Shown here piece by piece: positions 1 to 57,729 of a DNA stretch of 57,729 bases. Source of the stretch: a virus (lineage: Duplodnaviria; Caudoviricetes); IMG/VR virus record IMGVR_UViG_3300042465_001383, positions 1-57,729 of that record; one strand, 5' to 3'. The notes below the pieces were generated by a model. It ran no database searches, was not told the DNA's origin, and saw nothing but the letters and a program-made list of their open reading frames with translations. The translations under genes were made by a program, and so were the position numbers. Positions within the stretch are counted from its first letter, which is position 1, and every line of letters starts with the position of its first letter.

Positions 1-33
1 AGAAGCATTTGGTGCTATTGTAATCTTAGTCAT
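1..33 (-). CDS. 5' fragment of a tail-fibre-like protein (MTKITIAPNAS...), truncated by window edge
   Basis: ATG at 33 overlaps the end of the upstream ORF, with a GGTGGA SD-like element; runs off the window. Confidence 0.6.
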   Translation of the reverse strand, partial: MTKITIAPNAS

Positions 34-454
34 GTATTCCACCATGTAGTTGGATGTACTGGATAGCCCTCGCCATAGTCGCAACGGACTCGTCTAGGTT
101 GTCTATCGCAAGATTGCATCTGGTGCAAAGTAGTCCGCGCAACCTGCCCGTCTTGTGGTTGTGGTCAACGCAAAGAACATCGAACTTTCCATTGCAAATC
201 TCACACTTGCCACCAAGAAGGTTGTACCTGTCTAGATACTCTTCGTAGGTAATGGCGATGTTCTGCCTAGCCCAGATAACCTCTCGTATTTTTCCACTCT
301 GCTTCTCTTTGCCATAGAACAGCTTGCGTTTTTTGTTCAAGCAGTCTTTGCATTGTGGCTTAACACCACTGGGCCGTTCTGGCCTTTTGTGGTAGTCGCT
401 GTGAGGCTTAGTGATGCCGCACCCGTTACAGAGTTTATGCTTCATCTTTTCCAT
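26..454 (-). CDS. Endonuclease VII-family (HNH-like) free-standing homing endonuclease
   Basis: N-terminal CxxC..CxxC; C-terminal CEIC...VDHNH.TG..RGLLCxxCN motif; ATG at 454 overlaps the tail fibre stop. Confidence 0.85.
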   Translation of the reverse strand: MEKMKHKLCNGCGITKPHSDYHKRPERPSGVKPQCKDCLNKKRKLFYGKEKQSGKIREVIWARQNIAITYEEYLDRYNLLGGKCEICNGKFDVLCVDHNHKTGRLRGLLCTRCNLAIDNLDESVATMARAIQYIQLHGGIHD

Positions 455-1959
455 CAAACAACAGTCCAAACTGATCCACTGGGGATGGTTACAACAACGC
501 CGCCGTTGATCGTCACAGGCCCAGCGGTCATAGCATTGTTTCCCGCCGTGATGGTATAGCTGGCCGTTACGGTCTGGCCGTTCTCGAAGAATATTGCGTC
601 ACTTCCGCCACCCGTAGCGCCCCCACCAACGCTGCCCCACGCGGTGCCGCTGTAGCCCTCAAACTTGCCAACTGTTGTGTTGAAGCGGAAGTAGCCAGCG
701 GCAGGAGAACCATCGCGGTTACCTGTAGTGCTGGCGGGAATAACCGCCGACCCAATCGAAGATGTCCTGACCACGCGGCTGTCGATCTGGGTCTGAATGG
801 CGCTCGTAACGCCGGAAACGTAGCCCAGTTCTGTGTCCGTGGTGGCCGACACCGCAACCTTGCCGGAGGCGTTTGAGATGACCGCCCTAGAGGCCGTCAG
901 GTCGCTTCCTGTGATGGTCGTGGCCGCGCCCGTGATGGTGGCCTGCGCCCCAAGGTTTGTCCGCGCCGTGGGGGCGTCCGAGGCCCCTGTGCCGCCATCC
1001 GCAACCGCGAGGTCGGTGATCCCAGAGATTGTGCCGCCATTGATGGTGGGAGATGTCAGCGTCTTGTTGGTCAGGGTCTGGCTGCCCGTCAGGGTGACGA
1101 CCGTGCCGTCAATGCTGAACGTAGTGCCTGTCAGGGTCAGGCCCGTGCCAGCCGAGTAGACCGCAGTTTCCGCCATCAGCGCAAACGTGATGTTTGTCGT
1201 GCCGAAGGTAATGGTGCCAGCCGTGTTGCAGACATAAAGCTGGCCTGCGTAGGTGCCTTGGCTGACGAAGAAAGCATCGCCCTGCCCAAGGGCTGTGGGG
1301 CTGGACGGCGCATAGGTGTTGGCGTCCGTGGCGCGGGTCATCACCCAGTTGGTGCTGACAGAGCCGACATCCGTCACGGTGTAGACGCCGTTGGTGGTCT
1401 GGTTGACAGACTGGTTTACCAAGATGCGGTCGGCCACAGACGCCGTGACGCCGCCAATAACCAGTGCCGCCTGCGTCCCAGAGTTTGTCAACGTGGCCCC
1501 GACACCCGCAGTGCCGTTGTTGTAGGTGGCGGTCAGCGTTGCGATTGTCGCAGCCCGAACGGGCGCGTGGTAGTGGACGCCAGCCGCCGCAATGGTATCA
1601 ACGTATTCCTTGGTGGCCGCTTGAAGACCCACTGACGGGTTGGCGTTCAGGAGAAGCGCCCCCGTCATGGTGCCGCCAGCCCTTTGCAGCGCCCCATCGG
1701 CCAAGATGCCCTGCGCCGCCGTGGCGTAGGCAGTTGCGTTGGTGGTCGCGGCAGTGCCAAGGCCAAGGTTGGCCCGCGAAGTGATTACGCTATCGACATC
1801 GGAAAGGTTGTTGGCAGACCGCAGGAAGCCCGAAAACGAAAAGTCCTGCATTTGGTTTAGGGTGACCCTGACCGAGGTTCCGGCCTGAACGGCTTCAAAC
1901 AGTTCATTGCCGTCAAGCCCGATGGCAGCGGGGAGGTTTGGGATTTGAATAGATGCCAT
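454..1959 (-). CDS. Tail fibre protein
   Basis: Thr/Gly/Ala-rich; NNLSD..RANLGL, AATKEYVD, RILV..Q..NGVY, GGTGAS..ARTNLG, FRFNTT..FEGY.G..W fibre motifs. Confidence 0.85.
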   Translation of the reverse strand: MASIQIPNLPAAIGLDGNELFEAVQAGTSVRVTLNQMQDFSFSGFLRSANNLSDVDSVITSRANLGLGTAATTNATAYATAAQGILADGALQRAGGTMTGALLLNANPSVGLQAATKEYVDTIAAAGVHYHAPVRAATIATLTATYNNGTAGVGATLTNSGTQAALVIGGVTASVADRILVNQSVNQTTNGVYTVTDVGSVSTNWVMTRATDANTYAPSSPTALGQGDAFFVSQGTYAGQLYVCNTAGTITFGTTNITFALMAETAVYSAGTGLTLTGTTFSIDGTVVTLTGSQTLTNKTLTSPTINGGTISGITDLAVADGGTGASDAPTARTNLGAQATITGAATTITGSDLTASRAVISNASGKVAVSATTDTELGYVSGVTSAIQTQIDSRVVRTSSIGSAVIPASTTGNRDGSPAAGYFRFNTTVGKFEGYSGTAWGSVGGGATGGGSDAIFFENGQTVTASYTITAGNNAMTAGPVTINGGVVVTIPSGSVWTVV

Positions 1960-2039
1960 CAGATCAGTCCTGCCATTGGGGCTTCTGCGTCACCATACAA
2001 CAAACACTGGTGGCTGTCACGGTTCTGTTCGGGTGTCCC

Positions 2040-2564
2040 TTACGAAGAGACGCCCTTGATGATGGCGAAGTTGACAATGGGGGTGTCAGACGCAGTGCCA
2101 GCAACTGATGCCATCGTAATTTCAAAAGAGGTGGATGCCGTAATGGCGCTGACGGACGCCACATAGGTGTTTGTGGCCCCACGCACAGACAGCACCACGG
2201 TGTCGGTGGCCGAGATGCCTGTGTTTGGTACGGTGAAGGAAAAATACGTCCCAACCACGGCTGACGCGGTAAAAAGCGTGATGGCCCCAGTCTTCTTGGC
2301 CGAAGTTGTCGGGGTTTGTGTTGTGCGGCTGGTCAATTGCGTGACAGCCACACCAGCGCCCGTGGCATAGCCCACACCGCCCGAACCTGTGGACAAGATG
2401 CTGGTTGATGCCGTGACGGTGGTAAAAACCCCAGAAGAAGCTGAAGCCGCAATGATCTGGCTTAGGCTGACCTTGACAGAAGACCCGCTCTGGACAGCTT
2501 CAAATAGTTCAGTCCCCGACAATCCAACGGCAGCGGGGAGGTTGGGTATCTGTATCGACGCCAT
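2040..2564 (-). CDS. Short fibre/spike protein sharing its N-terminal anchor with the 454..1959 fibre
   Basis: Same MASIQIPNLPAA.GL.G.ELFEAVQ.G.SV start; beta-rich C-terminus. Confidence 0.75.
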   Translation of the reverse strand: MASIQIPNLPAAVGLSGTELFEAVQSGSSVKVSLSQIIAASASSGVFTTVTASTSILSTGSGGVGYATGAGVAVTQLTSRTTQTPTTSAKKTGAITLFTASAVVGTYFSFTVPNTGISATDTVVLSVRGATNTYVASVSAITASTSFEITMASVAGTASDTPIVNFAIIKGVSS

Positions 2565-3070
2565 TAGATCGGTCCTGTCTCTGGAACTGTCGTGTTATCA
2601 TACGGCACATCTGCCACAGTTTCCAGCGGCGCGGTTTGTGCTGCGGGATCGGTACCAGGCTGTTCGTTTAAGCTGCCATTGGCAAAACCAGTTTGCTGCG
2701 TGACGCGGTTGTTGTCGTTTTCGGTGATACGGAAATCACCGCCAGGCACGGTGATGCCCGTCTTGGCGTTGACCGTGCTGCCCTGCGTCATGCGGTAATC
2801 CGTCTCCGCCTGAATGAAGTATTCGGGGCGGGCGTTCATAATTACGGGCGGATCGGCGGGCAGTACGATGGCGCGAAGCTGTTGCTGCGGCGTGTCCATG
2901 CAGGGATCGCACACCAAGATGCGCTTGTTGATCAGCGCAGCGCCAGCCCAGTCGAACTGCCACGACAGGTCCACATGGTTATACCGCCCCCCACACCGAT
3001 CACATATGGCGTGGGCCTGCGGGTTCTTTGTGCTTGTCCTTGCCTTACCAGACCGCGATGCGTAGCTCAT
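2564..3070 (-). CDS. Conserved virion-module protein with Zn-finger (CDRC...CDPC)
   Basis: Start re-called to ATG 3070 (MSYASRSG), overlapping the upstream stop; two CxxC pairs. Confidence 0.7.
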   Translation of the reverse strand: MSYASRSGKARTSTKNPQAHAICDRCGGRYNHVDLSWQFDWAGAALINKRILVCDPCMDTPQQQLRAIVLPADPPVIMNARPEYFIQAETDYRMTQGSTVNAKTGITVPGGDFRITENDNNRVTQQTGFANGSLNEQPGTDPAAQTAPLETVADVPYDNTTVPETGPI

Positions 3071-3747
3071 CGGAAGTAGCCCCCGATCATTGGGCTGATG
3101 TAGGTGTTGACGGCTTCCACGTCTTGATCTGCGGCGATCTGGTAGCTCTCGTCGGCCTGCGCCTTTAGCGCCACGGCCATCTGAGGCTGCCAGATGCGGG
3201 CCAGACGGTAGGCCAGACCATCCGCAAAGCATTCCAGCCAGCGGTAGGGAATTTCTACATTTTCGCCATTTTGCAGGTTGGCGTCTTGGACCTGCCGGAC
3301 GCGATAATACTTCAGGGTCGTGGCCGAGGAGCCGTCCGGCACGGGCCACAGCGTGATCGTGGGCGAGATCAGGCGGTCAAACCAGTACGATGTGGGGAAG
3401 CCCTGCTGGGTCTTGTTGGGGTAGGAAGCGTATTCCGTGCGCGAGATCGGCATAATCACGCGGTCAGGCCCGCTGTCCGTGGTCGTGTAGGCGTCCAGCA
3501 CCATGATAGTGTTTCCATCAACGGCGTAGGTGGTCTGGCCCTGTATTAGCGGCTCCGTGACCAGATCAACGGCCCAGAGGTTGACCCCTTGGTTCGACCA
3601 CCGCGACAGCATCATGTTTGTCGCCATGCGGGCGCTTTCCATATGCTCTTGCAGCACCGCAGCCGGACGGACCCCGATGTTCTGGTAGGCATACAGGACA
3701 ATTTCGCCCAGCGCCGGATTGAACGCATATGTGCCGCTGGTGGTCAT
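3067..3747 (-). CDS. Head-tail adaptor / tail tubular-like protein
   Basis: MTTSGT start; ISR.EY...PNK..QG.P....DR....ITLWPVPD pattern typical of podovirus adaptors; structural context. Confidence 0.65.
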   Translation of the reverse strand: MTTSGTYAFNPALGEIVLYAYQNIGVRPAAVLQEHMESARMATNMMLSRWSNQGVNLWAVDLVTEPLIQGQTTYAVDGNTIMVLDAYTTTDSGPDRVIMPISRTEYASYPNKTQQGFPTSYWFDRLISPTITLWPVPDGSSATTLKYYRVRQVQDANLQNGENVEIPYRWLECFADGLAYRLARIWQPQMAVALKAQADESYQIAADQDVEAVNTYISPMIGGYFR

Positions 3748-3787
3748 CTGATCAACACTTCCATGCTTTTAAGGACAGCGTAACGCA

Positions 3788-4285
3788 TTACTGAACCCTC
3801 CACTTTCCCACAATTTCACCAGTCTTACGCATCTCTGTTAGCCTTGATTGTGCTAAATCCTGAAAGTTTTGATTTCTTGCAGCGTCCGTGATGCACGGGT
3901 GCAGTCTACCATGTTCTGCAGCAGAAAGAATGCGAAGATTTCCCCAGTGGTTGTTTTGATGGTCCCCATCCATGTGGTCAACTTGCGACCCCTCAAACAG
4001 TTCGCCGACAAAGGCCTGTGCCACAAGCCGATGAACCAAAAACGATTTGCAACAAACGTTTCTAGGCGATCCATCGCGTAGCTTAACTTCAACATAAGGC
4101 AAAGTTCTACCTGTCGCTGAACGTTTTTTGACAGACAAAAGCATGATTTTTTCTGGAACAGGAACCATGCTGCCTGATCTGCCACGACGAAAGCGCGCCA
4201 AAGATTTGACGCGACCGTGATCGCTTACAGCATAGCGGCCATCATAACCATGAATTGGCACCCAGCGTTCGTCTAGCAGTTCCAT
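3788..4285 (-). CDS. NUMOD4-HNH homing endonuclease
   Basis: W.PI.GY.GRY.VSD.GRVKS (NUMOD4) and VHRLVA.AF...VDH.DG...NN...NL (HNH). Confidence 0.92.
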   Translation of the reverse strand: MELLDERWVPIHGYDGRYAVSDHGRVKSLARFRRGRSGSMVPVPEKIMLLSVKKRSATGRTLPYVEVKLRDGSPRNVCCKSFLVHRLVAQAFVGELFEGSQVDHMDGDHQNNHWGNLRILSAAEHGRLHPCITDAARNQNFQDLAQSRLTEMRKTGEIVGKWRVQ

Positions 4286-4527
4286 GCTTTTCTTGCCTTT
4301 CTCAGCCTGCTGTTTGGATCATCAGCAGCATCTGGGAACATCTTAGCTTGTCCGGCGCTCCTAGCACAGAAAGACTTCTTGCGGGCAGCGTCTTTTTCGG
4401 TCTTGGGTGACGGCGCAGGCGGTTTTAGGTTGTGGCCCTGCGCCTTGGCCGATGCCCTGCCTTTGGCGTTTAGGCCTCCAGCAGGGTTTTGTCCTTCTTT
4501 ACGGGTCCAAGCTGGGGTCTTCGCCAT
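4273..4527 (-). CDS. Small basic conserved phage protein (DUF6321-like)
   Basis: AW.RKEG.NP.GGLNAKGRAS...RKKSFCAR...DPNSR....KAWNC motif. Confidence 0.75.
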   Translation of the reverse strand: MAKTPAWTRKEGQNPAGGLNAKGRASAKAQGHNLKPPAPSPKTEKDAARKKSFCARSAGQAKMFPDAADDPNSRLRKARKAWNC

Positions 4528-4756
4528 TCTTCACCGCCAATCCCATTGCTGCAAGAGCATCAAGGCCATTCATGCCTACAACCACATTAACACGATCTGG
4601 CTGTGCTTGGATAGGATCAGATGTCGTGTAACCATCCAGTGGCCCAGAAGCTACCTGATAGTCGGTTGTGCCATCCGTCCAGATCGGCGCAGTGGCCGGA
4701 TCAACATTGGGATCGGTAAAGGTAGGCGGGCAAGCTATCGTTGTGACTTCCATCAA
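4499..4756 (-). CDS. Hypothetical acidic protein downstream of head-spike fibre
   Basis: ATGA overlap with the upstream stop; overlaps the next start. Confidence 0.55.
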   Translation of the reverse strand: MMEVTTIACPPTFTDPNVDPATAPIWTDGTTDYQVASGPLDGYTTSDPIQAQPDRVNVVVGMNGLDALAAMGLAVKNGEDPSLDP

Positions 4757-6456
4757 TAAGCCCCTGTTTCGCCGTTGACCCAGCTTTCGGTAGATGTGAT
4801 CTGCCCGTCCGTGAGGTTAGCCCCGAAGCGCACGATCAGGCTGTAGAGGCGACCATTGAATGGGTTTGATGTTCCTGCGCGGCGACCAATGTAGATCGGA
4901 TAAGCGAGGAAGTTTCCTGTGCCTTGTGACGTTGTATCTGTTACCAATTGAATGCCGTTTGATCGCAAAATAGAAGAAGGCGCTACAATATCCCCAAGGC
5001 CAGTTAAAACATTAGTTGATGGAGCCGGTATGCCTCCGGCTGTAGCATTAGCTGATGATGTGCCTCTGCTAGAAAAAGTTGCTCCTGATAAAGCAAGGGA
5101 AGGGAAACGAAAGCCAAATATCCCCGGCTGTGAGGTTCCGTCACCAAGTTCTACCAGCATTCCAGAAGCAGAGTCACTCAGCTTCCGCGCCCCAGCAAAC
5201 ACCTGCGCCTTGTTGATGCCCGGTGTGATCGTGGGTGTGACCATGCCGTCATCCACGCCGTCAAAGGCAAGGTAGGATGCAGACTGAACGCCAGCCTGCG
5301 TTACTTCGTACTGCGACACGACCTTCTGGTAGGCTGTGGCTGTGGTAGAAGCTTCAAATTGTGGTCTACCAAGCAAGAAGGAGCCACTAGCTGCCGTGAC
5401 TCGCCACTCGATGTTTGCAATTAGTGACCCGCCAGCAGGTGCCGAAACAAGCGTGTAGATACGCCCAGTGCCAAAGACTACGCTTGTCGTGCTAGTGAAG
5501 CCGCTTACGGCAGAAAAAGCCCCCGTCGACGGATCAATAGATGCGACGTGAGTGGCACCAAACCCCGTAGCGCCGTTCTCAAACACGACGTTGATGTTTG
5601 GTGTCGCACTCTCAAGATAGAACGACAGAGCGTAAGGCTGACCACTCGTCAATCCTGACCGAGATTGCCTGATGCCGCCATTTGCAGATGTGACAGTAAT
5701 TAGGCCAAGACCAAAGGCGTATGGGCTGGTCGTGTTGGTGCGGGTCGACGTGCCTAAGACTGCTGCCGCCCACGGAGATACAGTGAAGTTTTCCGTCTGC
5801 AACAGCAGATTGCGTGTCCCCGTGATGGGGTTGATCCCGTAAATAGGACGCTGCGTGGAGGTGGCTTGTGTGGCGTGGTTGCCTGCGAGGAGTTTGACGG
5901 AGATGTTGTCGATAGTGGCTGTAACAGCCCCACCGTAAAATTCCACACCGCGTGCCGTGATGGCCCCACCCAGAACCAGCACCGACTTTCGGCCTGCGGC
6001 CATCGCCGCGCCCGTCAATTCCGCGTATGTCGTGAAATTACCACCCACTGTGATACGCAAAGCGCCAGATGTGTAACTTACAACGTCAAAGTCCACCCGA
6101 TACCATCGGCCAGAAACCGAGGTTACTGCCCCACCATACACACTTCCAGACGTTGATGCTGCTACCGCCTGTCCGCCTGTAATCGTCCACCCTGATGTAA
6201 TCGTCCACCCAGTCCCAGTCGCAAAATCACCATTCGTGACCAACTCAGACCCAAGCACCAGCCCCTGAGACTTATCCAGCATCAAGCCGACAGTCTGGTT
6301 GGGGCCAGTTACAGGCGTGGTTCCTGCGCTGTCCTGAAACAGTGTGGTTAGGTCAGAGGGGTCGTACCAAGCGCCCGGTTCTGAAGCTGCAAAGAGGGAA
6401 GCGGGGGACGAAGATGCCCCACCGCGCACAAGGTTCATGCCAATCCCTACAAACAT
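4753..6456 (-). CDS. Head spike fibre-like protein (RcGTA Rcc01080/GhsB-like N-terminus; LamG/carbohydrate-binding modules)
   Basis: LF...E.GAWYDPSDL.TLFQDSAGTTPVT...Q.VGL.LDKS..GNHATQ and FDGVDD motifs; follows the spike-base gene. Confidence 0.7.
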   Translation of the reverse strand: MFVGIGMNLVRGGASSSPASLFAASEPGAWYDPSDLTTLFQDSAGTTPVTGPNQTVGLMLDKSQGLVLGSELVTNGDFATGTGWTITSGWTITGGQAVAASTSGSVYGGAVTSVSGRWYRVDFDVVSYTSGALRITVGGNFTTYAELTGAAMAAGRKSVLVLGGAITARGVEFYGGAVTATIDNISVKLLAGNHATQATSTQRPIYGINPITGTRNLLLQTENFTVSPWAAAVLGTSTRTNTTSPYAFGLGLITVTSANGGIRQSRSGLTSGQPYALSFYLESATPNINVVFENGATGFGATHVASIDPSTGAFSAVSGFTSTTSVVFGTGRIYTLVSAPAGGSLIANIEWRVTAASGSFLLGRPQFEASTTATAYQKVVSQYEVTQAGVQSASYLAFDGVDDGMVTPTITPGINKAQVFAGARKLSDSASGMLVELGDGTSQPGIFGFRFPSLALSGATFSSRGTSSANATAGGIPAPSTNVLTGLGDIVAPSSILRSNGIQLVTDTTSQGTGNFLAYPIYIGRRAGTSNPFNGRLYSLIVRFGANLTDGQITSTESWVNGETGAY

Positions 6457-6457
6457 C

Positions 6458-6721
6458 TCAGTACAGAGCCACGATGCTGGTTGCAGTGGTGCCAGTGGCG
6501 TAGATGCGGGTCACTTGAATGGGCAGCAACGTGCCACCCTGAACGCCCACGAACAGGACGGAAGAGCCACCATCGGCCATATCAACGGTGAGGTTGCCAG
6601 CCGCGCCAATGTAAAGCGCACGGGTGGGCTGAACGTAGATGGTAGCATCGCTGGTGGTTACCGCAGAGGCGCGGTGGGCCGACACCGTGGCGTCAGCGGA
6701 AAGATATGCGGCGGTTGCCAT
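6458..6721 (-). CDS. Head spike base protein (RcGTA Rcc01079/GhsA-like)
   Basis: A.AVT.SD.....PTRALYIG.AGNL.V.M......F..V..G..LPI.V.RI.ATGTTAT.IVAL family signature. Confidence 0.8.
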   Translation of the reverse strand: MATAAYLSADATVSAHRASAVTTSDATIYVQPTRALYIGAAGNLTVDMADGGSSVLFVGVQGGTLLPIQVTRIYATGTTATSIVALY

Positions 6722-6768
6722 TTTGTCGTCTCCTGTGAGATGGAAGGGGCCGTTAAGCCCCCCCTCTA

Positions 6769-6945
6769 TTACTTCACTTTGGCGGCGGCTGCCGACATCA
6801 ATGGCATACCATGAACGGCCTGACCACCAACGACATTCTTGCTGCCAGTGGTGACGTGGGCGCTGGTATCTTCCGACTTAGAAGGTTTCCCCACCGAAAC
6901 GGTGGTGTTGACCTTCATCGCGGGCTTTTTGTTACCTACACGCAT
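6769..6945 (-). CDS. Small basic protein, 58 aa (MRVGNKKPAMKV...AAAAKVK), not in ORF track
   Basis: TGATG overlap with the upstream stop; open frame to TAA at 6769; followed by a GC hairpin. Confidence 0.6.
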   Translation of the reverse strand: MRVGNKKPAMKVNTTVSVGKPSKSEDTSAHVTTGSKNVVGGQAVHGMPLMSAAAAKVK

Positions 6946-7403
6946 CAGGGCAGATCGTGCGCTTGGATGTAACGTACGGTGATCGTACCAACGCCAGTGC
7001 CAGTGTTGGCTGACAAGACAAAGATGCGCTTGTCGGTGGTGCCAATGTCATCCCAGTTTGCGGTGCGCGTTGCGTCCGTGCCTGGGTTCAGGGCAACCAA
7101 ACCAATGGCGCTGCCTGCACCGCCAACAACAAGTTCAGTTGCAGTGGCGCTTGTGCCAATGCTAAACGTGGTCGTTGCGCCGTTCCAAACCGTGGTGACC
7201 AGCATCTGGATGTTCAGGACGTGGCTGTTGGCCGGAAGCACAATGGTTGTACCCAGCGCGGTAGCGGTCAAAGCTTGGGTGATCGGGTAGGTCTGCGCCA
7301 TGACGACCGAGCCAACGTTCTTAACGTCTTGGCCGAGGGTGGTGCCGGAGGTGTTGAGGATGTTGCCCGCGCGGATGGGGCCAGTGAACGTAGTCTTACC
7401 CAT
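6945..7403 (-). CDS. Capsid decoration-like protein
   Basis: First gene after MCP; MGKTTFTGPIRAG start (re-called from 7433); beta-rich. Confidence 0.6.
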   Translation of the reverse strand: MGKTTFTGPIRAGNILNTSGTTLGQDVKNVGSVVMAQTYPITQALTATALGTTIVLPANSHVLNIQMLVTTVWNGATTTFSIGTSATATELVVGGAGSAIGLVALNPGTDATRTANWDDIGTTDKRIFVLSANTGTGVGTITVRYIQAHDLP

Positions 7404-7410
7404 GTTGGGT

Positions 7411-7470
7411 TCCTTTGCACGATGTGGCCGCACTGTCTGTGCAAGGTCCGCTGGGCGCGGTCAGGGCGGC
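7411..7470 (-). ncRNA. Candidate Mu-gpT-DE-like structured RNA element downstream of MCP
   Basis: CCUUGCAC/GUGCAAAGG stem plus CCGCGC/GUGCGG pseudoknot-type pairing; position matches the described motif context. Confidence 0.45.
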
Positions 7471-7481
7471 AATAAGACCCA

Positions 7482-7509
7482 GAAGGAAAGAAGGGGGCCG
7501 AAGCCCCCT
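7482..7509 (-). terminator. Intrinsic terminator after MCP
   Basis: AGGGGGC-UUCG-GCCCCCU hairpin followed by UCUUUCCUUC. Confidence 0.75.
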
Positions 7510-7521
7510 CCATTTAGTTGT

Positions 7522-8433
7522 TTACGAGGGGGTTGAGCCAAAGATGGAGCGCCAGTTATAGTATGCGAACGAGTAACGCTCGTAGCCTTTAACCAACAAG
7601 TTATCTGTGACAAAATCCACCTGCATATCTGTTTCAAACTTTACGCGCTCCATATATGAAAGCCCGTCAATGTTTGTCAGAAGGAACCAAGCCGATGCCG
7701 AAGTGAAGAAGTCGTTCACCATGTAGCCCTCTGGCAGACCGCCAGCGGTGGACATGATCGCGTTCACATCGTTGTCAGCAGTGCCAGGGCGCAGTTCCGT
7801 CTTTGTCAGGCGGATTGCCACTGGTTCCAGTTGCGGCGGGACAATCAACTTCCGGCCACGGGCGAAGACCTTCAGGCCTGCCTGATCTTTGAAGTTGGTA
7901 CGAATGGAGATCATGCCGTTCAGCAGGGTCGATTCGTTTAGTTCCACTTGGGTCGTGGGGGTGTTCGCAACCGTGCCACCGTCGATGGGGTGTGCGGTCG
8001 AGAGCAGTGCCACACCGTCACCACCGATTGACGCGTTGTAGGTCGTCGCGGTGTTGAAGATGTTTGCCGCGTAGATTTCCTTGGTCTGCTGGAAGCTTTC
8101 GATCAGACCGAGGTTTGACGGCTGGAACTGTGTTTTGTACAGGTTGTCGTCGATGGCCTTGCGAGTGATCGCGTAGCCCAGACCGATTTCGACGTGTTCT
8201 TGGTTGTAGATGTAGCGTTCGCCAGCGCCGTTGTCGAAGGAGGTCTGGCCGCCTTCGGTCTTCAGTTGTGCGAAGCCCAAGAAGCGCATCTCAGCGGTGC
8301 GTTCCAGCGCCATCTTCGAATTGTGCTTGGTGAACATCTTGTCGTACTGAGATGGGATCATCTCGTACTTGCCCTCAATCCCACGGAGGCCGGGGAGCAG
8401 AAGGTCTTTAATCGCAGAAAGATTAACAGCCAT
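7522..8433 (-). CDS. Major capsid protein (Mu gpT-like)
   Basis: LLPGL....G..Y, GY.IT..AI.DNLY, GDGV.L.S.AHP, KLIVPP.L, GTADND.N, ERYSF...WR..FGS signatures. Confidence 0.93.
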   Translation of the reverse strand: MAVNLSAIKDLLLPGLRGIEGKYEMIPSQYDKMFTKHNSKMALERTAEMRFLGFAQLKTEGGQTSFDNGAGERYIYNQEHVEIGLGYAITRKAIDDNLYKTQFQPSNLGLIESFQQTKEIYAANIFNTATTYNASIGGDGVALLSTAHPIDGGTVANTPTTQVELNESTLLNGMISIRTNFKDQAGLKVFARGRKLIVPPQLEPVAIRLTKTELRPGTADNDVNAIMSTAGGLPEGYMVNDFFTSASAWFLLTNIDGLSYMERVKFETDMQVDFVTDNLLVKGYERYSFAYYNWRSIFGSTPS

Positions 8434-8445
8434 TTCTTATGCTCC

Positions 8446-9399
8446 TTACATGCCAGCGAAGTTGCGGGGCATAGCGTTGTTGAAGCCGACCACGATCTCG
8501 TTGTAGCCGGAAGTTGCATCGTTGCCGTTGATGCCCGAAAGCGGCGCGGCTTGACCTGGCAGGTAGTTTGCCAGAGCGATGATGCGGAACGGGAGTGCCG
8601 CGTTTGCGCCCGTCACACCAGCCGAAGACAGGGTGTACTGGTCGGCAAACATGGTCGAAAGGCCATTGGCGGTTTTGCCGTTGGTTTCGCCCGTTGCGGT
8701 GCTGTCCTGCCAGTTGAAGCCGATGTTCTCGCCGACTTGAGCTTGACCCACTGCGGTGGCGGTGGTGTTCGAGTTTGCCGTCTGCACGATGAAACGAGCA
8801 TTCGGGTCGGTGATGACGTAGGCTTCGACATCGTTGGTGGTGTCCGAGCCGGGCCAGTAGTTGGACCAGACGGTGCGCTTCTGCGATGTGGACAGGTACT
8901 TGCAGCCAGCAAACACGCCAGCGACAGGAACGTAGACCGTAACCACGGGGGTCGAGGTTGCCGAAGTTGCAGCAGCCACACCAGTGCTTTGGACGACAAC
9001 AGTGGTGGCAGTGGACGAGATGATCGTGAACACACCGTTCGGGACGCCAGTGGCGTTGCTCACAACCACAACGCCGCCAACGGGCGGAGCGTAGTTGGTC
9101 GATGCAAAGGTCGGGATGTTTGCGGTCGAGCTTGAGATCGCGGTGAACGTGATCGTCATTGCACCAGTTGCCACAGTGGCAATACCAGTTGCAGCCACCG
9201 TCAGGGTGACGGGGCCAGTCGCCTGAGCGATGTAGCCAGTGCCAACGCCAGTGGCGTTATAGGCTTGCATGACGGGGTCATTCAGGAAGATGGGGGTCGT
9301 ATTGCCAGAAGCAATGGCCGCCATCGTCTGCTCATAAGTCGGAGCAGAACCAGCACCAGAGTACTGGGCAAAACCGTTTGGCGCAAAGGTATTCGCCAT
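8446..9399 (-). CDS. Minor capsid/cement protein
   Basis: MAN..AP.GF, IF..DPV, GVF.GC.Y, AYV..DP...F.VQ; immediately upstream of MCP; Thr-rich insert. Confidence 0.7.
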   Translation of the reverse strand: MANTFAPNGFAQYSGAGSAPTYEQTMAAIASGNTTPIFLNDPVMQAYNATGVGTGYIAQATGPVTLTVAATGIATVATGAMTITFTAISSSTANIPTFASTNYAPPVGGVVVVSNATGVPNGVFTIISSTATTVVVQSTGVAAATSATSTPVVTVYVPVAGVFAGCKYLSTSQKRTVWSNYWPGSDTTNDVEAYVITDPNARFIVQTANSNTTATAVGQAQVGENIGFNWQDSTATGETNGKTANGLSTMFADQYTLSSAGVTGANAALPFRIIALANYLPGQAAPLSGINGNDATSGYNEIVVGFNNAMPRNFAGM

Positions 9400-9500
9400 G
9401 TCGGATATCTCCTTTTCAGGAGTTCCATCATCGCGCGCCGGGGCGAGGGTAGAACGGGGGGGATTGTGTAATCTCCCACACCGAGGGGAGATAAGCTCAC

Positions 9501-9528
9501 AATATACAGGAATTTGTCTGGCTGTCTA
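9501..9528 (-). promoter_or_regulatory. Sigma70-like promoter for capsid operon
   Basis: TAGACA-N16-TATATT with TG just upstream of the -10. Confidence 0.5.
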
Positions 9529-9531
9529 GTG

Positions 9532-9785
9532 GCCAAGGCGACCGTCAAGGAAACGGCCCCTTGGCTTGCGGTGTTAGCTTCTGGCTCTAGGTAGAAACAG
9601 GCACTTGCCGCATTACCGCCAGCTACCCGCTGGTCAGGGATTTGAAGAGAGGGTTTTCTTCACCCAGAGCGCATGGACCGTGGTGTCCTGCCTTTTCTAC
9701 CCCCCCACTGGGCTTGATCTTGTGCAGGCCTCTCCCTGCGGTCACCGTTCCGACCTTACGGTCTGGCTGTGGGAGCGACCCACAG
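9532..9785 (-). ncRNA. Candidate structured non-coding RNA downstream of tRNA
   Basis: At least six stems including long-range GGUAGAAA-AGGCA/UGCCU-G-UUUCUACC and a GUAA tetraloop hairpin; no credible ORF. Confidence 0.55.
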
Positions 9786-9790
9786 TTCTC

Positions 9791-9865
9791 TGGTTGCGGA
9801 GGGAAGAGTTGAACTTCCGGCCTTTCGGGTATGAGCCGAACGCGCTACCACTGCGCCACTCCGAC
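9791..9865 (-). tRNA. tRNA with CAT anticodon (Met or Ile2), CCA encoded, imperfect acceptor stem
   Basis: GTCGGAG TG GCGC AGTGGTA GCGC G TTCGG CTCATAC CCGAA AGGCC GGAAG TTCAACT CTTCC CTCCGCA A CCA. Confidence 0.9.
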
Positions 9866-9939
9866 AAAATGGTTGACCGTCTTTCCGGCCTGTCAGCCCC
9901 GCTACGCAGAGCGTGTCCCAACCACGAGACTGCGACAAA

Positions 9940-9968
9940 GTGTTACTGGATGTCGCCGGATTTGTCAA
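9940..9968 (-). promoter_or_regulatory. Promoter for tRNA/ncRNA unit
   Basis: TTGACA-N17-TAACAC, about 75 nt upstream of the tRNA. Confidence 0.55.
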
Positions 9969-10098
9969 CGGCTGGCATGAACACTGACACATGCGGCTCC
10001 AGTTTGTCCCAAGCTTCTTGGATGGCGGGCGTCCCCTCTGATCTGATGACCTTACGGAGACGCTCTATGTATTTGTAGATGGTGATGGGCTTAATCAT
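9943..10098 (-). CDS. Hypothetical protein, 51 aa (MIKPITIYKY...), not in ORF track
   Basis: ATGA overlap with the upstream stop; open to TAA at 9943. Confidence 0.55.
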   Translation of the reverse strand: MIKPITIYKYIERLRKVIRSEGTPAIQEAWDKLEPHVSVFMPAVDKSGDIQ

Positions 10099-10604
10099 TC
10101 GGGGATCGGGATCGCCTCGTACTTCTTGTTGATCTTGACCAGAGGGTCGCCCTTGTTCGTACGATCAAACTCGCCGCCCTTAGCATTGGTCAACTGGGCT
10201 TCCTTGTCGCGCATCTGCATACGCGCCTTGCGAAGTTCAGCGTTCTTGGCCTCTTGGGTGATTTCCAGCGGGCGCTCCATCAGCACCATGCCCTTGCGGG
10301 TGATCTCAGCGCCCTTGTACCCCATTGGCATCAGTTCGGGGTGGCGTGACGCCGGAACGCTTTCCCAGCCCTTGCGGGCCAGCGCCACTTGGTGGGCGGG
10401 GTCTTCAGCGCCAAGGATGGTGCGGACCTTCCATTCGTAGGACCAGCCGTCTGGGATGATGCCCAGTTCGATGTAATATTCGTCGGTGCCATCGTCGTTT
10501 AGGTCGGCAGCATGGCCGCGCAGTTCTGCGGCACGGCGGGCAGCGCGGTCGCGGGGATTTTCATCTGCGGTAGCGTTGGGGCGCATTTCGGGGCGGAGTG
10601 TCAT
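10095..10604 (-). CDS. Conserved head-module protein
   Basis: P.GW.Y.W.......G.ED.......GWE.VP...HPE....G.VLMERP pattern; lies between scaffold and capsid genes. Confidence 0.75.
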   Translation of the reverse strand: MTLRPEMRPNATADENPRDRAARRAAELRGHAADLNDDGTDEYYIELGIIPDGWSYEWKVRTILGAEDPAHQVALARKGWESVPASRHPELMPMGYKGAEITRKGMVLMERPLEITQEAKNAELRKARMQMRDKEAQLTNAKGGEFDRTNKGDPLVKINKKYEAIPIPE

Positions 10605-11446
10605 TGAATTTTCCCTTCCTTCTTGAGGGCCACTTTGTTCTTGGCATAATCCTCTGGTTTCATTCCCATCATCTCGGCCATCTCACGCTCTGCGGCAGAA
10701 AGACGCACCACGTTAGAGCTTGCAGATTGGCCTCCGCGATTTGCAGGTGCAGCGGCGGGGGCAGCATCACGGCGGCGAACGGCCTTTGCAGCGTACTGGT
10801 CATCAGTGTCGTTCTGCGCGGGTTTAGGCGTCACCTTTAGGGTTTCTTCGATGGCATCAAAGTATTCGTCGGTGTCTGTGGGGATGCCATCGGCCACGGC
10901 AAGGTTGTGGGCGGCGATCATCTTGGCGTTCAGGCGCTGGTCACGCACAAATTCGGGGTGCTTGCGGACCCAATCGGCGCTGCGGGGGGACAAACGGCTG
11001 GCAAAGTCTTCCACGGGGTCCAGCGGTGCCATTTGTGGCTCAGGTTGGCGCGGTGCGTTCTCCATTGCCTCCTTGCCGTTGTTCAACTGGAGCAGTTTGG
11101 CCTCGTTGGCCGACATTTCCCGTTGAATTTTGGTCGCGCGGTCAAAATCACCACTTTGCAGGGCGTAAGTGTGCGCCTGACTAAGCAATTCGATGTCCCG
11201 ATTGACCGTGTCGATGGCATTTACCACCAGTTGCAGGTTTGTGTCGTCCACTTCGCTCTTGGCGCGGTGGGTTTCACGGTTTGCCTGATGCACTTGCTGT
11301 TCCGCCCTGATGCGGGCGGCCTTTTCTTCGGACAGTTGGCGCTTTAGCTCCGTGATATACGCAGGTTCTTCTTCCTGCGGGGCCTCAACGGCCTCTGGCT
11401 CCTCTTCTGGGGCTAGTTCCAGCGTGATGTCATCATCTTCTGTCAT
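10601..11446 (-). CDS. Capsid scaffolding protein
   Basis: Acidic N-terminus, coiled coil, C-terminal VRLS.AE.E.A...GM..E.YAK; start re-called to 11446 (GGAG SD). Confidence 0.75.
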   Translation of the reverse strand: MTEDDDITLELAPEEEPEAVEAPQEEEPAYITELKRQLSEEKAARIRAEQQVHQANRETHRAKSEVDDTNLQLVVNAIDTVNRDIELLSQAHTYALQSGDFDRATKIQREMSANEAKLLQLNNGKEAMENAPRQPEPQMAPLDPVEDFASRLSPRSADWVRKHPEFVRDQRLNAKMIAAHNLAVADGIPTDTDEYFDAIEETLKVTPKPAQNDTDDQYAAKAVRRRDAAPAAAPANRGGQSASSNVVRLSAAEREMAEMMGMKPEDYAKNKVALKKEGKIQ

Positions 11447-11457
11447 GGTTTTGCTCC

Positions 11458-11847
11458 TCAATACACAGAATCGGGGTTTTCGACCCGACCTTTGATGTTC
11501 ACGTCATCAAAAATCCGGCAAAGGACGTTGTTTACGGTGATGGACCAGCCCTCAGACGGGCGGAAAATCAGCCAATCATGCTCGTGGAACTCCATTCCGT
11601 TGAACCAATTGCCGTCCTGTTCGAACGCCAAGGGGCCACGCTTGACCAACAAACCAACCTTGGACTGGTATTTGTCCTCATCAACGTGGCTGTCCGTAAG
11701 GATTAGGCCACTTTTAGTTTTGGTGGGGCGCAAATAAGTGGCTAAAAGCACTTGATTGTGGAACAATTCTACATTAGAAATGTCACCAAGTGCATCTAGG
11801 ATGGTTAGCTTTGGGTCTGTTTCGTGCAACATGGGCATATGCGGCAT
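11458..11847 (-). CDS. GroES-like co-chaperonin
   Basis: KTKSGLIL mobile-loop motif, VGL.VK.GP.A, ITVN...CRI.DD; start re-called to 11847. Confidence 0.8.
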   Translation of the reverse strand: MPHMPMLHETDPKLTILDALGDISNVELFHNQVLLATYLRPTKTKSGLILTDSHVDEDKYQSKVGLLVKRGPLAFEQDGNWFNGMEFHEHDWLIFRPSEGWSITVNNVLCRIFDDVNIKGRVENPDSVY

Positions 11848-11857
11848 GGTTAATCCT

Positions 11858-12064
11858 TCAGAGGGTTTTGTTGACGATTGTCTGGGCGTCATCGCAAAGT
11901 TCGATGACCAAGTCCAACGCGGCGATCTTACCGACCGCCTCGCGGTATGCTTCCATTGACGTGATTGAATGCCCCCCAACAAGGTTGGTGGCAAGATGAT
12001 GTCGCTCTTCGCTTATCAGCCTTCGAAGCTCACGTTCGAAAACGCTGCTTGCGGTCTGGATCAT
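11858..12064 (-). CDS. Small conserved helical protein
   Basis: L..G.......Y...VG.I..L pattern typical of the gene preceding phage GroES. Confidence 0.65.
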   Translation of the reverse strand: MIQTASSVFERELRRLISEERHHLATNLVGGHSITSMEAYREAVGKIAALDLVIELCDDAQTIVNKTL

Positions 12065-12147
12065 TCTAATCACTCATCATTGGTGTGACCCCCGACAACA
12101 TCTGGAGAAATGCCGGAGGCCACGATTAGGCGCAGGGAGGGCGCGCC

Positions 12148-13848
12148 TTATGCGTTCTTACCATACTCGTCAACTTTTTCAAGGCGACCTTTGCCACCGC
12201 CTGCCCCGTACTTCATTTTGGGGTAAACCTTACCGCCATCCTTGCGTCCCATCATTGGCATCGGAGCGCCAGGAGGGGGCGGCGTGGGGCCAACACCAGA
12301 CGCACCAGCCATAGCAGCGCCTAGACCTGGCGGCAGCGACATGCGGGGGGGCGAGGGCGGGGGCATCATCGGGGGCGGACCACCAACGGGCGGCATCGGG
12401 GGCATCGGCGGTTGAATACCCATAGGCTTGTTGGCGCTGTGGGGCATTACGTTGATGCTGATGTTCGTGGTCCCCTTGGCACGGCCACCAGTGGCACGGG
12501 CCATGCGGCTACCGTCTTCCTTCTTCGCGGTCTTGGCCGATTCCTTGAAGTCTTGAGCATCAGGCGCGCCTTTGGAGCCAACCTTACGCATCTTTTCCCC
12601 AGAACCGTTCTCAATGCGCTCACGCTTGGCATTGATGTTGGCATAAAGGCCGCCACCATCCTTGTAGCCAGCCGAACCGCCGCAGGCTTTGCAGGCGCAG
12701 TCTTTTTCGTGCATCGCCTTGCCGCCAGACTTATAGCCAGACGCCATCGGGTTCATGGCGGGCATCATGGGGGAAGAAGGCATACCCATGCCCATACCCA
12801 TGCTACCGCCGCCCATCTTGCCAGTGCGACCGCCGTCTTTCATGGTGGACTTGCCAGTTGCCGTGTCAATGATCTGGTGGGCGTAGCTGCCGTAGTTCAT
12901 ATCGTTGCGCTCACGCGATTTGCGCGCACCGTTAAGGGTGTTTGCTTTTCCGACAACCTTGCCAGTTTTTTGGTGAACAATTTGGTATGGGCCTTTTTTT
13001 GGCTCGTCATCACCATTCATACCGCCGCCATCAGCTTTTGCGGTGCGACCGCCAGACTTCATCTTGCCGATACCGTCAGCAGCAAAGTCTGGAACCTTCT
13101 TGCCGTCTTTTTCGACCATCTTCAATTTTCCGCCAGCAGCTTTTGCGGATTGCATGTCATGCTTCTTGTCGGCGCTGGAAGCTTCCCACTCTTTCATGGA
13201 CATGCCGCGCTTGGCTGCCATCTTCTTGTCTTCCATCATGTCCTTGGCAGAACCTTCAAAATTCTCAGCCTTGCCGCCATGCTTGCGGCGGGTCTTGTCT
13301 CCCATGTCGCGCAGGGCTTGACGGCCCTCGTTGGCCTTGTCGGCGCGGGTTTGTGCGTCCAGTGCGGCTTGTCCACGGTCCATCTCAGCCTTGCTGGGGC
13401 GGCCCGACATGTCAGGCATAGGCTCAGACGCTTCGCCAGTTTTGCTGGGGCCAACGGCGTCCAGCTTGGCTGCGCTGTATTTTTTGTAGTTCGGGTCGTT
13501 AGACAGCAAACCGCCGCCAAGTTTGGCAACGCGGCCACCCTTCTTCAGGCCACCAACGTGCTTGACGCCTTCGCGCTCTTCGTTGGCGTCTTTCTGATTG
13601 GTGTTGGCCAGACCGACCTTCTGTTCAAACCCACGCGGGGAGCGTGACAGGTTGGTCTTGGCTTCAGCGCCATCAACCTTACCACCAGCCTTGAACGCGC
13701 GGCGCGAGATCGGGCGCATACCCGTCTTGGCGTCCGCGTTCAGCTTTTCATCTGGGGTCCAAGTGGAGCTATCCACCTTCCCGCCAGAGCTTTCGATCAT
13801 GCTCTGGGCCTTCTTGTTTTTTGCTGCGCGCAGCGCCTTGAAATCCAT
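12148..13848 (-). CDS. Lys/Gly/Met-rich virion-internal polyprotein-like protein with xxxGG repeats
   Basis: 12 copies of [FYMLRK]-[KA]-x-G-G; Pro-rich C-terminal region; head-module location. Confidence 0.75.
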   Translation of the reverse strand: MDFKALRAAKNKKAQSMIESSGGKVDSSTWTPDEKLNADAKTGMRPISRRAFKAGGKVDGAEAKTNLSRSPRGFEQKVGLANTNQKDANEEREGVKHVGGLKKGGRVAKLGGGLLSNDPNYKKYSAAKLDAVGPSKTGEASEPMPDMSGRPSKAEMDRGQAALDAQTRADKANEGRQALRDMGDKTRRKHGGKAENFEGSAKDMMEDKKMAAKRGMSMKEWEASSADKKHDMQSAKAAGGKLKMVEKDGKKVPDFAADGIGKMKSGGRTAKADGGGMNGDDEPKKGPYQIVHQKTGKVVGKANTLNGARKSRERNDMNYGSYAHQIIDTATGKSTMKDGGRTGKMGGGSMGMGMGMPSSPMMPAMNPMASGYKSGGKAMHEKDCACKACGGSAGYKDGGGLYANINAKRERIENGSGEKMRKVGSKGAPDAQDFKESAKTAKKEDGSRMARATGGRAKGTTNISINVMPHSANKPMGIQPPMPPMPPVGGPPPMMPPPSPPRMSLPPGLGAAMAGASGVGPTPPPPGAPMPMMGRKDGGKVYPKMKYGAGGGKGRLEKVDEYGKNA

Positions 13849-13865
13849 GGTGCGATCCTCTGAGG

Positions 13866-16800
13866 TTATCCGGCGTCCCGGTCGTGACCGAGAGCATACA
13901 ACGAAGTGAGGGATAATGCACGTTCGATGTTTTTGGCTATGCCGCCACGGCTCAAGGTTTCTGCCACTGCACCAATTTTGCCTTTTTCGTCTTCCTTGTG
14001 GTCAACAATTCTTGGCGTTTGCTTGGTGGAAAACTCAGAGTTCATGTTTGGCAAATGGGATAGGAAGCGGTTGAGATGTTCAGGGCTGTCAGATGAAGCG
14101 TACCCTTTGAAATTTCCGCTATCCCAAATCTGGGCAACATGTTTGAAGTGCTTCTTGAGAACCCTCTCCATTTCTCCAGGTGGGACTTGGAGGTCATGCA
14201 TACCAACAACGGCGGCTTCTTTGGCTTTTTGCTCGGCTGCAAACTCGTCTTGCTTACCATGCAAGATCGCTGCTGCCTTCTTTGCAATGTCTTCTTTTGT
14301 AAAGAAACGTTCTTTGTAAGCGTCCTTTTTGGCTTCGTTTGCTGCAAATTCGTCTTGCGGCAAGCCTTCACCTGGGACAAACTTTTCTTCGTTGATCAAG
14401 ATACCATGCGGGTGGAGGAGTTCTTTTGCCCTTGCAACCTGTGCGTGGCGGTTGTTGTTCATAAACTGGAAAACCATTGCTTCGTGAGCAACGTCAAACT
14501 TACGATCAGGCGTGTAATACTTGATTGGCATATCTGCGTATGGATTGGGGCGAGGAACCCCGTTTTTGTCATGCAAAATTGGGTCTTCAGTCCACGCTGT
14601 CTGCCCTTCGTCCTCTTTGTTGCCGTAAGCACCAAGGGCATATTCAGCCCCTGGCACTTTGGAGATAGAATGGAAAGATTGATGCATTGATGGATTGGGA
14701 TCAAGTGCAACAGTACGCATACGACCACCAGTCAAAGCACTGATTGACTTATTCAAAGCACCTTCTGATGCCCCAATGTCAATCATATCTCCACCATCGG
14801 GGAAGGTATTGGCGATTGCATGTCCAACGCCTTGCTGAACCTCACGAAACCCAGGGATTGACATGCCAATATGGTCGTCAAACTTGCCAAGATGCTTGTG
14901 ATATTCTTGTGAAAATGGCGAAATTCCAGAAATGTCAAAGGCAGGCTTGTAACCTTCCTTTGACGCTGGCGCGCCAGTCAGACCTGACGTTATGTTGGAG
15001 AAGAAACCTGTAAAATTTCGGCCATTTCCTAGAAGACCGGATGATCCTTCGCCAGAAATTCCTTCCATTCCTTCAGGCTCACTTGGCGCGGCGGGTGTTG
15101 TGTCTCCCCCTTTTGAAAACGCTTGACGTGGTCCCGATACATTGTTTCCAAGTAAGCTAGATGCTCCTTGTCCGACATTTGGCTGAACGGCTTGCGGCGT
15201 TCGGATGCTTTGTTCGAGTTGTGGGTCTGTTTTGAGGCCGTGCTTTTGTGCGAACTCGCGGTCAACCGCTTCGAGCCGTGGGGCGAGAACGCTTGAAACG
15301 AATTCGTGAACATCGGGTCGTCCTGCGGCACTAAGCCTGCGTCTATAATCTTCGCCATTTTTGTTTACCTTCCAGTCGTTTTCAACAAGATTACCATCGG
15401 ACGCGAAGGCGCGTTTTGTTGCAGTGTGTGTGCTTGGAACAGCAGTAGACATTACGCTATCGGTGGCTTTATGAAAACCCCTTTGGTCGTTTTGATGCTG
15501 ATCAGAAAAGTTTAAAATTCTAACCGTTCTGTTGTTAACGGGAATAAGAGATGCACCAGGCGATGTTTTATCCAAAGACTGACCAATGTTTCTGATGTGA
15601 TCATCGGTTAAGTCCTTGTCAAATTGATATTCAATCCCGTTTGCTTTGGTAATTTGAGGATTGTAAAACGGACGGTGATAGCCAACTCCATCTTGCTTGT
15701 GAAGCAAGCCTTTGGCTGTAGCGTAAATGTCCAAAAGATGTTTGGACGGCTCGTCAATATCTGGTTGCTGCAACGCCGCCTTGATGCGAGTAGATGCCAT
15801 CTGGGTATGAGTAGCGGGGTTGGTTTTGCCCTGCCAGTAGCCAGGAGCGTCCTTAGACCCTGGGGACATGATGCCAAGGTATTTTGCCAAAAGATCGTTT
15901 CCGTCTTTGTCCTGCAAAGCCTTGGACGCCATTCCGTGATATTCGGCTTTAGCTTCTGGCGACAAATTTTCAATGCCATTTAGGTGAGCAACATCCTTAC
16001 TTGGGGCAGATTCCCAAGTGATGTGTGCTAAATTCTGGTCCATGAAATCAGAAAAGTCTTTTGCGCTTTCCAGAATATGCTTTCTAGATACCTTCTTGCC
16101 AAGCGCCATATCGCGATGCAGTTCTGCAATCTGGTCTTCCGCGCCCTCATTTGGCGTAAAGCGCGGCTTGCCTTTTGGCCCTATCTGCATTGTGGCCATG
16201 CCCTTGCTGATGGCGGCCTTCTTGGCATCGTCCGCAACACCTTCCATGCGCGTTTTAATGGCCGTCCAAATAGCAGCCTGCACTTGGTGCGGTCGCCATC
16301 CCAATTGATCGGAAAGACGTTTTGTTATTTTTTCCATAAAGTCGTATTTGCCAGACGACCCAATGGCAACATCTGGGAAGCCGAACGCATGTGCCATCCA
16401 AAGGTCTTGCGTTGACCCCTGAAGGCGAGATGGGTCAATGTGAACCATCAGGTTGTTGTAGAAATTGTTGGTTTTGCGGCCTTCAAAAGGAATGCCTTCA
16501 TTCATCAACAAATGGGCTTTGAGGTCGCGATCCGCCGTTGCAATGTTTTCGTAAGATTTAGGCTTGTGGCGGGCAATCAAAAACCTTTTCCCGCTGTCAT
16601 CCAAAGGCACCTTGGTAATGCCAGCGTTTTCGCCACCCAGAGATTTAACATAGTCACTTGACTCTTTGATGTTTTTGAATGTCCGATCACGATCTACGAT
16701 GTCCCCATCCCAAAGCTTGCTGCCAGCTTTGGCGCGGTTGTATGCTTTAATCGCATTGCCAGTGTTAACAGGCACGGTTGTTTGGGGGCTGTAGATGGCA

Positions 16801-17105
16801 ATCAGTTGTGCAAACTTGTCAGCAGCATCCTTGTCACCCCCAACGTATTGCAGGATGCGCTTGGAGCTTTTTTCATACCAATACTTGCCAGGCTTTCCTT
16901 GCTTTGCCAAATCCAAAAGGTCACCGTACATGGCTTGGATTGATTGTTCTGGCGGCAAGGACTGGTATCTCTGATGCATCCTGCCAGTTCTTGTTTCACG
17001 AACCTTTGCAAGCTGATTGGCAAACCCAGTCATTTCTTCTGGGGTTGGCGGCACCTTGGTTGATGGGTTTGTCAGGCTAAGTGCCTTGTTTACAATGCCT
17101 GCCAT
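13866..17105 (-). CDS. Large polyvalent protein: HhH-glycosylase-like domain + middle domain + CmoA-like SAM-dependent transferase
   Basis: WY...A..SPQ..V..N...K..NF..N..D.WM..QA..W; FDDHI..SIPGF...DIGASEG...FQF...EEKF...W..GNF. Confidence 0.7.
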   Translation of the reverse strand: MAGIVNKALSLTNPSTKVPPTPEEMTGFANQLAKVRETRTGRMHQRYQSLPPEQSIQAMYGDLLDLAKQGKPGKYWYEKSSKRILQYVGGDKDAADKFAQLIAIYSPQTTVPVNTGNAIKAYNRAKAGSKLWDGDIVDRDRTFKNIKESSDYVKSLGGENAGITKVPLDDSGKRFLIARHKPKSYENIATADRDLKAHLLMNEGIPFEGRKTNNFYNNLMVHIDPSRLQGSTQDLWMAHAFGFPDVAIGSSGKYDFMEKITKRLSDQLGWRPHQVQAAIWTAIKTRMEGVADDAKKAAISKGMATMQIGPKGKPRFTPNEGAEDQIAELHRDMALGKKVSRKHILESAKDFSDFMDQNLAHITWESAPSKDVAHLNGIENLSPEAKAEYHGMASKALQDKDGNDLLAKYLGIMSPGSKDAPGYWQGKTNPATHTQMASTRIKAALQQPDIDEPSKHLLDIYATAKGLLHKQDGVGYHRPFYNPQITKANGIEYQFDKDLTDDHIRNIGQSLDKTSPGASLIPVNNRTVRILNFSDQHQNDQRGFHKATDSVMSTAVPSTHTATKRAFASDGNLVENDWKVNKNGEDYRRRLSAAGRPDVHEFVSSVLAPRLEAVDREFAQKHGLKTDPQLEQSIRTPQAVQPNVGQGASSLLGNNVSGPRQAFSKGGDTTPAAPSEPEGMEGISGEGSSGLLGNGRNFTGFFSNITSGLTGAPASKEGYKPAFDISGISPFSQEYHKHLGKFDDHIGMSIPGFREVQQGVGHAIANTFPDGGDMIDIGASEGALNKSISALTGGRMRTVALDPNPSMHQSFHSISKVPGAEYALGAYGNKEDEGQTAWTEDPILHDKNGVPRPNPYADMPIKYYTPDRKFDVAHEAMVFQFMNNNRHAQVARAKELLHPHGILINEEKFVPGEGLPQDEFAANEAKKDAYKERFFTKEDIAKKAAAILHGKQDEFAAEQKAKEAAVVGMHDLQVPPGEMERVLKKHFKHVAQIWDSGNFKGYASSDSPEHLNRFLSHLPNMNSEFSTKQTPRIVDHKEDEKGKIGAVAETLSRGGIAKNIERALSLTSLYALGHDRDAG

Positions 17106-17106
17106 A

Positions 17107-19143
17107 TCACTTCCCCTTGGGTTTCAGCGCCAATGTAGCAGCTTTGCCGTCTTTGGTGAAGCGGCGTGTTAGGGCGATGGCGGCAGACACATCACCGCCG
17201 TTGCTAAAAGCAAAATCTGTTTTTTTTCCGTACACAGGGTTCTTTGCATAAACCAGCGGACCAATGTGCAAAGCCTCGTCCGCAGCCATGACAGGCTCTT
17301 GTGTCTCGCGGTCGTAGAAGTACGAGTGCCGCTCTGGGTCCATCCCAACCTGACGCCACTGGGGGTCGTTGTGGATCGTCTGCGACAGCGCAAACGCATC
17401 CTCCGGCGTTGTCTTCTTCCAGTTGCCATGAACGGTGGCGATTGTGGATTTGGGCTTGCCGCTTGCGATGTTCAGCGCGCCCGTTGGGTGGACCCCAAAG
17501 CGCGGGTTGCCGATGTGCGCCACGCTGTCGTAGCCGATCACCTCACCTGCCGTGAAGTCTGTCTTTGGATGGTGAACGGACACCACCCATGTGTTCTTCT
17601 TCTCGTACGCCGGAATGTCGAGGCGCACCGCCACAGGCGTTCCTTCCTCCAGACCTCTTGGAGCAAACGCCTTGGGCTGCTTGTCCTTGGTCAGCGCATC
17701 GTGAACTTGCTCATCGGACGCAGGGGAAACTGGTGCATCGTACGGTGAGACAGGCTTTATCTTGTTGACCATCTCAGCGTGGGCTTCGCGCGAACCCGTG
17801 CCAGCTTTGATCGCCTGTGCAGACGGCCAGAGGGCCTTTTCGCGCAGAGAGCCTGTCGCTGACCCGCCTTCGGCCTTGGTGATGTCGGGGTCGTTGGGGT
17901 CAAACGTGCCTTGGTTGCCCGTGGCGCTCTTTACTTGCTCCGGCTTGAATGCAACGTACTCTTTCGACCCGTCAGGGCGGTGGGCAATGATGCCGTCGAA
18001 GCCAGAGTTGCGGATTGTTTTGTGGATATTCTGCTGACCAAACTGGTTTACCATTGCGCCATGTTGGGTGTCGGTCAGAAACAAGTCTCGAACTGTCGCG
18101 GTGCCGTCATCCAGCTTCTTAGTCAGCTCGGCGGCTCTTGCCTTGTCTTCGTCGTTTATGCCTCCAAGCCACAAGCCCTGCTTTTTTATAGCGTCCTTGA
18201 TGTGGTCGCGCCATGCTGGATGCCGCAACGTATCGTCTGTAAAAGGCTGCTTCATGCTGACGTGCAGCTTCATCACTTGACCATGCGGCTTGGCATCAGC
18301 CTGATCGGCGCGGATGCCTTGGGCAAAGTCGCTTGCAACCTTTGGGCTGTCAGACAGGTAGATTCCAGCGCCGTAGCTGCCATATTCTGAGGGTCTGAAC
18401 GTGCGGAAATCCTGAGCGGCGATGTTTTTGTTAGTGGCCACTTGGTCAATATCAGAGGTCCATTTTCCATCACCGTGATACTTGTGGTCCTCCACAATCT
18501 TGGGCGCGTTACCGTGGTACAGCACCTCCGGCACATCTGGGTGGTTGCCCTGCATGAACGCCACCTTGCCCCCACTTTCGGCGTGGATGCGACCCCCATC
18601 AGCTTTCTTGACTACGATACTGGGATTGATGACGGCCACCCCCATGTCACGCATGGAATTAAAATGGACAGCGTCATAACCAGCCTCTTTTGCCCGTGCA
18701 ATGGCCTCGTTTGCCGCATCCCGCAAGTTTTCCCCTTGGCGCAAGCTGCGAAGCAGCGGTCCCTTCTTTCGACCCGTGATCTGCGAGAACTCCCCTGTGC
18801 CTTCGGTCAAAACTTTTGCATGGCTTGGCAGTTCAAATTGACTGATCTGATCACCATAAAGACGCGCAACATCCTCATGTGGCGTTCCGAAAAGCAGACC
18901 CTCACCGATGCCTCCAGTGATGCTCTCTCCGCTGTCGTTTGTGCCGCGATATAGGTTCATTCCACCTGTATCGCCATTCTCACGCCCACCACCAGCGTGG
19001 ACGGCGCGGGGGACGTTGGGCAGGTATTTGGACGGGGCGATCTGGCCACCAGCGCGAGTGACAGCGGTGCGGGCGCGGGCTTTGTCAAGAAGGCCAGCCG
19101 CTGTCAGCTTGGCAGAACGGATCGCCTTGTCCTTATCCATCAC
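17107..19143 (-). CDS. Polyvalent protein with two ART-PolyVal-like ADP-ribosyltransferase domains and a third domain
   Basis: LYRGT...GYDAV...VINP and LYHG...F..F...G.GIYL.D....A..FA...GFDGI....EYVAF.PEQVKSA.GN.GTFD. Confidence 0.8.
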   Translation of the reverse strand: MMDKDKAIRSAKLTAAGLLDKARARTAVTRAGGQIAPSKYLPNVPRAVHAGGGRENGDTGGMNLYRGTNDSGESITGGIGEGLLFGTPHEDVARLYGDQISQFELPSHAKVLTEGTGEFSQITGRKKGPLLRSLRQGENLRDAANEAIARAKEAGYDAVHFNSMRDMGVAVINPSIVVKKADGGRIHAESGGKVAFMQGNHPDVPEVLYHGNAPKIVEDHKYHGDGKWTSDIDQVATNKNIAAQDFRTFRPSEYGSYGAGIYLSDSPKVASDFAQGIRADQADAKPHGQVMKLHVSMKQPFTDDTLRHPAWRDHIKDAIKKQGLWLGGINDEDKARAAELTKKLDDGTATVRDLFLTDTQHGAMVNQFGQQNIHKTIRNSGFDGIIAHRPDGSKEYVAFKPEQVKSATGNQGTFDPNDPDITKAEGGSATGSLREKALWPSAQAIKAGTGSREAHAEMVNKIKPVSPYDAPVSPASDEQVHDALTKDKQPKAFAPRGLEEGTPVAVRLDIPAYEKKNTWVVSVHHPKTDFTAGEVIGYDSVAHIGNPRFGVHPTGALNIASGKPKSTIATVHGNWKKTTPEDAFALSQTIHNDPQWRQVGMDPERHSYFYDRETQEPVMAADEALHIGPLVYAKNPVYGKKTDFAFSNGGDVSAAIALTRRFTKDGKAATLALKPKGK

Positions 19144-21452
19144 TTCTTACCTCTTTGAACCTGCATGGCCAGCTTGACAGCATCGGCGGCGTGGTCGCGT
19201 TGCTGCATGTCTTTTTCGTGCTGCATCCGAACCGCATCGTTCATCTGGTCGCGGTCCATGTCCATCTGCTTGGCTTGCAGGTCTTTCTCGCGGTCCAGAT
19301 CGCGGTTTTCGTCGTTGGCCATGTCGCGGCGGGCCGACAGTTCCATCTGCTTGGCCTTGTTCTGCTCGGCCATCATCTTGATCTGGAGTTCCTGCGGGTC
19401 TTTGCCAGCGGGGCCAGCCACACCAGTGGGGGCCGCAGGTTGCTGCGCCTTGATCATGGCGGCCTGCGCCCGCATCGTGTCGGCGTCAGCGCGCTGGTGG
19501 TCGATCTTGAGGTCTTCCATGCCCTTGAGCAGTTCGGGCGATGGCTGATTGCGCTGGTCTTCGGGCTTGAGGAACTGCTCAGGGTTCGACCAGCCAATGG
19601 CGCGCAGGGCTGCCTTGTCGATGGCCAAGGCGTCATACATGTCGGGGCTGGCAGACTGCAACTGCTTGAGCGCCATAACCTTCATCAGGCGCTGGCTGTG
19701 CGAAGATGTGTTGGGGTCGGCCTGCGGCACCAGTTCCACATCGGTCAGGGCTTGCAGGAACAGTTCCTCGTTCCACACAATGGTGGGCTTGCGGTTGCGC
19801 TCCCAGAAGCTTTCGGGGTGTTCGCGGAAGCATTGCACCAGTAGCGAGAACTCCTCGGCCTGCGCGCTGTGCATCCGCTTATGGACCGCGTTCAGGATTT
19901 TGGTGGCCTGTTCAATCATGGCCAGCGTGGTACCAACGGGCGCATCCGCGCGGCCCTCGCCCACCTGCAACTCGGACGTGCCGCCCACGCGCATCCCCGT
20001 CTCGCTCATGTTCTGCACCAGCGACATCAATGCACCAGACGGCTCCTTGTAAGGCAGCGGCATGATGGCATCGCCAATCTTCTGGCCGCCCGTCTTGACC
20101 TGCGCCCCACCGCCAGGTGGTACGCGGAAGATGTTGGTGTTCTGCCGCGCGCCCGTGTCCGAGATTAGGAAGCCAGGGAAGTTGGCGTACATGCCAGCGT
20201 CGAGCAACTCACGCCACGCGGCGGTGATCGCGTTGGTGGTATTGCCAAGGATGTGCAGAAGGCCGATGTCGTAGAACCCAAGCCCTGGCACAAAGGTGTA
20301 CTTGACGAACGTGGTGCGGGCTTCCGGCAGCATCCCCGTGTCGGGCTGGTCGTAGTTGCGGGTGATGGACAGAATTTCACGGGACGACACGTCAATCGTC
20401 ACGCGGTAGGGGATTTCCAGCCCCGTGATCTTGCCCTTGAATTTGTGTTCAAACTTCTTGATGTCCAGTTCGCAGTAGATTTCGTAAATCTCGCGGTCGC
20501 GGTCGTCAGGGTTGGCGGACGTGGTGGTGATGCCCTGCTGTGACGCCATTGCCTCTGCGGCGGCGTCCGGCGTGACTTCCATTGGGGTGGACAGGTCGAT
20601 GTCGCGGTAGACCCCAAGGATTTGCAGGCGCTTGACCGTGGACGGCTTGAGCATCACGCGGTGCGTGATCCGCATGGCGGTGGACAGGTCGGTGGCGCTG
20701 TTGTTGACGATCAGGTTGTCGGCATCCACGCTGTCGCTGGCCGGACGGTTCCGCAGCGGGCAGAAGAACACCTTCTTGAACGAGGTGCCACCGAAGCCCA
20801 GCAGCAGCAACATCCGATCTGTGTCGGGGTAGTATTCGCGGGCAGTGGCGGTCAGGAAGTGGTTCATGTCCTTCTCGAACGCATTGGCAAGGTCATCGCG
20901 CTGCGTGGTTGTGCCATTCGCATCGTCGCGGATTTTGACGGGGCCATCGGTGGGAAGAAGCTCGGACCGTGCGTTGGCCTGAAAGCGCAGCACGGCCTCT
21001 TGCAGCAACGGGTGCCGGACCTTGGACATGCCCTCAATCGGCGCGCCATCTCCCGTGCCTTGCAGGCCAGGGATTTCGATCTTCAGGCCCAGAAGCTTGA
21101 TGCCCTGCGCGCGGTCGTCAATCCACTCGGTGCGGCTCTCAAGGTCGTCAGCGACACCACGCAGCAAGTCTTCCGCGATGCGGGCCAGTTCGCTGTCGTC
21201 AATCTTGCTGGACAGGTTGTCAAACCAGCCCTCTGGCTGGCCTTCCACGTCTTCGGCGTCCGCGATGGGCTTGCCGTCCAGCGACAGGGTGATCGAACCA
21301 TCGCCGTGGTCGATCTTCATAATCGCGCCGTCTTCGTTGATCTCAGGGATGTCGGCAGCCTCATCCGCATTTTCGATGGTTACATCCATGTCGCCCAGTT
21401 GGTCTGGTTCGCTGTCGCCAAGGATGCGGATGTTGGGGTTCAAGCCAGACAT
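19140..21452 (-). CDS. Portal protein
   Basis: HPLL.EAV.RFQA.A..EL.P..GPVK, G..FKKV, L.DAG..AN..G, PLPYKEPS..L, APVGTTLA..EQ, P..DPN. Confidence 0.92.
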   Translation of the reverse strand: MSGLNPNIRILGDSEPDQLGDMDVTIENADEAADIPEINEDGAIMKIDHGDGSITLSLDGKPIADAEDVEGQPEGWFDNLSSKIDDSELARIAEDLLRGVADDLESRTEWIDDRAQGIKLLGLKIEIPGLQGTGDGAPIEGMSKVRHPLLQEAVLRFQANARSELLPTDGPVKIRDDANGTTTQRDDLANAFEKDMNHFLTATAREYYPDTDRMLLLLGFGGTSFKKVFFCPLRNRPASDSVDADNLIVNNSATDLSTAMRITHRVMLKPSTVKRLQILGVYRDIDLSTPMEVTPDAAAEAMASQQGITTTSANPDDRDREIYEIYCELDIKKFEHKFKGKITGLEIPYRVTIDVSSREILSITRNYDQPDTGMLPEARTTFVKYTFVPGLGFYDIGLLHILGNTTNAITAAWRELLDAGMYANFPGFLISDTGARQNTNIFRVPPGGGAQVKTGGQKIGDAIMPLPYKEPSGALMSLVQNMSETGMRVGGTSELQVGEGRADAPVGTTLAMIEQATKILNAVHKRMHSAQAEEFSLLVQCFREHPESFWERNRKPTIVWNEELFLQALTDVELVPQADPNTSSHSQRLMKVMALKQLQSASPDMYDALAIDKAALRAIGWSNPEQFLKPEDQRNQPSPELLKGMEDLKIDHQRADADTMRAQAAMIKAQQPAAPTGVAGPAGKDPQELQIKMMAEQNKAKQMELSARRDMANDENRDLDREKDLQAKQMDMDRDQMNDAVRMQHEKDMQQRDHAADAVKLAMQVQRGKK

Positions 21453-21511
21453 AGGTGGTCCCTTTCAAGGTAATGGCCGTGCCATTGTATCAGGCACGGC
21501 CACCCTTGTCA

Positions 21512-22120
21512 TCACTCGTCGAGAAACAGCACCGCAGCCGCCAGATAGTTGATCGCCCCAAGCAGTTCGCGCTTGGCTGCATCGGCGTCCATGCGCTGGC
21601 TTTCCTGTATCTTCTTCATGGCCTGCCCCAGCGGGAAGCCCAGCCCCACGGCGCGGGTGATGGTCAGGGCGGGTTGCTCCGTGAAGGACAAGCCGTTGCC
21701 GTGGCGCGCTTCGCCCTTGCCCTCTTGCGCCTGTTCCAGTGCTTCGCGCAGCACCTCAAACAGGTCAGAGTATTCCGGCTTCACAAAGACGCTGCGGAAC
21801 TCTTCGCTGCCTTCGTAATCGTCCGGCCCGCACTGGCACACGCCGTCCTTGCAAGTGGGGCAAGTGTTGCCGTCAATGATGTTGATGATCGCTTTTTTCA
21901 TGCGTTCCGTTTCCATGTCATACGCCACTTTGTCTTCCCGAAGGCCTAGCTGGGCGGGGCAGAAACTGTAATGCCCATCCTTGCAGTTGCAGTGTGGGCA
22001 AGTGTCCACTGCTTTGCCAGCCACAGACCCCCACCTTTGGTTTGCATTAACGGAAAGACCCATCGGTTGGGCTGCCGCGCTACCATATTCTGCCATCATC
22101 TTGTCACTCCACTTCGCCAT
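21512..22120 (-). CDS. Hypothetical protein: Cys-rich N-terminus + helical domain (possible NTP-PPase-like fold)
   Basis: QA..GKG..RH....F..QP...GQA.KK..E...ELLGAINY; GGAG SD. Confidence 0.55.
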   Translation of the reverse strand: MAKWSDKMMAEYGSAAAQPMGLSVNANQRWGSVAGKAVDTCPHCNCKDGHYSFCPAQLGLREDKVAYDMETERMKKAIINIIDGNTCPTCKDGVCQCGPDDYEGSEEFRSVFVKPEYSDLFEVLREALEQAQEGKGEARHGNGLSFTEQPALTITRAVGLGFPLGQAMKKIQESQRMDADAAKRELLGAINYLAAAVLFLDE

Positions 22121-22532
22121 CTTCCAGTCTCCTTTGGTTAAACTCTTCCAGTGCGCCAGCGGCCCGTCTTAGCAGGTCGGGGCTGTCCCGAAAGCCGCTC
22201 AGGCCCCTGTTGCAGTGGGTGCATAATATAAACCTAGCCATCTTGGTTTTGTGGCAGTGGTCAAGCTGCCAGCCCTTTTTGTGCTTCGGGTCGTCGGTCC
22301 TGCATATGGCGCAGACGCGCCCCTGTTCGTCAAACATCTTGTCCCATTGCTTCTTGGTAAACCCCAGCCCCTTGCCGCGCTTTTTGTAATTGGCCTCGTC
22401 GCGCCACTCTGGGTCTTCTTCGGCCTTCTTGCGCTTGGCCTCCCTGTTTCGCGCCAAGACAAGATCACGGTTCTTTGCAACGTACTTTAGAGACGCCTTC
22501 CGCCATATGGCTCTCTGCTTTTCGTCAGCCAT
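22104..22532 (-). CDS. Endonuclease VII-family homing endonuclease
   Basis: Q...CAIC...LDHCH.T...R.ILC..CN.GL..F.D. Confidence 0.85.
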   Translation of the reverse strand: MADEKQRAIWRKASLKYVAKNRDLVLARNREAKRKKAEEDPEWRDEANYKKRGKGLGFTKKQWDKMFDEQGRVCAICRTDDPKHKKGWQLDHCHKTKMARFILCTHCNRGLSGFRDSPDLLRRAAGALEEFNQRRLEDGEVE

Positions 22533-22686
22533 GGGATGTTGGTGAGGGGCGATTGGGGAAATAGGCCGTAGCGCAGTCAGATTTCGACCAATACAAAAAC
22601 ACCCGTTGCCGTTTGTTAGATTGTTTCACGCCCCTCGCCTTCCTTCTACCAATGGCGGTGTTACTTGCCAAGGGTTCCCCAGCCGA

Positions 22687-22989
22687 TCATTGCAGTTCAG
22701 CCTCCGATTGTTCGATGTCACCCCAGTCGCTTTCAGCCGCGCCGTCAAAAAGGTGCATCAGGTGGTTGGTCAGACGCTCGGCGGCGTCAGGGTTTTCAAT
22801 GTAGATGATGACGCCACCGAGGGCGTCAACCTTGTCAATCATGGCGGAGGCGTCAGACCCTGCGGCGAACAGCGGGCTGTCCTCAACCTTGGCCTTGTCC
22901 ACGAACCCGATGAACGGCGTGGGCATGTCCCCAATCATCGCCATGCCAATGGTCATAACGGTCTTGGGGCTGCCATAAATGACCTTCAC
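22687..22989 (-). CDS. Hypothetical protein
   Basis: GTGA overlap start at 22989. Confidence 0.55.
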   Translation of the reverse strand: MKVIYGSPKTVMTIGMAMIGDMPTPFIGFVDKAKVEDSPLFAAGSDASAMIDKVDALGGVIIYIENPDAAERLTNHLMHLFDGAAESDWGDIEQSEAELQ

Positions 22990-23228
22990 GCTGGGACCAT
23001 GCCGTTGGCCATGCCACGGATCATGTGGTCCAGTTCCTCGTTCAGCGCCTGCCGCAAGACGTTCATCGCCTCGACGCGGTTGCCATCGGGGACGCACCCA
23101 CCCCAGAACGCAATGCAGGCACGGATGCCACCCATCAGCACGTCTGGCGGTGCAAGCTGGTCCTCGTTGACCATCTGGCCCATGTAGGTGGCAAGGGTTT
23201 CCGCTACCATCTTGATATCATTGGTCAT
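22986..23228 (-). CDS. Hypothetical protein
   Basis: GGAG SD; coupled to neighbours. Confidence 0.6.
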   Translation of the reverse strand: MTNDIKMVAETLATYMGQMVNEDQLAPPDVLMGGIRACIAFWGGCVPDGNRVEAMNVLRQALNEELDHMIRGMANGMVPA

Positions 23229-23382
23229 TTATCTGCTCCATTGCCTTAAACGCCGCATCCTTCTCGGTGTCGGCTTCGATGATAAGCTCAAACTCTTCTT
23301 TGGTGTCGCGGTCGGTGACGGTGACGACCCAGTGACCTGCTGGATGTAGGGCCTCCACGGTGGCGTTAAGCTTCTTGGGCAT
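23218..23382 (-). CDS. Hypothetical protein, 54 aa (MPKKLNATVE...), not in ORF track
   Basis: GGGAG SD; fills the gap between coupled genes. Confidence 0.55.
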   Translation of the reverse strand: MPKKLNATVEALHPAGHWVVTVTDRDTKEEFELIIEADTEKDAAFKAMEQINDQ

Positions 23383-23602
23383 CGCGCATCTCCCGTATGG
23401 CCTTGATGTCCTGAGCTATGCAGTGCTTCAGTGACGCCTCCATGTCGTCGTCGGTGACGCCCTCGGCCTTGAGCGCGAAGCCGTAGATGACAAACAGATG
23501 CGACAGGGCGTTCATCGCCTCGGTGAACATCAGGTCGTGCGTGTCGCAGTATTCAGTGACAAACTCTGCCAAGGCGTTTGTCAGCCCGTTAATTCTGTCC
23601 AT
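23366..23602 (-). CDS. Hypothetical protein
   Basis: GGAGG SD directly after terL. Confidence 0.6.
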   Translation of the reverse strand: MDRINGLTNALAEFVTEYCDTHDLMFTEAMNALSHLFVIYGFALKAEGVTDDDMEASLKHCIAQDIKAIREMRDAQEA

Positions 23603-23612
23603 GATCCCTCCA

Positions 23613-25250
23613 TCAGGCGTTGTACAGCGGCTCGTTCTGGTTGCCGTGGAAGACGCGACTGTCTTCGATCTCGGCCATCCGCTCCGGCGCTCTTGTTAAC
23701 ATACCAACATCTCTTAGATGCTTCAAGCCCATGGAGACGGTGTCAACCAGATCGTCGTGCGCGCCACGCGGGAAGGACGATGTCTGCCGGATCACCATCT
23801 CGGCCCAGTCCTTGTTGGGGGCAAACACCATGCCCTCGGAGAAGATGTGCTGGATGCTATACAACCGCGCCACCTTGTCGAGCGTCTTGGGGTCGTACAT
23901 CTGGACCCCGAACTTGGCGCTGTTGAAAACCCGCCGGAGTTCCTGCGCCACGCTGTGGCCCGCCGCCTTGTTTTCAATCAGCAGCGTGTCCACTTTCATG
24001 CGGGCGCAGATGTCCTCGACCTTCACCACCAGATCGCCGATCTCCAAGCGGTCCTGCCACGCATACATCAGCATGACCTTGGCGGTCGCGCCCAGCGCCT
24101 CGGACTGGCTGCTCGTTGCGCTTTCGATGGGCCGACCGTAGCGGTCCACCATGCGGGTTGACGCCTGATCGGCGGACGCGCTGAACACGCCCCACACGGT
24201 CAGGGCGCTTGGGTCGTTCTCGCTCTTGGTGGTGTAGGCGGTGTCGAGCGCCGCCACGATGTATTCGATGGGTGGGTATTCCGATGCCGACCATGGCTGC
24301 CACCACTGGTCTTTGACGATGCCACCGCCACGGGGTTCGGGCGACTGCTGGTATTGCCCTGCGGTGGCGTATGGCCCCATGGCCGCCTCGTCGCGCTCGA
24401 CAACGTGCAGCGGGAAGCGGTCCTCGAACAGCAGTTCGCCGTCGATCTCGCGGGGGTCAGCGTAGCCCAAGCTGGTCACGCAGGCGCGGTTGGGGTCGAA
24501 CCGCATCGGCAGCATGATGTGGTCGTAGCCCATGTCTTTTTCGAGGATCACGCCGCTCGTGTCCCGCTCGTGCAGGCGCTGCATCACCACCACAATGGCG
24601 GACTGGTCTGGGTTGTTGAGGCGGGACGTGACGGCTTCTTTGAACAGCGTGGTGACACCCTCGCGCTTGGCATCGCTGTTGGCATCGTCCACGCTGTGCG
24701 GGTCGTCGATGATCACGCGGTCGCCCCTGTAGCCCGTGATGCCCGTGAACGCGCAAGCCTGCCGCGATCCCGTGGCCGTGGTTTCGAACTTGGCCTTGGC
24801 GTTCTGATCGCCCGTGATCGTGACGCGGTCGCCCCAATGGCCCTGATACCATTCGTCGGTAACCAAGCGCCGCATCCGCAGGCTGTCGCGGATCGCCAGT
24901 TCGAGGCTGTGGGACGCGCAGACGTAGCGCATGTTGGGCATGTTGCGCGGCCCCCACTCCCACGCGGGCCAGAACACGCCGATCAGCAGCGACTTCATCG
25001 TGCCTGGGGGAACGTTCACCAGCAGGCGGTTGTAGAACGTGCCATCGTCGTTCAGATCGCCATCGGTGATCGCCTCAAGATGCGCGCAGATGAAGTCAAT
25101 GTGCCAGCCGTGAACGTAGGGCTGACCGGGTTCGATTACCGACCACGCGGCCTTGACGAACGATGCCAGCGACATCTCGCACTTGCGCTTTTCGATAGCC
25201 CGCAGCGTGGCAACCTTGTCGATTGGCCGTGGCAGCGTGATCACGCCCAT
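23613..25250 (-). CDS. terL: Terminase large subunit
   Basis: NVPPGTMKS Walker A, IIDDPH Walker B, VMQRLHE, DTAY...ND, HDDLVD nuclease motifs; start re-called to 25250. Confidence 0.96.
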   Translation of the reverse strand: MGVITLPRPIDKVATLRAIEKRKCEMSLASFVKAAWSVIEPGQPYVHGWHIDFICAHLEAITDGDLNDDGTFYNRLLVNVPPGTMKSLLIGVFWPAWEWGPRNMPNMRYVCASHSLELAIRDSLRMRRLVTDEWYQGHWGDRVTITGDQNAKAKFETTATGSRQACAFTGITGYRGDRVIIDDPHSVDDANSDAKREGVTTLFKEAVTSRLNNPDQSAIVVVMQRLHERDTSGVILEKDMGYDHIMLPMRFDPNRACVTSLGYADPREIDGELLFEDRFPLHVVERDEAAMGPYATAGQYQQSPEPRGGGIVKDQWWQPWSASEYPPIEYIVAALDTAYTTKSENDPSALTVWGVFSASADQASTRMVDRYGRPIESATSSQSEALGATAKVMLMYAWQDRLEIGDLVVKVEDICARMKVDTLLIENKAAGHSVAQELRRVFNSAKFGVQMYDPKTLDKVARLYSIQHIFSEGMVFAPNKDWAEMVIRQTSSFPRGAHDDLVDTVSMGLKHLRDVGMLTRAPERMAEIEDSRVFHGNQNEPLYNA

Positions 25251-25846
25251 AGCAACTCCACCAACCCATGATCGTCGAACACGCCACAGCACAGGCCCTT
25301 GCGCCCCGCGTCAAGGCACACGCGGCTGCGGCCCTTGAAGATGCCAGGTGTGTGGCCATGCACCACCATCTTGCCCCGATAGCTGCCGTCATAGCCTTCA
25401 GGGTAGCGGAACAGTTGCGTGTACGCCTCCGGCTGGTCGATCAGGTCATATGCCGCGTGTACGCCAGCGTGTACATACACCCGCGCCGCATCCTCGTAGT
25501 AGCGCGGCAGCGTCTGGAACCAGTCCAGATCGCGCTGCAACGCCTCGGCGTCCAGTTCGCCCGTCAACGGGTGCTTGTAGGACAGCACGGTTGATGCGCC
25601 ACCGTTGTCCAGCCACATGTGCGGGTCGGGGGCGCAGATCATGTCTTCGTGGTTGCCACGCAGGCAAACGGCACCATTGGCTTGCAGCAACCGCACCAGC
25701 GCCACCACCTCGCGGCTCTGGCTGCCACGGTCGATGTAGTCGCCAAGAAACACGATCTTGGCCCCAGCGGGTATCTGCGCCAGCAAAGCCTTAAGCTCTG
25801 CCAGCCGACCGTGGATGTCGGTCATCACATAGGTCTTGTCAGGCAC
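25241..25846 (-). CDS. Metallophosphoesterase (lambda NinI-like Ser/Thr phosphatase)
   Basis: DIHG, GDYIDRG, GNHE, HAG, HGHTP motifs; GTG start at 25846. Confidence 0.9.
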   Translation of the reverse strand: MPDKTYVMTDIHGRLAELKALLAQIPAGAKIVFLGDYIDRGSQSREVVALVRLLQANGAVCLRGNHEDMICAPDPHMWLDNGGASTVLSYKHPLTGELDAEALQRDLDWFQTLPRYYEDAARVYVHAGVHAAYDLIDQPEAYTQLFRYPEGYDGSYRGKMVVHGHTPGIFKGRSRVCLDAGRKGLCCGVFDDHGLVELLWA

Positions 25847-26285
25847 CGCCCAGCGCCTTTTCCAGCACGTCAAGCTCATCAACCGACAGGCCAGAGATGT
25901 CCAGCGTGTGGCTGACCTGCATCGTGCCAGTGGTGGCGATCTCTACCTTCTCGCCGTACTTCTTGGGCTGCCTACGGGCCGCATTCCACTTCAGGCCGTC
26001 CATTGCAGCCCGTGCGTTGTTTGGGTCTATTCCGCCTGCCATCAACTTCAAAACGCATTCACGGATCAGGTCGCTGTCGTAATCGCCTTGGTCCTCGCGC
26101 GCGCGCGCATAGTCTGAAAGAAACTCCGGCTCTTCCCGCAGCCATCTCCGCACGGTTGGATAGGACGGCATCGTTTCTTTGTTGTCGTCCAAAAAGTTTA
26201 TGAGGCCAACGCCACCAGCGATAGCCTCTAGGATTTGATCCGCGATGTCTTGATCGAACGGTGTTTTCGGCCTGCCGCCTGCCAT
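25839..26285 (-). CDS. terS: Terminase small subunit
   Basis: GRP......I...I..G......P...TV.RW....EF...YARARE...KW.A....PKKYG (Sf6-like). Confidence 0.88.
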   Translation of the reverse strand: MAGGRPKTPFDQDIADQILEAIAGGVGLINFLDDNKETMPSYPTVRRWLREEPEFLSDYARAREDQGDYDSDLIRECVLKLMAGGIDPNNARAAMDGLKWNAARRQPKKYGEKVEIATTGTMQVSHTLDISGLSVDELDVLEKALGGA

Positions 26286-26337
26286 GATGTGGCCCTTTCA
26301 TAGATAGGATGCACACAATATAGATCAGGACATGCAG

Positions 26338-26366
26338 AAAAGATAGATGGGGGGCAAAAGCCCCCC
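26338..26366 (-). terminator. Intrinsic terminator at end of early cluster
   Basis: GGGGGGC-UUUU-GCCCCCC hairpin followed by a pyrimidine-rich tail. Confidence 0.6.
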
Positions 26367-26368
26367 GA

Positions 26369-26698
26369 TCAGAAGTTGTAGTCGTAGAACTTGCGCGGCT
26401 CACGGGCGACACGGTGCTTGCCGTAGGCTGACCAGAAGTACCCATCGGCGCGCTTGTGGGCTTTGATCGGGGGGTTGCTTTCGTTCGCCACAATGAACCA
26501 CCGCTGGTCTTCCTGATTGGCGCAGTTGGCAGTGAAACCACCAGCGACAAAGTTTGGCACCCACGCCGGATCGCGCTGTGCATCCATCTCGCGGATGACG
26601 ATCTGCTTGCCTGACGGGCTGACCGACAGGATTTCAAAGGGTTGGACATCGGTGTAGCCGATCAGGTTCGCGTAGCCAGTGGGAAGTGTGCAGGTCAT
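26369..26698 (-). CDS. Hypothetical early protein
   Basis: CAACCACATGGAG leader; C-terminal KFYDYNF. Confidence 0.7.
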   Translation of the reverse strand: MTCTLPTGYANLIGYTDVQPFEILSVSPSGKQIVIREMDAQRDPAWVPNFVAGGFTANCANQEDQRWFIVANESNPPIKAHKRADGYFWSAYGKHRVAREPRKFYDYNF

Positions 26699-26721
26699 TT
26701 TAATCTCCATGTGGTTGGGGG

Positions 26722-26937
26722 TCAGAAGGGGATAAAGTCTTCGAGGTCATACGCGGCCTTGCGGGCCTGCTTGGCGCAGTCGCACCACTCGGTATCGACA
26801 GGATGGCGCAGATTTTCAAACTCGGCCCGCATTGCGTACCATGCGTCCTCGGCTGCCAGTTGGGCGGGGGTGTCGATGCCCGCAACCATGCAGGCTTCTT
26901 CGTAGCTGTAGCAGGTTACACCATAAACGTCATACAT
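26722..26937 (-). CDS. Hypothetical early protein
   Basis: CAACCACATGGAGAC leader; ends DFIPF. Confidence 0.6.
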   Translation of the reverse strand: MYDVYGVTCYSYEEACMVAGIDTPAQLAAEDAWYAMRAEFENLRHPVDTEWCDCAKQARKAAYDLEDFIPF

Positions 26938-26988
26938 GTCAGTCTCCATGTGGTTGGGGTTGGTGGGGGCCGAAGCCCCCGTTTGTTG

Positions 26989-27600
26989 TTAGACAGGACG
27001 GGCGATCTTGGTCTGCTTCACGCCGTCACGTTCACCATGTTCTTTGACGGTGGCTTTGACGGTCAGCGTCTCGGTCTTGCCGCCCAGAATTTTAGTGCCT
27101 TTGTAGATCACCACGTTGCCCTGCGCGTCATTCATTATGTGCAGGTAGGACGTGCCGAACTGGCCTTCCATCGTGACGATATGGCGGATGGTGACGGTGA
27201 AGTCGCGGCGCTCACCCACGGTGCCGATCCAGTTCGATGTCTCTGCCTCTTCAGCGCGCTTGGCTGCAAAGCCTGCCACACGGGCCTCTGCGCGGGCGAT
27301 CATGCCCATTACCGCGCGGGTCTGGGCTTCGGTCAGGCCGCCCCATTCCAGCACGTTGTCGCGCATGGCCTCGTAGAAGTCGCCTAGCGAGGCTTTGACC
27401 ACGGGGTGCAGGGCGTTGAGGTAGACCGTGCTGTTCACATCGGCGAACTCGCCGCAACGGAACAGGAAGTCGTCTGCGCGCTTGCCATCGGCAGTGCCGA
27501 TCCACTTTGCGTGGCGGGTCTTGTTCGCGTTGGCGCGGATGTTGCGCGCGATGGCATTTTCGTAGGAAAATTCGTTTTCGATGAAAGTTCCGCGTGTCAT
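26989..27600 (-). CDS. Conserved phage protein with C-terminal OB-fold-like domain
   Basis: G.LTE.Q; S..IG.VGER...FG......D..GN......ATVKEH....GVKQT..RP. Confidence 0.7.
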   Translation of the reverse strand: MTRGTFIENEFSYENAIARNIRANANKTRHAKWIGTADGKRADDFLFRCGEFADVNSTVYLNALHPVVKASLGDFYEAMRDNVLEWGGLTEAQTRAVMGMIARAEARVAGFAAKRAEEAETSNWIGTVGERRDFTVTIRHIVTMEGQFGTSYLHIMNDAQGNVVIYKGTKILGGKTETLTVKATVKEHGERDGVKQTKIARPV

Positions 27601-27668
27601 GTCAGTCTCCGTGGTTGGTTGATGACCCTTGATACATCGTACTCAACACGCCGTCAACAACTATTTTA
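27601..27668 (-). promoter_or_regulatory. Early promoter copy 1 with GTACGATG half-site and CAACCA-GGAG leader
   Basis: AAAATAGTTG-TTGACG-N17-TATCAA. Confidence 0.7.
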
Positions 27669-27767
27669 AATAAAAAAACCCCCACCGTTTCCGGCAGGGG
27701 CAGGTGGGCGTTGAAGCCTAAGCAGAGAGTGCCAGCATCATAACACCAATGCGCCGCCAAACAAGGT

Positions 27768-28265
27768 CTATCCCACGCGCCGCTGCGTGATCGTAAACCA
27801 GACCTCTTCGATGGGCGTGAGGTTATGCGGCTCCACGATCCAGCAGTTGCCGTGGCCCAGATTGACCTCTTTGGCGTCAGACAGGAACCGCTTCTGACCG
27901 ATGCCACCCACGATCAGCATCGCCGCTGGGTCGTCGGTCGCGGTCACCAAGATCGCCATATCGGCCCGAAAGGATTCGAGCGACTTGAACAGCAGCCTGC
28001 CGCCCTCGTGGAATGACGCCTTAACGTCGATGCTCCACTCGCCAGCCCACAGGTCGGCCCCACTGTCGATGCCCAGTGCGGCGGGGCTGTACGGCAGTTG
28101 CAAAACCTTTGACACCGCCACCTCGGCCTTGATGCCCAGCAGGTCAACATTTTCCTGCGGGGCCTTCTGCTGATCTTTCACGCCACTGAGGCGGGCGATC
28201 TGCCACCGCAGAGCCGCGTTCTGGTCACAGGCCGACATCTCAGCCTTGGTCAGCTTTACTAGCAT
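27768..28265 (-). CDS. PD-(D/E)xK-like nuclease-fold protein
   Basis: G..AE.AV...D.G.D......IDVK; start re-called to 28265. Confidence 0.55.
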   Translation of the reverse strand: MLVKLTKAEMSACDQNAALRWQIARLSGVKDQQKAPQENVDLLGIKAEVAVSKVLQLPYSPAALGIDSGADLWAGEWSIDVKASFHEGGRLLFKSLESFRADMAILVTATDDPAAMLIVGGIGQKRFLSDAKEVNLGHGNCWIVEPHNLTPIEEVWFTITQRRVG

Positions 28266-28383
28266 CAGAACGGCACCTCCCCATCTTTGAACCATACCCC
28301 ATCCCAGTTGATCGGTGGGCGGGGCTGGGCTGCCACCTCCAGCAGCCCGATCCACCGCATGAACGACTTCAGATCGGCGGGGA

Positions 28384-28590
28384 TCAAATCTTCCACCCTT
28401 GAGATGCGGAAATCCCCCTAATGGCCGCGACAACTGCACGGGCCTGCGTTGCGCTCTGGATCACAATATCCTTCTGACCCTCAACATTTAAATAAATTAC
28501 ATCGCCGCCTCGAATTACGGAGATGCATCCCTCTTTCGCGCCATCTTCCGAAATTGTCGCATCTCCAATCAGCGCCAAGCTGTCCTTCAT
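28384..28590 (-). CDS. Hypothetical protein
   Basis: GGAGGTG SD. Confidence 0.55.
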   Translation of the reverse strand: MKDSLALIGDATISEDGAKEGCISVIRGGDVIYLNVEGQKDIVIQSATQARAVVAAIRGISASQGWKI

Positions 28591-28591
28591 C

Positions 28592-29200
28592 TCACACCTC
28601 CCCTTCCATGGGTTCGTTGCAGTCACCACAGATCAGGTGCGACCCCATCTTAGCCCACGCTTTGTTCCCGCAGCCGCATTCATGTTTAATTTTGCTCTTG
28701 TCCTTTTTCTTCTCGGCTTTGTCGCGGGGCTGGGTGAAGTATGGGATGTCGAACGGCATCAGGTCTTGCAGCGCCACGTCGAACGGCCCGCCCTCGTCAA
28801 TCATGTGCGTGACCTTGCGGCCCGTCATTTTGCCTGTGCCATCGGTCGGGGTCAGGCCCACGCGCAACATCATACTGGCCCATTCCATGTTGTGGTGGCC
28901 GCCCTTTGACGGCTTGCCAAACTCTTGCTGTTCAAGGTGGGTCATCTCATGCACCAGCGTCCCCAGCACCGCGCGGATGTCGCGGTCCATCGTGTTGGGG
29001 TTCAGGGCGATCTCGTGCGTGTGGTCGCCATCACGGTGTTTAAACTGCTCGGCGTGGAAGTACCCATTGGCACCAGTCCGGCGGGTTAGCGTGAACATCA
29101 CGGACGGCAGGCGCTGGTCGAACAGCGCCTTGTTGAACCAGTTGAACGCCTTTTCAAGGCCAACGTAGGTTTCTTCGGTGGGGGTCATGTAATTGGTCAT
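28592..29200 (-). CDS. SprT-like zinc metalloprotease
   Basis: FN..LF...LP, TLVHEMTH...H...W, C-terminal CxC..CxxC. Confidence 0.88.
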   Translation of the reverse strand: MTNYMTPTEETYVGLEKAFNWFNKALFDQRLPSVMFTLTRRTGANGYFHAEQFKHRDGDHTHEIALNPNTMDRDIRAVLGTLVHEMTHLEQQEFGKPSKGGHHNMEWASMMLRVGLTPTDGTGKMTGRKVTHMIDEGGPFDVALQDLMPFDIPYFTQPRDKAEKKKDKSKIKHECGCGNKAWAKMGSHLICGDCNEPMEGEV

Positions 29201-29225
29201 TGTCGTCTCCATTGCGGTTGGGGGG

Positions 29226-29453
29226 TTAGTCTTCAAGGCTCTCGTAACGGTACTCGTCTTCGGCGACATCGTCTTCAGCAAGGGCTTCGTCCCAGCCCTC
29301 GTTCTGCCAGTGGTCGTAGGCAGCTTCGGTTTCCTCTTCGGTCGGCTCGTCGCCGTCTTGGTCCCATTCGATGTCGCCGTAATCGCGCTCGGCGTAGAAG
29401 CCGTGGTCGCCGTAGGTGAAGTGGAAGCAGCGGTGTAGGTTCTTGAGGGCCAT
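29226..29453 (-). CDS. Very acidic small early protein
   Basis: 26 Asp/Glu versus 4 Lys/Arg in 75 aa; first gene after promoter copy 2. Confidence 0.65.
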   Translation of the reverse strand: MALKNLHRCFHFTYGDHGFYAERDYGDIEWDQDGDEPTEEETEAAYDHWQNEGWDEALAEDDVAEDEYRYESLED

Positions 29454-29454
29454 G

Positions 29455-29529
29455 ATCGTCTCCGTGTGGTTGGTGGTGGTCGATGACCCCGTGTACATCG
29501 TACTTAACACAGGGTCAACAACTATTTTT
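29455..29529 (-). promoter_or_regulatory. Early promoter copy 2
   Basis: AAAATAGTTG-TTGACC-N17(ends GTACGATG)-TACACG; near-duplicate of copy 1. Confidence 0.7.
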
Positions 29530-29755
29530 AATCCGCTGCGACGATGTCGCTGAAGAAGTCCAGAACCGCATCGCGGTTGTCGGCGGCGGTTTCCTCGAAC
29601 GACAGGAAGATACCATCGGTGTCGTACTTCCCGCAGATCAAGCCTGCCTTCAGCACGATCTGGCAGCCATTGCCCTCAGACCAGAACCGACCGATCTGTG
29701 CTGCACGGCGCTTGCCGACCCAGCGGTTGATTTGGTTTTGTGAGATGCTTGCCAT
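29528..29755 (-). CDS. Hypothetical early protein
   Basis: CAACCACAGGAGG leader. Confidence 0.6.
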   Translation of the reverse strand: MASISQNQINRWVGKRRAAQIGRFWSEGNGCQIVLKAGLICGKYDTDGIFLSFEETAADNRDAVLDFFSDIVAAD

Positions 29756-29759
29756 CTCG

Positions 29760-29840
29760 GCCTCCTGTGGTTGGCGGCCACCACCATCGGTGGCCGTAAC
29801 CCTTCATATCGCGTCACATCGTACGATGCAACAACTATTT
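29760..29840 (-). promoter_or_regulatory. Early promoter copy 3 with perfect palindrome CATCGTACGATG (29817-29828)
   Basis: AAAATAGTTG-TTGCAT-N17-TATGAA. Confidence 0.65.
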
Positions 29841-29963
29841 TGTGGCCTTGCGAACAATTTTCTTAGCAGCACGGCGTTGCTGTCGGTTGCCATTTGGGTC
29901 GGGGTTAACCCTTTCGGCCAACCTTGAAACCGCCAGCCTCTTGCCTTTAAGCCCTTTAAGCAT
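29835..29963 (-). CDS. Small basic peptide with NRQQRRA motif
   Basis: Coupled start at 29963; Arg-rich NRxxRR motif common in phage peptides. Confidence 0.45.
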   Translation of the reverse strand: MLKGLKGKRLAVSRLAERVNPDPNGNRQQRRAAKKIVRKATK

Positions 29964-30180
29964 CGCCTTCGACCTCCAACATCCGGTCGGCCATAGCCCA
30001 CGACTGCCGCGCGATGGTGTACATATCTCGGTCATCCCTAATCAGCGCCTGCATGGCCAGCCCAGCCAGCCAGAGGCGGTCAGCAGCGCGGTCTGCGCCA
30101 TTTACTGGCATCGGTCTACCCTGCATCATCTCGACGCTGTAAAGGCCCTCTGGCGCGCCCTGTTCGATGTCGTCCTTCAT
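29956..30180 (-). CDS. Hypothetical protein (RLWLAG...AD.ML family), paralog of 30583..30777
   Basis: ATGA coupling; shared motif. Confidence 0.6.
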   Translation of the reverse strand: MKDDIEQGAPEGLYSVEMMQGRPMPVNGADRAADRLWLAGLAMQALIRDDRDMYTIARQSWAMADRMLEVEGDA

Positions 30181-30395
30181 TTCTTGCCCTCCAAGGCTTT
30201 GATACGGTTTTCGTGGTCTAGCATGATCTGGTGCGTCCTCAGCCAGTTTTGGTGGCTGTCGCCCCGCTCGAAGCCAAGCATGGCCTGAATGGCCAACTGT
30301 TCCTTGAACATTGCCTCTTGTTCAGGCGTCCGCTCGTCCGTGATGTAGACGCGCATCTGCTTCTCTTTGCCAAAAAGTTTCTTCAGCCACTTCAT
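30177..30395 (-). CDS. Hypothetical protein with MKWLKKLFG N-terminus
   Basis: ATGA coupling at 30395. Confidence 0.6.
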   Translation of the reverse strand: MKWLKKLFGKEKQMRVYITDERTPEQEAMFKEQLAIQAMLGFERGDSHQNWLRTHQIMLDHENRIKALEGKK

Positions 30396-30586
30396 TTCAT
30401 TTTCCTCATCTCGCAAAAAAGCACGTTGCCGTTTTTATCCACGTCATAAGTGATCTTGTGGGTGGGGTAGGGGTAACGGGTATAGAGTGCAGCATTAAAT
30501 TCTTCCCCAACGCATCCATATAGCATCTTTGGCGTCCTCATGCGGGTCTGCTTCCCTCTACCGAAAAGCTTCTTCAGCCATTTCAT
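30392..30586 (-). CDS. Hypothetical protein with MKWLKKLFG N-terminus
   Basis: ATGA coupling at 30586. Confidence 0.6.
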   Translation of the reverse strand: MKWLKKLFGRGKQTRMRTPKMLYGCVGEEFNAALYTRYPYPTHKITYDVDKNGNVLFCEMRKMK

Positions 30587-30777
30587 GTCTTCTTCTCCCA
30601 TCGGCTTCCCTTGTTCAGTTCCGCCAAAAGCTTGTCGGCCAGTTCCACGGCTTTCTGTTCTACCATATAAAGGCTTTTGTCGCTGTTAGCACACATACCA
30701 GCCGCAATCGTCCCCGCCAGCCACAGGCGCTTCATCTCGCGGCTGTTTTCTTCCAAAACTTCATTAGACCACAGCAT
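30583..30777 (-). CDS. Hypothetical protein (RLWLAG...AD.LL family)
   Basis: GAGG SD; shared motif with 29956..30180. Confidence 0.6.
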   Translation of the reverse strand: MLWSNEVLEENSREMKRLWLAGTIAAGMCANSDKSLYMVEQKAVELADKLLAELNKGSRWEKKT

Positions 30778-30958
30778 TTGTTATCCTCACCTTTTTGAAG
30801 TCCGCCTTAAGCTCCCGCCGCAGGTCAGACATTTTCTCGCCCTCGTACACCTGCCCCGCAGGCAGTTCGACCGTCCATCGGTCAGTGGTCTGGTAAAAGC
30901 GCACAGGGAAGCGTTGCCCCGTGGCCTCGAACAGCACCCAAAGATTATCTTCAGTCAT
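30764..30958 (-). CDS. Hypothetical protein
   Basis: CAACCATGGAGG leader. Confidence 0.55.
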   Translation of the reverse strand: MTEDNLWVLFEATGQRFPVRFYQTTDRWTVELPAGQVYEGEKMSDLRRELKADFKKVRITNAVV

Positions 30959-31044
30959 CCATCCCTCCATGGTTGGTGTTGGCACCATACCAAACGCTCC
31001 GGCAGGCACAATAAAAAAATGTTGGTATCAGCACATTTTTTCTG

Positions 31045-31110
31045 TTGCATCGTACTTTGCACTGTGCCATAACAATCTCACGGAAACCAACCAACCACAT
31101 GGAGACTGAC
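31045..31110 (+). promoter_or_regulatory. Divergent promoter copy 4 with CATCGTAC half-site and leader
   Basis: TTGCAT-N17-CATAAC ... CAACCACATGGAGACTGAC-ATG. Confidence 0.6.
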
Positions 31111-31392
31111 ATGACCTTCAATTCCCCCATCGCCCTCGCCGACCAGTACGCCGCCGCCAAGGCCGCAGCCGATGACGCCATCGCCGCTCTGGACGCCCTC
31201 AAGGCCCAGATCAAGGCATCGGGCATCGAACGCCACATCGGCGTCACCTGTGACGTTGTCCTCGGCCTGTCCGAGCAGAAGCGCGTCGATAACACCCTGC
31301 TCCAGTCGTTCCTGTCGGCAGAGCAGATCGAAGCCTGCAAAAAGGCGATCTTGGTCGAGCGCATCACGATCAAAGCAAAGGGACTGAAATAA
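31111..31392 (+). CDS. Hypothetical protein
   Basis: Own promoter, SD and terminator. Confidence 0.7.
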   Translation: MTFNSPIALADQYAAAKAAADDAIAALDALKAQIKASGIERHIGVTCDVVLGLSEQKRVDNTLLQSFLSAEQIEACKKAILVERITIKAKGLK

Positions 31393-31430
31393 GGTCAGCG
31401 CTTCTGACCTAGTTTGACCCAAAAACGGCG

Positions 31431-31455
31431 AAAGGCTCCCTCTGGGGGCCTTTTT
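31431..31455 (+). terminator. Intrinsic terminator
   Basis: AAAGGCUCCC-UCU-GGGGGCCUUUUU. Confidence 0.75.
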
Positions 31456-31466
31456 GCTACGTTACG

Positions 31467-31749
31467 GATACCCTACCCGTTTCTACTAAACCATTGTTCC
31501 ATCAGTGCTTTTGAGTAGCGTAGAGTAGGTAGTAGCGTATCATCTTAATACAATATATTCTTCTACCCAAAATCATTCACCTTTAAGAGACTTTTAATAA
31601 TAACTCTCTATAAGACAATCTCAAGAGATACTCTACTCTACTACTTCTACTATATATATATATATATAATATATATATAAATAGACTATTAATAGTGTAA
31701 AAGTAGAGTATCCGTCCCCCCACCCAGTAGCGTAGCAAGGATACGCTAC
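31467..31749. repeat. Probable replication origin: five GTAGNGTATC iterons flanking a (TA)n tract
   Basis: Iterons at 31467(-), 31532(+), 31627(-), 31703(+), 31740(-); TA tract 31651-31679; most AT-rich non-coding stretch in the window. Confidence 0.65.
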
Positions 31750-31822
31750 CCCCGCAGGTCTTTACATGGAATTAAAAAACCACTAGTGGTGTTATACTAA
31801 CAACCCTTATGGAGTTTTCCCA

Positions 31823-32206
31823 ATGGACGATCTGATCTTAGTTAGGAAGTTGAGCCGCGCAGAAGTCTTGGAAGGCACCCGAACGGGACGCCCGCCACGC
31901 ACAAAGTTTGCCCTGCGGAATTATGGCGACAAAGGCACCTGCCTGCTGGCACTGCCGTCTGGCCTGTACCAAGAGGGCGACAAGGCCGAATTTTATCTGT
32001 CTGGTCAGGGCTTCGCAATCCAGTTGACGCCCGATGGCAGCCGCCTGTTGACTGGCAAGAAGAACACCCGCACCGCCTCAATCCCCAAGGAAATCCGCGA
32101 ACGCTTGGCGGGTCTGCTGGAGGGGTCTGCTGAAATGGTGCCGCAGGAAATGGGGGATCGCATCTATTTCTTCGCGTTCTCGCAGCTAAGTGCCGCACCC
32201 CTGTAA
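31823..32206 (+). CDS. Hypothetical protein (possible AbrB-like DNA-binding fold)
   Basis: GGAG SD; beta-rich with SIPKEIRERL; fold is a guess. Confidence 0.6.
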   Translation: MDDLILVRKLSRAEVLEGTRTGRPPRTKFALRNYGDKGTCLLALPSGLYQEGDKAEFYLSGQGFAIQLTPDGSRLLTGKKNTRTASIPKEIRERLAGLLEGSAEMVPQEMGDRIYFFAFSQLSAAPL

Positions 32207-32210
32207 AAGC

Positions 32211-32240
32211 AAAAGGGGGCCAAGATGGCCCCCTTCTTTT
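32211..32240. terminator. Bidirectional terminator
   Basis: AAAAGGGGGCCA-AGA-TGGCCCCTTCTTTT between convergent genes. Confidence 0.8.
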
Positions 32241-32259
32241 CCGTCTGCGTGGCGCAGTG

Positions 32260-32646
32260 TTACGCCGCGTCTTCAAGGATGTTGTGGGACAGCTTGCCCA
32301 TCATATCGACCAGCGGGTTCAGGAAATCCACCTCTATCCCGATGTCACGGCCTTGGTCGATCAGACGGCCCACCGATGCAACGAAGGCATCGCGCTGGAT
32401 TTCCGCCACCGACTTCAGGCCGTTGATGTAATCCTCGGTGTCTTGGATCACGCTCTCAAAGCCGTCAAGGGCCTCGACGTGAATGAACTTGTATTCGGAA
32501 GAACCGCCAGCCTTGTAGCCGATGTTGGAGGTCAGTTCACGGGTGGAGAAGCCGACCGAAATTTCGATCTTTGGGGCAGTGAAGCCCTTGTTGGTCAACA
32601 GCTTTTCCAAGCGGGTGATTTCGCGCAGGATGTCAGAAGCGTTCAT
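32260..32646 (-). CDS. Hypothetical protein
   Basis: CAACCAAGGAGAC leader. Confidence 0.7.
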   Translation of the reverse strand: MNASDILREITRLEKLLTNKGFTAPKIEISVGFSTRELTSNIGYKAGGSSEYKFIHVEALDGFESVIQDTEDYINGLKSVAEIQRDAFVASVGRLIDQGRDIGIEVDFLNPLVDMMGKLSHNILEDAA

Positions 32647-32685
32647 GGTAGTCTCCTTGGTTGGGTTACGTTCACTATTCTTAGT

Positions 32686-32883
32686 TCACTTAATCGGGTA
32701 GTGCAACATAATTTTTGCAATTTCTTCTTTGCTGTAAATTATGTCTGCATCGCGGATCGCGCGGCACGTCTTGACCACATGCTCCCCCGTCAGCCCGAAC
32801 TTCCGCGCCACATAAGATGGCGGCCTGACCTTCCGCAGCGCCAAGATATCCAGCAACTGCTCATCCTTCTGTCTTGCGTTCAT
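32686..32883 (-). CDS. Small HTH-like protein
   Basis: PSYVARKFGLTGEHV helix-turn-helix pattern. Confidence 0.55.
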   Translation of the reverse strand: MNARQKDEQLLDILALRKVRPPSYVARKFGLTGEHVVKTCRAIRDADIIYSKEEIAKIMLHYPIK

Positions 32884-33193
32884 AGATCGCCACAGCCTCC
32901 CTGATCCGTGTCATGCTTACCTCTCCCTTTCGCCGCAACGCCCCTCGGACGTAGTGCCGCTTGAAACCCAGCGCCAAAGACGCCGCCGTCATAGATGGAA
33001 ATTCAACCCCATACAGGACGATTTTATTCCCATCAAACCTGTGACGGGGTTTTCGCCAGCGGCCCACCCCGATCCCGATATTGTCTTGCGTCCCGCTGGC
33101 AACCTTGTTGTAAATGTGGCTGGCGGACACCCCGTGGGCCTCCGCCGCTTCGCGCACCGTCTCAAAAGTCACGCCCCTGATGGTCACCCGCAT
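32861..33193 (-). CDS. Tandem NUMOD1-like/HTH DNA-binding protein
   Basis: V.IRGV.F.TV.EAA.AHG and I.L.GV.F.S..AAS.ALG repeats; start re-called to 33193. Confidence 0.65.
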   Translation of the reverse strand: MRVTIRGVTFETVREAAEAHGVSASHIYNKVASGTQDNIGIGVGRWRKPRHRFDGNKIVLYGVEFPSMTAASLALGFKRHYVRGALRRKGEVSMTRIREAVAIYERKTEG

Positions 33194-33360
33194 ATCTGGT
33201 AGACCCCCAGCAGCACCACGATGGCCGCCATGATCCCCAGTGGCACCGCCAGCCCCGTCATGTCTGGTGGCAGGCTTGCGATGGCCGTGATGGTGATCGC
33301 AAAGAACGCGGTGTATGCCACGATCACGATGGCCGCGATGGTTAGAAGTTGTGCGATCAT
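33184..33360 (-). CDS. Small two-TM membrane protein, 58 aa (MIAQLLTIAA...), not in ORF track
   Basis: TAATG coupling to the glycosyltransferase stop; two hydrophobic segments. Confidence 0.6.
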   Translation of the reverse strand: MIAQLLTIAAIVIVAYTAFFAITITAIASLPPDMTGLAVPLGIMAAIVVLLGVYQICG

Positions 33361-34295
33361 TATATTTCATCCTTGTGGTCATACCACCCACGATGGGCGG
33401 GAGTTTCTTCTGCCCTTTTGAATGGCACGGTGACCATCTCAAACTTCAACTTGCTTGGGTCAATGCCCTGCGCCTCGCGCCAGTCCCCCAACAACTTGAG
33501 CTGGTTGTTTCGGTACGGCCTGTAGTCAACTTGATGGTGCCAGCGGTTGAAGCGCCAGACCACCTTGGCCACATCGGGGTGCAGGTCGGCGATCATCTGG
33601 CTCTTGGGCAGCGTCCCCTCGGCGGCGTAGAACTCATCCGTGTTGCCGCCCTTCATGCGCTGCGTGGTGACCTTGCCGCACAGGAATGCGTTCATCTGGA
33701 TGGTGCAGTCGCCGCGCTTCAGCACCCGCAGTGACAGGTCTGTGTCCTCGTTGTACCGCCCGCGCCAGCGCAGCCCGATGTCGTTGCGGATCAGCAGGCA
33801 CGAATAGATGCGGGTGTTGGCCACGAATGGCGGCACGGCGTCCGTGGTCTTGCAGAATGAATAGTAATTCAGCCCCGCCAGTGGCACGTTCTCATACCGC
33901 CGGACAAACGCCTCGGTCGCCAGAAAGCCGTTTGGGGTGCGGACAGGCACCTTTTCGTTGCGGTACAGGCGGTGGAAGTCGTGCAGGTTGTCGTCCATCA
34001 CCCAGTGCCACGCCGCGCCCATCTGGATGGAATGGTCCATCGCAAAGTTGCGCGCAGCGCCTGGGCCTTTGCTCTTGCTGTCGCCCAGATCGTCGCAGGT
34101 GTCGTACTGGTCCAGATAGCTCTGCGGCATGATCAGCAGGCGGGCAGGGTCGATGTCGATGTTCTGCGCGTACTGGAACCACTGGCTGGCCTCGACCACC
34201 ACACGGTATGGCAGGCCGATCAGGTCCAACGCCTTGGCCGTCAGACACAGGTTCCAGCGGTTCTTTGACACGATATAGATCGGGCTTACTTCCAC
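33360..34295 (-). CDS. TET-associated glycosyltransferase (TAGT/GREB1-like, GT-A fold)
   Basis: PIYI.SK.R, G.G.ARN, W..DDN, RIYSC.LI, WRGRYNEDTDL, KGGNT, R.HH.VDY; GTG start at 34295. Confidence 0.8.
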   Translation of the reverse strand: MEVSPIYIVSKNRWNLCLTAKALDLIGLPYRVVVEASQWFQYAQNIDIDPARLLIMPQSYLDQYDTCDDLGDSKSKGPGAARNFAMDHSIQMGAAWHWVMDDNLHDFHRLYRNEKVPVRTPNGFLATEAFVRRYENVPLAGLNYYSFCKTTDAVPPFVANTRIYSCLLIRNDIGLRWRGRYNEDTDLSLRVLKRGDCTIQMNAFLCGKVTTQRMKGGNTDEFYAAEGTLPKSQMIADLHPDVAKVVWRFNRWHHQVDYRPYRNNQLKLLGDWREAQGIDPSKLKFEMVTVPFKRAEETPAHRGWYDHKDEI

Positions 34296-34495
34296 CGCTT
34301 TGCTCCCACGCCTGACGGCTCCGCCTGCGGGTACCACGCGCTCTTGGTCTTGGCGGTCAGGGGCTGACCCAGCGCCTTGGACAGCGCGATCAGGTCTTCC
34401 TCGGTCGCCACCCGCACGTTGATTGTGGCAAACGGCTTCTGGCTCGGCTGATCAAAGTCCGGCATGTCAAGCCAGTGCATCTGGGGATCATTCAT
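34286..34495 (-). CDS. Small companion protein of TAGT-like genes
   Basis: W..MP.F.Q.......V.....D.......Q..T.KTK..WYP; overlaps the TAGT start. Confidence 0.65.
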   Translation of the reverse strand: MNDPQMHWLDMPDFDQPSQKPFATINVRVATEEDLIALSKALGQPLTAKTKSAWYPQAEPSGVGAKRWK

Positions 34496-34884
34496 TCATC
34501 GCACCCCTTCTCACGGTAAAAAACATGGTTGCCGTACATCCCCACCATTTCCATGTCGTCGGCCCAGTACGGCAGCACATCTCGGTTGTGGTAATAGGTC
34601 GCGCCGCTGCACATTTGGCACCCCCAGAGCAACACGGTATTTGCGACGATCTGGGCTTGCAGCCAAGCCTCGGTATCCTTGGGGCGGTCGCTCTTGCCAT
34701 CATGGGTCCAGCTAAACGCGCCCTTGTCCCAGACAACCTCGCAGACGGTGTCGGGAAACCCCGCCTCGTACACGCGCTCCATGGTGACCTCGGCAATCAA
34801 AAGCTGGCCGTCATAGTCCTCGCCGCGCCCCTCAAAGTAAACGTTCATGGCCAAGCAGGTGGCCGCCGCTGCTGTGACAATCAT
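34492..34884 (-). CDS. SleB-like cell wall hydrolase (Hydrolase_2)
   Basis: CLA.NVYFE.RGE...GQ..A.V...R....FP.TVC.VV....FSW...GATYYH...P.W...GNH.FY. Confidence 0.88.
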   Translation of the reverse strand: MIVTAAAATCLAMNVYFEGRGEDYDGQLLIAEVTMERVYEAGFPDTVCEVVWDKGAFSWTHDGKSDRPKDTEAWLQAQIVANTVLLWGCQMCSGATYYHNRDVLPYWADDMEMVGMYGNHVFYREKGCDE

Positions 34885-35060
34885 GTCGGCATCCCCGCTT
34901 TTTCCCAAAGAATAAACCACCGCTCTTTTTCGCCCAGCCGCATGAAATTGTCGAAATCCTCCATTGTCTTTTTGATTTCTTCCGCAATACATCTTTCACA
35001 TTCTTCCATGTGTTGGCAGTCGCATTTAGCCATGATCTGACCCATGTATTTTTTGCTCAT
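34881..35060 (-). CDS. Hypothetical Cys-containing protein
   Basis: ATGA coupling. Confidence 0.5.
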   Translation of the reverse strand: MSKKYMGQIMAKCDCQHMEECERCIAEEIKKTMEDFDNFMRLGEKERWFILWEKAGMPT

Positions 35061-35218
35061 TTCTGCACACAAACCCCATAGGCAACGCCCCAAGGGCCAT
35101 TAGCCCGTTCTTCGATTGCAACCAAAGCCTTCCGGCAGTTTTCGAGACTGGTGAAATCGTAGCTTGAGCTGATCGTCACAGGGGAGCTATGCGTCAGTAG
35201 GAGTAAGACGTAGATCAT
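35057..35218 (-). CDS. Small secreted-like protein (F.S.E.C..A...CV motif)
   Basis: GGAGG SD; hydrophobic N-terminus; ATGA coupling. Confidence 0.55.
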   Translation of the reverse strand: MIYVLLLLTHSSPVTISSSYDFTSLENCRKALVAIEERANGPWGVAYGVCVQK

Positions 35219-35412
35219 TTGTCCAGCCTCCCATAAGTGATGTTCTTCTGCGCCCGAATGTCGCTGTTGGACCACGTCCAGCATTCGCCAGTGGCGTCCT
35301 GAAAGCACACCCAGTTGATGTTGTGTTCGATGCCATAGTCCACGAGGACATGGGCCAAGGCCGACCCCTTCGGGGTGTCAACTGGGATCGGGGGGTTCAG
35401 TTGGATCATCAT
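35215..35412 (-). CDS. Conserved phage hypothetical protein
   Basis: QLNPPIPV.TPKG..A....DYG.EH...WVCF...TGECWTW.N.DIR. Confidence 0.75.
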   Translation of the reverse strand: MMIQLNPPIPVDTPKGSALAHVLVDYGIEHNINWVCFQDATGECWTWSNSDIRAQKNITYGRLDK

Positions 35413-35660
35413 TGCTTGTCTCTCCCAAAGCGAATGTCGTTAAACTCTTTCATTCCAAGTTTGTGGATTGCATCATATTCGCGTTGCAAACACCCAATGA
35501 TGTCACCAAGAACATCAAGTGACGCAATGTAATCCAGTTCGTCAAAAAGCGGCGACAGCGTAACATCACCTTCAACGTGCGGTGAAAACCATAACGTGCC
35601 AAGGCGCTGTCCCTTATGGCGGTCACCCTCATAGTTAAGTCCAGCAAAACGGTCGGTCAT
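35409..35660 (-). CDS. Hypothetical protein
   Basis: CAACCATGGAGAC leader. Confidence 0.65.
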   Translation of the reverse strand: MTDRFAGLNYEGDRHKGQRLGTLWFSPHVEGDVTLSPLFDELDYIASLDVLGDIIGCLQREYDAIHKLGMKEFNDIRFGRDKQ

Positions 35661-35720
35661 TTTCAGTCTCCATGGTTGTGGTTGGTCGTTTTCAAGTCTT
35701 GCGACAATTCAAGCCTTGAG

Positions 35721-38018
35721 TCAAGTGGAATGTACAAGTCTATATCGAATACTTTTCGATTTGTTGTATTTGTGGATGCTCACTTCCTTGGTGATCCGGC
35801 CAGCCTCGACCAACTTGTTGAGTGCGGCGTCAATGTCGGGCCGCTTCCACTTGCGGCACAGACGCCGCGCAATCACGCCCGCCGTCTCGCCGTCTGGGCC
35901 GTCAACGGTCTGCAACAATGTCATGGTCAACGCCTGCGCTGGGTCGGTCTTGTCGGTGTCGTTGGCCAGCACCAGCCGCATCTTGCTTTCGATGTCGCGC
36001 CGGATCAGCGCGTAGGCCCAGCGGACATGCTCCACCGTGCGGACACCCTCTGGCACCGCCAAGATCAGGCTGACCTTGCTGACCTGCTCGTAGCCGCGCA
36101 GGGCCAGCGCCTCCAGCCCCGTGCTTTCCTTGTGCTGGTAGGCCATCTGGTCAAACAGATCGTTGATGTTCTCAAGCATCTCTAAAGCGTCCGGCGCGGT
36201 TGGGATTTCAATCCGCTCCCCGTAATGCTCCACGCGCTTGCTGGTGTTGGTGGCATCAAACGATCCGCCCATCGCAAGTTGCTGCATGGTCAGGCGCAGG
36301 TTCTCCGGCAGTTCCATCTTGCGCCAGCCCTTTTTGGATGGTGGCGCTGTCTCTTGTTCGATGCACAAGATGGCGCGACCGAAAAACCCTGTGGTGGCAT
36401 TCTCGAAAGTCACCAGATCGTTGAAATTCTTCTCGGTCGTGTAGCCCGTCATCGCCAAGAACGGACGGTCAATGCCAGCGTCCAGCGTGTCCAACTGGTA
36501 AGAAACCGCCGCCGCGCGTGTCAGCAGGTGGGGTGCCTCGCCCTTTTCTTCCATGACCTTTTCAATCTGCATCAGTTCCTTGCGGAGGTGGCCCCTGATC
36601 TCTTCCTTCAGGTCGCCCGACACCATCAGCCGACCGTCCGCCTTAGAATAGGCCGACATCAACAGGCCGACCACGCCTTCCAAGTACGATGCACCAGACT
36701 TCTTGGCGCTGCTGATTCGCTGGAACAGGAAGCCCACCTCGTCCATCATGTAGGCCGCCATCTGGTGGCGGGTCAGGTTCCGCGCGATCTCCTGCTCGGA
36801 CTTGATGGTGCCGTGAACCGCCGCCGACAGGCCGCAGTGCATCAACACCTCGGCGGTGGCCCCCAAGATGCCGTCCTTTCCAGACCCCGATGCCGCCACG
36901 TTGAACACGAACAGGTTGGTGGTGGCACGGTCGCGGTCGTCGCGGTAGTGTAGCCCAAAGGCTACGCCCATCACCCAGATCGCCGACATCGACGCAAGCG
37001 CCTCCCGTTTGCGTCTCGTTCTGCTCTCAATCCACGTTGCCAACTGCCCAGCAAGACCTGGCGGACGCAGCGCGTCAAACGAACTGGTGTCGATGGCCTT
37101 GGGTGCCAGATATTCTTCCGGCGTCTCGAACACAAATTCCTTGGTGGGCGTGAACGTGACGGGCTGGATGTAGCCACCCTCCTCGGCGTAGTGGACCAGT
37201 GTCCCCAACGTCACGGGGTTGGCCGACCGACCGAACGAGTGCCACTTTGTCCCCATCTCTTCGGTGTCGTACTTGGCGCTCTGCTGCGACCACTGGTCCC
37301 ACAGGTCAAACGCGGCCCCGCCCGTTGCGTGGTGCAGGGCCATGCCGATCTTCACCCAGACCTCATAGTCGTCATAGCCCCGCACATGGGACAGCATCTC
37401 GGCCAGTTCCGCATCGTTAACGTCTACGATCTTGCCGCCCAGATCGGCACGGTGGCGCTCCGGCACCCGCAGCATGTCCAGCAACTTGTCCGGCACTATG
37501 TCGATGTCTTCGGGCGAACCATAGGCGATCTCGTACTTGGTGCCGCTGGCGTGTTCAGAGCCAGGCCCCACAACAAATGCAGCGCCGGACTTGAAATCCA
37601 ACCCAGCATAGTCGGCAAGCCGGATCACCAGCGACACGTCTTCGGGGACGCGGAAATAGTAATGCTTGGAGCCGCCGCCCGATCCAGTGTTGACGATCAG
37701 GCCAGCGCCCGCCACCTCTGGCACGACTTCCAGCAGCTTGGCAAAGCTGGCCACGCCGCCATTTCTGGCGTCAACGTCAATGACAAGGACGCCACGCAAA
37801 GCGATGCCGTAGCCAGTCTTGAACTGGCGCATCTGCTCCATCGTGTCCAACTGCTCTTCGGACCAGTGGGGTGTGTGTTGCCAATTTGACACACGCGGAT
37901 GTTTGAACAGCGACTTCTCAGGGCAATTGGGGTTTCCGCATTCGCATTTCCCGTCCTTGTCGCGGCCATACAGCCCAAAGACGCGAAATCCAGCCTCCCA
38001 ATAAATGCGGTATTCCAT
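35721..38018 (-). CDS. Bifunctional prim-pol primase + PriCT-2 + P-loop helicase
   Basis: CECG...C...KHP, VIDVD.RNGG, TGSGG..H.YF, GS.H.SG..Y; Y..W..IGMAL...W..WS..KY...KW.SF; ASGSGKD Walker A; MMDE Walker B. Confidence 0.9.
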   Translation of the reverse strand: MEYRIYWEAGFRVFGLYGRDKDGKCECGNPNCPEKSLFKHPRVSNWQHTPHWSEEQLDTMEQMRQFKTGYGIALRGVLVIDVDARNGGVASFAKLLEVVPEVAGAGLIVNTGSGGGSKHYYFRVPEDVSLVIRLADYAGLDFKSGAAFVVGPGSEHASGTKYEIAYGSPEDIDIVPDKLLDMLRVPERHRADLGGKIVDVNDAELAEMLSHVRGYDDYEVWVKIGMALHHATGGAAFDLWDQWSQQSAKYDTEEMGTKWHSFGRSANPVTLGTLVHYAEEGGYIQPVTFTPTKEFVFETPEEYLAPKAIDTSSFDALRPPGLAGQLATWIESRTRRKREALASMSAIWVMGVAFGLHYRDDRDRATTNLFVFNVAASGSGKDGILGATAEVLMHCGLSAAVHGTIKSEQEIARNLTRHQMAAYMMDEVGFLFQRISSAKKSGASYLEGVVGLLMSAYSKADGRLMVSGDLKEEIRGHLRKELMQIEKVMEEKGEAPHLLTRAAAVSYQLDTLDAGIDRPFLAMTGYTTEKNFNDLVTFENATTGFFGRAILCIEQETAPPSKKGWRKMELPENLRLTMQQLAMGGSFDATNTSKRVEHYGERIEIPTAPDALEMLENINDLFDQMAYQHKESTGLEALALRGYEQVSKVSLILAVPEGVRTVEHVRWAYALIRRDIESKMRLVLANDTDKTDPAQALTMTLLQTVDGPDGETAGVIARRLCRKWKRPDIDAALNKLVEAGRITKEVSIHKYNKSKSIRYRLVHST

Positions 38019-38019
38019 A

Positions 38020-38229
38020 CTACTTTTGTCCTCCGAACAGGTATCTCTCCAGCCTCTCTATAGTAGTCAGAGAAAATCTGAAACCACTTTCTTTGGCAAC
38101 CTTCCTTACAGTGTTAACATGAAGGCCAGCGGCTTCCGCCACTTTAGAATACATTCTATCCTTCAGCGCGGCGCGTATCTTAGAAACTTGGTCCTCGATG
38201 TCTTTTCGTATCGTTGTTACTTTTGCCAT
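38020..38229 (-). CDS. Cro/XRE-like HTH regulator
   Basis: SKVAEAAGLHVNTVRKV; divergent from the recombination operon. Confidence 0.75.
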   Translation of the reverse strand: MAKVTTIRKDIEDQVSKIRAALKDRMYSKVAEAAGLHVNTVRKVAKESGFRFSLTTIERLERYLFGGQK

Positions 38230-38261
38230 TTTCGATTTGTTCCTTTCGTGAACACAGCCTG

Positions 38262-38290
38262 TTGACAATCGCACACGCGGCCTCTAGGTT
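38262..38290 (+). promoter_or_regulatory. Promoter of recombination/replication operon
   Basis: TTGACA-N17-TAGGTT. Confidence 0.65.
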
Positions 38291-38321
38291 CAAGGGTGTT
38301 GTGAGAAGGAGTAAGAGCAAC

Positions 38322-39080
38322 ATGTCTATACTGGACCAAATCACCAAACCCGCGTTACGGCCACTGGCCGTGACCATCATCGGGGAGGCGGGCTTGGGGA
38401 AAACATCCCTCGGCGCGTGTTTTCCGAAGCCGATCTTCATTCGGGCCGAAGACGGCCTCAAGTCGATCACCAACAGCCCCATGCCTGACGCCTTCCCCGT
38501 TCTCAAGAGCGTTGAAGACCTCTGGCCCCAACTGTGGGCGCTGGCGAAGGAAGACCACGATTATCAGACGTTGATAATCGACACCGTGTCAACGCTTGAC
38601 ACGATGTTCACAGACTGGGTCGTTGAAACCGACCCCAACAAGCCCAAGAGCATCAATCAGGCCCTCGGTGGCTGGGGCGCTGGCACCAACATGGTGTCGT
38701 CGCAACACCGCCGCCTTCGCAAGGGCTGCGAGTATCTGCTGGACCGCAATATGAACGTTGTGTTTTTGTCCCACGCAGACACCACGACCGTCAGCCCGCC
38801 AGACGGCAGCCAGTACACCAAGTACACCATGCGGATGCACGAAAAGTCCATGCAACCCTACATCGACAACGTCGATCTGGTGGGCTTCCTGCGCTTGGAA
38901 ATGTTTACCAAGGGCGATGGAGACGTGAAAAAGGCAATCTCCACTGGCGACCGCCAGTTGGTGTGCCACGCAATGGCCGCGAACGTGTCCAAGAACCGCT
39001 TCGGCATCACTGAACCTATTGAAGTCAAGCCGGGCGTGAACCCGTTGGCTGCATATCTGCTTAAAGGAGAGAAAAAATGA
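38322..39080 (+). CDS. AAA_24 / Sak4-like ATPase (ssDNA annealing)
   Basis: GEAGLGKTS, EDG, IIDT, SH, KNRFG. Confidence 0.88.
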   Translation: MSILDQITKPALRPLAVTIIGEAGLGKTSLGACFPKPIFIRAEDGLKSITNSPMPDAFPVLKSVEDLWPQLWALAKEDHDYQTLIIDTVSTLDTMFTDWVVETDPNKPKSINQALGGWGAGTNMVSSQHRRLRKGCEYLLDRNMNVVFLSHADTTTVSPPDGSQYTKYTMRMHEKSMQPYIDNVDLVGFLRLEMFTKGDGDVKKAISTGDRQLVCHAMAANVSKNRFGITEPIEVKPGVNPLAAYLLKGEKK

Positions 39081-39700
39081 GCGACGATTTCTGGGGACTA
39101 TCTGAGGGCGGCAGCGCCGCCGACAATGCAAGCGGCGAGTTTGACGCAGGTGGCGGCAATATGCAGCCGATCCCGTCCGACACCAATGTGTTGGCGGCCA
39201 TTGACGAGGCCAAGTGGTCCAAGAACCAGAAGGGCGACGAGTTCATCTCGCTGCGCTGGTCTGTGATGCAGCCGGAAGAGTTTGAGAACCGCAAGGTTTT
39301 CCAGAAGCTTTGGGTCACCGACTTTGATCCTAACATCGGCGTGGACAAGGCGATTGCCAAGCGCGACAAGGCCAAGAAAATGCTTGCGGCCATTGACAGC
39401 AACGCGGGGGGCAAACTTCTTGCCAAGCCGATCATGCCGACCGACGAAAGCATGACGCTGCACCTCACCAACAAGCCAATGATCATCAAGGTCATGGTAT
39501 GGGAAATGACCGACCGCATGACGGGTGATGTTGCCCGTGGCAACTGGGTCGGCGCGGTGTCGTCCAAGGCTGCTTCCAAGGTGTCGTCGCCGGAAGAGAT
39601 CGCCAAGTCCAAGTCTGAGATGGCCCACCATCAAAGCAAGGCCGCTGGCGCTGCGTCTCGCGCAAGCCGCGATCTGGACGGGGATTCGATCCCCTTCTAA
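39077..39700 (+). CDS. Single-stranded DNA-binding protein (DUF669-like)
   Basis: Follows the Sak4-like gene; NRKVF..LW; acidic DSIPF C-terminus. Confidence 0.8.
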   Translation: MSDDFWGLSEGGSAADNASGEFDAGGGNMQPIPSDTNVLAAIDEAKWSKNQKGDEFISLRWSVMQPEEFENRKVFQKLWVTDFDPNIGVDKAIAKRDKAKKMLAAIDSNAGGKLLAKPIMPTDESMTLHLTNKPMIIKVMVWEMTDRMTGDVARGNWVGAVSSKAASKVSSPEEIAKSKSEMAHHQSKAAGAASRASRDLDGDSIPF

Positions 39701-39706
39701 GACAAC

Positions 39707-39733
39707 GGGGAGGGGCTTCGGTCCCTCCCTTCC
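39707..39733 (+). terminator. Hairpin after SSB gene
   Basis: GGGAGGGGC-UUCG-GUCCCUCCC; weak U tract. Confidence 0.5.
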
Positions 39734-39757
39734 ACCCCCAACCGCAGAGTGAGAAGC

Positions 39758-40627
39758 ATGGAACAAAGATCACCAGAATGGTTTGCTGCCCGCAAGGGCC
39801 GCGTCACAGGGTCAATGGTGGGCGCTGCCCTTGGCCTAGACCCCAACACCAGCCGCGACGAGGCGATGCGCCGGATGGTGCGCGCCTACCAAGGGTTGCC
39901 CAGCGAGTTTGTTGGCAACATCGCCACATCGTGGGGAACCAACCACGAAACGGAAGCCCGCGAGGCGTTTGAGTACCATGTAGGCACCCGCGTAGCACCC
40001 GCCACCTTTGTGGTGCATCCCACGCTGCCGTGGCTTGGTGCCAGCCCTGACGGCTATGTGGACAACTACGCCTTGCTTGAGATCAAATGCCCCTACGGCC
40101 TGCGCGAGAAGCCCAAGCCCGTGCCGTTCAAGACGATCAAAGAACAGCCGCACTATTACGCCCAGATGCAAATCCAGATGTACTGCACTGACGAGGTTGC
40201 CTGCTACTTCTGGCAGTGGACGCCGAACGACCACGACCTTACCATTGTGGACTATGACCCGATCTGGATCGAAGTGAACCTGCCCAAGCTGGAAGCGTTT
40301 TACAACGAGTTTCTGGCAATCTGCGACGAGGGTATGCCAGAGCCAGAAGAAAAGCTTGATCTGGATGGCCTTGCTTTCCAGTATTTGATTGCAGAGTACG
40401 ATGTACTCACCAACCAAATCAAAGAGGCTGAAGACCGCAAGAAGGAAATCTTGGATAATCTCGTGTTTGAAACTGCGGGCGAGGACGCCACAATCTGCGG
40501 GCGCAAGCTCACGCAGGTGCATCGGGCGGGGTCTATCTCTTACGCCAAGGCCATCAAAGAACTGGCCCCTAACGCCGATCTGGAAAAATGGCGCGGCGAA
40601 CCCTCATCTTACTGGACACTGAAATGA
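39758..40627 (+). CDS. YqaJ-like (lambda exo family) exonuclease
   Basis: QRS.EW...R.G.VT.S, G...E..A, GASPDG, LEIKCP, YYAQ.Q.QM. Confidence 0.93.
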   Translation: MEQRSPEWFAARKGRVTGSMVGAALGLDPNTSRDEAMRRMVRAYQGLPSEFVGNIATSWGTNHETEAREAFEYHVGTRVAPATFVVHPTLPWLGASPDGYVDNYALLEIKCPYGLREKPKPVPFKTIKEQPHYYAQMQIQMYCTDEVACYFWQWTPNDHDLTIVDYDPIWIEVNLPKLEAFYNEFLAICDEGMPEPEEKLDLDGLAFQYLIAEYDVLTNQIKEAEDRKKEILDNLVFETAGEDATICGRKLTQVHRAGSISYAKAIKELAPNADLEKWRGEPSSYWTLK

Positions 40628-40809
40628 ACATCGAAGATCAACTTCAGCGCCAGATCAACATCAACATGCAATTGCGGCGGCAGCTAGAAACTGCCCGCCG
40701 CGATGCGGTCGAATACTGCGCCAAATATTGCGAGGATTTGGACGTTGACGATGGCAAGTGGTACGCCGGAAAACTTAGAGAGATCATCGGGAATGCGCGT
40801 AAAGATTAA
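40624..40809 (+). CDS. Hypothetical protein
   Basis: ATGA coupling. Confidence 0.55.
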   Translation: MNIEDQLQRQININMQLRRQLETARRDAVEYCAKYCEDLDVDDGKWYAGKLREIIGNARKD

Positions 40810-41122
40810 GGGCGTTATCTACGAAACCGTGGAAGACGCTGCCAAAGCCTACAACCTCAAGCCCAAACAAATCCAGCGGGCCATTTGCGAAGGCAGGGAA
40901 GACCGACTGCGGCCAAAACCGCAAGGGTGCAAGCGCGGTCAACCCCAGCCCATCACCATCGAAGGCGTCACCTTCCCTAACCAGAAGGCCGCCAACGATG
41001 CGCTTGGTTTCTCGTTCAACTACGTCACACAGGCGTTGAACAAGAACAGCGCACCCGCGCTTGCTAAAATTGTTGAGGCGGTCAGGGAATACAAGAAAAG
41101 AACTGTTGCGTCTTCGTATTAA
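40793..41122 (+). CDS. Tandem NUMOD1-like/HTH DNA-binding protein, paralog of 32861..33193
   Basis: V.IKGV.Y.TV.DAA and I.IEGV.F.....A..ALG repeats. Confidence 0.65.
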   Translation: MRVKIKGVIYETVEDAAKAYNLKPKQIQRAICEGREDRLRPKPQGCKRGQPQPITIEGVTFPNQKAANDALGFSFNYVTQALNKNSAPALAKIVEAVREYKKRTVASSY

Positions 41123-41160
41123 AAGTGGCAATAATCACGGCACCAACCACGGAGATGACC

Positions 41161-42945
41161 ATGACCCTACGCCCGTACCAGCAAGAAGCCCACGACGAGA
41201 TCATTCGTTGGATCAAGAGAAACACCGCCCCGTGCTGCATCGAAGCAGCCACGGGGGCGGGTAAGTCCCACATCATCGCGGCACTGGCCGACACCATCCA
41301 CGGCATTTCCAAGGGCAAGCACATCCTGTGCCTCGCCCCCAGCGCCGAACTGGTCAACCAGAACGCTGACAAGTTCCGCCTGACGGGCGCTAAGTGTTCG
41401 ATCTTCTCGGCCAGCGCCGGAGAGAAAAGCCTGCGCCACCCCGTGGTTTTTGGGACGCCTGGCACCGTGATCAATTCCATTAAGCGGTTTGGCAGCGAGT
41501 TTGCGGCGGTCGTGATCGACGAATGCCACGGCCTGACCAACACGGTCAAAGAGATCGTGGAAGAGATCAGGAAGGTGAACCCCATGCTGCGCGTGATGGG
41601 GATGTCCGCCACGCCGTACCGCATGAACACGGGCTACATCTTCAAGTATTGGGCTGACGGTAAGCCCGTCCGCGAAGACCAGACCAAAGACCCCTACTTC
41701 GAAGCTTGCGTCTACCGCATTCAAGCCTACGAACTGATCGAACAGGGCTTCCTGACCAAGCCCACCATCGGGAAGGCTGGGGCCGTTGGGTACCAGACGC
41801 TTGGCTTGGAACTGAACAGCCGTGGCCAGTTTGACGCCGCCGACATCGACCGCGCGTTCCACGGGCATGGCCGAAAGACTGCCGCCATCATGGCCGACAT
41901 CGTGGATCAGGCCGCTTACCTGCGTGGCGTGATGATCTTTGCCGCCACGGTCAAACACGCCAAAGAGTGTATGGCATCCCTGCCCCCCGAACTGTCGGCG
42001 CTGGTCACCGCAGACACGCCCAAGCCGGAGCGCAAGCAGATCATTGCGGACTTCAAGGCCAAGAAGATCAAGTATCTGGTCAACGTGTCTGTTCTGACCA
42101 CTGGGTTCGACGCGCCCCACGTTGACATGATTGCCATCCTGCGCCCGACCGAAAGCGTGGGCCTGCTTCAACAGATTATCGGTCGGGGCCTGCGCGTGGA
42201 CGAGGGCAAGGACACCTGCGTGGTTCTTGACTACGCCGAAAACCTGCCCCGCCACTGCCCCGATGGGGACGTGTTTAACCCCAAGGTCAAGGCCAAAAAA
42301 GGTACCCAAGAGGCCGAGTTTGTTACCTGCGAATGCGAGTGGTGCGGCGTCGAGAACGAGTTTATCGCCCGCCCCAACAAGGAGGGATATCCCATCGACG
42401 AAAACGGATATTTCTTGGACCTCGACAACAACCGCATCACCACCGAGTGGGGGGCAATGCCAGCCCACTTCGGTCGCCGCTGCCGCGCATCCGACACGGT
42501 GGCTGGTGAGCGCGTCCAGTGCGGCTACCGCTGGACATCCAAGCCCTGTCCCCACTGCAAGGCCGACAACGACATCGCGGCACGGCATTGCTCCACCTGC
42601 AAGGGCGAGATCGTCAACCCAAACGACAAGCTGAAGCTGGCGTTCAAGGCCATGAAGAAAGACCCCACGCAGCGCCAGACCGACACCGTGATCCTGTTTG
42701 ACGTGAAGAACGCCCTGTCCCGCAGCGGCAACGCGACATTGAAGGTTGACGTGGTGACCGAATACAGGTCATTCTCGTACTGGGTCATGCGTCACCCCAA
42801 GCATCCCGCATCCGTTCGGGAAACCAACCAGTTTGGTGCGCTTGGTGGGGTAAAGCCCAAGACGATTACTTATAAATTAAATCCCCAGACGAACTTCTAC
42901 ACCGTTCTGGGCTACAATGGGCCAGCGGATGAACCTCCCGAATGA
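41161..42945 (+). CDS. SF2 DExH helicase with C-terminal Zn ribbons (RadD/YejH-like)
   Basis: LRPYQ, ATGAGKS, DECH, SATP, LTTGFD, QIIGRGLR; CxxC clusters. Confidence 0.93.
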   Translation: MTLRPYQQEAHDEIIRWIKRNTAPCCIEAATGAGKSHIIAALADTIHGISKGKHILCLAPSAELVNQNADKFRLTGAKCSIFSASAGEKSLRHPVVFGTPGTVINSIKRFGSEFAAVVIDECHGLTNTVKEIVEEIRKVNPMLRVMGMSATPYRMNTGYIFKYWADGKPVREDQTKDPYFEACVYRIQAYELIEQGFLTKPTIGKAGAVGYQTLGLELNSRGQFDAADIDRAFHGHGRKTAAIMADIVDQAAYLRGVMIFAATVKHAKECMASLPPELSALVTADTPKPERKQIIADFKAKKIKYLVNVSVLTTGFDAPHVDMIAILRPTESVGLLQQIIGRGLRVDEGKDTCVVLDYAENLPRHCPDGDVFNPKVKAKKGTQEAEFVTCECEWCGVENEFIARPNKEGYPIDENGYFLDLDNNRITTEWGAMPAHFGRRCRASDTVAGERVQCGYRWTSKPCPHCKADNDIAARHCSTCKGEIVNPNDKLKLAFKAMKKDPTQRQTDTVILFDVKNALSRSGNATLKVDVVTEYRSFSYWVMRHPKHPASVRETNQFGALGGVKPKTITYKLNPQTNFYTVLGYNGPADEPPE

Positions 42946-43330
42946 CATAAGGGTCTACGGCGACCTGAACTACCGTGGGGCCTGCCCAAAGGAAGCTTTG
43001 GAGCAGGTCACATTTTTTAACCGCCTCCGCCGCGAATATCCCGACACGCTTGGGATCATCGCGTTCCACGTCCGCAACGAGGGCAAGAGGACGCATCTGG
43101 AGGCCGCCACGCACAAGGCCGAGGGCATGACCGCAGGCGCACCCGACATCCTCATCCCTGGCGCTCCGGCCTTCGTCTGTGAGCTTAAGCGCCGCGACCA
43201 CACCCAGTCGGAGCTTCGCACAGCGCAGCTTACCTATCTGAGGGCCGCACAGGACGCTGGGTGCTTCGTTTGCGTGGCGCTGGGGGTAGACGCCGCGTGG
43301 GAGGCACTTCATGCCTATATGGCGCGGTAG
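42929..43330 (+). CDS. VRR-NUC nuclease (Holliday junction resolvase-like)
   Basis: E..Q, H..NEG, G...G.PD, ELK, Q motifs. Confidence 0.85.
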   Translation: MNLPNDIRVYGDLNYRGACPKEALEQVTFFNRLRREYPDTLGIIAFHVRNEGKRTHLEAATHKAEGMTAGAPDILIPGAPAFVCELKRRDHTQSELRTAQLTYLRAAQDAGCFVCVALGVDAAWEALHAYMAR

Positions 43331-43550
43331 GCGGCCCAGCGACCGTATCCAAGCCGTGCTGATGGGTAAGGTGGCGCTGGAGAGCGAAGACGCTGGCATC
43401 CAGTCCGTGTGCAGCAAATACATTTTCGATGGCGCAACGGCGGTTCTCAAGCTAAAGACCAAAGAGGCGCGCCGTGCGGCGCTGGACAAGGCACCCGCCC
43501 TGATCCGGCCCCACCTTGAGCGCGAAGTTATGAGGTTATTCCGCCGATGA
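43311..43550 (+). CDS. Hypothetical protein
   Basis: GGGAGG SD. Confidence 0.6.
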   Translation: MPIWRGRRPSDRIQAVLMGKVALESEDAGIQSVCSKYIFDGATAVLKLKTKEARRAALDKAPALIRPHLEREVMRLFRR

Positions 43551-43789
43551 GGTTCTTGATTACGCTGAACATGCCATCCCGCAAGGGCGAACTGGTCCAC
43601 CAAGTGATCTGCGAATACCCTGTCAGCAGCATCGAAGAACTTTTGGAAGACCTGAACGAACGCGATTTCATCATCGCTGAAGAGTTCTACCGCAAGTCAG
43701 ACAACGCGGGCTTCTATTCTGTTGGCATGGTTCTGCTGAACACCATGCACATCGGCAAGATCAAGGCCGAGGTTAGCCGCGACAGTTAA
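43547..43789 (+). CDS. Hypothetical protein
   Basis: ATGA coupling; stop overlaps the convergent gene. Confidence 0.65.
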   Translation: MRFLITLNMPSRKGELVHQVICEYPVSSIEELLEDLNERDFIIAEEFYRKSDNAGFYSVGMVLLNTMHIGKIKAEVSRDS

Positions 43790-44850
43790 GCGACAACGCT
43801 GCCGTAGATGGTGCCAGAGTTTGTCACAGTCACGGTGCTGCCGTTCTTGGTGATAGCCGCGCCGCCTGCGCCGCCAGTTGCGCCGTTCGGGCCAGCGCCA
43901 CCCGCAGCACCCCAACCACCGCCACCACCGCCACCACCACCAGTTCCGCCAGCGGCCCCTGCGCTACCGCCACTTCCAGCAGTTTCACTATCGCTTGCAC
44001 CAGCGCCGCCAGAACCAGGTAGGATACGCCCGCCGCCAGCACCAGAGCTACCACCGTTTCTTGTGGATGATGTGCCGTCATTGCGCCATGTACCACCACC
44101 ACCGCCAGAACCACCACCAGAAGACCCGTTACAGTTGTAACCAGAACCGCCGCCGCCAGATGCGCCGATGCCGCCGCCATAGCCTGGGGAACCCATGACT
44201 GTAGCGCCACCAAAGGCCATTGCGCGGGCTTGTAGCGTTTGACCCCCAGAACCGCCCCCTGCGCCCCCGCCACCACCGCCGTACATTTCGCCGTAGTTAT
44301 TCATACCGCCGCCGCCACCGCCACCACCAGCTATGTAAGCGCCGGAGTTGTTCACGACCGACATTGGTGCTGTTGTGGACGAGTTTGTGATGGACAGGGC
44401 TGGGCCACCAGCGCCGCCATTAAATGTAGAATAAACACCACCAGCGCCGCCAGCACCCATGATCGCGCCGTTGTTCACGATGGTGAAGCCGAGAGGGTAA
44501 GACCCGTTGATGGTTAGTCCAGCGACCCCTGTAGATGTGGCATAAGCAGTGACGCCAGCGTCAATGGTCACTTGAAAGAACCGATTGCCGTCCCAGCCAG
44601 CGTTCGTCAGAAGCGCGGCCACATCAACGTTGGTCGAGTTGGACGATATGGTAACGATGAAACTCTTGTTTGCACCGTAGAAGTTGCTCAGAGAAATGGC
44701 ACCAGAGGTTGGCACGTTTGTGTTGTTGGCGGTGACGTAGGGGCCACCACGGTAGTATTCGGACATGTTGATAGGGTTTGCCCCCCCGAACTCCGTTTGG
44801 ACTTCAGCAAGGGTAATTGGCGCACCATTTCCGCCCGATGGTAGTGTCAT
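43786..44850 (-). CDS. Glycine-rich tail-tip adhesin-like protein
   Basis: LP..G.I.L..VQ.EFGG.NPI.MSEYY N-terminus; N.G.I.GGGGGG polyglycine repeats. Confidence 0.75.
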   Translation of the reverse strand: MTLPSGGNGAPITLAEVQTEFGGANPINMSEYYRGGPYVTANNTNVPTSGAISLSNFYGANKSFIVTISSNSTNVDVAALLTNAGWDGNRFFQVTIDAGVTAYATSTGVAGLTINGSYPLGFTIVNNGAIMGAGGAGGVYSTFNGGAGGPALSITNSSTTAPMSVVNNSGAYIAGGGGGGGGMNNYGEMYGGGGGGAGGGSGGQTLQARAMAFGGATVMGSPGYGGGIGASGGGGSGYNCNGSSGGGSGGGGGTWRNDGTSSTRNGGSSGAGGGRILPGSGGAGASDSETAGSGGSAGAAGGTGGGGGGGGGWGAAGGAGPNGATGGAGGAAITKNGSTVTVTNSGTIYGSVVA

Positions 44851-45392
44851 TACGGCGCTCCATATGCCGTGACATCACCAGCGGCAATAAAGGCCCCATC
44901 GCTTTGCAGGCGGAACTTGGCCACCCCATTGTAAGAGAACGTCAGGTTTGTGCCGCTGGAGGTGATTGTCCAGCTTTGGGTGCCACCGCCAACAATGATC
45001 GGGCTGACCAAGGCGTTCTCAAAGTAGATATTGGTTCCGTTTGAGTACGCGGTGACGTTTGCGCCTGACGGGACCACGACCGAGGTTCCGGCGGCTGCCG
45101 TGCGGAAGGTCAGCGTGAATGCACCCGTGGTCTGGTTGATAAGCAGCCACTGACCGCCAACGCCCGATGGCACTTGGTAGATCAGGTTTGCGCCAATCGT
45201 CCCCGTGAACACGATGGTCATGTTCTGATAGTCCGCTTCGGCAAGGGTTATTGTCCCCGTCAGGGCCGTGACGTTTTTGGACACTGTGCCGCCGAACGCC
45301 TTGTCGATGATGTCAAAGTTGGCGTTCAGGGGCGTGTCCCAGTTCAGGGAGCCGTTGGCGGGGTCTGTAAGGCCCTTGTTTGTCGTGGTCAT
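44850..45392 (-). CDS. Tail protein
   Basis: T.NKGL..P..G...W..P.N.NF..ID; C-terminal F.A.GDVTAY. Confidence 0.7.
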   Translation of the reverse strand: MTTTNKGLTDPANGSLNWDTPLNANFDIIDKAFGGTVSKNVTALTGTITLAEADYQNMTIVFTGTIGANLIYQVPSGVGGQWLLINQTTGAFTLTFRTAAAGTSVVVPSGANVTAYSNGTNIYFENALVSPIIVGGGTQSWTITSSGTNLTFSYNGVAKFRLQSDGAFIAAGDVTAYGAP

Positions 45393-47344
45393 CAGATGCT
45401 CCTGTTCGCAACTTCTAGGGCGTGGGCCACCGCGTCATCGGTTTGGTTCAGCAGCGGTTCGGTTTCGGCGCTCCAGCCCTTCTTAGCACGTTCTGCGGCC
45501 CGCACCAACTGGTCTGCGTCCGCATCATGCGAAGACACGCGGCCACCCGACTTGCGGCCTTGGCGGTTATCCTCAAGGGCAGAACCAACTTGAGATGCAA
45601 CGTTGGTCATCACAGGTGGTGCCAAAAGATCAGCAGCCCCACGCGCCTTTGTGTTGACGGCCCGCTCCGCACGACCCAAGGCATATTGCGACAATCCACC
45701 AAGCTTTGGCGATGCCAGCAAGGCAGGTGGGACAGCAGCTAACGCAGCAGCGGGGTGGTAACCCATAGCAAGTCCAATACCGCCAAGGCCACCCAACCCA
45801 GCAACAAGGTTATGAATGCGGTCGCTGCTATAAGTTTTCATGGCATCTCCGGCAAGAGAATACCGAAGGTTTTCCCCACTGGGGGTTCCCTCAAGACGAT
45901 TGAACATCTCGTTTCCACTTTTAGAAGAAAACGCCCTTGCAAGTTTCCGTGTCCGCGCAACGTCAGACATGGCCTTGGTGCCAAACTCCTTCCTGACGTT
46001 GTTAAGCTGACGCTTCCATTCAGACCACCCCCTCATCATTTTGCCATAGGCAGGATCGGTGAATGCCATCGCATCAACAAGTTCACCAGACATAGCCTGC
46101 ACACGGCTTCTCAAAGCTGGATCAGCAATTCTTTTGGCAATTTTGTCGATGTTCTTTTTTACCACATCCAGTTCTTGAATGGTATTTGCATTGCCCGAAG
46201 GATGGGTCAGCACGTTGTCAATCTGGTCTAACGCCGCTCTTGCTTCCTTCATATCATCAGGCGCATACGCCACGGGTGCTTGCAGAACCCCTTGCGGGGT
46301 AATCATGTCTTCAACCACATTTCTGGCGGCTGTTGGGTCTTCCATGTCAACAGGTTCTGTGCGGGCAAAAGCTGTTTTTCTGTCCGTCATATAAGAATTG
46401 CTGGCCTTTTCAGCCATGTTGTCAATGGAACCTTCCAAGGCATCAATTGCTTCCCCAGAAAAGTTTGGGTTTCCCTTGATCGAAGACATGAAAGCTTCAA
46501 TTTTCTTAGGGTCGCCACTTAGCGCCGCTTGTCGTGCAGTGTTGAGAATTTTCAAGGGAATGCCGCTAAATGCGTTTTGCCCAAGCATCAAGCCGTAAGG
46601 GACAACCTTGCCCACCGTGGATGCTGCCTTGCCTGTAAGGTTCATGGCAGCCTGAACTGGGTCAAGGTTTTCAGCAAACTTGGCAACCTTGCCTGCCTTG
46701 CTGGCCTTGTCCAGCAACCCAAGCTTTGTCGCACTGCCAGCACCAAGGGACGCCACCGAGGCAACATCGGTCAAATAAGACGCTGGGTCTTCAGCAAGGT
46801 GTTTCCAGAACTCGCCTTCTTCACCACCGCCATAGCGACCACTATAGGATTGCAACAAGGCATTAGCCATAGCCTCGCGTTCTGCCTTCTTGGCGGGATC
46901 AAGCACAGGGCCATAGCCAATAGCTTCCCCAGCCGTGTCCAACGCTTTAGACCCCAAGCCTTGACCGATCTGGCCGATTGCAGATGCAGTTTCAACGGGA
47001 TGGATGATGGCATTCCCCATGCCCTTCAGAGCCTCAATGGAGCTTGGCACCAAGTTTTCGCCAACCTTGGGAAGATATTCGCCCCACGACATTTTGGCAT
47101 AATCCGCCGCTGGGATTTCACCCTGCGGTGCGCGGCCATTGCTTAGGTTCTCCAACATGGCATTTCCATAGGCAACGGCGCGGTTTGGCGCTCCGCCACT
47201 TGTATCTTGGGTTGCCATTCTTTCTTTGATCTTGGCTGCGCGTTCAGCAAAGCTTCCGCCCAGAGGCGCTGGGGTTTGGTCACCAGTTGGAGCGCCAGAA
47301 CCTTCGCTACCAAAGGTCTTAAACGTGATGCCTTCGCCTGCCAT
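45392..47344 (-). CDS. Internal virion / DNA ejection protein
   Basis: Large, Ala/Gly-rich and helical; downstream of nozzle; C-terminal RKSGGRV. Confidence 0.65.
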   Translation of the reverse strand: MAGEGITFKTFGSEGSGAPTGDQTPAPLGGSFAERAAKIKERMATQDTSGGAPNRAVAYGNAMLENLSNGRAPQGEIPAADYAKMSWGEYLPKVGENLVPSSIEALKGMGNAIIHPVETASAIGQIGQGLGSKALDTAGEAIGYGPVLDPAKKAEREAMANALLQSYSGRYGGGEEGEFWKHLAEDPASYLTDVASVASLGAGSATKLGLLDKASKAGKVAKFAENLDPVQAAMNLTGKAASTVGKVVPYGLMLGQNAFSGIPLKILNTARQAALSGDPKKIEAFMSSIKGNPNFSGEAIDALEGSIDNMAEKASNSYMTDRKTAFARTEPVDMEDPTAARNVVEDMITPQGVLQAPVAYAPDDMKEARAALDQIDNVLTHPSGNANTIQELDVVKKNIDKIAKRIADPALRSRVQAMSGELVDAMAFTDPAYGKMMRGWSEWKRQLNNVRKEFGTKAMSDVARTRKLARAFSSKSGNEMFNRLEGTPSGENLRYSLAGDAMKTYSSDRIHNLVAGLGGLGGIGLAMGYHPAAALAAVPPALLASPKLGGLSQYALGRAERAVNTKARGAADLLAPPVMTNVASQVGSALEDNRQGRKSGGRVSSHDADADQLVRAAERAKKGWSAETEPLLNQTDDAVAHALEVANRSI

Positions 47345-47358
47345 GATCAAGACCTTTC

Positions 47359-50300
47359 TTATTGAACGAAGTAACGGCCAAGGCCGCTTGAGACATTGTG
47401 CTGGCCAGGCAGAATGGTGAAGATTGCTTCAAGGGCAGCTTGTGCATCCGCCTGATCCTTGAAGGCACCTTTGTTTGCGCTGTCAAAGAAATCAACAACA
47501 AGTTGCTTCACTTCTGCATCAGCTTCTGCGTCTCCGGCGTACTTCAAGAGTTCAGCAATGTTTGCTTTTTCACCCTGATAAATGTTACCAGCTTGCTTGT
47601 TGAACAAAGCATCCGCACCAGTCAAATCCTTAACCACACCTTTTTGAGCGCGATAAAGGTCGTTGATATATTGGCCTTTTTCGTATGCCAACATGTTCCG
47701 TGTCAGCATCTCTGCTGTTATCTCAGCGGCAGCGGTTGCGTTTGAAGTGATGTCTGGGAAGATGTTCTTGTTTTGCAGGTACAGTGAAGCCGCCGCCGTG
47801 TCTGCGGTCATCTGGTCTGCGCTAAGGGACGAAAGTTTGTTTAGCAGCGCCTGAGATGTCGCTGCGCTTCCATCGTACTGGATACCAAACGTGCCAGCCA
47901 ATTGGGAGGCAAGACCTTCGTAGGTTGATATGACGCCGCCTAGTGGACCCAGATCATTGGCTGCCGCTGCCTTGGCAACTGTTGCCGCCAGTTCGTTCGT
48001 ATTTCTGAAGGCAAGGCTTGATGACGCCGTGCCAGCGTCTGCCGCAGCACGAGATGCTTCGGCCCGCTCAATAGCGGCTTGCCTTTCAATCTGGTTCATA
48101 GGCATACGCGACCTTGTGTCTGCTTGAGCAATGTAAGCTTGTTCGGCATCGCCTATGGGGAAGGTTCCAAAACTTTCATACGGCGAAACCACTTGAGGAA
48201 TTGGTAGGCCAGCATCTGGAAGTGGTGACGTAGTGATTTCAGGCGCTGGCGGAATTGGTCGCGCCACAGGGCCTTGATCCGGCGGCAATGTTGCGCCAGA
48301 CAATATTTCCTCTGGTGTTGCCGTTGTAAGATCAACGCCCCTGCTTGCTGCGCCACCCACAATGCTACGGACCACTTCATCCATAGCAACCCCACCCATT
48401 GCAGGCCCTGCCGGATTAACCATAAAATCAGCAAGATTTTGAACACTGCCATTTTCAAGCGGGATAAGAGACATTCCAAGGTTCTGATCATAGTATATCG
48501 AGTTCTTGAGGAACTGGAGGGCTTCGGTTGTTGTTTGCGCCTTGGTAAGCCCAATGTCAGCAGCTTGCTTCTGTAGGCCCTTATAGGCTTCTGCGCCGCC
48601 ACCGATGCCAGACAGGATGCCACCTAGCGGAGAAATTGTTTGGGCTTCAGCCGCCTTGCCAACTCCCATCAGCACTGACAACAACGCATTCTGGTTCATA
48701 GAGCCATCACGGTTATAGAAGAACTTTCCAAGGAAGTTACGGTCTTCGTAGGGCTTGACGCCGCCAGTGTAATCCTGCGCGTCCATAGTGGAAATCTGCG
48801 TGTTCAGGTTGTCGCCGCCAGCTACGCCAGACGACAGCCCGTGGGTAACAGGCATTGCCTCAAGGTCAGCAGGAGATAGTCCGCCAGCCGCAGCCAGCCT
48901 TTCAAAACGTGGGCCACGGGCCTGCATGATGCCGTAGGTACCGTAGCCGCCACCAAGGGTGTTGCGCGCGTTGGGATTAATGCCCTCGCCAGCTTCGACG
49001 TTGAAACGACCGATCATGCCAGCAATCTGGGTGTCGTCATTCCAGCCTTTTTCCTTGTAGTGGTTATACAGCGCCAGTTCGTTGGGCATCAAACCTTCGC
49101 CGCCGTTTTGGATGGCGGTATAGACGCGGTTTGCGTGTTGGATAGACGCAGCGTCCCCAACACCTTTGCCCGCCATTTCATAATAATCGTTAGCCCCAAC
49201 CGCAGCTTCGGCTGGCGTGTTGTACTTGCGGGACGTGTAGTTTTTGAACTCTGGTTCTGACATGCCATAATTCGCTTGCGTAAGAAGCGGTATGCCACGG
49301 TTTGGCTGTTGATCAGGACGGAGACGCGGGATCACGCCATTTGATGTGGTCGTGGGTGGCGTTACGGCGGGCGTGGTTGCCCCAGCACCAACACCACCAG
49401 CGGGCGCTTCGGCGCTAACTGGAACAACCATAGGGTCATTTGAAGTGCGGCCCCGAAGCTCCAACTTACGGGTAATGGGGTTCATAACAAGCCCACTGGG
49501 TACACCTCCACTCAGCGCATACCCATGCCGCTGATCAATCGCGCCGCCACGGGCAGCGCCCATAGCCATCGTGATCATCTTGATGATTTCTTCTGTGCCT
49601 TTTCCTTGGCTTTGCTCTGGCGGATCGGCAATCATCAACTGGCCAACGGGAAGGTCGGCAGCGGGGACGTAACCTGCGCCGCCAATGCCGCTCTGCGTGT
49701 AGGTGCGCGGCCCAGCAACACCGCCGCCGTCCGCATAACCCTCAACGGCACCGCCAGACGCAAAGCCCAGCCAGTTGCGCGGGGTCTGGGTCGTGGTGGT
49801 GCTGCCCGAAGCCGCGCCAGTTCCCATTGCAATGTTGGCAAGGAATTGTGCCGTCTGGAATGGGTAACCCTTTTCTTGCATGAACTGGTTGATCATGGCG
49901 TCTTTGCTGGCCTGTTCGGTCTGCTGTTGCATGGTGCCAGCCGCGATCTTGGCCTGTGCGCCCTGTAGGCCCAACTGTTGAGACTGAGCGCCAAGTTGGG
50001 CCAACTGCGACCCGCCCTGCAACTGGCGCGCCAGATCGGCCTGAGAGGCCCCAAGAGCCTGCGTGTAGCCTTGGTTCATAATGTCGGCCATCGTCTTGCC
50101 GTAAGCCATTTGGTTCTGCTGTTGCAGGTTGGCTGCGGCAATGCCCGCGCGATCACCACCGAAGGCCCCAGACGAAATGGCGTTGCCAAGCGCGCCGGAC
50201 TGGGCTTGCTCTTGCTGCTGGCGCAGGTATGCCCCAGTGGTGTCTGCCACGTTTTTGATATAGGGCGACATGTAGTTGTCGATGCCCTCGTAGGCAGGCC

Positions 50301-50553
50301 CCAAGCCTGCCTGCGTGGCTTCCGTGGCTTGGGTCATGTACGGCAGATAAGACCCAGCCGTGGCGTTGATGTCGTTGAAGCCAGCGTACTGTTGGGCGTT
50401 CAGTTGGGCGACATAATCTGACGCAGTCTTGCCAAACGCCTCGTATGGCGTGGCGGCAGCGGTTTCCGCCCGCTTGTTGACAGCGTTGTAACGTTCCAAA
50501 ACCTCTGGCGGGATGGTAACCTTAGAGGTCGTTGTTGCCTTCTTGCCGCCCAT
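47359..50553 (-). CDS. Internal virion / ejection protein with lysozyme-like domain
   Basis: MGGK..TTT start, YM.PY...V, AFGG.R, Gln-rich; AG..G....E.G..NP.A...GI.Q..G.R motif. Confidence 0.75.
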   Translation of the reverse strand: MGGKKATTTSKVTIPPEVLERYNAVNKRAETAAATPYEAFGKTASDYVAQLNAQQYAGFNDINATAGSYLPYMTQATEATQAGLGPAYEGIDNYMSPYIKNVADTTGAYLRQQQEQAQSGALGNAISSGAFGGDRAGIAAANLQQQNQMAYGKTMADIMNQGYTQALGASQADLARQLQGGSQLAQLGAQSQQLGLQGAQAKIAAGTMQQQTEQASKDAMINQFMQEKGYPFQTAQFLANIAMGTGAASGSTTTTQTPRNWLGFASGGAVEGYADGGGVAGPRTYTQSGIGGAGYVPAADLPVGQLMIADPPEQSQGKGTEEIIKMITMAMGAARGGAIDQRHGYALSGGVPSGLVMNPITRKLELRGRTSNDPMVVPVSAEAPAGGVGAGATTPAVTPPTTTSNGVIPRLRPDQQPNRGIPLLTQANYGMSEPEFKNYTSRKYNTPAEAAVGANDYYEMAGKGVGDAASIQHANRVYTAIQNGGEGLMPNELALYNHYKEKGWNDDTQIAGMIGRFNVEAGEGINPNARNTLGGGYGTYGIMQARGPRFERLAAAGGLSPADLEAMPVTHGLSSGVAGGDNLNTQISTMDAQDYTGGVKPYEDRNFLGKFFYNRDGSMNQNALLSVLMGVGKAAEAQTISPLGGILSGIGGGAEAYKGLQKQAADIGLTKAQTTTEALQFLKNSIYYDQNLGMSLIPLENGSVQNLADFMVNPAGPAMGGVAMDEVVRSIVGGAASRGVDLTTATPEEILSGATLPPDQGPVARPIPPAPEITTSPLPDAGLPIPQVVSPYESFGTFPIGDAEQAYIAQADTRSRMPMNQIERQAAIERAEASRAAADAGTASSSLAFRNTNELAATVAKAAAANDLGPLGGVISTYEGLASQLAGTFGIQYDGSAATSQALLNKLSSLSADQMTADTAAASLYLQNKNIFPDITSNATAAAEITAEMLTRNMLAYEKGQYINDLYRAQKGVVKDLTGADALFNKQAGNIYQGEKANIAELLKYAGDAEADAEVKQLVVDFFDSANKGAFKDQADAQAALEAIFTILPGQHNVSSGLGRYFVQ

Positions 50554-50558
50554 TCCGT

Positions 50559-51041
50559 TTATCCTTCAGTCAGGCCCGTTTTGGCGTTGTACAGGAAGTA
50601 GACCCCAGCCGGAGCGCCGAACACACGTTCGTAGAGACGGATTTTCGCCTCAGTCCTTGTGTTCGACAATACCCCAATTGCCAGAGGAATACCAAGTTTT
50701 TCTGAAACGGTCTTCGCCCACTCCGCAAGCTTGCGGGCGCGACCGCCTTTTGCCGACCGAAATTCTGGCGCGACATAGATTGCCTTCTCGTCCAAGATGT
50801 TCTCGTGGCTATACCACATGGACCCGATCCTCAAGATAATCATGGCCTCCAGTGGTTCGCCCGCATCGCCCCCGATGACGCCAACCAAGCCCATCTGCTT
50901 GGTAAGCGCCGCATATATGTGGTTCTGCAACATTGGAATGTCCGGCTCCACGAAGGCATTTTCGCGGGTGGCGTCGATGGACATACGCATCACTTCGTTG
51001 AAGTCTTCAGCAATCCCCTCGCGGACGTAGATTTGGGTCAT
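50559..51041 (-). CDS. GNAT-family acetyltransferase-like protein
   Basis: YV.PEFR...G.A.KL..WA; RLYER. Confidence 0.75.
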   Translation of the reverse strand: MTQIYVREGIAEDFNEVMRMSIDATRENAFVEPDIPMLQNHIYAALTKQMGLVGVIGGDAGEPLEAMIILRIGSMWYSHENILDEKAIYVAPEFRSAKGGRARKLAEWAKTVSEKLGIPLAIGVLSNTRTEAKIRLYERVFGAPAGVYFLYNAKTGLTEG

Positions 51042-51047
51042 TTATAC

Positions 51048-52064
51048 TTAATCCTTTTTAGGACCAGGCAAGCTTTGCAGTGTTTTGATGGTTTTCTGAC
51101 GCATCTTTTTCACGAAAGCATCCAAGACCTTGTGTCCGTGGTCCAAGTCGCCACCACCGATATGTACAACATCTTCCGGCGGAATAACATACTCCCCGCC
51201 AGCGGCCACAATTGGCACCCCATCAGTTGCACCACCAGCAGCCATTCCAAAGAAACTGCCAACTTTTGATTGACCCTGATCGTCCTTTTGAAACCCCTTG
51301 CCCGCCGTGTAGCCAGCCACTGGCCCAATGCCCATCCCAGTCCCCACAATCGCACCAAGCAAAGGCTTCATCTTGTTGAAGAAGGTACCTTGATATGGCG
51401 TTTCTGCGGGGCCTGCGGCGGTGCCAGCGGCGGGGGCCACAACGCCAGTGGTTGGACCCCTGCGCGAAGCGTTCATGCCGCCGCCGTTGAACATGTCGCC
51501 AAGGTTTGTGTAGCCAGCGCCCTTGCCGCCACCGTTGATCATGTCCCACAGGCCCGTGTAGCGGTCGGCCTGTGCGGGTGCGCTGCTGGTGGAAACCTGC
51601 GTGTTCATGTTGTTGTTGCCCCGATCTGGCGCGGCAACAGGACGGGACTGGGGACGTACCACTGGGTTAGGACGCGCCGCTGGCGCAGGATTAGCAGCCC
51701 TTCCCATATCAGCACCGCCACCACCAGTTGTTCTATTGGCTGCCTGACCACTGTCAGCGCCCCCACCACCAGCCTTGCGCGGCGCGGATACGCTGTATGG
51801 CAGGCCCTTTTCACCGTAGGGCGTACCCTTAGTGATGTTTTTGACGCTGAAGATGTCCTTGGCGATCTTGAAGCCCGCCATGCTGTTGCCTTCGCCCATC
51901 GCCGAGATGATGTCGGCGGGGATGACGTAGGAGCCAGAGGCAACGTGCATCGGCAGGTGGTCCGTGCGGCCCGCCACAGAGCTATGGATGGCACCCTTGT
52001 GGACCTTGCCCCCAGTGGCGCGGGCGGTGCGGAGGGCTGCCGCTGCGACTTGCTTTTGAGACAT
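51048..52064 (-). CDS. Virion-module protein with duplicated GG..D..P....G[ES]YVIP domain
   Basis: GRTDHLPMHVASGSYVIPADIISAMG and GGATDGVPIVAAGGEYVIPPEDV..IG; start re-called to 52064. Confidence 0.7.
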   Translation of the reverse strand: MSQKQVAAAALRTARATGGKVHKGAIHSSVAGRTDHLPMHVASGSYVIPADIISAMGEGNSMAGFKIAKDIFSVKNITKGTPYGEKGLPYSVSAPRKAGGGGADSGQAANRTTGGGGADMGRAANPAPAARPNPVVRPQSRPVAAPDRGNNNMNTQVSTSSAPAQADRYTGLWDMINGGGKGAGYTNLGDMFNGGGMNASRRGPTTGVVAPAAGTAAGPAETPYQGTFFNKMKPLLGAIVGTGMGIGPVAGYTAGKGFQKDDQGQSKVGSFFGMAAGGATDGVPIVAAGGEYVIPPEDVVHIGGGDLDHGHKVLDAFVKKMRQKTIKTLQSLPGPKKD

Positions 52065-52068
52065 CTCG

Positions 52069-52416
52069 TTATCCTTCCGAGTACGATACGACAAGGGTCA
52101 TGCCCGTGCCGGGGACCACTACCAGTCCGTTGTTGTAGGGCATGTTGATCACTGTGACGCCAAGGAGGTTATCCACAACGGCAAGGGCGTTGGTCAGGGA
52201 AGTGGCAATGTTGCTGTCGTAGATCATGGCGTCAGTCGATCCGGCCACAATCACGCTGACAGACGCCAAGCGGCCCTGCCCAGACGACACCAAGGCAGTG
52301 GCGGTTAAGGTGTTTGACCTGATGGCCCCCTGAACCTTGAGGTAAGTCTGACCCACGCCATTGATGGCGGTGACGATGTTCTTTGCGGCGGTAAGAATGT
52401 CTGAGAGCGATGACAT
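52069..52416 (-). CDS. Small virion protein
   Basis: Coupled to the nozzle gene; helical N-terminus, beta-rich C-terminus. Confidence 0.65.
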   Translation of the reverse strand: MSSLSDILTAAKNIVTAINGVGQTYLKVQGAIRSNTLTATALVSSGQGRLASVSVIVAGSTDAMIYDSNIATSLTNALAVVDNLLGVTVINMPYNNGLVVVPGTGMTLVVSYSEG

Positions 52417-54929
52417 CAGAATTTCCCATCAGGTTGGTAACGGTATCGGATGTTTCCAAGCCGCCAGAATGAGTTCAGGTCGCTGCTTTCAACCCTGATC
52501 GCCACAAGCCTCGCGCGGAACCTTGGGGTGACAAAGTCGGTGCCTTGCGTAACCGTGAAGGAATACGTCCGTGGCGTGTCGCCAGGGTAGTCTACCGTGT
52601 AGAATGTGATGGTCACGGTGGCCCCTTGGGTTCCATTGTAGAGGCCCCACTTCATGTCCGGCCACACCTGATCCAAGAAGGTCTTCAGTTCGCCATCTTG
52701 AATGGCAAAGTAACCCGTCTGGAAAAACGAGTTGATCGGCGCACCATCGGCGTTGTTCGACGTTTCGTGCTGGTAGATGTTGTAATCGCCACCAGCGCCA
52801 ATCGGCGGGCCGTTCACGCCTTGGTCAATCCACGCCGTGCGGGTCAGTGTGCCAAAGTCCCATTGATTTGTCAGGGCGTTGTACTTGACGTATTTGGTTG
52901 CAACACCGCCGGACCCAATGGTGGGGTAATACCAAGAAATCTCACCAAAGCGAGAGTTCGGGGCGCACACCACGTTTTGCCAATAGGTTGTGTCAATGTC
53001 TTGGAAGATCACATCCCAGATCGGGCATTGGACGGGTTCCACACCAGAACCCGACAGCTTGAAGAACTGGCTTTGGCTCATCCAGTAGACGGTGCCAGCC
53101 AGCGTTCCGGCGGCCTTCCGGCCCACCAAGCCACAGCCAGACGCAACTTCGTTGAACGAGTAGACCAGCGGCAGGTTGATGTATTGCATCGACCACAGGG
53201 CAAGGTCGGTCCACAGCAAGCCCTGTTGCGGACCCTGAATGGCACCGACAATCTTGGAACCCTTGGGGATACGATACGAACCCGCTTGGTTGGTGACCGT
53301 GCCAACCCAATTGGTGAAGTTGCCGACATCACACCACCGCACAAGCAGTGGGTCTTGGAAGCCTGTGAATGTGGAGCCGAAGGCGATGATCTGGCGCTCT
53401 GGCATGGACACAAAACAGCCTTCGTTGACCAAAGGTGCATTAGGCACAACAACCGCGTGACCACTCGTATCTGACGGGTTCCAGTAAAAAATCTCCCCAG
53501 CGTGGGGCGATGCGATCAGATATTCACCCCAGTTGTCCAGCGCCCAGTCTGGCTCGGTAAGCGTGGGCATTTCAAAGCCCCACGCCGTCACGGTGATTGT
53601 CGTCCCCGTATCTGTAAACACGCCAGCAACGGTTATGACAAAAGTGCTGGAAGACGTACCAGCCGTGCCGCTGACAACCGTGTAAGTGCCATTAAAGTTT
53701 GTTGAACTGCTGACGGTGACGCGGGTTCCGGCGGGAACATAGACATTGGTTGGCAACGTGACGGTTGCCGTGGTGCCATTTCCGACAATGGTGATACCCG
53801 TGTAGACCCTGCCTGTGCCAGTGAATACAACTCCAGTGCCGTACCCGCCGTCCCCGTAGCCGCCAGCGCCATAACCAATCGGCGGTGTCGTCGGCTGTTG
53901 GCCAATGTAGTAATTTATCCGCGACAGGCCGCTGTTCATTTTGTAGGTTGTGGCGTCTGCGGTAACGGTTCCAAAGACAGTTGCAGCGCCAGGGTTGCTG
54001 GCCAGCGTGTAGCTGAACGATCCGGCGGAGGACGCCGTGACGGTGTACGTCCCATTGTAGCCAGCGGGGGTCATGCCAGCCACGACCACCGAGGTGCCAA
54101 TTGGAATGATCGCAGACCCACTTACGCCGATGGTGGCAACCGATGCCAGCCAACTTGCGGATGTGATGGTCAGGACGTTGGTTGGCGCGCTTGCTGCGGC
54201 AATCGTAAAGGTGCTGCTGTTTGTAACCGTTGTGACAATATAGTTCCCAAACAGAGAAAGGCCGCCCACGTTTGTGGATACCAAAACTGGAAAGGTAGAC
54301 CCGACAGCATACCCGTGGTCGGCCAATGTGACAGTTACCGTCTGAGTGGACGGGTTGGTTGTCGTCTTGAAGACAGGGGTAGCGCCGCCATTGGAGACGC
54401 TTGATGTGGCTAACGTTGGCGTTCCGATGACATTCTTGGCAAAGATGCTGTATGTGTTTGCACCATTTTGCTGGCATGGGTAAAACCCAAACAGCACAAG
54501 ACCGCCCACGCTGACCTGCGTCTGAATGTAGATTGAGTCGTACGATGAAACGTTAGAGTTGGTGTCTGTGATGACAACTTCCGAACTTCCGCTGACGGTG
54601 GTGAAGTCGGTTGTTATGTTGGCCGTGTAGTATTGCGGCGATATGTTGATGCCTGTGCCGCCGCTTTCGCTGGCAAACAAAGAGTTGTCAGCCCCAATTG
54701 CCAGATACTTGTGGGTGTTGATGTCGGACCATGCGTGGAGAGCGCGAACAGTGTTCCACTGCGCGTTTTGAATGAACCGTGTCCAGCCGCCAAGCTTTTG
54801 GGGCAAGCCTAAACCCTGCCGATCTGGCATAAAGCGGATCAGGTTGCTTTCAGAAACAGCAGCTTCGTTCAGGGCCGGAGTGCGGTTCTGATCAACACCT
54901 GGGATAAGCTTTAGGCTTGCATGGGGCAT
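52416..54929 (-). CDS. Tail nozzle / DNA stabilisation protein (P22 gp10-like)
   Basis: PG......RF..G.P.K.GGW, W.LDNWG..L, DP..VRW.D, QAG, WTD, W..G.L.RTAW, WR.G..R....PDG. Confidence 0.8.
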   Translation of the reverse strand: MPHASLKLIPGVDQNRTPALNEAAVSESNLIRFMPDRQGLGLPQKLGGWTRFIQNAQWNTVRALHAWSDINTHKYLAIGADNSLFASESGGTGINISPQYYTANITTDFTTVSGSSEVVITDTNSNVSSYDSIYIQTQVSVGGLVLFGFYPCQQNGANTYSIFAKNVIGTPTLATSSVSNGGATPVFKTTTNPSTQTVTVTLADHGYAVGSTFPVLVSTNVGGLSLFGNYIVTTVTNSSTFTIAAASAPTNVLTITSASWLASVATIGVSGSAIIPIGTSVVVAGMTPAGYNGTYTVTASSAGSFSYTLASNPGAATVFGTVTADATTYKMNSGLSRINYYIGQQPTTPPIGYGAGGYGDGGYGTGVVFTGTGRVYTGITIVGNGTTATVTLPTNVYVPAGTRVTVSSSTNFNGTYTVVSGTAGTSSSTFVITVAGVFTDTGTTITVTAWGFEMPTLTEPDWALDNWGEYLIASPHAGEIFYWNPSDTSGHAVVVPNAPLVNEGCFVSMPERQIIAFGSTFTGFQDPLLVRWCDVGNFTNWVGTVTNQAGSYRIPKGSKIVGAIQGPQQGLLWTDLALWSMQYINLPLVYSFNEVASGCGLVGRKAAGTLAGTVYWMSQSQFFKLSGSGVEPVQCPIWDVIFQDIDTTYWQNVVCAPNSRFGEISWYYPTIGSGGVATKYVKYNALTNQWDFGTLTRTAWIDQGVNGPPIGAGGDYNIYQHETSNNADGAPINSFFQTGYFAIQDGELKTFLDQVWPDMKWGLYNGTQGATVTITFYTVDYPGDTPRTYSFTVTQGTDFVTPRFRARLVAIRVESSDLNSFWRLGNIRYRYQPDGKF

Positions 54930-54932
54930 CTG

Positions 54933-55673
54933 TTAGCCTCGTGTTGGGCTGGCAACGGTTGCCGGACCTTGGGACGACCATGCCGCGCTTTCGAACTTCT
55001 TGCGGGCCTCTTCGACACCAGCCGACTTCAACAGCAACTGGTACTGGTTTTCGTAGCTCTGCGCCATCTGTGGGTCGTCGCTTTCTTTGCCAAAGTTCCG
55101 CTGGTAGGCTGAGATGTAGATCATCGACGCCATCACCAGAAGGTCGGGCAAGTACTGGCTGATGAAGGTTGTCGGCACAGCGGCAGCCAGCGGCGCTGGG
55201 CGGATCGTGCCAACCACTTCAACGTAATAGTCCACATCAGGCACGGGTCCGACAAGGAACAGCGTGTCGTTGAACGGCACAAAATACTTCGGCTGGCCCT
55301 GATTTGGTGGCAGTGACGACCCGTAGACCGCATCCAAGAACTCTTTGGTGGTGGGCATCAGCGGGGTGCGGGTTGCAAGGTCGGGGTCAATGTCACCAGC
55401 GGGGGTGATCAGGTTGATCTGTTCGCTGACCACGAAGGATGTGCCGTTACCCAAGTCTTGCGAAAATGACAGGTTCCGATTGCCCGCCGACAACTTGTAC
55501 CCCAAGCCGTGCAGAGACACGGACGTGAACAACAAGTCCAGATCGCGGCAAATGCGAAGGTTGGCATAGTCGATCATCATGGGCAGGATGGCCAAGAAGT
55601 TTGGGTCATCCTCCGCCACGACCGCCATCTGTGCGATCTGCGTCTTGTATGTGGTGTAAGTCAAGCCAGCCAT
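54933..55673 (-). CDS. Head-tail adaptor protein
   Basis: TY......I....A..RI.R.L, G.PKY, GP.PD..Y.VE, PDLL..AS; directly upstream of nozzle. Confidence 0.7.
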   Translation of the reverse strand: MAGLTYTTYKTQIAQMAVVAEDDPNFLAILPMMIDYANLRICRDLDLLFTSVSLHGLGYKLSAGNRNLSFSQDLGNGTSFVVSEQINLITPAGDIDPDLATRTPLMPTTKEFLDAVYGSSLPPNQGQPKYFVPFNDTLFLVGPVPDVDYYVEVVGTIRPAPLAAAVPTTFISQYLPDLLVMASMIYISAYQRNFGKESDDPQMAQSYENQYQLLLKSAGVEEARKKFESAAWSSQGPATVASPTRG

Positions 55674-55705
55674 GCCGTCACCCCTGTGTCTGCGATGACC
55701 TTACA

Positions 55706-56542
55706 TCATCCGAGCAGTTTAGCCAATGTCTTAGGTCCGACGATGCCATCAGCAGCCAGACCGTTGGCGGCCTGCCACTTTTTGACGGCGCTTTCGGTGC
55801 CAGAGCCAAACACGCCATCAGCTTCAAGACCCAGTTCAGCTTGCATCCGCTTGACGTTTTCCCCCGTGGAACCTTTCTTAAGGACGCCAGGAATGGTTGC
55901 CGCGTTGGCAATGGGTGCCGGAACTGCACCACCCAGAACGGTCAGTGCCGCCTCGTAGTGCTTGCGCCTATCCTCAAGGCCAATGGTCCCCCCATTCACC
56001 AGCTTGCTCATCTTGACAATGTCGCCCTCGTCGCAGGCCGTGTTGATCTTACGGCTGTTCCAATACCAGCAGGCGCTTTCCAGCGCCCCCTTCTTGGTCT
56101 GGACGTAGTCGATCACATCCGGCAGCGTCATCTTTATGGACAAGGCAAAGGCGCTGTAGTTATCGCGGCCCGTCAACTGGATCACGCCTCGCCCACGAAA
56201 TTTAAAACCATCCCCAGACGCAGTGTCGCCATTGCCCATGCGGTTGGCATAGATCACGTTGGCAATCTTCTCCGGCTGCTTGGCATAGTCAGCGGCGTTG
56301 CGTCCGGCCTTGGAAAAATATTTGGAGAAAAGCTTTTCCAAGGTTTCGGCGCGGTAGTTCAGATTTTCGGACAGCGCCGTAAAATTCATGCTCTCATGGC
56401 CCGTTTGCGCGAAAAATCCCGCAATACGGTTGGGGGTGTTGATCTCGTACTTGGGCAGGATTTCCACCGCAGCATCGGCCCAAGCCGCAGCATCCGCATT
56501 ACCATGCAGGATGTGGATGATGTGGTCTTTGGTCAGGATCAT
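55706..56542 (-). CDS. Endolysin: GH19 (chitinase-like) + C-terminal PG-binding domain
   Basis: R.A.F.AQ..HES, ENLNY, FRGRG.IQLTGR.NY, NGG..GL.DR; DG.FG..TE.AV..WQ...GL..DGIVGP.T. Confidence 0.95.
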   Translation of the reverse strand: MILTKDHIIHILHGNADAAAWADAAVEILPKYEINTPNRIAGFFAQTGHESMNFTALSENLNYRAETLEKLFSKYFSKAGRNAADYAKQPEKIANVIYANRMGNGDTASGDGFKFRGRGVIQLTGRDNYSAFALSIKMTLPDVIDYVQTKKGALESACWYWNSRKINTACDEGDIVKMSKLVNGGTIGLEDRRKHYEAALTVLGGAVPAPIANAATIPGVLKKGSTGENVKRMQAELGLEADGVFGSGTESAVKKWQAANGLAADGIVGPKTLAKLLG

Positions 56543-56991
56543 TTTTTACCCATGTACTTGCTGACAGCGCGGTTACCAAACCAGAACGAAATAATCGCAG
56601 CGAATAGTCCTTTGGTTTCGTCGTCAAACATCAGGTCAACGCCGGACATCCAATCTCCACCCTGTTCCGTTACCTTGACCATGATCACGACCTTGGTTGC
56701 CATGAATAGAGCAAAAAACATATAGGTGATAACAGGACGGACACTGGATGCAAGCTGTGCAGCAAATCCAGAAGAAGGGTTAGCATAGTTGTATATCGCC
56801 TTTGTTTCCTCAATCTCAGCCTGCTTGTCCATGACTTGCAGTTGAAGCTGCACACCCTGTGCCGCCATCTCACCTTGCAGTCGCATAGTCTCAATCTTGT
56901 TCCTATGCTCTTGCTTCTGTTGGAAGAAGCCAAGGATTTGCGGCAGGAACGATGTGCCGAAACCTAATAGGCTACCAAGAAGCGCAATCAT
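56539..56991 (-). CDS. Holin-like membrane protein
   Basis: SVRP.ITY, two TM segments, IISFWFG.R; precedes the endolysin. Confidence 0.75.
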   Translation of the reverse strand: MIALLGSLLGFGTSFLPQILGFFQQKQEHRNKIETMRLQGEMAAQGVQLQLQVMDKQAEIEETKAIYNYANPSSGFAAQLASSVRPVITYMFFALFMATKVVIMVKVTEQGGDWMSGVDLMFDDETKGLFAAIISFWFGNRAVSKYMGKK

Positions 56992-57251
56992 TCTTCCTTC
57001 TCCTCTTCCTTCTGGGGCTTGTTGTTGCTTGCCGCAAGAACGCCGCCCAAGGCCCCGACGATGAACGATGCAATTGGAGTCAGCAGTTCAAAAAACTTGC
57101 GGTCGTTTTCAGAGCTTTCGCCCATTGGCTGCGTCACGAAAACCAGCGAATAAAGAATGGTGAAGATCGTCCCGCCAAGAATGAAGGTCAGGGATATCCC
57201 AATGAAATATCGCAGTTTTGCTTCCAAAAATGCGGCGTCACCTTTTGCCAT
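56988..57251 (-). CDS. Two-TM membrane protein (lysis module)
   Basis: Two hydrophobic helices; coupled genes. Confidence 0.65.
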   Translation of the reverse strand: MAKGDAAFLEAKLRYFIGISLTFILGGTIFTILYSLVFVTQPMGESSENDRKFFELLTPIASFIVGALGGVLAASNNKPQKEEEKEE

Positions 57252-57432
57252 TTCGATCTCCCATTAGCTCTTCGGGGCAGGAATTTGAGGCTGTGCAGAC
57301 AGGGGGTTGGCATTGCTGCGTTGACCAGTTTTTCGGGTCTTGGCATGGGTAGCGGTAGAAACCATCCTTGGACATCACAAGGATGCCCACCAAGGCGGCG
57401 GCAAACAAAAGCCAAAGAAGTGTTTCTTTCAT
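57238..57432 (-). CDS. Small membrane-anchored Cys-rich protein
   Basis: N-terminal TM; YRYPCQDP.NW...C.PP.C.A...CP. Confidence 0.65.
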   Translation of the reverse strand: MKETLLWLLFAAALVGILVMSKDGFYRYPCQDPKNWSTQQCQPPVCTASNSCPEELMGDRNGKR

Positions 57433-57671
57433 TTGATGAGCCTTTCTAGTAGCCGCTCAATCTTGGCGTCAAGGTTGTCTATGCGGAGAATAACACGATT
57501 AATGTCCGCATGGACCTCCATTTTGGTAACATATTCTTTGGCAAGCTCTTCCCGCGTACGGTTCAACAAGATTTGCAGCCGCTGGATTTCGCCAAAGGCA
57601 TAACGCAGGATGCCCCCGATCAGGCCAAGGCCAACGGTAAGGATCGCGTTCCAAATCATTTCGGCTGGCAT
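57429..57671 (-). CDS. Small TM + coiled-coil protein (lysis module)
   Basis: N-terminal TM; LLN.TREE.A..YVTK...D.LD.KI. Confidence 0.7.
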   Translation of the reverse strand: MPAEMIWNAILTVGLGLIGGILRYAFGEIQRLQILLNRTREELAKEYVTKMEVHADINRVILRIDNLDAKIERLLERLIK

Positions 57672-57674
57672 CGT

Positions 57675-57729
57675 TTAGACCTCTGGGTATGGGAAGCGAG
57701 CTTCGATCTCAGCAATCTTGTCCAGCCAA
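57675..57729 (-). CDS. 3' fragment of a tail-fibre-associated protein (...WLDKIAEIEARFPYPEV)
   Basis: W...I..I..R.P.P C-terminal motif; truncated by window edge. Confidence 0.55.
   Translation of the reverse strand, partial: WLDKIAEIEARFPYPEV

What the first reader, a model, noticed from the sequence alone, without database searches (positions are those of the whole stretch)
12148..19143. Candidate di-glycine (xxxGG) processing/loading system for virion-injected effectors
Seen: a [FYMLRK]-[AKS]-x-G-G motif, usually followed by [KR] or x-V, recurs in six structural-module genes and sits at module boundaries. The 566-aa protein has 12 copies. In the 678-aa protein HAGGG precedes ART1, KADGG and HAESGG lie between ART1 and ART2, KAEGG follows ART2 and FSNGG follows domain 3. 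In the 1079-aa protein FSKGG precedes and LSRGG follows the CmoA-like domain. The ejection proteins carry FASGG, YADGG, AARGG and RKSGG; the 51048 gene carries RATGG, RKAGG and MAAGG. Known: Gly-Gly sites direct polyprotein maturation by adenovirus protease and ASFV pS273R, and T4 internal proteins are targeted and cleaved in the prohead. Inference: these genes encode polyproteins that are packaged, cut or bound at xxxGG, and injected as separate anti-host enzymes. Caveat: isolated background matches occur (HATGG and LAMGG in the primase).
Basis: partly seen in the sequence, partly recalled or inferred. Interest (0 to 1): 0.88.

Follow-up and report, generated by a model that had tools for sequence, protein, structure and literature searches.

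The report
Gly-Gly junction motif in phage cargo proteins
A short Gly-Gly motif really does mark the joints and ends of the multi-enzyme proteins that this phage most likely packs into its head and injects, and it matches the mapped cutting site of the phage T5 tail protein, but whether it is cut here is still unproven.

Summary
The window is a 57.7-kb podovirus-like genome. Downstream of its portal gene lie polyvalent cargo proteins (ART-PolyVal, methyltransferase, DUF7178) and a very basic 566-aa Gly/Lys-rich protein.

- **Enrichment.** The motif, refined to [KRFY]-[KA]-x-G-G-x-[VI], occurs 416 times against 58 expected in 107 non-redundant cargo proteins. In 336 control ORFs it occurs 24 times against 24 expected.
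- **Position.** 35% of homology breakpoints lie within 3 residues of a motif, against 3.6% at random.
- **Conservation.** Fixed copies are conserved in three further probable internal virion proteins.
- **Level of selection.** The Gly codons vary synonymously, so selection acts on the protein.
- **Terminal helix.** A second shared element, an 'A-L-x-L-T' helix, sits at cargo N- and C-termini.

No protein-processing protease was found in the window or in the 99 related cargo proteins scanned. Nine of 81 complete cargo ORFs keep the motif at their extreme C-terminus. For cleavage, the published T5 tape-measure cut (after R1127) falls exactly in a conserved R|A-E-G-G motif.

My reading: a processing site (about 0.4) or an uncleaved hinge/docking tag (about 0.35). 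This is a new variant of the known polyvalent-protein theme.

The parts
19140..21452 (-). Portal protein (770 aa). Its stop overlaps the start of the first cargo gene.
   Evidence: phrog_1216 portal, E 3.9e-23. 100 relatives found in IMG/VR, 80 kept.
17107..19143 (-). Cargo protein 1 (678 aa): leader, unverified 'ART1' region, ART-PolyVal domain, L5-gp82-like domain, C-terminal tail.
   Evidence: PF18760 at 244-414 (E 1.2e-21) and PF25735 at 515-624. BLAST breakpoints at 185/429/652 against motif Gly at 183/426/649.
18985..19143 (-). Conserved N-terminal leader (residues 1-53): a helix ('DKAIRSAKLT') plus 'APSKYLPNVPR-x-VHA-x-GG'. Similarity to relatives ends at the invariant GG (G52, G53).
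   Evidence: Alignment A4 of 26 sequences. The profile finds 127 representatives in 1.84e9 proteins. AF2 helix 4-30.
18568..18606 (-). Double junction motif KADGG-RIH-AESGG-KV (residues 180-192), directly before the ART-PolyVal module.
   Evidence: AF2 pLDDT is below 50 at 159-181 and 183-188, and the confident domain starts near 190.
17863..17877 (-). Junction motif KAEGG (423-427), directly after the ART-PolyVal module.
   Evidence: AF2 low-confidence segment 424-433. HSPs to relatives end at 427-433.
17110..17208 (-). FSNGG (646-650) followed by the conserved C-terminal tail 'DVSAAIALTRRF...KPKGK'.
   Evidence: The tail is conserved at the C-termini of first cargo proteins in relatives.
13866..17105 (-). 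Cargo protein 2 (1079 aa): N-terminal 'IVNKALSLT' helix, DUF7178 (68-286), unknown middle region, methyltransferase-like region, C-terminal tail.
   Evidence: PF23802 E 2.1e-11. phrog_4752 tRNA methyltransferase 741-813. 86% identical homologues in L026 and L027.
15105..15119 (-). FSKGG (663-667), before the methyltransferase-like region.
13941..13955 (-). LSRGG (1051-1055), before the conserved tail 'IAKNIERALSLTSLYALGHDRDAG'.
   Evidence: The tail is conserved at the C-termini of second cargo proteins in L005, L007, L009, L012, L021, L025 and L035, plus L032, L046, L054 and L056.
12148..13848 (-). 566-aa Gly/Lys/Pro/Met-rich basic protein: 12 reader-motif copies, 18 GG runs, net charge +41. 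It contains a 45-aa mini-module (400-444).
   Evidence: phrog_16028 E 9.5e-24. The mini-module is found in 76 phage records, mostly marine T7-like phages.
11458..11850 (-). GroES-like co-chaperonin (about 130 aa from MPHMPML), first conserved gene after the cargo slot.
   Evidence: PF00166 Cpn10 E 5.8e-5, above the cut-off. The mobile loop 'KTKSGLIL' is aligned with relatives.
10601..11461 (-). 286-aa acidic, Gly-poor protein, probably the scaffold (inference).
   Evidence: Composition: G 2.4%. Sequence. No family hit.
7522..8433 (-). Major capsid protein (303 aa).
   Evidence: phrog_371 major head protein, E 5.9e-12.
51048..52094 (-). 348-aa probable internal virion protein with conserved 'AALRTARA-x-GGKV' near the N-terminus and 'MA-x-GG' before the C-terminal conserved block.
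   Evidence: Window 4 vs 0.55. 36 homologues 95 vs 16.4. The N-terminal site is present in 33 of 35 aligned rows.
49723..49764 (-). FASGG-AVEG-YADGG(G) (residues 264-277) of the 1064-aa ejection-type protein (gene 47359-50553). It sits at the joint where 11 of 25 aligned relatives carry a self-cleaving Peptidase_S74 module.
   Evidence: alignment. PF13884 in L114, L119 and L128. phrog_4287 DNA ejection protein at 52-277.
45542..45556 (-). RKSGG (599-603) of the 652-aa protein (gene 45392-47350).
   Evidence: [KR]-x-GG-[RA]-V is present in 19 of 19 aligned homologues.

Best explanation
SHOWN. This phage lineage has a 'cargo slot' between the portal gene and a GroES-like gene. The slot holds highly mosaic polyvalent proteins and one very basic, probably disordered protein.
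- Each enzymatic module, the N-terminal leader and the C-terminal tails are delimited by a 7-residue element, [KRFY]-[KA]-x-G-G-x-[VI]. It is often doubled with a period of 8.
- The same element sits at conserved positions in three other probable internal virion proteins.

INFERRED.
- These proteins are packed into the head and ejected. This rests on the polyvalent domain repertoire and on cell-wall hydrolase modules in the same polypeptides in relatives.
- The element is a proteolytic processing site. Cutting there would separate the enzymes from each other and from the terminal 'A-L-x-L-T' docking helices, and would chop the basic protein into small DNA-associated peptides.
- By analogy with T5 pb2, the bond cut would lie between the first and second motif residues (basic or aromatic P1, then A/K-x-G-G).
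- The protease is unknown. It could be host-encoded or an unrecognised phage activity, as is also the case for T5 pb2 and lambda gpH.
For: Enrichment and position:
- 416 vs 57.7 in 107 cargo proteins; controls 24 vs 24.0.
- 424 vs 70.3 in 127 independent representatives.
- 35.4% vs 3.6% of 395 breakpoints lie within 3 aa of a motif.
- HSP starts peak at -3/-2 and HSP ends at +3/+4 relative to the first Gly, so the 7-mer is shared by both neighbouring modules.
- Information is found on both sides of GG.
- The motif Gly codons vary synonymously.
- AF2 places two motifs exactly at the edges of the only confident domain of the 678-aa protein.

Cargo identity:
- ART-PolyVal in 25 of 45 and 42 of 54 proteins scanned.
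- M15_3 12 + VanY 1 of 45; M15_3 19 + VanY 4 + CHAP 2 of 54.
- InPase 9 of 45; PBECR5 also present.

Cleavage precedent:
- T5 pb2 is cut after R1127 (PMC10038345, passages read).
- In the T5 record that bond lies in FVPR|AEGGMMY. This is one of only 2 strict motif matches in 1219 aa, a chance of roughly 0.01 by my hand calculation.
- P-R-A-[ENS]-G-G or G-R-A-S-G-G is kept in 5 of 5 Demerecviridae tape-measure proteins aligned.
- Lambda gpH is cut in its glycine-rich C-terminal region, with site and enzyme unknown (PMC12617516, passages read). That region holds FATGG, YATGG and MRDGG (3 vs 0.54, p 0.022).
- 11 of 25 aligned relatives of the 1064-aa protein carry a self-cleaving S74 module at the same joint.
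Against: - No prohead, zincin, clan CE or other protein-processing protease was detected in the 40 larger window ORFs scanned (Pfam and PHROGs).
- No HExxH occurs in any of the 82 called window ORFs of at least 50 aa.
- None was detected in 45 + 54 related cargo proteins.
- The head module looks T7/P22-like: a scaffold and no protease.
- 9 of 81 complete cargo ORFs end with the motif in their last 16 residues (controls 6 of 336). Cutting there would remove only a few residues.
- The motif stays with the upstream ORF where relatives have split genes.
- The T5 link is one mapped site in an unrelated protein. hhalign finds no supported homology between the 348-aa family and T5 or lambda tape-measure C-termini (probabilities 0.1% and 1.8%).
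- T7 gp14/15/16 show no enrichment.
Confidence: 0.4

Rival explanations
1. Uncleaved hinge and docking tag. The motif is a short linear element that stays intact. It gives each module a flexible, basic C-terminal tag. The tag binds a repeated internal partner (packaged DNA, the capsid inner wall or the portal/core) and lets the string of modules be packed and threaded through the portal. The many copies in the 566-aa protein make it a multivalent DNA- or core-binding filler.
For: - The complete motif, including the residue two after GG, is kept at the extreme C-terminus of 9 of 81 complete cargo ORFs, against 6 of 336 controls.
- It stays with the upstream module at natural gene splits.
- No protease was found.
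- The 19 complete non-redundant 566-aa-type proteins measured, of 20 found, carry 7-14 copies and a net charge of +25 to +65.
- Tandem period-8 units are enriched: 47 vs 2.6 and 32 vs 4.9.
- From Iyer et al. 2017 (passage read): the N4 virion RNA polymerase is packaged unprocessed.
Against: - No partner has been identified.
- The conserved aromatic or basic residue three before GG, and V/I two after it, are not explained by flexibility or charge alone.
- The T5 precedent shows that such a motif is cut in at least one ejected protein.
Confidence: 0.35
2. Evolutionary seam only. The motif is a tolerated linker that spreads because modules are exchanged together with their linker. It has no specific molecular role beyond separating domains.
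For: - Extreme mosaicism: the same modules appear in different orders, and proteins range from 649 to 1921 aa.
- HSPs share the 7-mer on both sides.
Against: - Gly codons and the DNA differ for identical peptides, so there is no DNA-level recombination signal.
- The motif follows unrelated folds: the leader, ART, M15, gp82-like and methyltransferase modules.
- It is conserved at fixed sites in non-mosaic proteins: 19 of 19 and 33 of 35.
- A variant is present in the distant Pelagibacter phage HTVC027P, whose portal is 33% identical.
Confidence: 0.1
3. Chaperonin-loop mimic. The motif imitates the GroES mobile loop (K-x-x-G-G-hydrophobic). It makes the cargo proteins bind host GroEL, perhaps to keep them unfolded for loading. 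The phage GroES-like gene next to the cargo slot would belong to the same process.
For: - GroES-like genes of this lineage have loops KTKSGLIL, KTKGGIIL or KTAGGILL.
- The T5 site reads GG-M-M-Y.
- The study of host involvement in T5 tail-protein cleavage (Zweig and Cummings 1973, seen only as a citation) is listed in PMC5649160 among phages whose capsid or tail assembly depends on host chaperonins.
Against: - In this lineage GG is mostly followed by K/R and then a single V/I, not by a hydrophobic triplet.
- The GroES-like gene is also present in relatives with little or no polyvalent cargo, such as Caulobacter phage RW and HTVC027P.
- No test was run.
Confidence: 0.05

Closest known systems
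Polyvalent proteins of phages and conjugative elements (Iyer, Burroughs, Anand, de Souza, Aravind 2017, PMC5512222; abstract and searched passages read)
   Same: Large mosaic polypeptides combining ART-PolyVal, InPase, PBECR, GNAT, methylase and cell-wall hydrolase domains. They are encoded in the virion module and are proposed to travel with the DNA and to be processed into parts.
   Different: That paper proposes processing by embedded zincin-like metallopeptidases, which it finds in about 36% of polyvalent proteins. None is found here. The words 'glycine' and 'linker' do not occur in its main text, and I could not see its supplements. A defined junction motif, a shared leader and shared terminal helices are not described there.
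Processing of tape-measure proteins: T5 pb2 (cut after R1127, PMC10038345) and lambda gpH to gpH* (PMC12617516); passages read
   Same: An ejected virion protein is cut at a domain boundary by an unidentified activity. The T5 bond lies in R|A-E-G-G-M-M, which fits the motif and is conserved in 5 of 5 relatives. The cut separates a muralytic module from the rest. The lambda cut lies in a Gly-rich region that holds FATGG and YATGG.
   Different: These are different proteins in siphoviruses, with one site per protein. No supported homology was found. The cut lies before A-x-G-G. The lambda site is unknown.
T4 internal proteins with a capsid targeting sequence, cut by prohead protease gp21 (recalled, not read here)
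   Same: Several packaged proteins share an N-terminal signal that is separated from the mature protein by a short site. Small basic internal peptides are produced.
   Different: T4 has a dedicated prohead protease and an L/I-x-E site. No protease gene is found here, and the shared N-terminal helix has an unrelated sequence.
Adenovirus protease and ASFV pS273R Gly-Gly sites (recalled, not read here)
   Same: A GG-containing consensus with a hydrophobic residue upstream, used to mature virion core proteins, including small basic DNA-bound peptides.
   Different: Those systems need a clan CE cysteine protease carried by the virus. None was detected here. Their cut is after GG.
T7 gp14/15/16 and P22 ejection proteins (recalled from textbook knowledge, not read here)
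   Same: Internal proteins of podoviruses that leave through the portal. Relatives of the 1064-aa protein carry a tail-lysozyme domain, as gp16 does.
   Different: T7 gp14, gp15 and gp16 show no motif enrichment. They are not mosaic arrays of anti-host enzymes.

Membership tests
Polyvalent proteins (Iyer et al. 2017) | One polypeptide combining two or more disparate domains from the polyvalent repertoire. | tested here: met
   The window has ART-PolyVal + L5-gp82-like in one protein and DUF7178 + methyltransferase-like in another. Relatives have ART-PolyVal, M15_3, VanY, CHAP, GNAT, InPase, PBECR5 and PcfJ.
Polyvalent proteins (Iyer et al. 2017) | Encoded by a phage or conjugative element in the virion or transfer module. 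| tested here: met
   The source is a virus record. The genes lie between the portal and the scaffold-like and capsid genes.
Polyvalent proteins (Iyer et al. 2017) | Transmitted into the recipient cell with the DNA. | not testable with these tools
   Needs virion proteomics and infection assays.
Polyvalent proteins (Iyer et al. 2017) | Embedded zincin-like metallopeptidase for autoprocessing (common, not universal). | tested here: not met
   No HExxH in any of the 82 called window ORFs. No such Pfam family in 45 + 54 cargo proteins.
Gly-Gly polyprotein maturation by clan CE proteases (adenain, ASFV pS273R) | Virus-encoded clan CE cysteine protease. | tested here: not met
   No peptidase family of that kind in the 40 larger window ORFs scanned or in related cargo proteins. 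Only profile searches were run; no fold search gave an answer.
Gly-Gly polyprotein maturation by clan CE proteases (adenain, ASFV pS273R) | Consensus hydrophobic-x-G-G followed by the cut (consensus recalled from memory). | tested here: inconclusive
   GG is invariant. The upstream residues are K/R/F/Y then K/A, which differs from the recalled consensus.
T4-type targeting plus prohead-protease processing | Prohead protease gene in the head module. | tested here: not met
   The genes between cargo and capsid are a GroES-like gene, a scaffold-like gene, a 169-aa unknown, a tRNA and a 317-aa unknown.
T4-type targeting plus prohead-protease processing | Shared N-terminal signal on all packaged proteins. 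| tested here: met
   A helix motif occurs in the first 25 residues of 51 of 107 cargo proteins vs 0 of 336 control ORFs. The regex was defined after looking. The sequence is unrelated to the T4 signal as I recall it.
Tape-measure-type processing (T5 pb2) | Basic residue, then A-x-G-G, at a boundary before an enzymatic or terminal module. | tested here: met
Tape-measure-type processing (T5 pb2) | Homology to tape-measure C-terminal region. | tested here: not met
   hhalign probabilities of 0.1% (T5) and 1.8% (lambda).
Tape-measure-type processing (T5 pb2) | Cleavage demonstrated at the motif. | not testable with these tools
   Needs mass spectrometry of virions.
Peptidase_S74 self-cleaving intramolecular chaperone | S74 domain present in the protein. 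| tested here: not met
   The window's 1064-aa protein has no Pfam family. The domain is present in relatives L114, L119 and L128.

The most novel reading that the evidence does not exclude
[KRFY]|[AK]-x-G-G is a general, so far unrecognised maturation signal of proteins that tailed phages eject. These include tape-measure proteins of siphoviruses (T5 pb2, probably lambda gpH) and, in this podovirus lineage, whole arrays of injected anti-host enzymes. The signal would be cut by an unidentified, possibly host-supplied activity. If so, the motif would predict the long-unknown lambda gpH cleavage site. It would also show that a phage can release a set of separate effectors from one packaged polyprotein without encoding a protease.
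Probability: 0.15. Interest if true: 0.85.

Novelty: new variant of a known kind. Interest (0 to 1): 0.6.

Why it matters
Polyvalent proteins are thought to be a phage's first strike against host defences, but how they are loaded, arranged and released is unknown.

A sequence rule that marks every module boundary gives a way to parse these mosaic proteins into functional units. It also yields a list of candidate injected effectors, and a sharp experimental handle: mutate GG and look for termini by mass spectrometry.

If the link to the T5 site holds, the rule would also bear on the unsolved question of how and where tape-measure proteins such as lambda gpH are cut.

Tried and rejected
- **Megablast of 12000-21500 against phage records:** no match.
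- **AF2 of a short homologue of the 348-aa protein** (34-row alignment). I had suspected an enzyme because of invariant His/Asp/Ser. Mean pLDDT was 55, so no fold search was attempted.
- **ESM Atlas for the 169-aa and 348-aa proteins:** only unnamed viral clusters.
- **Complex prediction of portal with the 60-residue leader:** no verdict, score 0.00. I do not count this either way.
- **AF2 of the 678-aa protein:** only residues about 190-420 are confident. The other domain boundaries could not be mapped.
- **DNA-level recombination signal at the junctions:** rejected. Gly codon pairs are mixed and identical peptides have up to 7 different DNA versions.
- **'ART1' as a second ART domain:** not supported.
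- **Homology of the 348-aa family to tape-measure C-termini:** not supported.
- **Motif in more distant polyvalent proteins:** Pseudomonas phage F116 p60 has 1 vs 1.0 and Roseobacter phage CRP-9 gp54 has 1 vs 0.97 with the strict regex. CRP-9 shows a variant ([FM]-N-x-G-G-x-V). The motif is therefore specific to this lineage, not to all polyvalent proteins.
- **Literature searches for a described Gly-Gly junction in phage internal proteins**: found none.

Full report
**What the window is.** The window is a whole IMG/VR virus record of 57,729 bases, estimated 97% complete. It has no near-identical phage record.

Most genes lie on the minus strand. Their order is:
- large terminase (25292-23613);
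- endonuclease VII;
- a 202-aa protein;
- portal (21452-19140);
- the three genes of the finding (678, 1079 and 566 aa);
- a GroES-like gene;
- an acidic, Gly-poor 286-aa protein that I take to be the scaffold;
- a 169-aa unknown;
- tRNA-Met;
- a 317-aa unknown;
- the major capsid protein (8433-7522);
- adaptor-like and tail genes.

The other end of the record holds an 837-aa structural protein, the 348-aa protein, a GNAT-like protein, the 1064-aa ejection-type protein and the 652-aa protein.

The portal is 76% identical to that of an uncultured freshwater-spring phage. It is 27-33% identical to portals of Pelagibacter phages HTVC027P and HTVC023P, Caulobacter phage RW and Roseobacter phages CRP-901 and CRP-902.

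**The observation in the window.** I tested 53 ORFs of at least 100 aa against within-protein shuffles.

| Protein | Observed | Expected | p |
|---|---|---|---|
| 566 aa | 12 | 1.3 | 0 of 2000 shuffles |
| 678 aa | 3 | 0.41 | 0.0085 |
| 1079 aa | 3 | 0.59 | 0.018 |
| 348 aa | 4 | 0.55 | 0.004 |
| 1064 aa | 2 | 0.89 | not significant |
| 652 aa | 1 | 0.54 | not significant |

Four other ORFs have single background matches.

**The observation in relatives.** A scan with the portal returned 80 related loci. In them the portal is followed by one to four large ORFs of very variable size (649-1921 aa for the first one), then a 566-aa-type protein, then the GroES-like gene.

I kept post-portal ORFs of at least 250 aa, giving 131 with the window's three. 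I removed near-duplicates (at least 90% identity over at least 80% of the shorter protein), which left 107.
- In these 107 proteins (81,597 aa) the regex occurs 416 times against 57.7+-7.5 in shuffles. The maximum in 300 shuffles was 80.
- In 336 distinct ORFs upstream of the portal in the same loci it occurs 24 times against 24.0+-4.9.
- Caveat: in loci where I could not recognise the GroES-like gene, all downstream ORFs were counted as cargo. A few scaffold-like proteins are therefore included, which can only dilute the signal.

A second set is independent in origin. A profile of the 60-residue leader found 127 cluster representatives in 1.84 billion proteins, 118 of them at E<=1e-10. In these 127 the regex occurs 424 times against 70.3+-8.3.

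Homologue sets of the other virion proteins were also tested, after dropping duplicates and rows at least 95% identical to the window.

| Family | n | Observed | Expected | Note |
|---|---|---|---|---|
| 348 aa | 36 | 95 | 16.4 | enriched |
| 1064 aa | 31 | 92 | 28.6 | enriched |
| 652 aa | 19 | 18 | 9.5 | reached by the highest shuffle |
| 837 aa | 42 | 22 | 17.8 | not enriched |
| 115 aa | 29 | 0 | 1.1 | not enriched |
| 160 aa | 27 | 0 | 2.4 | not enriched |
| 180 aa | 19 | 6 | 3.2 | not enriched |
| 354 aa | 4 | 0 | 3.9 | not enriched |

These homologues are related to one another, so the numbers measure conservation, not independent events. At single sites, [KR]-x-G-G-[RA]-V of the 652-aa protein is present in 19 of 19 aligned homologues. 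The N-terminal R-A-x-G-G-K-V of the 348-aa protein is present in 33 of 35.

**What the motif is.**
- *Consensus.* Position-specific counts around 1,057 GG sites give [KRFY]-[KA]-x-G-G-[KR or any]-[VIA], with information on both sides of GG.
- *Period.* It often comes as a double unit with a period of 8, such as Y-A-S-G-G-R-V-G-K-A-G-G-G. Spacing 8 is seen 47 times against 2.6 expected in the 566-aa-type proteins, and 32 against 4.9 in the others.
- *Level of selection.* The two Gly codons use GGC and GGT in all combinations, much like Gly codons elsewhere in these genes. Identical 7-residue peptides are encoded by up to 7 different DNA strings. Conservation therefore acts on the protein. It is not a recombination signal in the DNA.

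**Position at module boundaries.** The cargo proteins are mosaics, so the ends of BLAST alignments between them mark module borders.
- Of 395 clustered alignment ends in the non-redundant enzyme-bearing proteins, 35.4% lie within 3 residues of a motif against 3.6% for random positions. Within 10 residues the figures are 48.4% against 10.2%.
- Alignment starts peak 2-3 residues before the first Gly. Alignment ends peak 3-4 residues after it. The 7-mer is thus the shared seam between neighbouring modules.
- In the 678-aa protein, breakpoints at 185, 429 and 652 sit beside motif glycines at 183, 426 and 649.
- An AlphaFold2 model built on a 63-row alignment is confident only for residues of about 190-420, the ART-PolyVal domain. 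Its low-confidence stretches 159-181, 183-188 and 424-433 are the junctions. The rest of the model is too poor to use.
- The N-terminal leader is 55-86% identical among the 25 relatives aligned up to an invariant GG (G52, G53). All similarity stops at that point.
- 'ART1' could not be verified.

**A second shared element.** Cargo proteins begin with an amphipathic helix of the type D-K-A-I-R-A-A-K-L-T, D-x-V-K-R-A-L-D-L-V-S or D-F-K-A-L-R-A-A-K. Many end, after a GG motif, with x-V-x-x-A-L-x-L-T-R-R-F... or N-I-E-R-A-L-S-L-T-S....

A regex for this helix, written after looking, gave these counts:
- the first 25 residues of 51 of 107 cargo proteins, against 0 of 336 controls;
- the last 45 residues of 24 of 81 complete cargo proteins, against 1 of 336 controls.

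All three window proteins carry it at the N-terminus. This looks like a common address label. I could not show what it binds; the one complex prediction I ran gave no verdict.

**What the proteins are.**
- *In the window.* Pfam finds ART-PolyVal and an L5-gp82-like domain in the 678-aa protein and DUF7178 in the 1079-aa protein. PHROGs adds a methyltransferase.
- *In 45 of the 85 non-redundant enzyme-bearing relatives* (the largest ones): ART-PolyVal in 25, Peptidase_M15_3 in 12, VanY in 1, InPase in 9, GNAT in 3, L5-gp82 in 4, and PBECR5, PcfJ and DUF7178 in 1 each. Six had none.
- *In 54 of the 127 leader-bearing representatives*: ART-PolyVal in 42, M15_3 in 19, VanY in 4, CHAP in 2 and PBECR5 in 3.

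This is the domain repertoire of the polyvalent proteins of Iyer et al. 2017 (PMC5512222; abstract and searched passages read). That cell-wall hydrolases share one polypeptide with cytoplasm-directed enzymes argues that the polypeptides are carried by the virion and act at entry. This is an inference.

The 19 complete non-redundant 566-aa-type proteins measured, of 20 found, are 332-741 aa long. They carry 7-14 motif copies and a net charge of +25 to +65. The window's copy also holds a 45-residue mini-module that occurs in 76 phage records, mostly marine T7-like phages.

In the distant HTVC027P, the post-portal slot holds small basic ORFs that also carry F-K-K-G-G, Y-K-V-G-G-R-V and Y-K-K-G-G-S-V. 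One of them ends in F-K-N-G-G-K-K.

**Is it a cleavage site? Evidence against.**
- I found no protease. No prohead protease, zincin, clan CE or other protein-processing peptidase appears in the 40 larger window ORFs scanned or in 99 related cargo proteins. No HExxH occurs in any of the 82 called window ORFs of at least 50 aa.
- The peptidases that are present (M15, VanY, CHAP) are cell-wall enzymes.
- Nine of 81 complete cargo ORFs keep the whole motif within their last 16 residues, against 6 of 336 controls.
- Where relatives have the same modules split into two genes, the motif stays at the end of the upstream gene. This is easier to understand for a tag than for a site whose cutting would remove two to ten residues.

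**Is it a cleavage site? Evidence for.**
- Linares et al. 2023 mapped the cleavage of the T5 tape-measure protein pb2 by mass spectrometry to the bond after R1127. This bond lies between a hydrophobic stretch and the muralytic module (PMC10038345, passages read; their figure S5G not seen).
- In the T5 record that bond is in F-V-P-R|A-E-G-G-M-M-Y. It falls inside one of only two strict motif matches in 1,219 residues, a chance of about 0.01 by my hand calculation, made after the fact.
- The R-A-x-G-G is kept in 5 of 5 Demerecviridae tape-measure proteins I aligned, down to about 37% identity.
[quoted passage not shown] That region contains F-A-T-G-G, Y-A-T-G-G and M-R-D-G-G (3 against 0.54, p 0.022).
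- In 11 of 25 aligned relatives of the window's 1064-aa protein, a Peptidase_S74 self-cleaving module sits at the very joint where the window has F-A-S-G-G...Y-A-D-G-G-G. Pfam confirmed it in 3 of 3 tested. Separation at that joint is therefore part of the family's biology.
- T5 and lambda show that lacking an identifiable phage protease does not exclude cleavage.
- T7 gp14-16 have no such motif.
- hhalign gives no supported homology between the 348-aa family and the T5 or lambda C-termini. The link is one of motif only.

**Verdict.** The descriptive part is solid. A lineage-wide, protein-level, 7-residue junction and terminal motif exists in portal-adjacent polyvalent cargo proteins and in three other probable internal virion proteins. 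Its function is open.
- Processing site, probably cut before [AK]-x-G-G as in T5: about 0.4.
- Uncleaved hinge or docking tag: about 0.35.
- Mere evolutionary seam: about 0.1.
- GroES-loop mimic: about 0.05. The lineage's own GroES-like loops read K-T-K-S-G-L-I-L or K-T-K-G-G-I-I-L. In the cargo motif, however, GG is usually followed by K/R and a single V/I.

The polyvalent-protein concept and proteolytic release of its domains are already in print. The junction motif, the shared leader and terminal helices, and the match to the T5 site are, as far as my searches reach, not described. I rate this a new variant of a known kind, with moderately high interest, because it turns a vague idea into a simple mass-spectrometry and mutagenesis test.

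Noticed in passing
window 17110-17193, 17060-17105, 19090-19143, 13800-13848: Cargo proteins share an amphipathic helix motif (A-[LI]-x-x-[AL]-x-L-T type) at their N-termini and, after a GG motif, at their C-termini. It is found in 51 of 107 cargo N-termini vs 0 of 336 controls, and in 24 of 81 C-termini vs 1 of 336. It may be a common loading or docking signal.
   Followed up: partly
L114:7276-12129, L119:8730-12833 and L128:9019-12633 (relatives of window 47359-50553): Relatives of the 1064-aa ejection-type protein carry an internal Peptidase_S74 self-cleaving intramolecular-chaperone module (11 of 25 aligned rows). Some also carry a phage tail lysozyme domain. The window's copy has neither.
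   Followed up: partly
window 12517-12651 (residues 400-444 of the 566-aa protein): A 45-residue mini-module (phrog_16028) is shared with 76 phage records. Most are marine T7-like cyanophages, pelagiphages and roseophages, where it lies in small hypothetical proteins. Function unknown.
   Followed up: no
window 9791-9865 (-): A tRNA-Met (CAT) gene sits inside the head module between the 169-aa and 317-aa genes. The overlapping plus-strand ORF 9605-10078 is therefore probably not a gene.
   Followed up: no
window 51048-52094 (-): The 348-aa protein consists of two strongly conserved blocks with invariant His/Asp/Ser residues and a repeated G-[SE]-Y-V-I-P-x-[DE] element. A variable Gly-rich insert separates the blocks and is absent from 155-201-aa relatives. 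One block loosely resembles G-E-F-V-F-T-K-E in the lambda gpH C-terminus (hhalign probability only 1.8%). No family, no usable model.
   Followed up: partly
window 11458-11850 (-) and relatives: A GroES-like co-chaperonin gene is conserved directly after the cargo slot throughout the lineage, including HTVC027P, Caulobacter phage RW and CRP-902. In close relatives its mobile loop has one Gly (K-S-G-L-I-L), not the usual G-G.
   Followed up: partly
window 3788-4285 (-), 33360-34337 (-), 43786-44850 (-): Three items: an HNH endonuclease gene inside the tail/adaptor region; a homologue of beta-glucosyl-HMC alpha-glucosyltransferase (phrog_842, E 2.6e-46), which hints at sugar-modified DNA; and a 354-aa protein with 30% Gly next to tail-fibre-like genes.
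   Followed up: no
L130:4114-8301 (Roseobacter phage CRP-9 gp54): The portal-adjacent 1395-aa protein of an unrelated marine podovirus uses a variant seam, [FM]-N-x-G-G-x-V. It ends in A-A-Q-G-G-L-M-A followed by a Lys run. Other lineages may have their own versions of the junction motif.
   Followed up: no

Follow-up and report, generated by a model that had tools for sequence, protein, structure and literature searches.

A duplicated, strongly conserved module in a putative ejected virion protein of an uncultured podophage, with a motif-level likeness to siphophage tape measure proteins

The protein described here may be set beside the ejection proteins of podophages, the polyvalent proteins, the tape measure proteins of siphophages and two encapsidation signals. 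The T4 capsid targeting sequence and the N4 encapsidation region resemble it by functional analogy only, as constant parts through which variable cargo enters the particle; in T4 this signal lies at the N-terminus and is removed by cleavage. The encapsidation region of the N4 virion RNA polymerase is C-terminal according to a passage of PMC5512222 (Iyer et al. 2017), which also predicts packaging and injection for polyvalent proteins whose genes adjoin virion genes. Podophage ejection genes are described in part of PMC8954989 as a small operon whose first member encodes a protein of ~200 aa, and gp14-like proteins are said there to be typified by 4-5 predicted transmembrane helices. For the tape measure protein gpH of Ur-lambda, sections of PMC12617516 assign residues ~690-817 to the C-terminal fragment gpHC and report that the end of this fragment (818-849) binds gpI at the tail tip.

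The window, that is, the whole 57,729-nt stretch of DNA that was analysed, is a complete ~58-kb genome of an uncultured podophage. Translation of its minus strand gives, at 51048-52064, an ORF of 338 aa that is free of internal stops and that lies in the following gene cluster:

54933..55673, minus strand: adaptor protein (Pfam SU10_adaptor, E 5.3e-13)
52416..54929, minus strand: nozzle-like 837-aa virion protein (phrog_3287, E 2.9e-59)
52069..52416, minus strand: 115-aa gene, upstream, lying between the nozzle gene and P0001 in 78/78 loci
52072..52078, minus strand: Shine-Dalgarno-like GGAAGGA, 7 nt upstream of the P0001 ATG (read from the sequence)
51048..52064, minus strand: whole ORF P0001, putative ejected internal virion protein, 338 aa plus stop
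50559..51041, minus strand: GNAT acetyltransferase gene, downstream (phrog_1249; weak Pfam GNAT matches)
47359..50553, minus strand: 1064-aa DNA-ejection or internal-virion-protein-D-like gene (phrog_4287, E 2.7e-8)

The ATG of P0001 occupies 52062-52064 and is separated by 4 nt from the stop codon of the 115-aa gene, which itself has no match in Pfam or PHROGs. The public gene call (P0002) is 309 aa long and starts 29 codons downstream of this ATG, which is too late; residues 9-28 of P0001 vary little or not at all across 29 homologues.

The position of the gene is fixed. The order adaptor, nozzle, 115-aa gene, P0001, GNAT gene and ejection-protein-like genes is found both in the window and in MW202675, where the homologue of the nozzle protein is annotated as ‘phage stabilization protein’ and that of the 1064-aa protein as ‘internal virion protein D’. 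Across 78 related viral-contig loci, the nozzle gene, the 115-aa gene and P0001 are present in every one, the adaptor gene in 75 and the GNAT gene in 67, and a GNAT gene lies downstream of P0001 in 31/32 metagenome loci of at least 6 kb (55 were fetched and the 32 of that length counted). An earlier sequence-only reading had described a stand-alone gene in a phage with neither a tape measure protein nor a recognisable prohead protease, and this agrees with a scan of 28 ORFs, in which neither was found; the main context that it missed is the position of the gene and the fusions of its relatives to effector domains.

The family is large. At least 1901 metagenomic homologues (protein clusters) match at E<=0.001 among 8000 scored candidates, and none of the 120 homologues listed carries a Pfam domain or a name beyond ‘hypothetical protein’. 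A clear homologue occurs in just 1/50,697 phage records, and that record is a metagenome assembly. For P0001 itself, neither Pfam (E<=0.1) nor PHROGs (E<=0.01) gives any family match, and a PDB sequence search with the family alignment gives chance-level matches only (E 0.62 and 1.7). The ESM Atlas places only unnamed viral clusters near the protein; the nearest named cluster, crAss_CARG1, scores 0.81, a value that one third of shuffled proteins also reach, and is a lead only.

P0001 carries two homologous ~45-aa modules, at residues ~30-72 and ~276-318, and may be divided as follows:

52008..52064, minus strand: residues 1-19, short N-terminal helix ending RATGG (alignment; AF2 helix at residues 3-16)
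51840..52007, minus strand: residues 20-75, N-type module, beta-hairpin plus two helices (invariant columns, identity, AF2)
51780..51839, minus strand: residues 76-95, PYG-repeat spacer, equal to the entire inter-module spacer of short-form relatives (alignment)
51246..51779, minus strand: residues 96-273, hypervariable Gly-rich insertion with both tandem repeats inside it (pLDDT below 50)
51051..51245, minus strand: residues 274-338, MAAGG, C-type module, long basic helix and conserved LPGPKKD end
51192..51194, minus strand: codon of Glu291 (GEYV), invariant in the C-type module and also Glu in gpH and the tape-measure copies

The duplication, which had been claimed from the letters of the sequence, is borne out by three tests. 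A blastp comparison of residues 5-95 with residues 268-338 gives 21/61 identities (E 1e-7 in the two-piece search space), hhalign of the N and C sub-alignments of 29 homologues aligns 42 columns at 33% identity (P 9.4e-6), and two module HMMs, one based on 168 N-type and the other on 198 C-type copies, each recognise the opposite module of P0001 (E 0.0035 and 0.0011). The N-type pattern is H.G.IHS.VAGRTD.LP...SGSYVIPAD..SA.GEGN..AGF and the C-type pattern is TD.VPIVAAGGEYVIP....IG.GD...GH..LD.FV, with GSYVIP in copy 1 at residues 44-49 and GEYVIP in copy 2 at residues 290-295, as had been read; the spacer between the conserved Pro and this motif is 5 residues rather than the 4 then given. The further claim that each copy directly follows an xxxGG motif holds for copy 2, which follows MAAGG, but not for copy 1, which starts 13 residues past RATGG. 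The alignment identifies residues 1-19 as the remnant of a longer MPL..GSS...IS.NI motif found in most relatives. The linker repeats stand where they were reported, GGGGAD.G.AAN at residues 99-110 and 114-125 and YT.L.DM.NGGG at 169-180 and 185-196, and the insertion also holds a mildly hydrophobic Gly-zipper-like segment at ~231-256. No other ORF of the window is matched by either module HMM at E<=10, and this includes the 1064-aa protein, in which a stretch GGAGYVPAADL had looked by eye like a third module. By-eye likenesses to LysM, to EF-hand or RTX loops (G.GD..G) and to an H-D-S order in the N-module likewise found no family match.

The two modules are the best-conserved part of the gene cluster. 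Over the 78 loci the median identity to the window is 90.7% for the N-module and 85.9% for the C-module, against 78.9% for the adaptor, 65.5% for the GNAT protein, 64% for the 115-aa protein and 56.3% for the nozzle, while the linker can be aligned over at least 80% of its length in 29/78 loci only, at a median of 39%. Several Asp, Glu, His, Arg and Thr positions of the modules do not vary, and conservation of this strength with such residues would equally fit an enzyme or a metal site.

AF2 models of a short form of the family reach pLDDT 73 and pTM 0.64 overall and 80-93 in the modules, the residues equivalent to the N-module spanning 73-91 and the C-module 87-93, whereas half of the window protein is predicted to be disordered, with the insertion below 50. 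When the N- and C-modules are predicted as a complex, the score is 0.35 against 0.00 for the best control; in the benchmark of this score 58/80 solved complexes and 2/110 mismatches reached the mark, and values of 0.60 or below were obtained by only 7/80 solved complexes but by both mismatches. At least 94% of the contacts recur from run to run, with partner pLDDT of at least 64. The two modules, in each of which two helices follow a beta-hairpin, probably pack as one small pseudo-dimeric domain; the packing half of the earlier pseudo-dimer proposal gains weak predicted support in this way, and the catalytic half gains none. The predicted model has 0 matches in the PDB at E<=0.001 by Foldseek (best E 2.3) and 0 among 48,161 chains at Z>=5 by VIA-align (best Z 3.0). 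BFVD returns only uncharacterised phage proteins, with tape measure rows at E 3.8-5.1.

The distance between the modules differs greatly among relatives. In 88 ORFs the spacing is 67-73 residues (48 ORFs), 85-87 (3), 139-143 (8) or 194-347 (29), which corresponds to a linker of ~20 to ~300 residues, and the short forms of the family are 161-203 aa long. At the other end of the range, the C-module is found at E<=0.01 in 61 proteins of 593-2000 aa (from 117 candidates), and precomputed Pfam domains are present in 15 of these: ART-PolyVal in 7, NUDIX in 3, GP88 in 3, DUF7178 in 2 and YhdP in 1. Rescanning by hmmscan confirmed the domain in 9/9 proteins, in 8 of them above the Pfam cut-off, with DUF7178 in P0172 at 25.7 bits against a cut-off of 27. 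In most of the large cargo-bearing relatives (about 600-1550 aa) the module pair is adjacent and at the extreme C-end; in P0123 a NUDIX domain lies between the modules, as do ~940 aa including GP88 in P0145. One large form, of 964 aa (P0143, locus L171), occupies the same genomic slot as P0001. Two podophage-like genomes show a related arrangement, in which the module is at the C-end and the gene follows tail genes and precedes those for large internal proteins: a 639-aa protein with two modules precedes an SLT protein in MW202545, and a 294-aa module protein precedes a 2803-aa RelA/SpoT protein in Synechococcus phage MinM2. MinM2 is a cultured phage, as is Planktothrix phage Pag-Yong1, in which the module also occurs; among the papers listed for MinM2, Pag-Yong1 and Pra-JY27 none was relevant. 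The possibility that the downstream GNAT gene is a split-off piece of such cargo was dropped, because the window GNAT shows no detectable similarity to the fused GNAT domain of P0139 (best blastp E 2.1).

Because the module unit either keeps to the C-end or flanks the cargo on both sides, a targeting role is suggested for it rather than an effector role. With confidence that is about evenly divided, we propose that P0001 is an internal virion (ejection) protein in which the module pair serves as a constant handle for docking and ejection, and that the same handle carries cargo in relatives; presence in the virion, docking at the channel and ejection are what we infer. The pseudo-dimeric domain would seat the protein at or within the portal-nozzle channel of the particle and would draw it out by that route during infection, so that whatever is fused N-terminal to the module pair or inserted between the modules would travel with it. 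The cargo would be merely a Gly-rich, mildly hydrophobic low-complexity segment in the window, and an ADP-ribosyltransferase, NUDIX, GNAT, GP88 or DUF7178 domain in relatives. The fixed slot, the fusions, the conservation of the modules, their predicted packing, the motif-level link to tape measure proteins and the arrangement in the two podophage-like genomes speak for a handle. Among the observations that count against it are that the family matches no Pfam or PHROG ejection-protein family and that P0001 itself has no enzymatic cargo.

Like the T7 gp14-type proteins and P22 gp7, P0001 is encoded after the tail genes and before the large ejection proteins, but the likeness in size to the T7 gp14 type is limited to the short forms of the family (~160-200 aa), there is no sequence match, and sizes within the family vary, reaching at least 1548 aa in members that bear enzymatic cargo. 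The transmembrane feature of gp14-like proteins is also absent: no 19-residue Kyte-Doolittle mean reaches 1.6, the maxima being 1.25 in the window protein (at residue 235, under the transmembrane threshold) and 1.00 in a short form. The relatives resemble the polyvalent proteins of Iyer et al. 2017 in combining ART-PolyVal, NUDIX, GNAT and unknown domains among virion genes; the window protein differs from them in having no recognised domain, though it too is encoded among virion genes, and the two-module unit has no match among the Pfam LPD families.

A different account of the fixed slot is that the protein is a permanent tail component, a nozzle plug or assembly factor retained with the particle, whose fused enzymes would be displayed at the tail tip. 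It would explain why the gene directly follows the nozzle gene and the 115-aa gene at every locus, and the conserved LPGPKKD end suggests a fixed partner; in the mature lambda virion, moreover, gpHC stays bound at the tail tip, as stated in part of PMC12617516. We nevertheless consider such a component improbable. Cargo such as ART-PolyVal, NUDIX and GNAT acts on cytoplasmic targets (PMC5512222, in the passages concerned), so a retained tail part makes no sense for it, and the predicted disorder of half of the window protein and the range of linker lengths fit a fixed structure poorly.

At the level of a motif, the module of the proposed handle is the same as one found towards the C-terminus of tape measure proteins in siphophages. 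The similarity to these proteins, including lambda gpH, that had been noticed in the sequence-only reading is real, but at the level of a motif only, as judged by hhalign, HMM and tblastn. Alignment of the family with lambda gpH places gpH 718-771 on the C-module (P 0.0078, probability 5%), and the C-module HMM matches gpH 742-771 (E 0.0034, Z=1); taken alone, this link by sequence is weak. In a tblastn search of 50,697 phage records with the C-module, 15/43 weak matches fall inside annotated tape measure genes from four unrelated phage groups (each at E~2-9), and all 15 show the full motif when read. The proteins concerned belong to Gordonia, Arthrobacter, Mycobacterium and Stenotrophomonas phages, and their modules score 4-21 bits against the C-module HMM. 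Common to them, in register with the C-module, is the order h-A-x-G-G, [ST]-[DE]-x-[VI]-P, G-E-[YFH]-V, helix, G-x-G, helix. At the level of the family, the lambda-type tape measure C-terminal domain (TIGR01541/PF09718), no link appears: P0001 and a 163-aa short form have no match to TIGR01541 at E<=10, where gpH scores 448.7 bits over residues 472-813, and P0001 has none to Tape_meas_lam_C/TMP_2 at E<=0.1.

The gpH module spans ~733-785 and falls within gpHC, which contains gpH ~690-817; it is part of a DNA-exit-channel protein that leaves first, and it lies beside Gly-rich, mildly hydrophobic stretches. Unlike its counterpart in tape measure proteins, the module of the present family is duplicated, and it stands alone or ends effector-carrying proteins in podophages that have no tail tube and in which it is not attached to a long coiled-coil ruler. 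An unnamed, widespread ~45-aa module connects siphophage tape measure proteins with podophage internal and polyvalent proteins, and since both classes must occupy the DNA exit channel and pass out by it, a docking or exit device common to different tail types is suggested. Among the papers listed on tape measure C-terminal motifs none describes the module, although the external domain lists of Iyer et al. 2017 could name it.

The neighbourhood of the module in these proteins bears on a further possibility, namely that the module works after ejection as an envelope-acting end piece, either anchoring the protein in the periplasm or at the membrane, for instance by binding peptidoglycan or the membrane surface, or nucleating a trans-envelope conduit, as the leading end of the tape measure protein is thought to do. 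A hydrophobic Gly-zipper-like stretch just upstream of the module recurs in independent lineages (gpH ~691-720, the tape measure protein of Stenotrophomonas phage DLP_3, the N-terminus of the 294-aa MinM2 protein and ~231-256 in the window), and in several tape measure proteins the module adjoins a cell-wall hydrolase-like segment, such as the NlpC/P60-like segment that, read by eye, follows it in Gordonia phage Soos. The hydrophobic segment is, however, absent altogether from the short forms (161-203 aa) and so is not a trait of the family, and LysM, SH3 and other wall-binding families were not detected. An envelope role of this kind, which seems rather improbable, would in any case be compatible with a docking and ejection handle and not exclusive of it.

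The sequence-only reading had proposed that the module may be a protease, or a reader for the GG motif, acting in trans with a catalytic Glu in one of its copies. In the form considered here, two invariant acidic residues, the Asp of TD.VP and the Glu of GE[YF]V, would catalyse or direct cleavage at the preceding Gly-Gly, in cis or in trans, freeing cargo domains from polyvalent proteins and cutting lambda gpH into gpH* and gpHC. Several patterns agree with such an activity: h-A-x-G-G precedes every module read; the acidic pair is kept from the podophage proteins through the tape measure proteins; in the polyvalent relatives [KRAY][AKRS]xGG motifs are interdomain only, with 0/45 falling in a Pfam domain where coverage by domains would predict ~8.5; motifs of this kind in the window are concentrated in putative injected proteins, the 566-aa protein having 12, the 678-aa protein 4, the 1064-aa protein 5 and P0001 3; and the gpH cut falls in a Gly-rich region just upstream of the gpH module, the portion of PMC12617516 that treats this cut giving both its site and its catalyst as unknown. 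Against it, searches of Pfam, NCBIfam and PHROGs gave no peptidase family, no peptidase motif was matched, HExxH is absent from P0001, and a hairpin with two helices, 45 aa in all, would be a very small catalytic unit. The fold searches gave no match either, though a fold may be present without one. The idea of a catalytic Glu sits badly with the conservation of the modules, because the N-type copy, which has no Glu, is the more conserved of the two. In two independent module-bearing lineages, MinM2 and MW202545, the neighbouring proteins show no enrichment of GG-linker motifs (the 2803-aa protein, for example, has 4, and its shuffled versions average 2.3), which makes h-A-x-G-G look like a part of the module, its N-terminal edge. 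Gly-rich interdomain linkers can be explained without a protease, and the T5 tape measure protein is cleaved after Arg and not at GG (PMC10038345, in the part concerned). A proteolytic role is, on this evidence, distinctly improbable.

A bolder version, which we regard as very improbable, is that h-A-x-G-G and the GE[YF]V module form a minimal, assembly-triggered self-processing element, common to siphophages and podophages, which directs cleavage at the Gly-Gly just upstream of itself. Such an element would be the agent of the cut that turns gpH into gpH*, and its podophage version would free effector domains from GG-linked polyvalent proteins at assembly or after injection.

If, on the other hand, the module is a docking and ejection handle, its fixed genomic position throughout a large group of freshwater podophages, all uncultured, would present a constant C-terminal handle with changing effector cargo, a natural system for the study, and perhaps the engineering, of phage protein delivery into bacteria. 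The module also gives a concrete, mutable candidate region for the question of gpH cleavage and for the part of gpHC that contains it, which, according to the relevant section of PMC12617516, is unresolved in cryo-EM. Among the matches listed in a homologue search with gpH 715-800, the 120 proteins are 99-100% identical over this region.

The reading frame chosen by the sequence-only reading at 51048-52064 is the right one, because residues 9-28 of its product (P0001), which are absent from the public gene call P0002 (309 aa), vary little or not at all among 29 homologues; the start of P0002, a GTG, lies 29 codons into the frame (window 51978-52064) and removes these conserved residues. A GGAAGGA site precedes the P0001 ATG by 7 nt, and the stop codon of the 115-aa gene precedes it by 4 nt. 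The parts of the protein are as follows.

51048-52064, minus strand: P0001, 338-aa protein
Residues 1-19: short helix ending RATGG
Residues about 20-75: N-type module with GSYVIP
Residues 76-95: PYG spacer
Residues 96-273: Gly-rich low-complexity insertion
Residues 274-338: MAAGG, C-type module with GEYVIP, long basic helix and LPGPKKD end

Both tandem repeats that had been listed from the sequence (residues 99-110/114-125 and 169-180/185-196) lie in the insertion, as does a mildly hydrophobic, Gly-zipper-like stretch.

The duplication of the module, also claimed at first reading, is real, since three kinds of comparison agree on it. The two ends of P0001 share 21/61 identities in blastp (E 1e-7, in the small search space of that pair), the N- and C-module sub-alignments match over 42 columns in hhalign (P 9.4e-6), and within the window an HMM of 168 N-type modules and one of 198 C-type modules detect each other's copy (E 0.0035 and 0.0011) and match nothing further at E<=10. 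Aligned, the two copies have the core [ST]-D-x-[LV]-P-x(5)-G-[SE]-Y-V-I-P-x(6)-[MI]-G-x-G-x(4)-G-x-K. Two more distant phages also have the module at the C-end of a protein: a 639-aa protein of phage record MW202545 (L165:4282-6201) carries two, one with GDYV and one with GEYV, and a 672-aa protein with a Pro/Thr-rich linker (L126:3465-5483) carries one. For both copies the ancestral state may therefore be an acidic residue.

Full-length P0001 is predicted to be mostly disordered (pLDDT 46.8). A short form that occurs naturally (163 aa) was predicted from an alignment of 40 sequences, with pLDDT 73 and pTM 0.64; each module in it is modelled as a beta-hairpin and two helices (pLDDT 80-93). When the N- and C-modules are supplied as separate chains, the predicted complex scores 0.35, against 0.00 for the best control, which is graded as weak support, a mark attained by 58/80 solved complexes and 2/110 mismatches, scores <=0.60 being those of only 7 of the 80 solved complexes and of both mismatches; contact agreement between runs is >=94% and partner pLDDT >=64. 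No solved structure resembling the short-form model was found (Foldseek best E 2.3; VIA best Z 3.0 among 48,161 chains), the PDB gave no sequence match, and BFVD at E<=0.001 gave only 3 matches, all to uncharacterised proteins of uncultured phages.

The family comprises at least 1901 protein clusters at E<=0.001 among 8000 candidates scored. The target itself has zero matches in Pfam, PHROGs and NCBIfam, none of 120 listed homologues has a Pfam domain, and all of these are unnamed or “hypothetical”. Among 50,697 phage records a clear homologue occurs in one only, MW202675, a 61-kb metagenome-assembled phage whose version is 193 aa long. Two alignments, one of 29 members and one of 40, show modules with hardly any variation and a linker that cannot be aligned, and comparison with neighbouring genes gives the following values.

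Median identity to the window across 78 related loci
N-module: 90.7%
C-module: 85.9%
Adaptor: 78.9%
GNAT: 65.5%
115-aa protein: 64%
Nozzle: 56.3%
Linker: 39% (alignable in only 29/78 loci)

Among the products of the 57.7-kb contig, the whole of which is the window, are the large terminase, the portal, the major head protein, a primase, tail fibres, an adaptor of SU10 type, a nozzle-like protein of 837 aa and a “DNA ejection protein” of 1064 aa; neither a tape measure protein nor a protease is among the 28 ORFs scanned, the sequence-only reading having likewise seen no tape measure protein and no recognisable prohead protease. On the minus strand the adaptor gene is followed in turn by nozzle, 115-aa gene, target, GNAT, 1064-aa gene, 652-aa gene, 180-aa gene and fibre, an order kept in MW202675, where “internal virion protein D” is the annotation of the 1185-aa gene. 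Across viral-contig loci the nozzle, the 115-aa gene and the target are each present in 78/78, the adaptor in 75/78, GNAT in 67/78 and the 1064-aa gene in 58/78; a sister group keeps the order in 18 further complete loci, and among the 55 metagenome loci GNAT lies 3' of the target in 31/32 of those >=6 kb. Podophages have their ejection-protein operon at this place (PMC8954989).

The GNAT gene (50559-51041, minus strand) is a constant 3' neighbour, with stop and start sometimes overlapping, and its product, which may be a packaged effector or may modify the protein next to it, has no detectable similarity to the GNAT fused in the homologue P0139. Two contigs, of 90.6 kb and 110.9 kb, contain the locus twice (L045/L046 and L191/L193). 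On the 110.9-kb contig ~58 kb separates the two copies, which share one orientation, consistent with concatemer assembly of a ~58-kb genome; those on the 90.6-kb contig are in opposite orientation.

The best-supported reading of the target is that of an internal virion protein that would be ejected, with the duplicated module as docking and exit handle; both virion presence and ejection are what we infer. The relatives may use the module pair as a handle to carry effectors. Product size ranges from 161 aa to >1500 aa. Among 88 ORFs, the modules are 67-73 residues apart in the short forms (48), 85-87 in 3, 139-143 in 8 and 194-347 in 29, the window included. A C-module search of longer proteins (117 candidates) gave 61 proteins of 593-2000 aa, and in 15/61 there are precomputed Pfam domains (ART-PolyVal 7, NUDIX 3, GP88 3, DUF7178 2, YhdP 1), confirmed by a rescan of nine long proteins. 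The pattern in 15 long sequences read is an N-terminal MPL..GSS, then one to several domains set apart by [KR]-A-x-G-G-like linkers, with the two modules next to each other at the extreme C-end. The exceptions are P0123, with NUDIX between the two modules, and P0145, with about 940 residues including GP88 between them; the site of the Gly-rich insertion in the window is therefore a second cargo site. At L171 the slot between the nozzle gene and GNAT is taken by a 964-aa form.

In the window, ART-PolyVal and DUF7178 are found in separate genes of 678 and 1079 aa, right after the portal and without the module. Polyvalent proteins encoded among virion genes have been argued to be packaged and injected (Iyer et al. 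2017, PMC5512222), and the three genes directly after the portal look like injected polyvalent or internal proteins, each with its C-end about 20-30 residues past an xxxGG motif.

Within 12148-19143, minus strand: 678-aa protein, ART-PolyVal and Phage_L5_gp82
Within 12148-19143, minus strand: 1079-aa protein, DUF7178 and a methyltransferase-like PHROG
Within 12148-19143, minus strand: 566-aa protein, very basic, 12 [KR]..GG[KR] motifs, 45-aa phrog_16028 module (GGLYANI.AK...)

On other viral contigs (loci L106-L160), the motif MPL..GSS...IS.NI.E....GHP..QA.A.AL heads many small ORFs (about 130-250 aa), with or without a GGLYANIHAKQ module and often some kb 3' of the portal gene. This N-terminal motif may be a second virion-targeting signal; the target retains only its second half.

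The similarity to tape measure proteins that had been named at first reading is borne out at the level of the motif. Lambda gpH (J02459) carries the module at about 733-785, flanked by FATGG and YATGG; when the family is compared with whole gpH by hhalign, exactly this stretch is selected (P 0.0078, probability only 5%), blastp gives 8/18 identities in register, and the C-module HMM matches at 742-771 (E 0.0034). A tblastn search of all phage records with the 71-aa C-module (E<=10) matched 44 records, one of them MW202675; the other 43 matches fall in annotated tape measure genes (15: Gordonia 5, Stenotrophomonas 4, Mycobacterium 4, Arthrobacter 2), one cyanomyophage structural protein (17), MinM2-type cyanophages (3), MW202545 (1) and other, scattered genes (7). 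Six matches that were read have the full motif in 6/6, including h-A-x-G-G and [ST]-D-x-[VI]-P outside the blast alignments, with HMM E values of 6.4e-6 to 1.4e-12 at Z=1, whose significance is overstated by the blast preselection. Judged by sequence, the module is common to the target and many tape measure proteins at motif level, and on the best-supported reading it is related to the module in their channel-resident C-terminal part. It matches no named family, Pfam reaching only 54-256 and 627-701 on gpH; TIGR01541 spans gpH 472-813 yet does not match the target, which has no match to the Pfam lambda-type tape measure domains either. According to PMC12617516, gpH is cleaved within a Gly-rich region to give gpHC and gpH* (about 1-710), gpHC attaches to gpI at the tail tip by its residues 818-849, and residues ~690-817, including the module, are unresolved in the structure; the paper gives both cleavage site and catalyst as not known. 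The target also differs from gp14-like proteins, having no predicted transmembrane helices and no family match. It would belong among injected phage virion proteins, defined by a module of which no description was found in the article texts searched.

The sequence-only reading proposed the module as a candidate protease, or as a reader that may act in trans on Gly-Gly motifs, which we consider improbable. A Gly-Gly motif does always precede the module, and gpH is cut just upstream of it (PMC12617516), but in two independent module-bearing lineages the motif falls just before the module, as its edge, and GG linkers are not enriched in the neighbouring large proteins. Also in favour of the idea, GG motifs in the window are concentrated in the putative injected proteins, and in polyvalent relatives GG linkers bracket domains (0/45 motifs within Pfam domains vs ~8.5 estimated by chance). 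An Asp and a Glu are kept from the podophage proteins to the tape measure proteins, but the Glu-less N-type copy is more conserved than the Glu-bearing C-type copy, the unit is tiny, and no peptidase signature or fold was found for the target.

Three other window genes, all on the minus strand, may be recorded. Glycine makes up 30% of a 354-aa tail-fibre-like protein (43786-44850), which has 14 GG dipeptides per 100 residues and weak matches to a Gp38-type adhesin and phrog_2056. A 178-aa protein (11458-11994), encoded between the head genes and the polyvalent cluster, resembles GroES/Cpn10 in its C-terminal half (Pfam E 1.1e-4; phrog_3188 E 3.7e-7). The third gene, among late genes and close to those for the tail fibres, encodes an HNH endonuclease (3788-4285; phrog_1492, E 3.9e-24).
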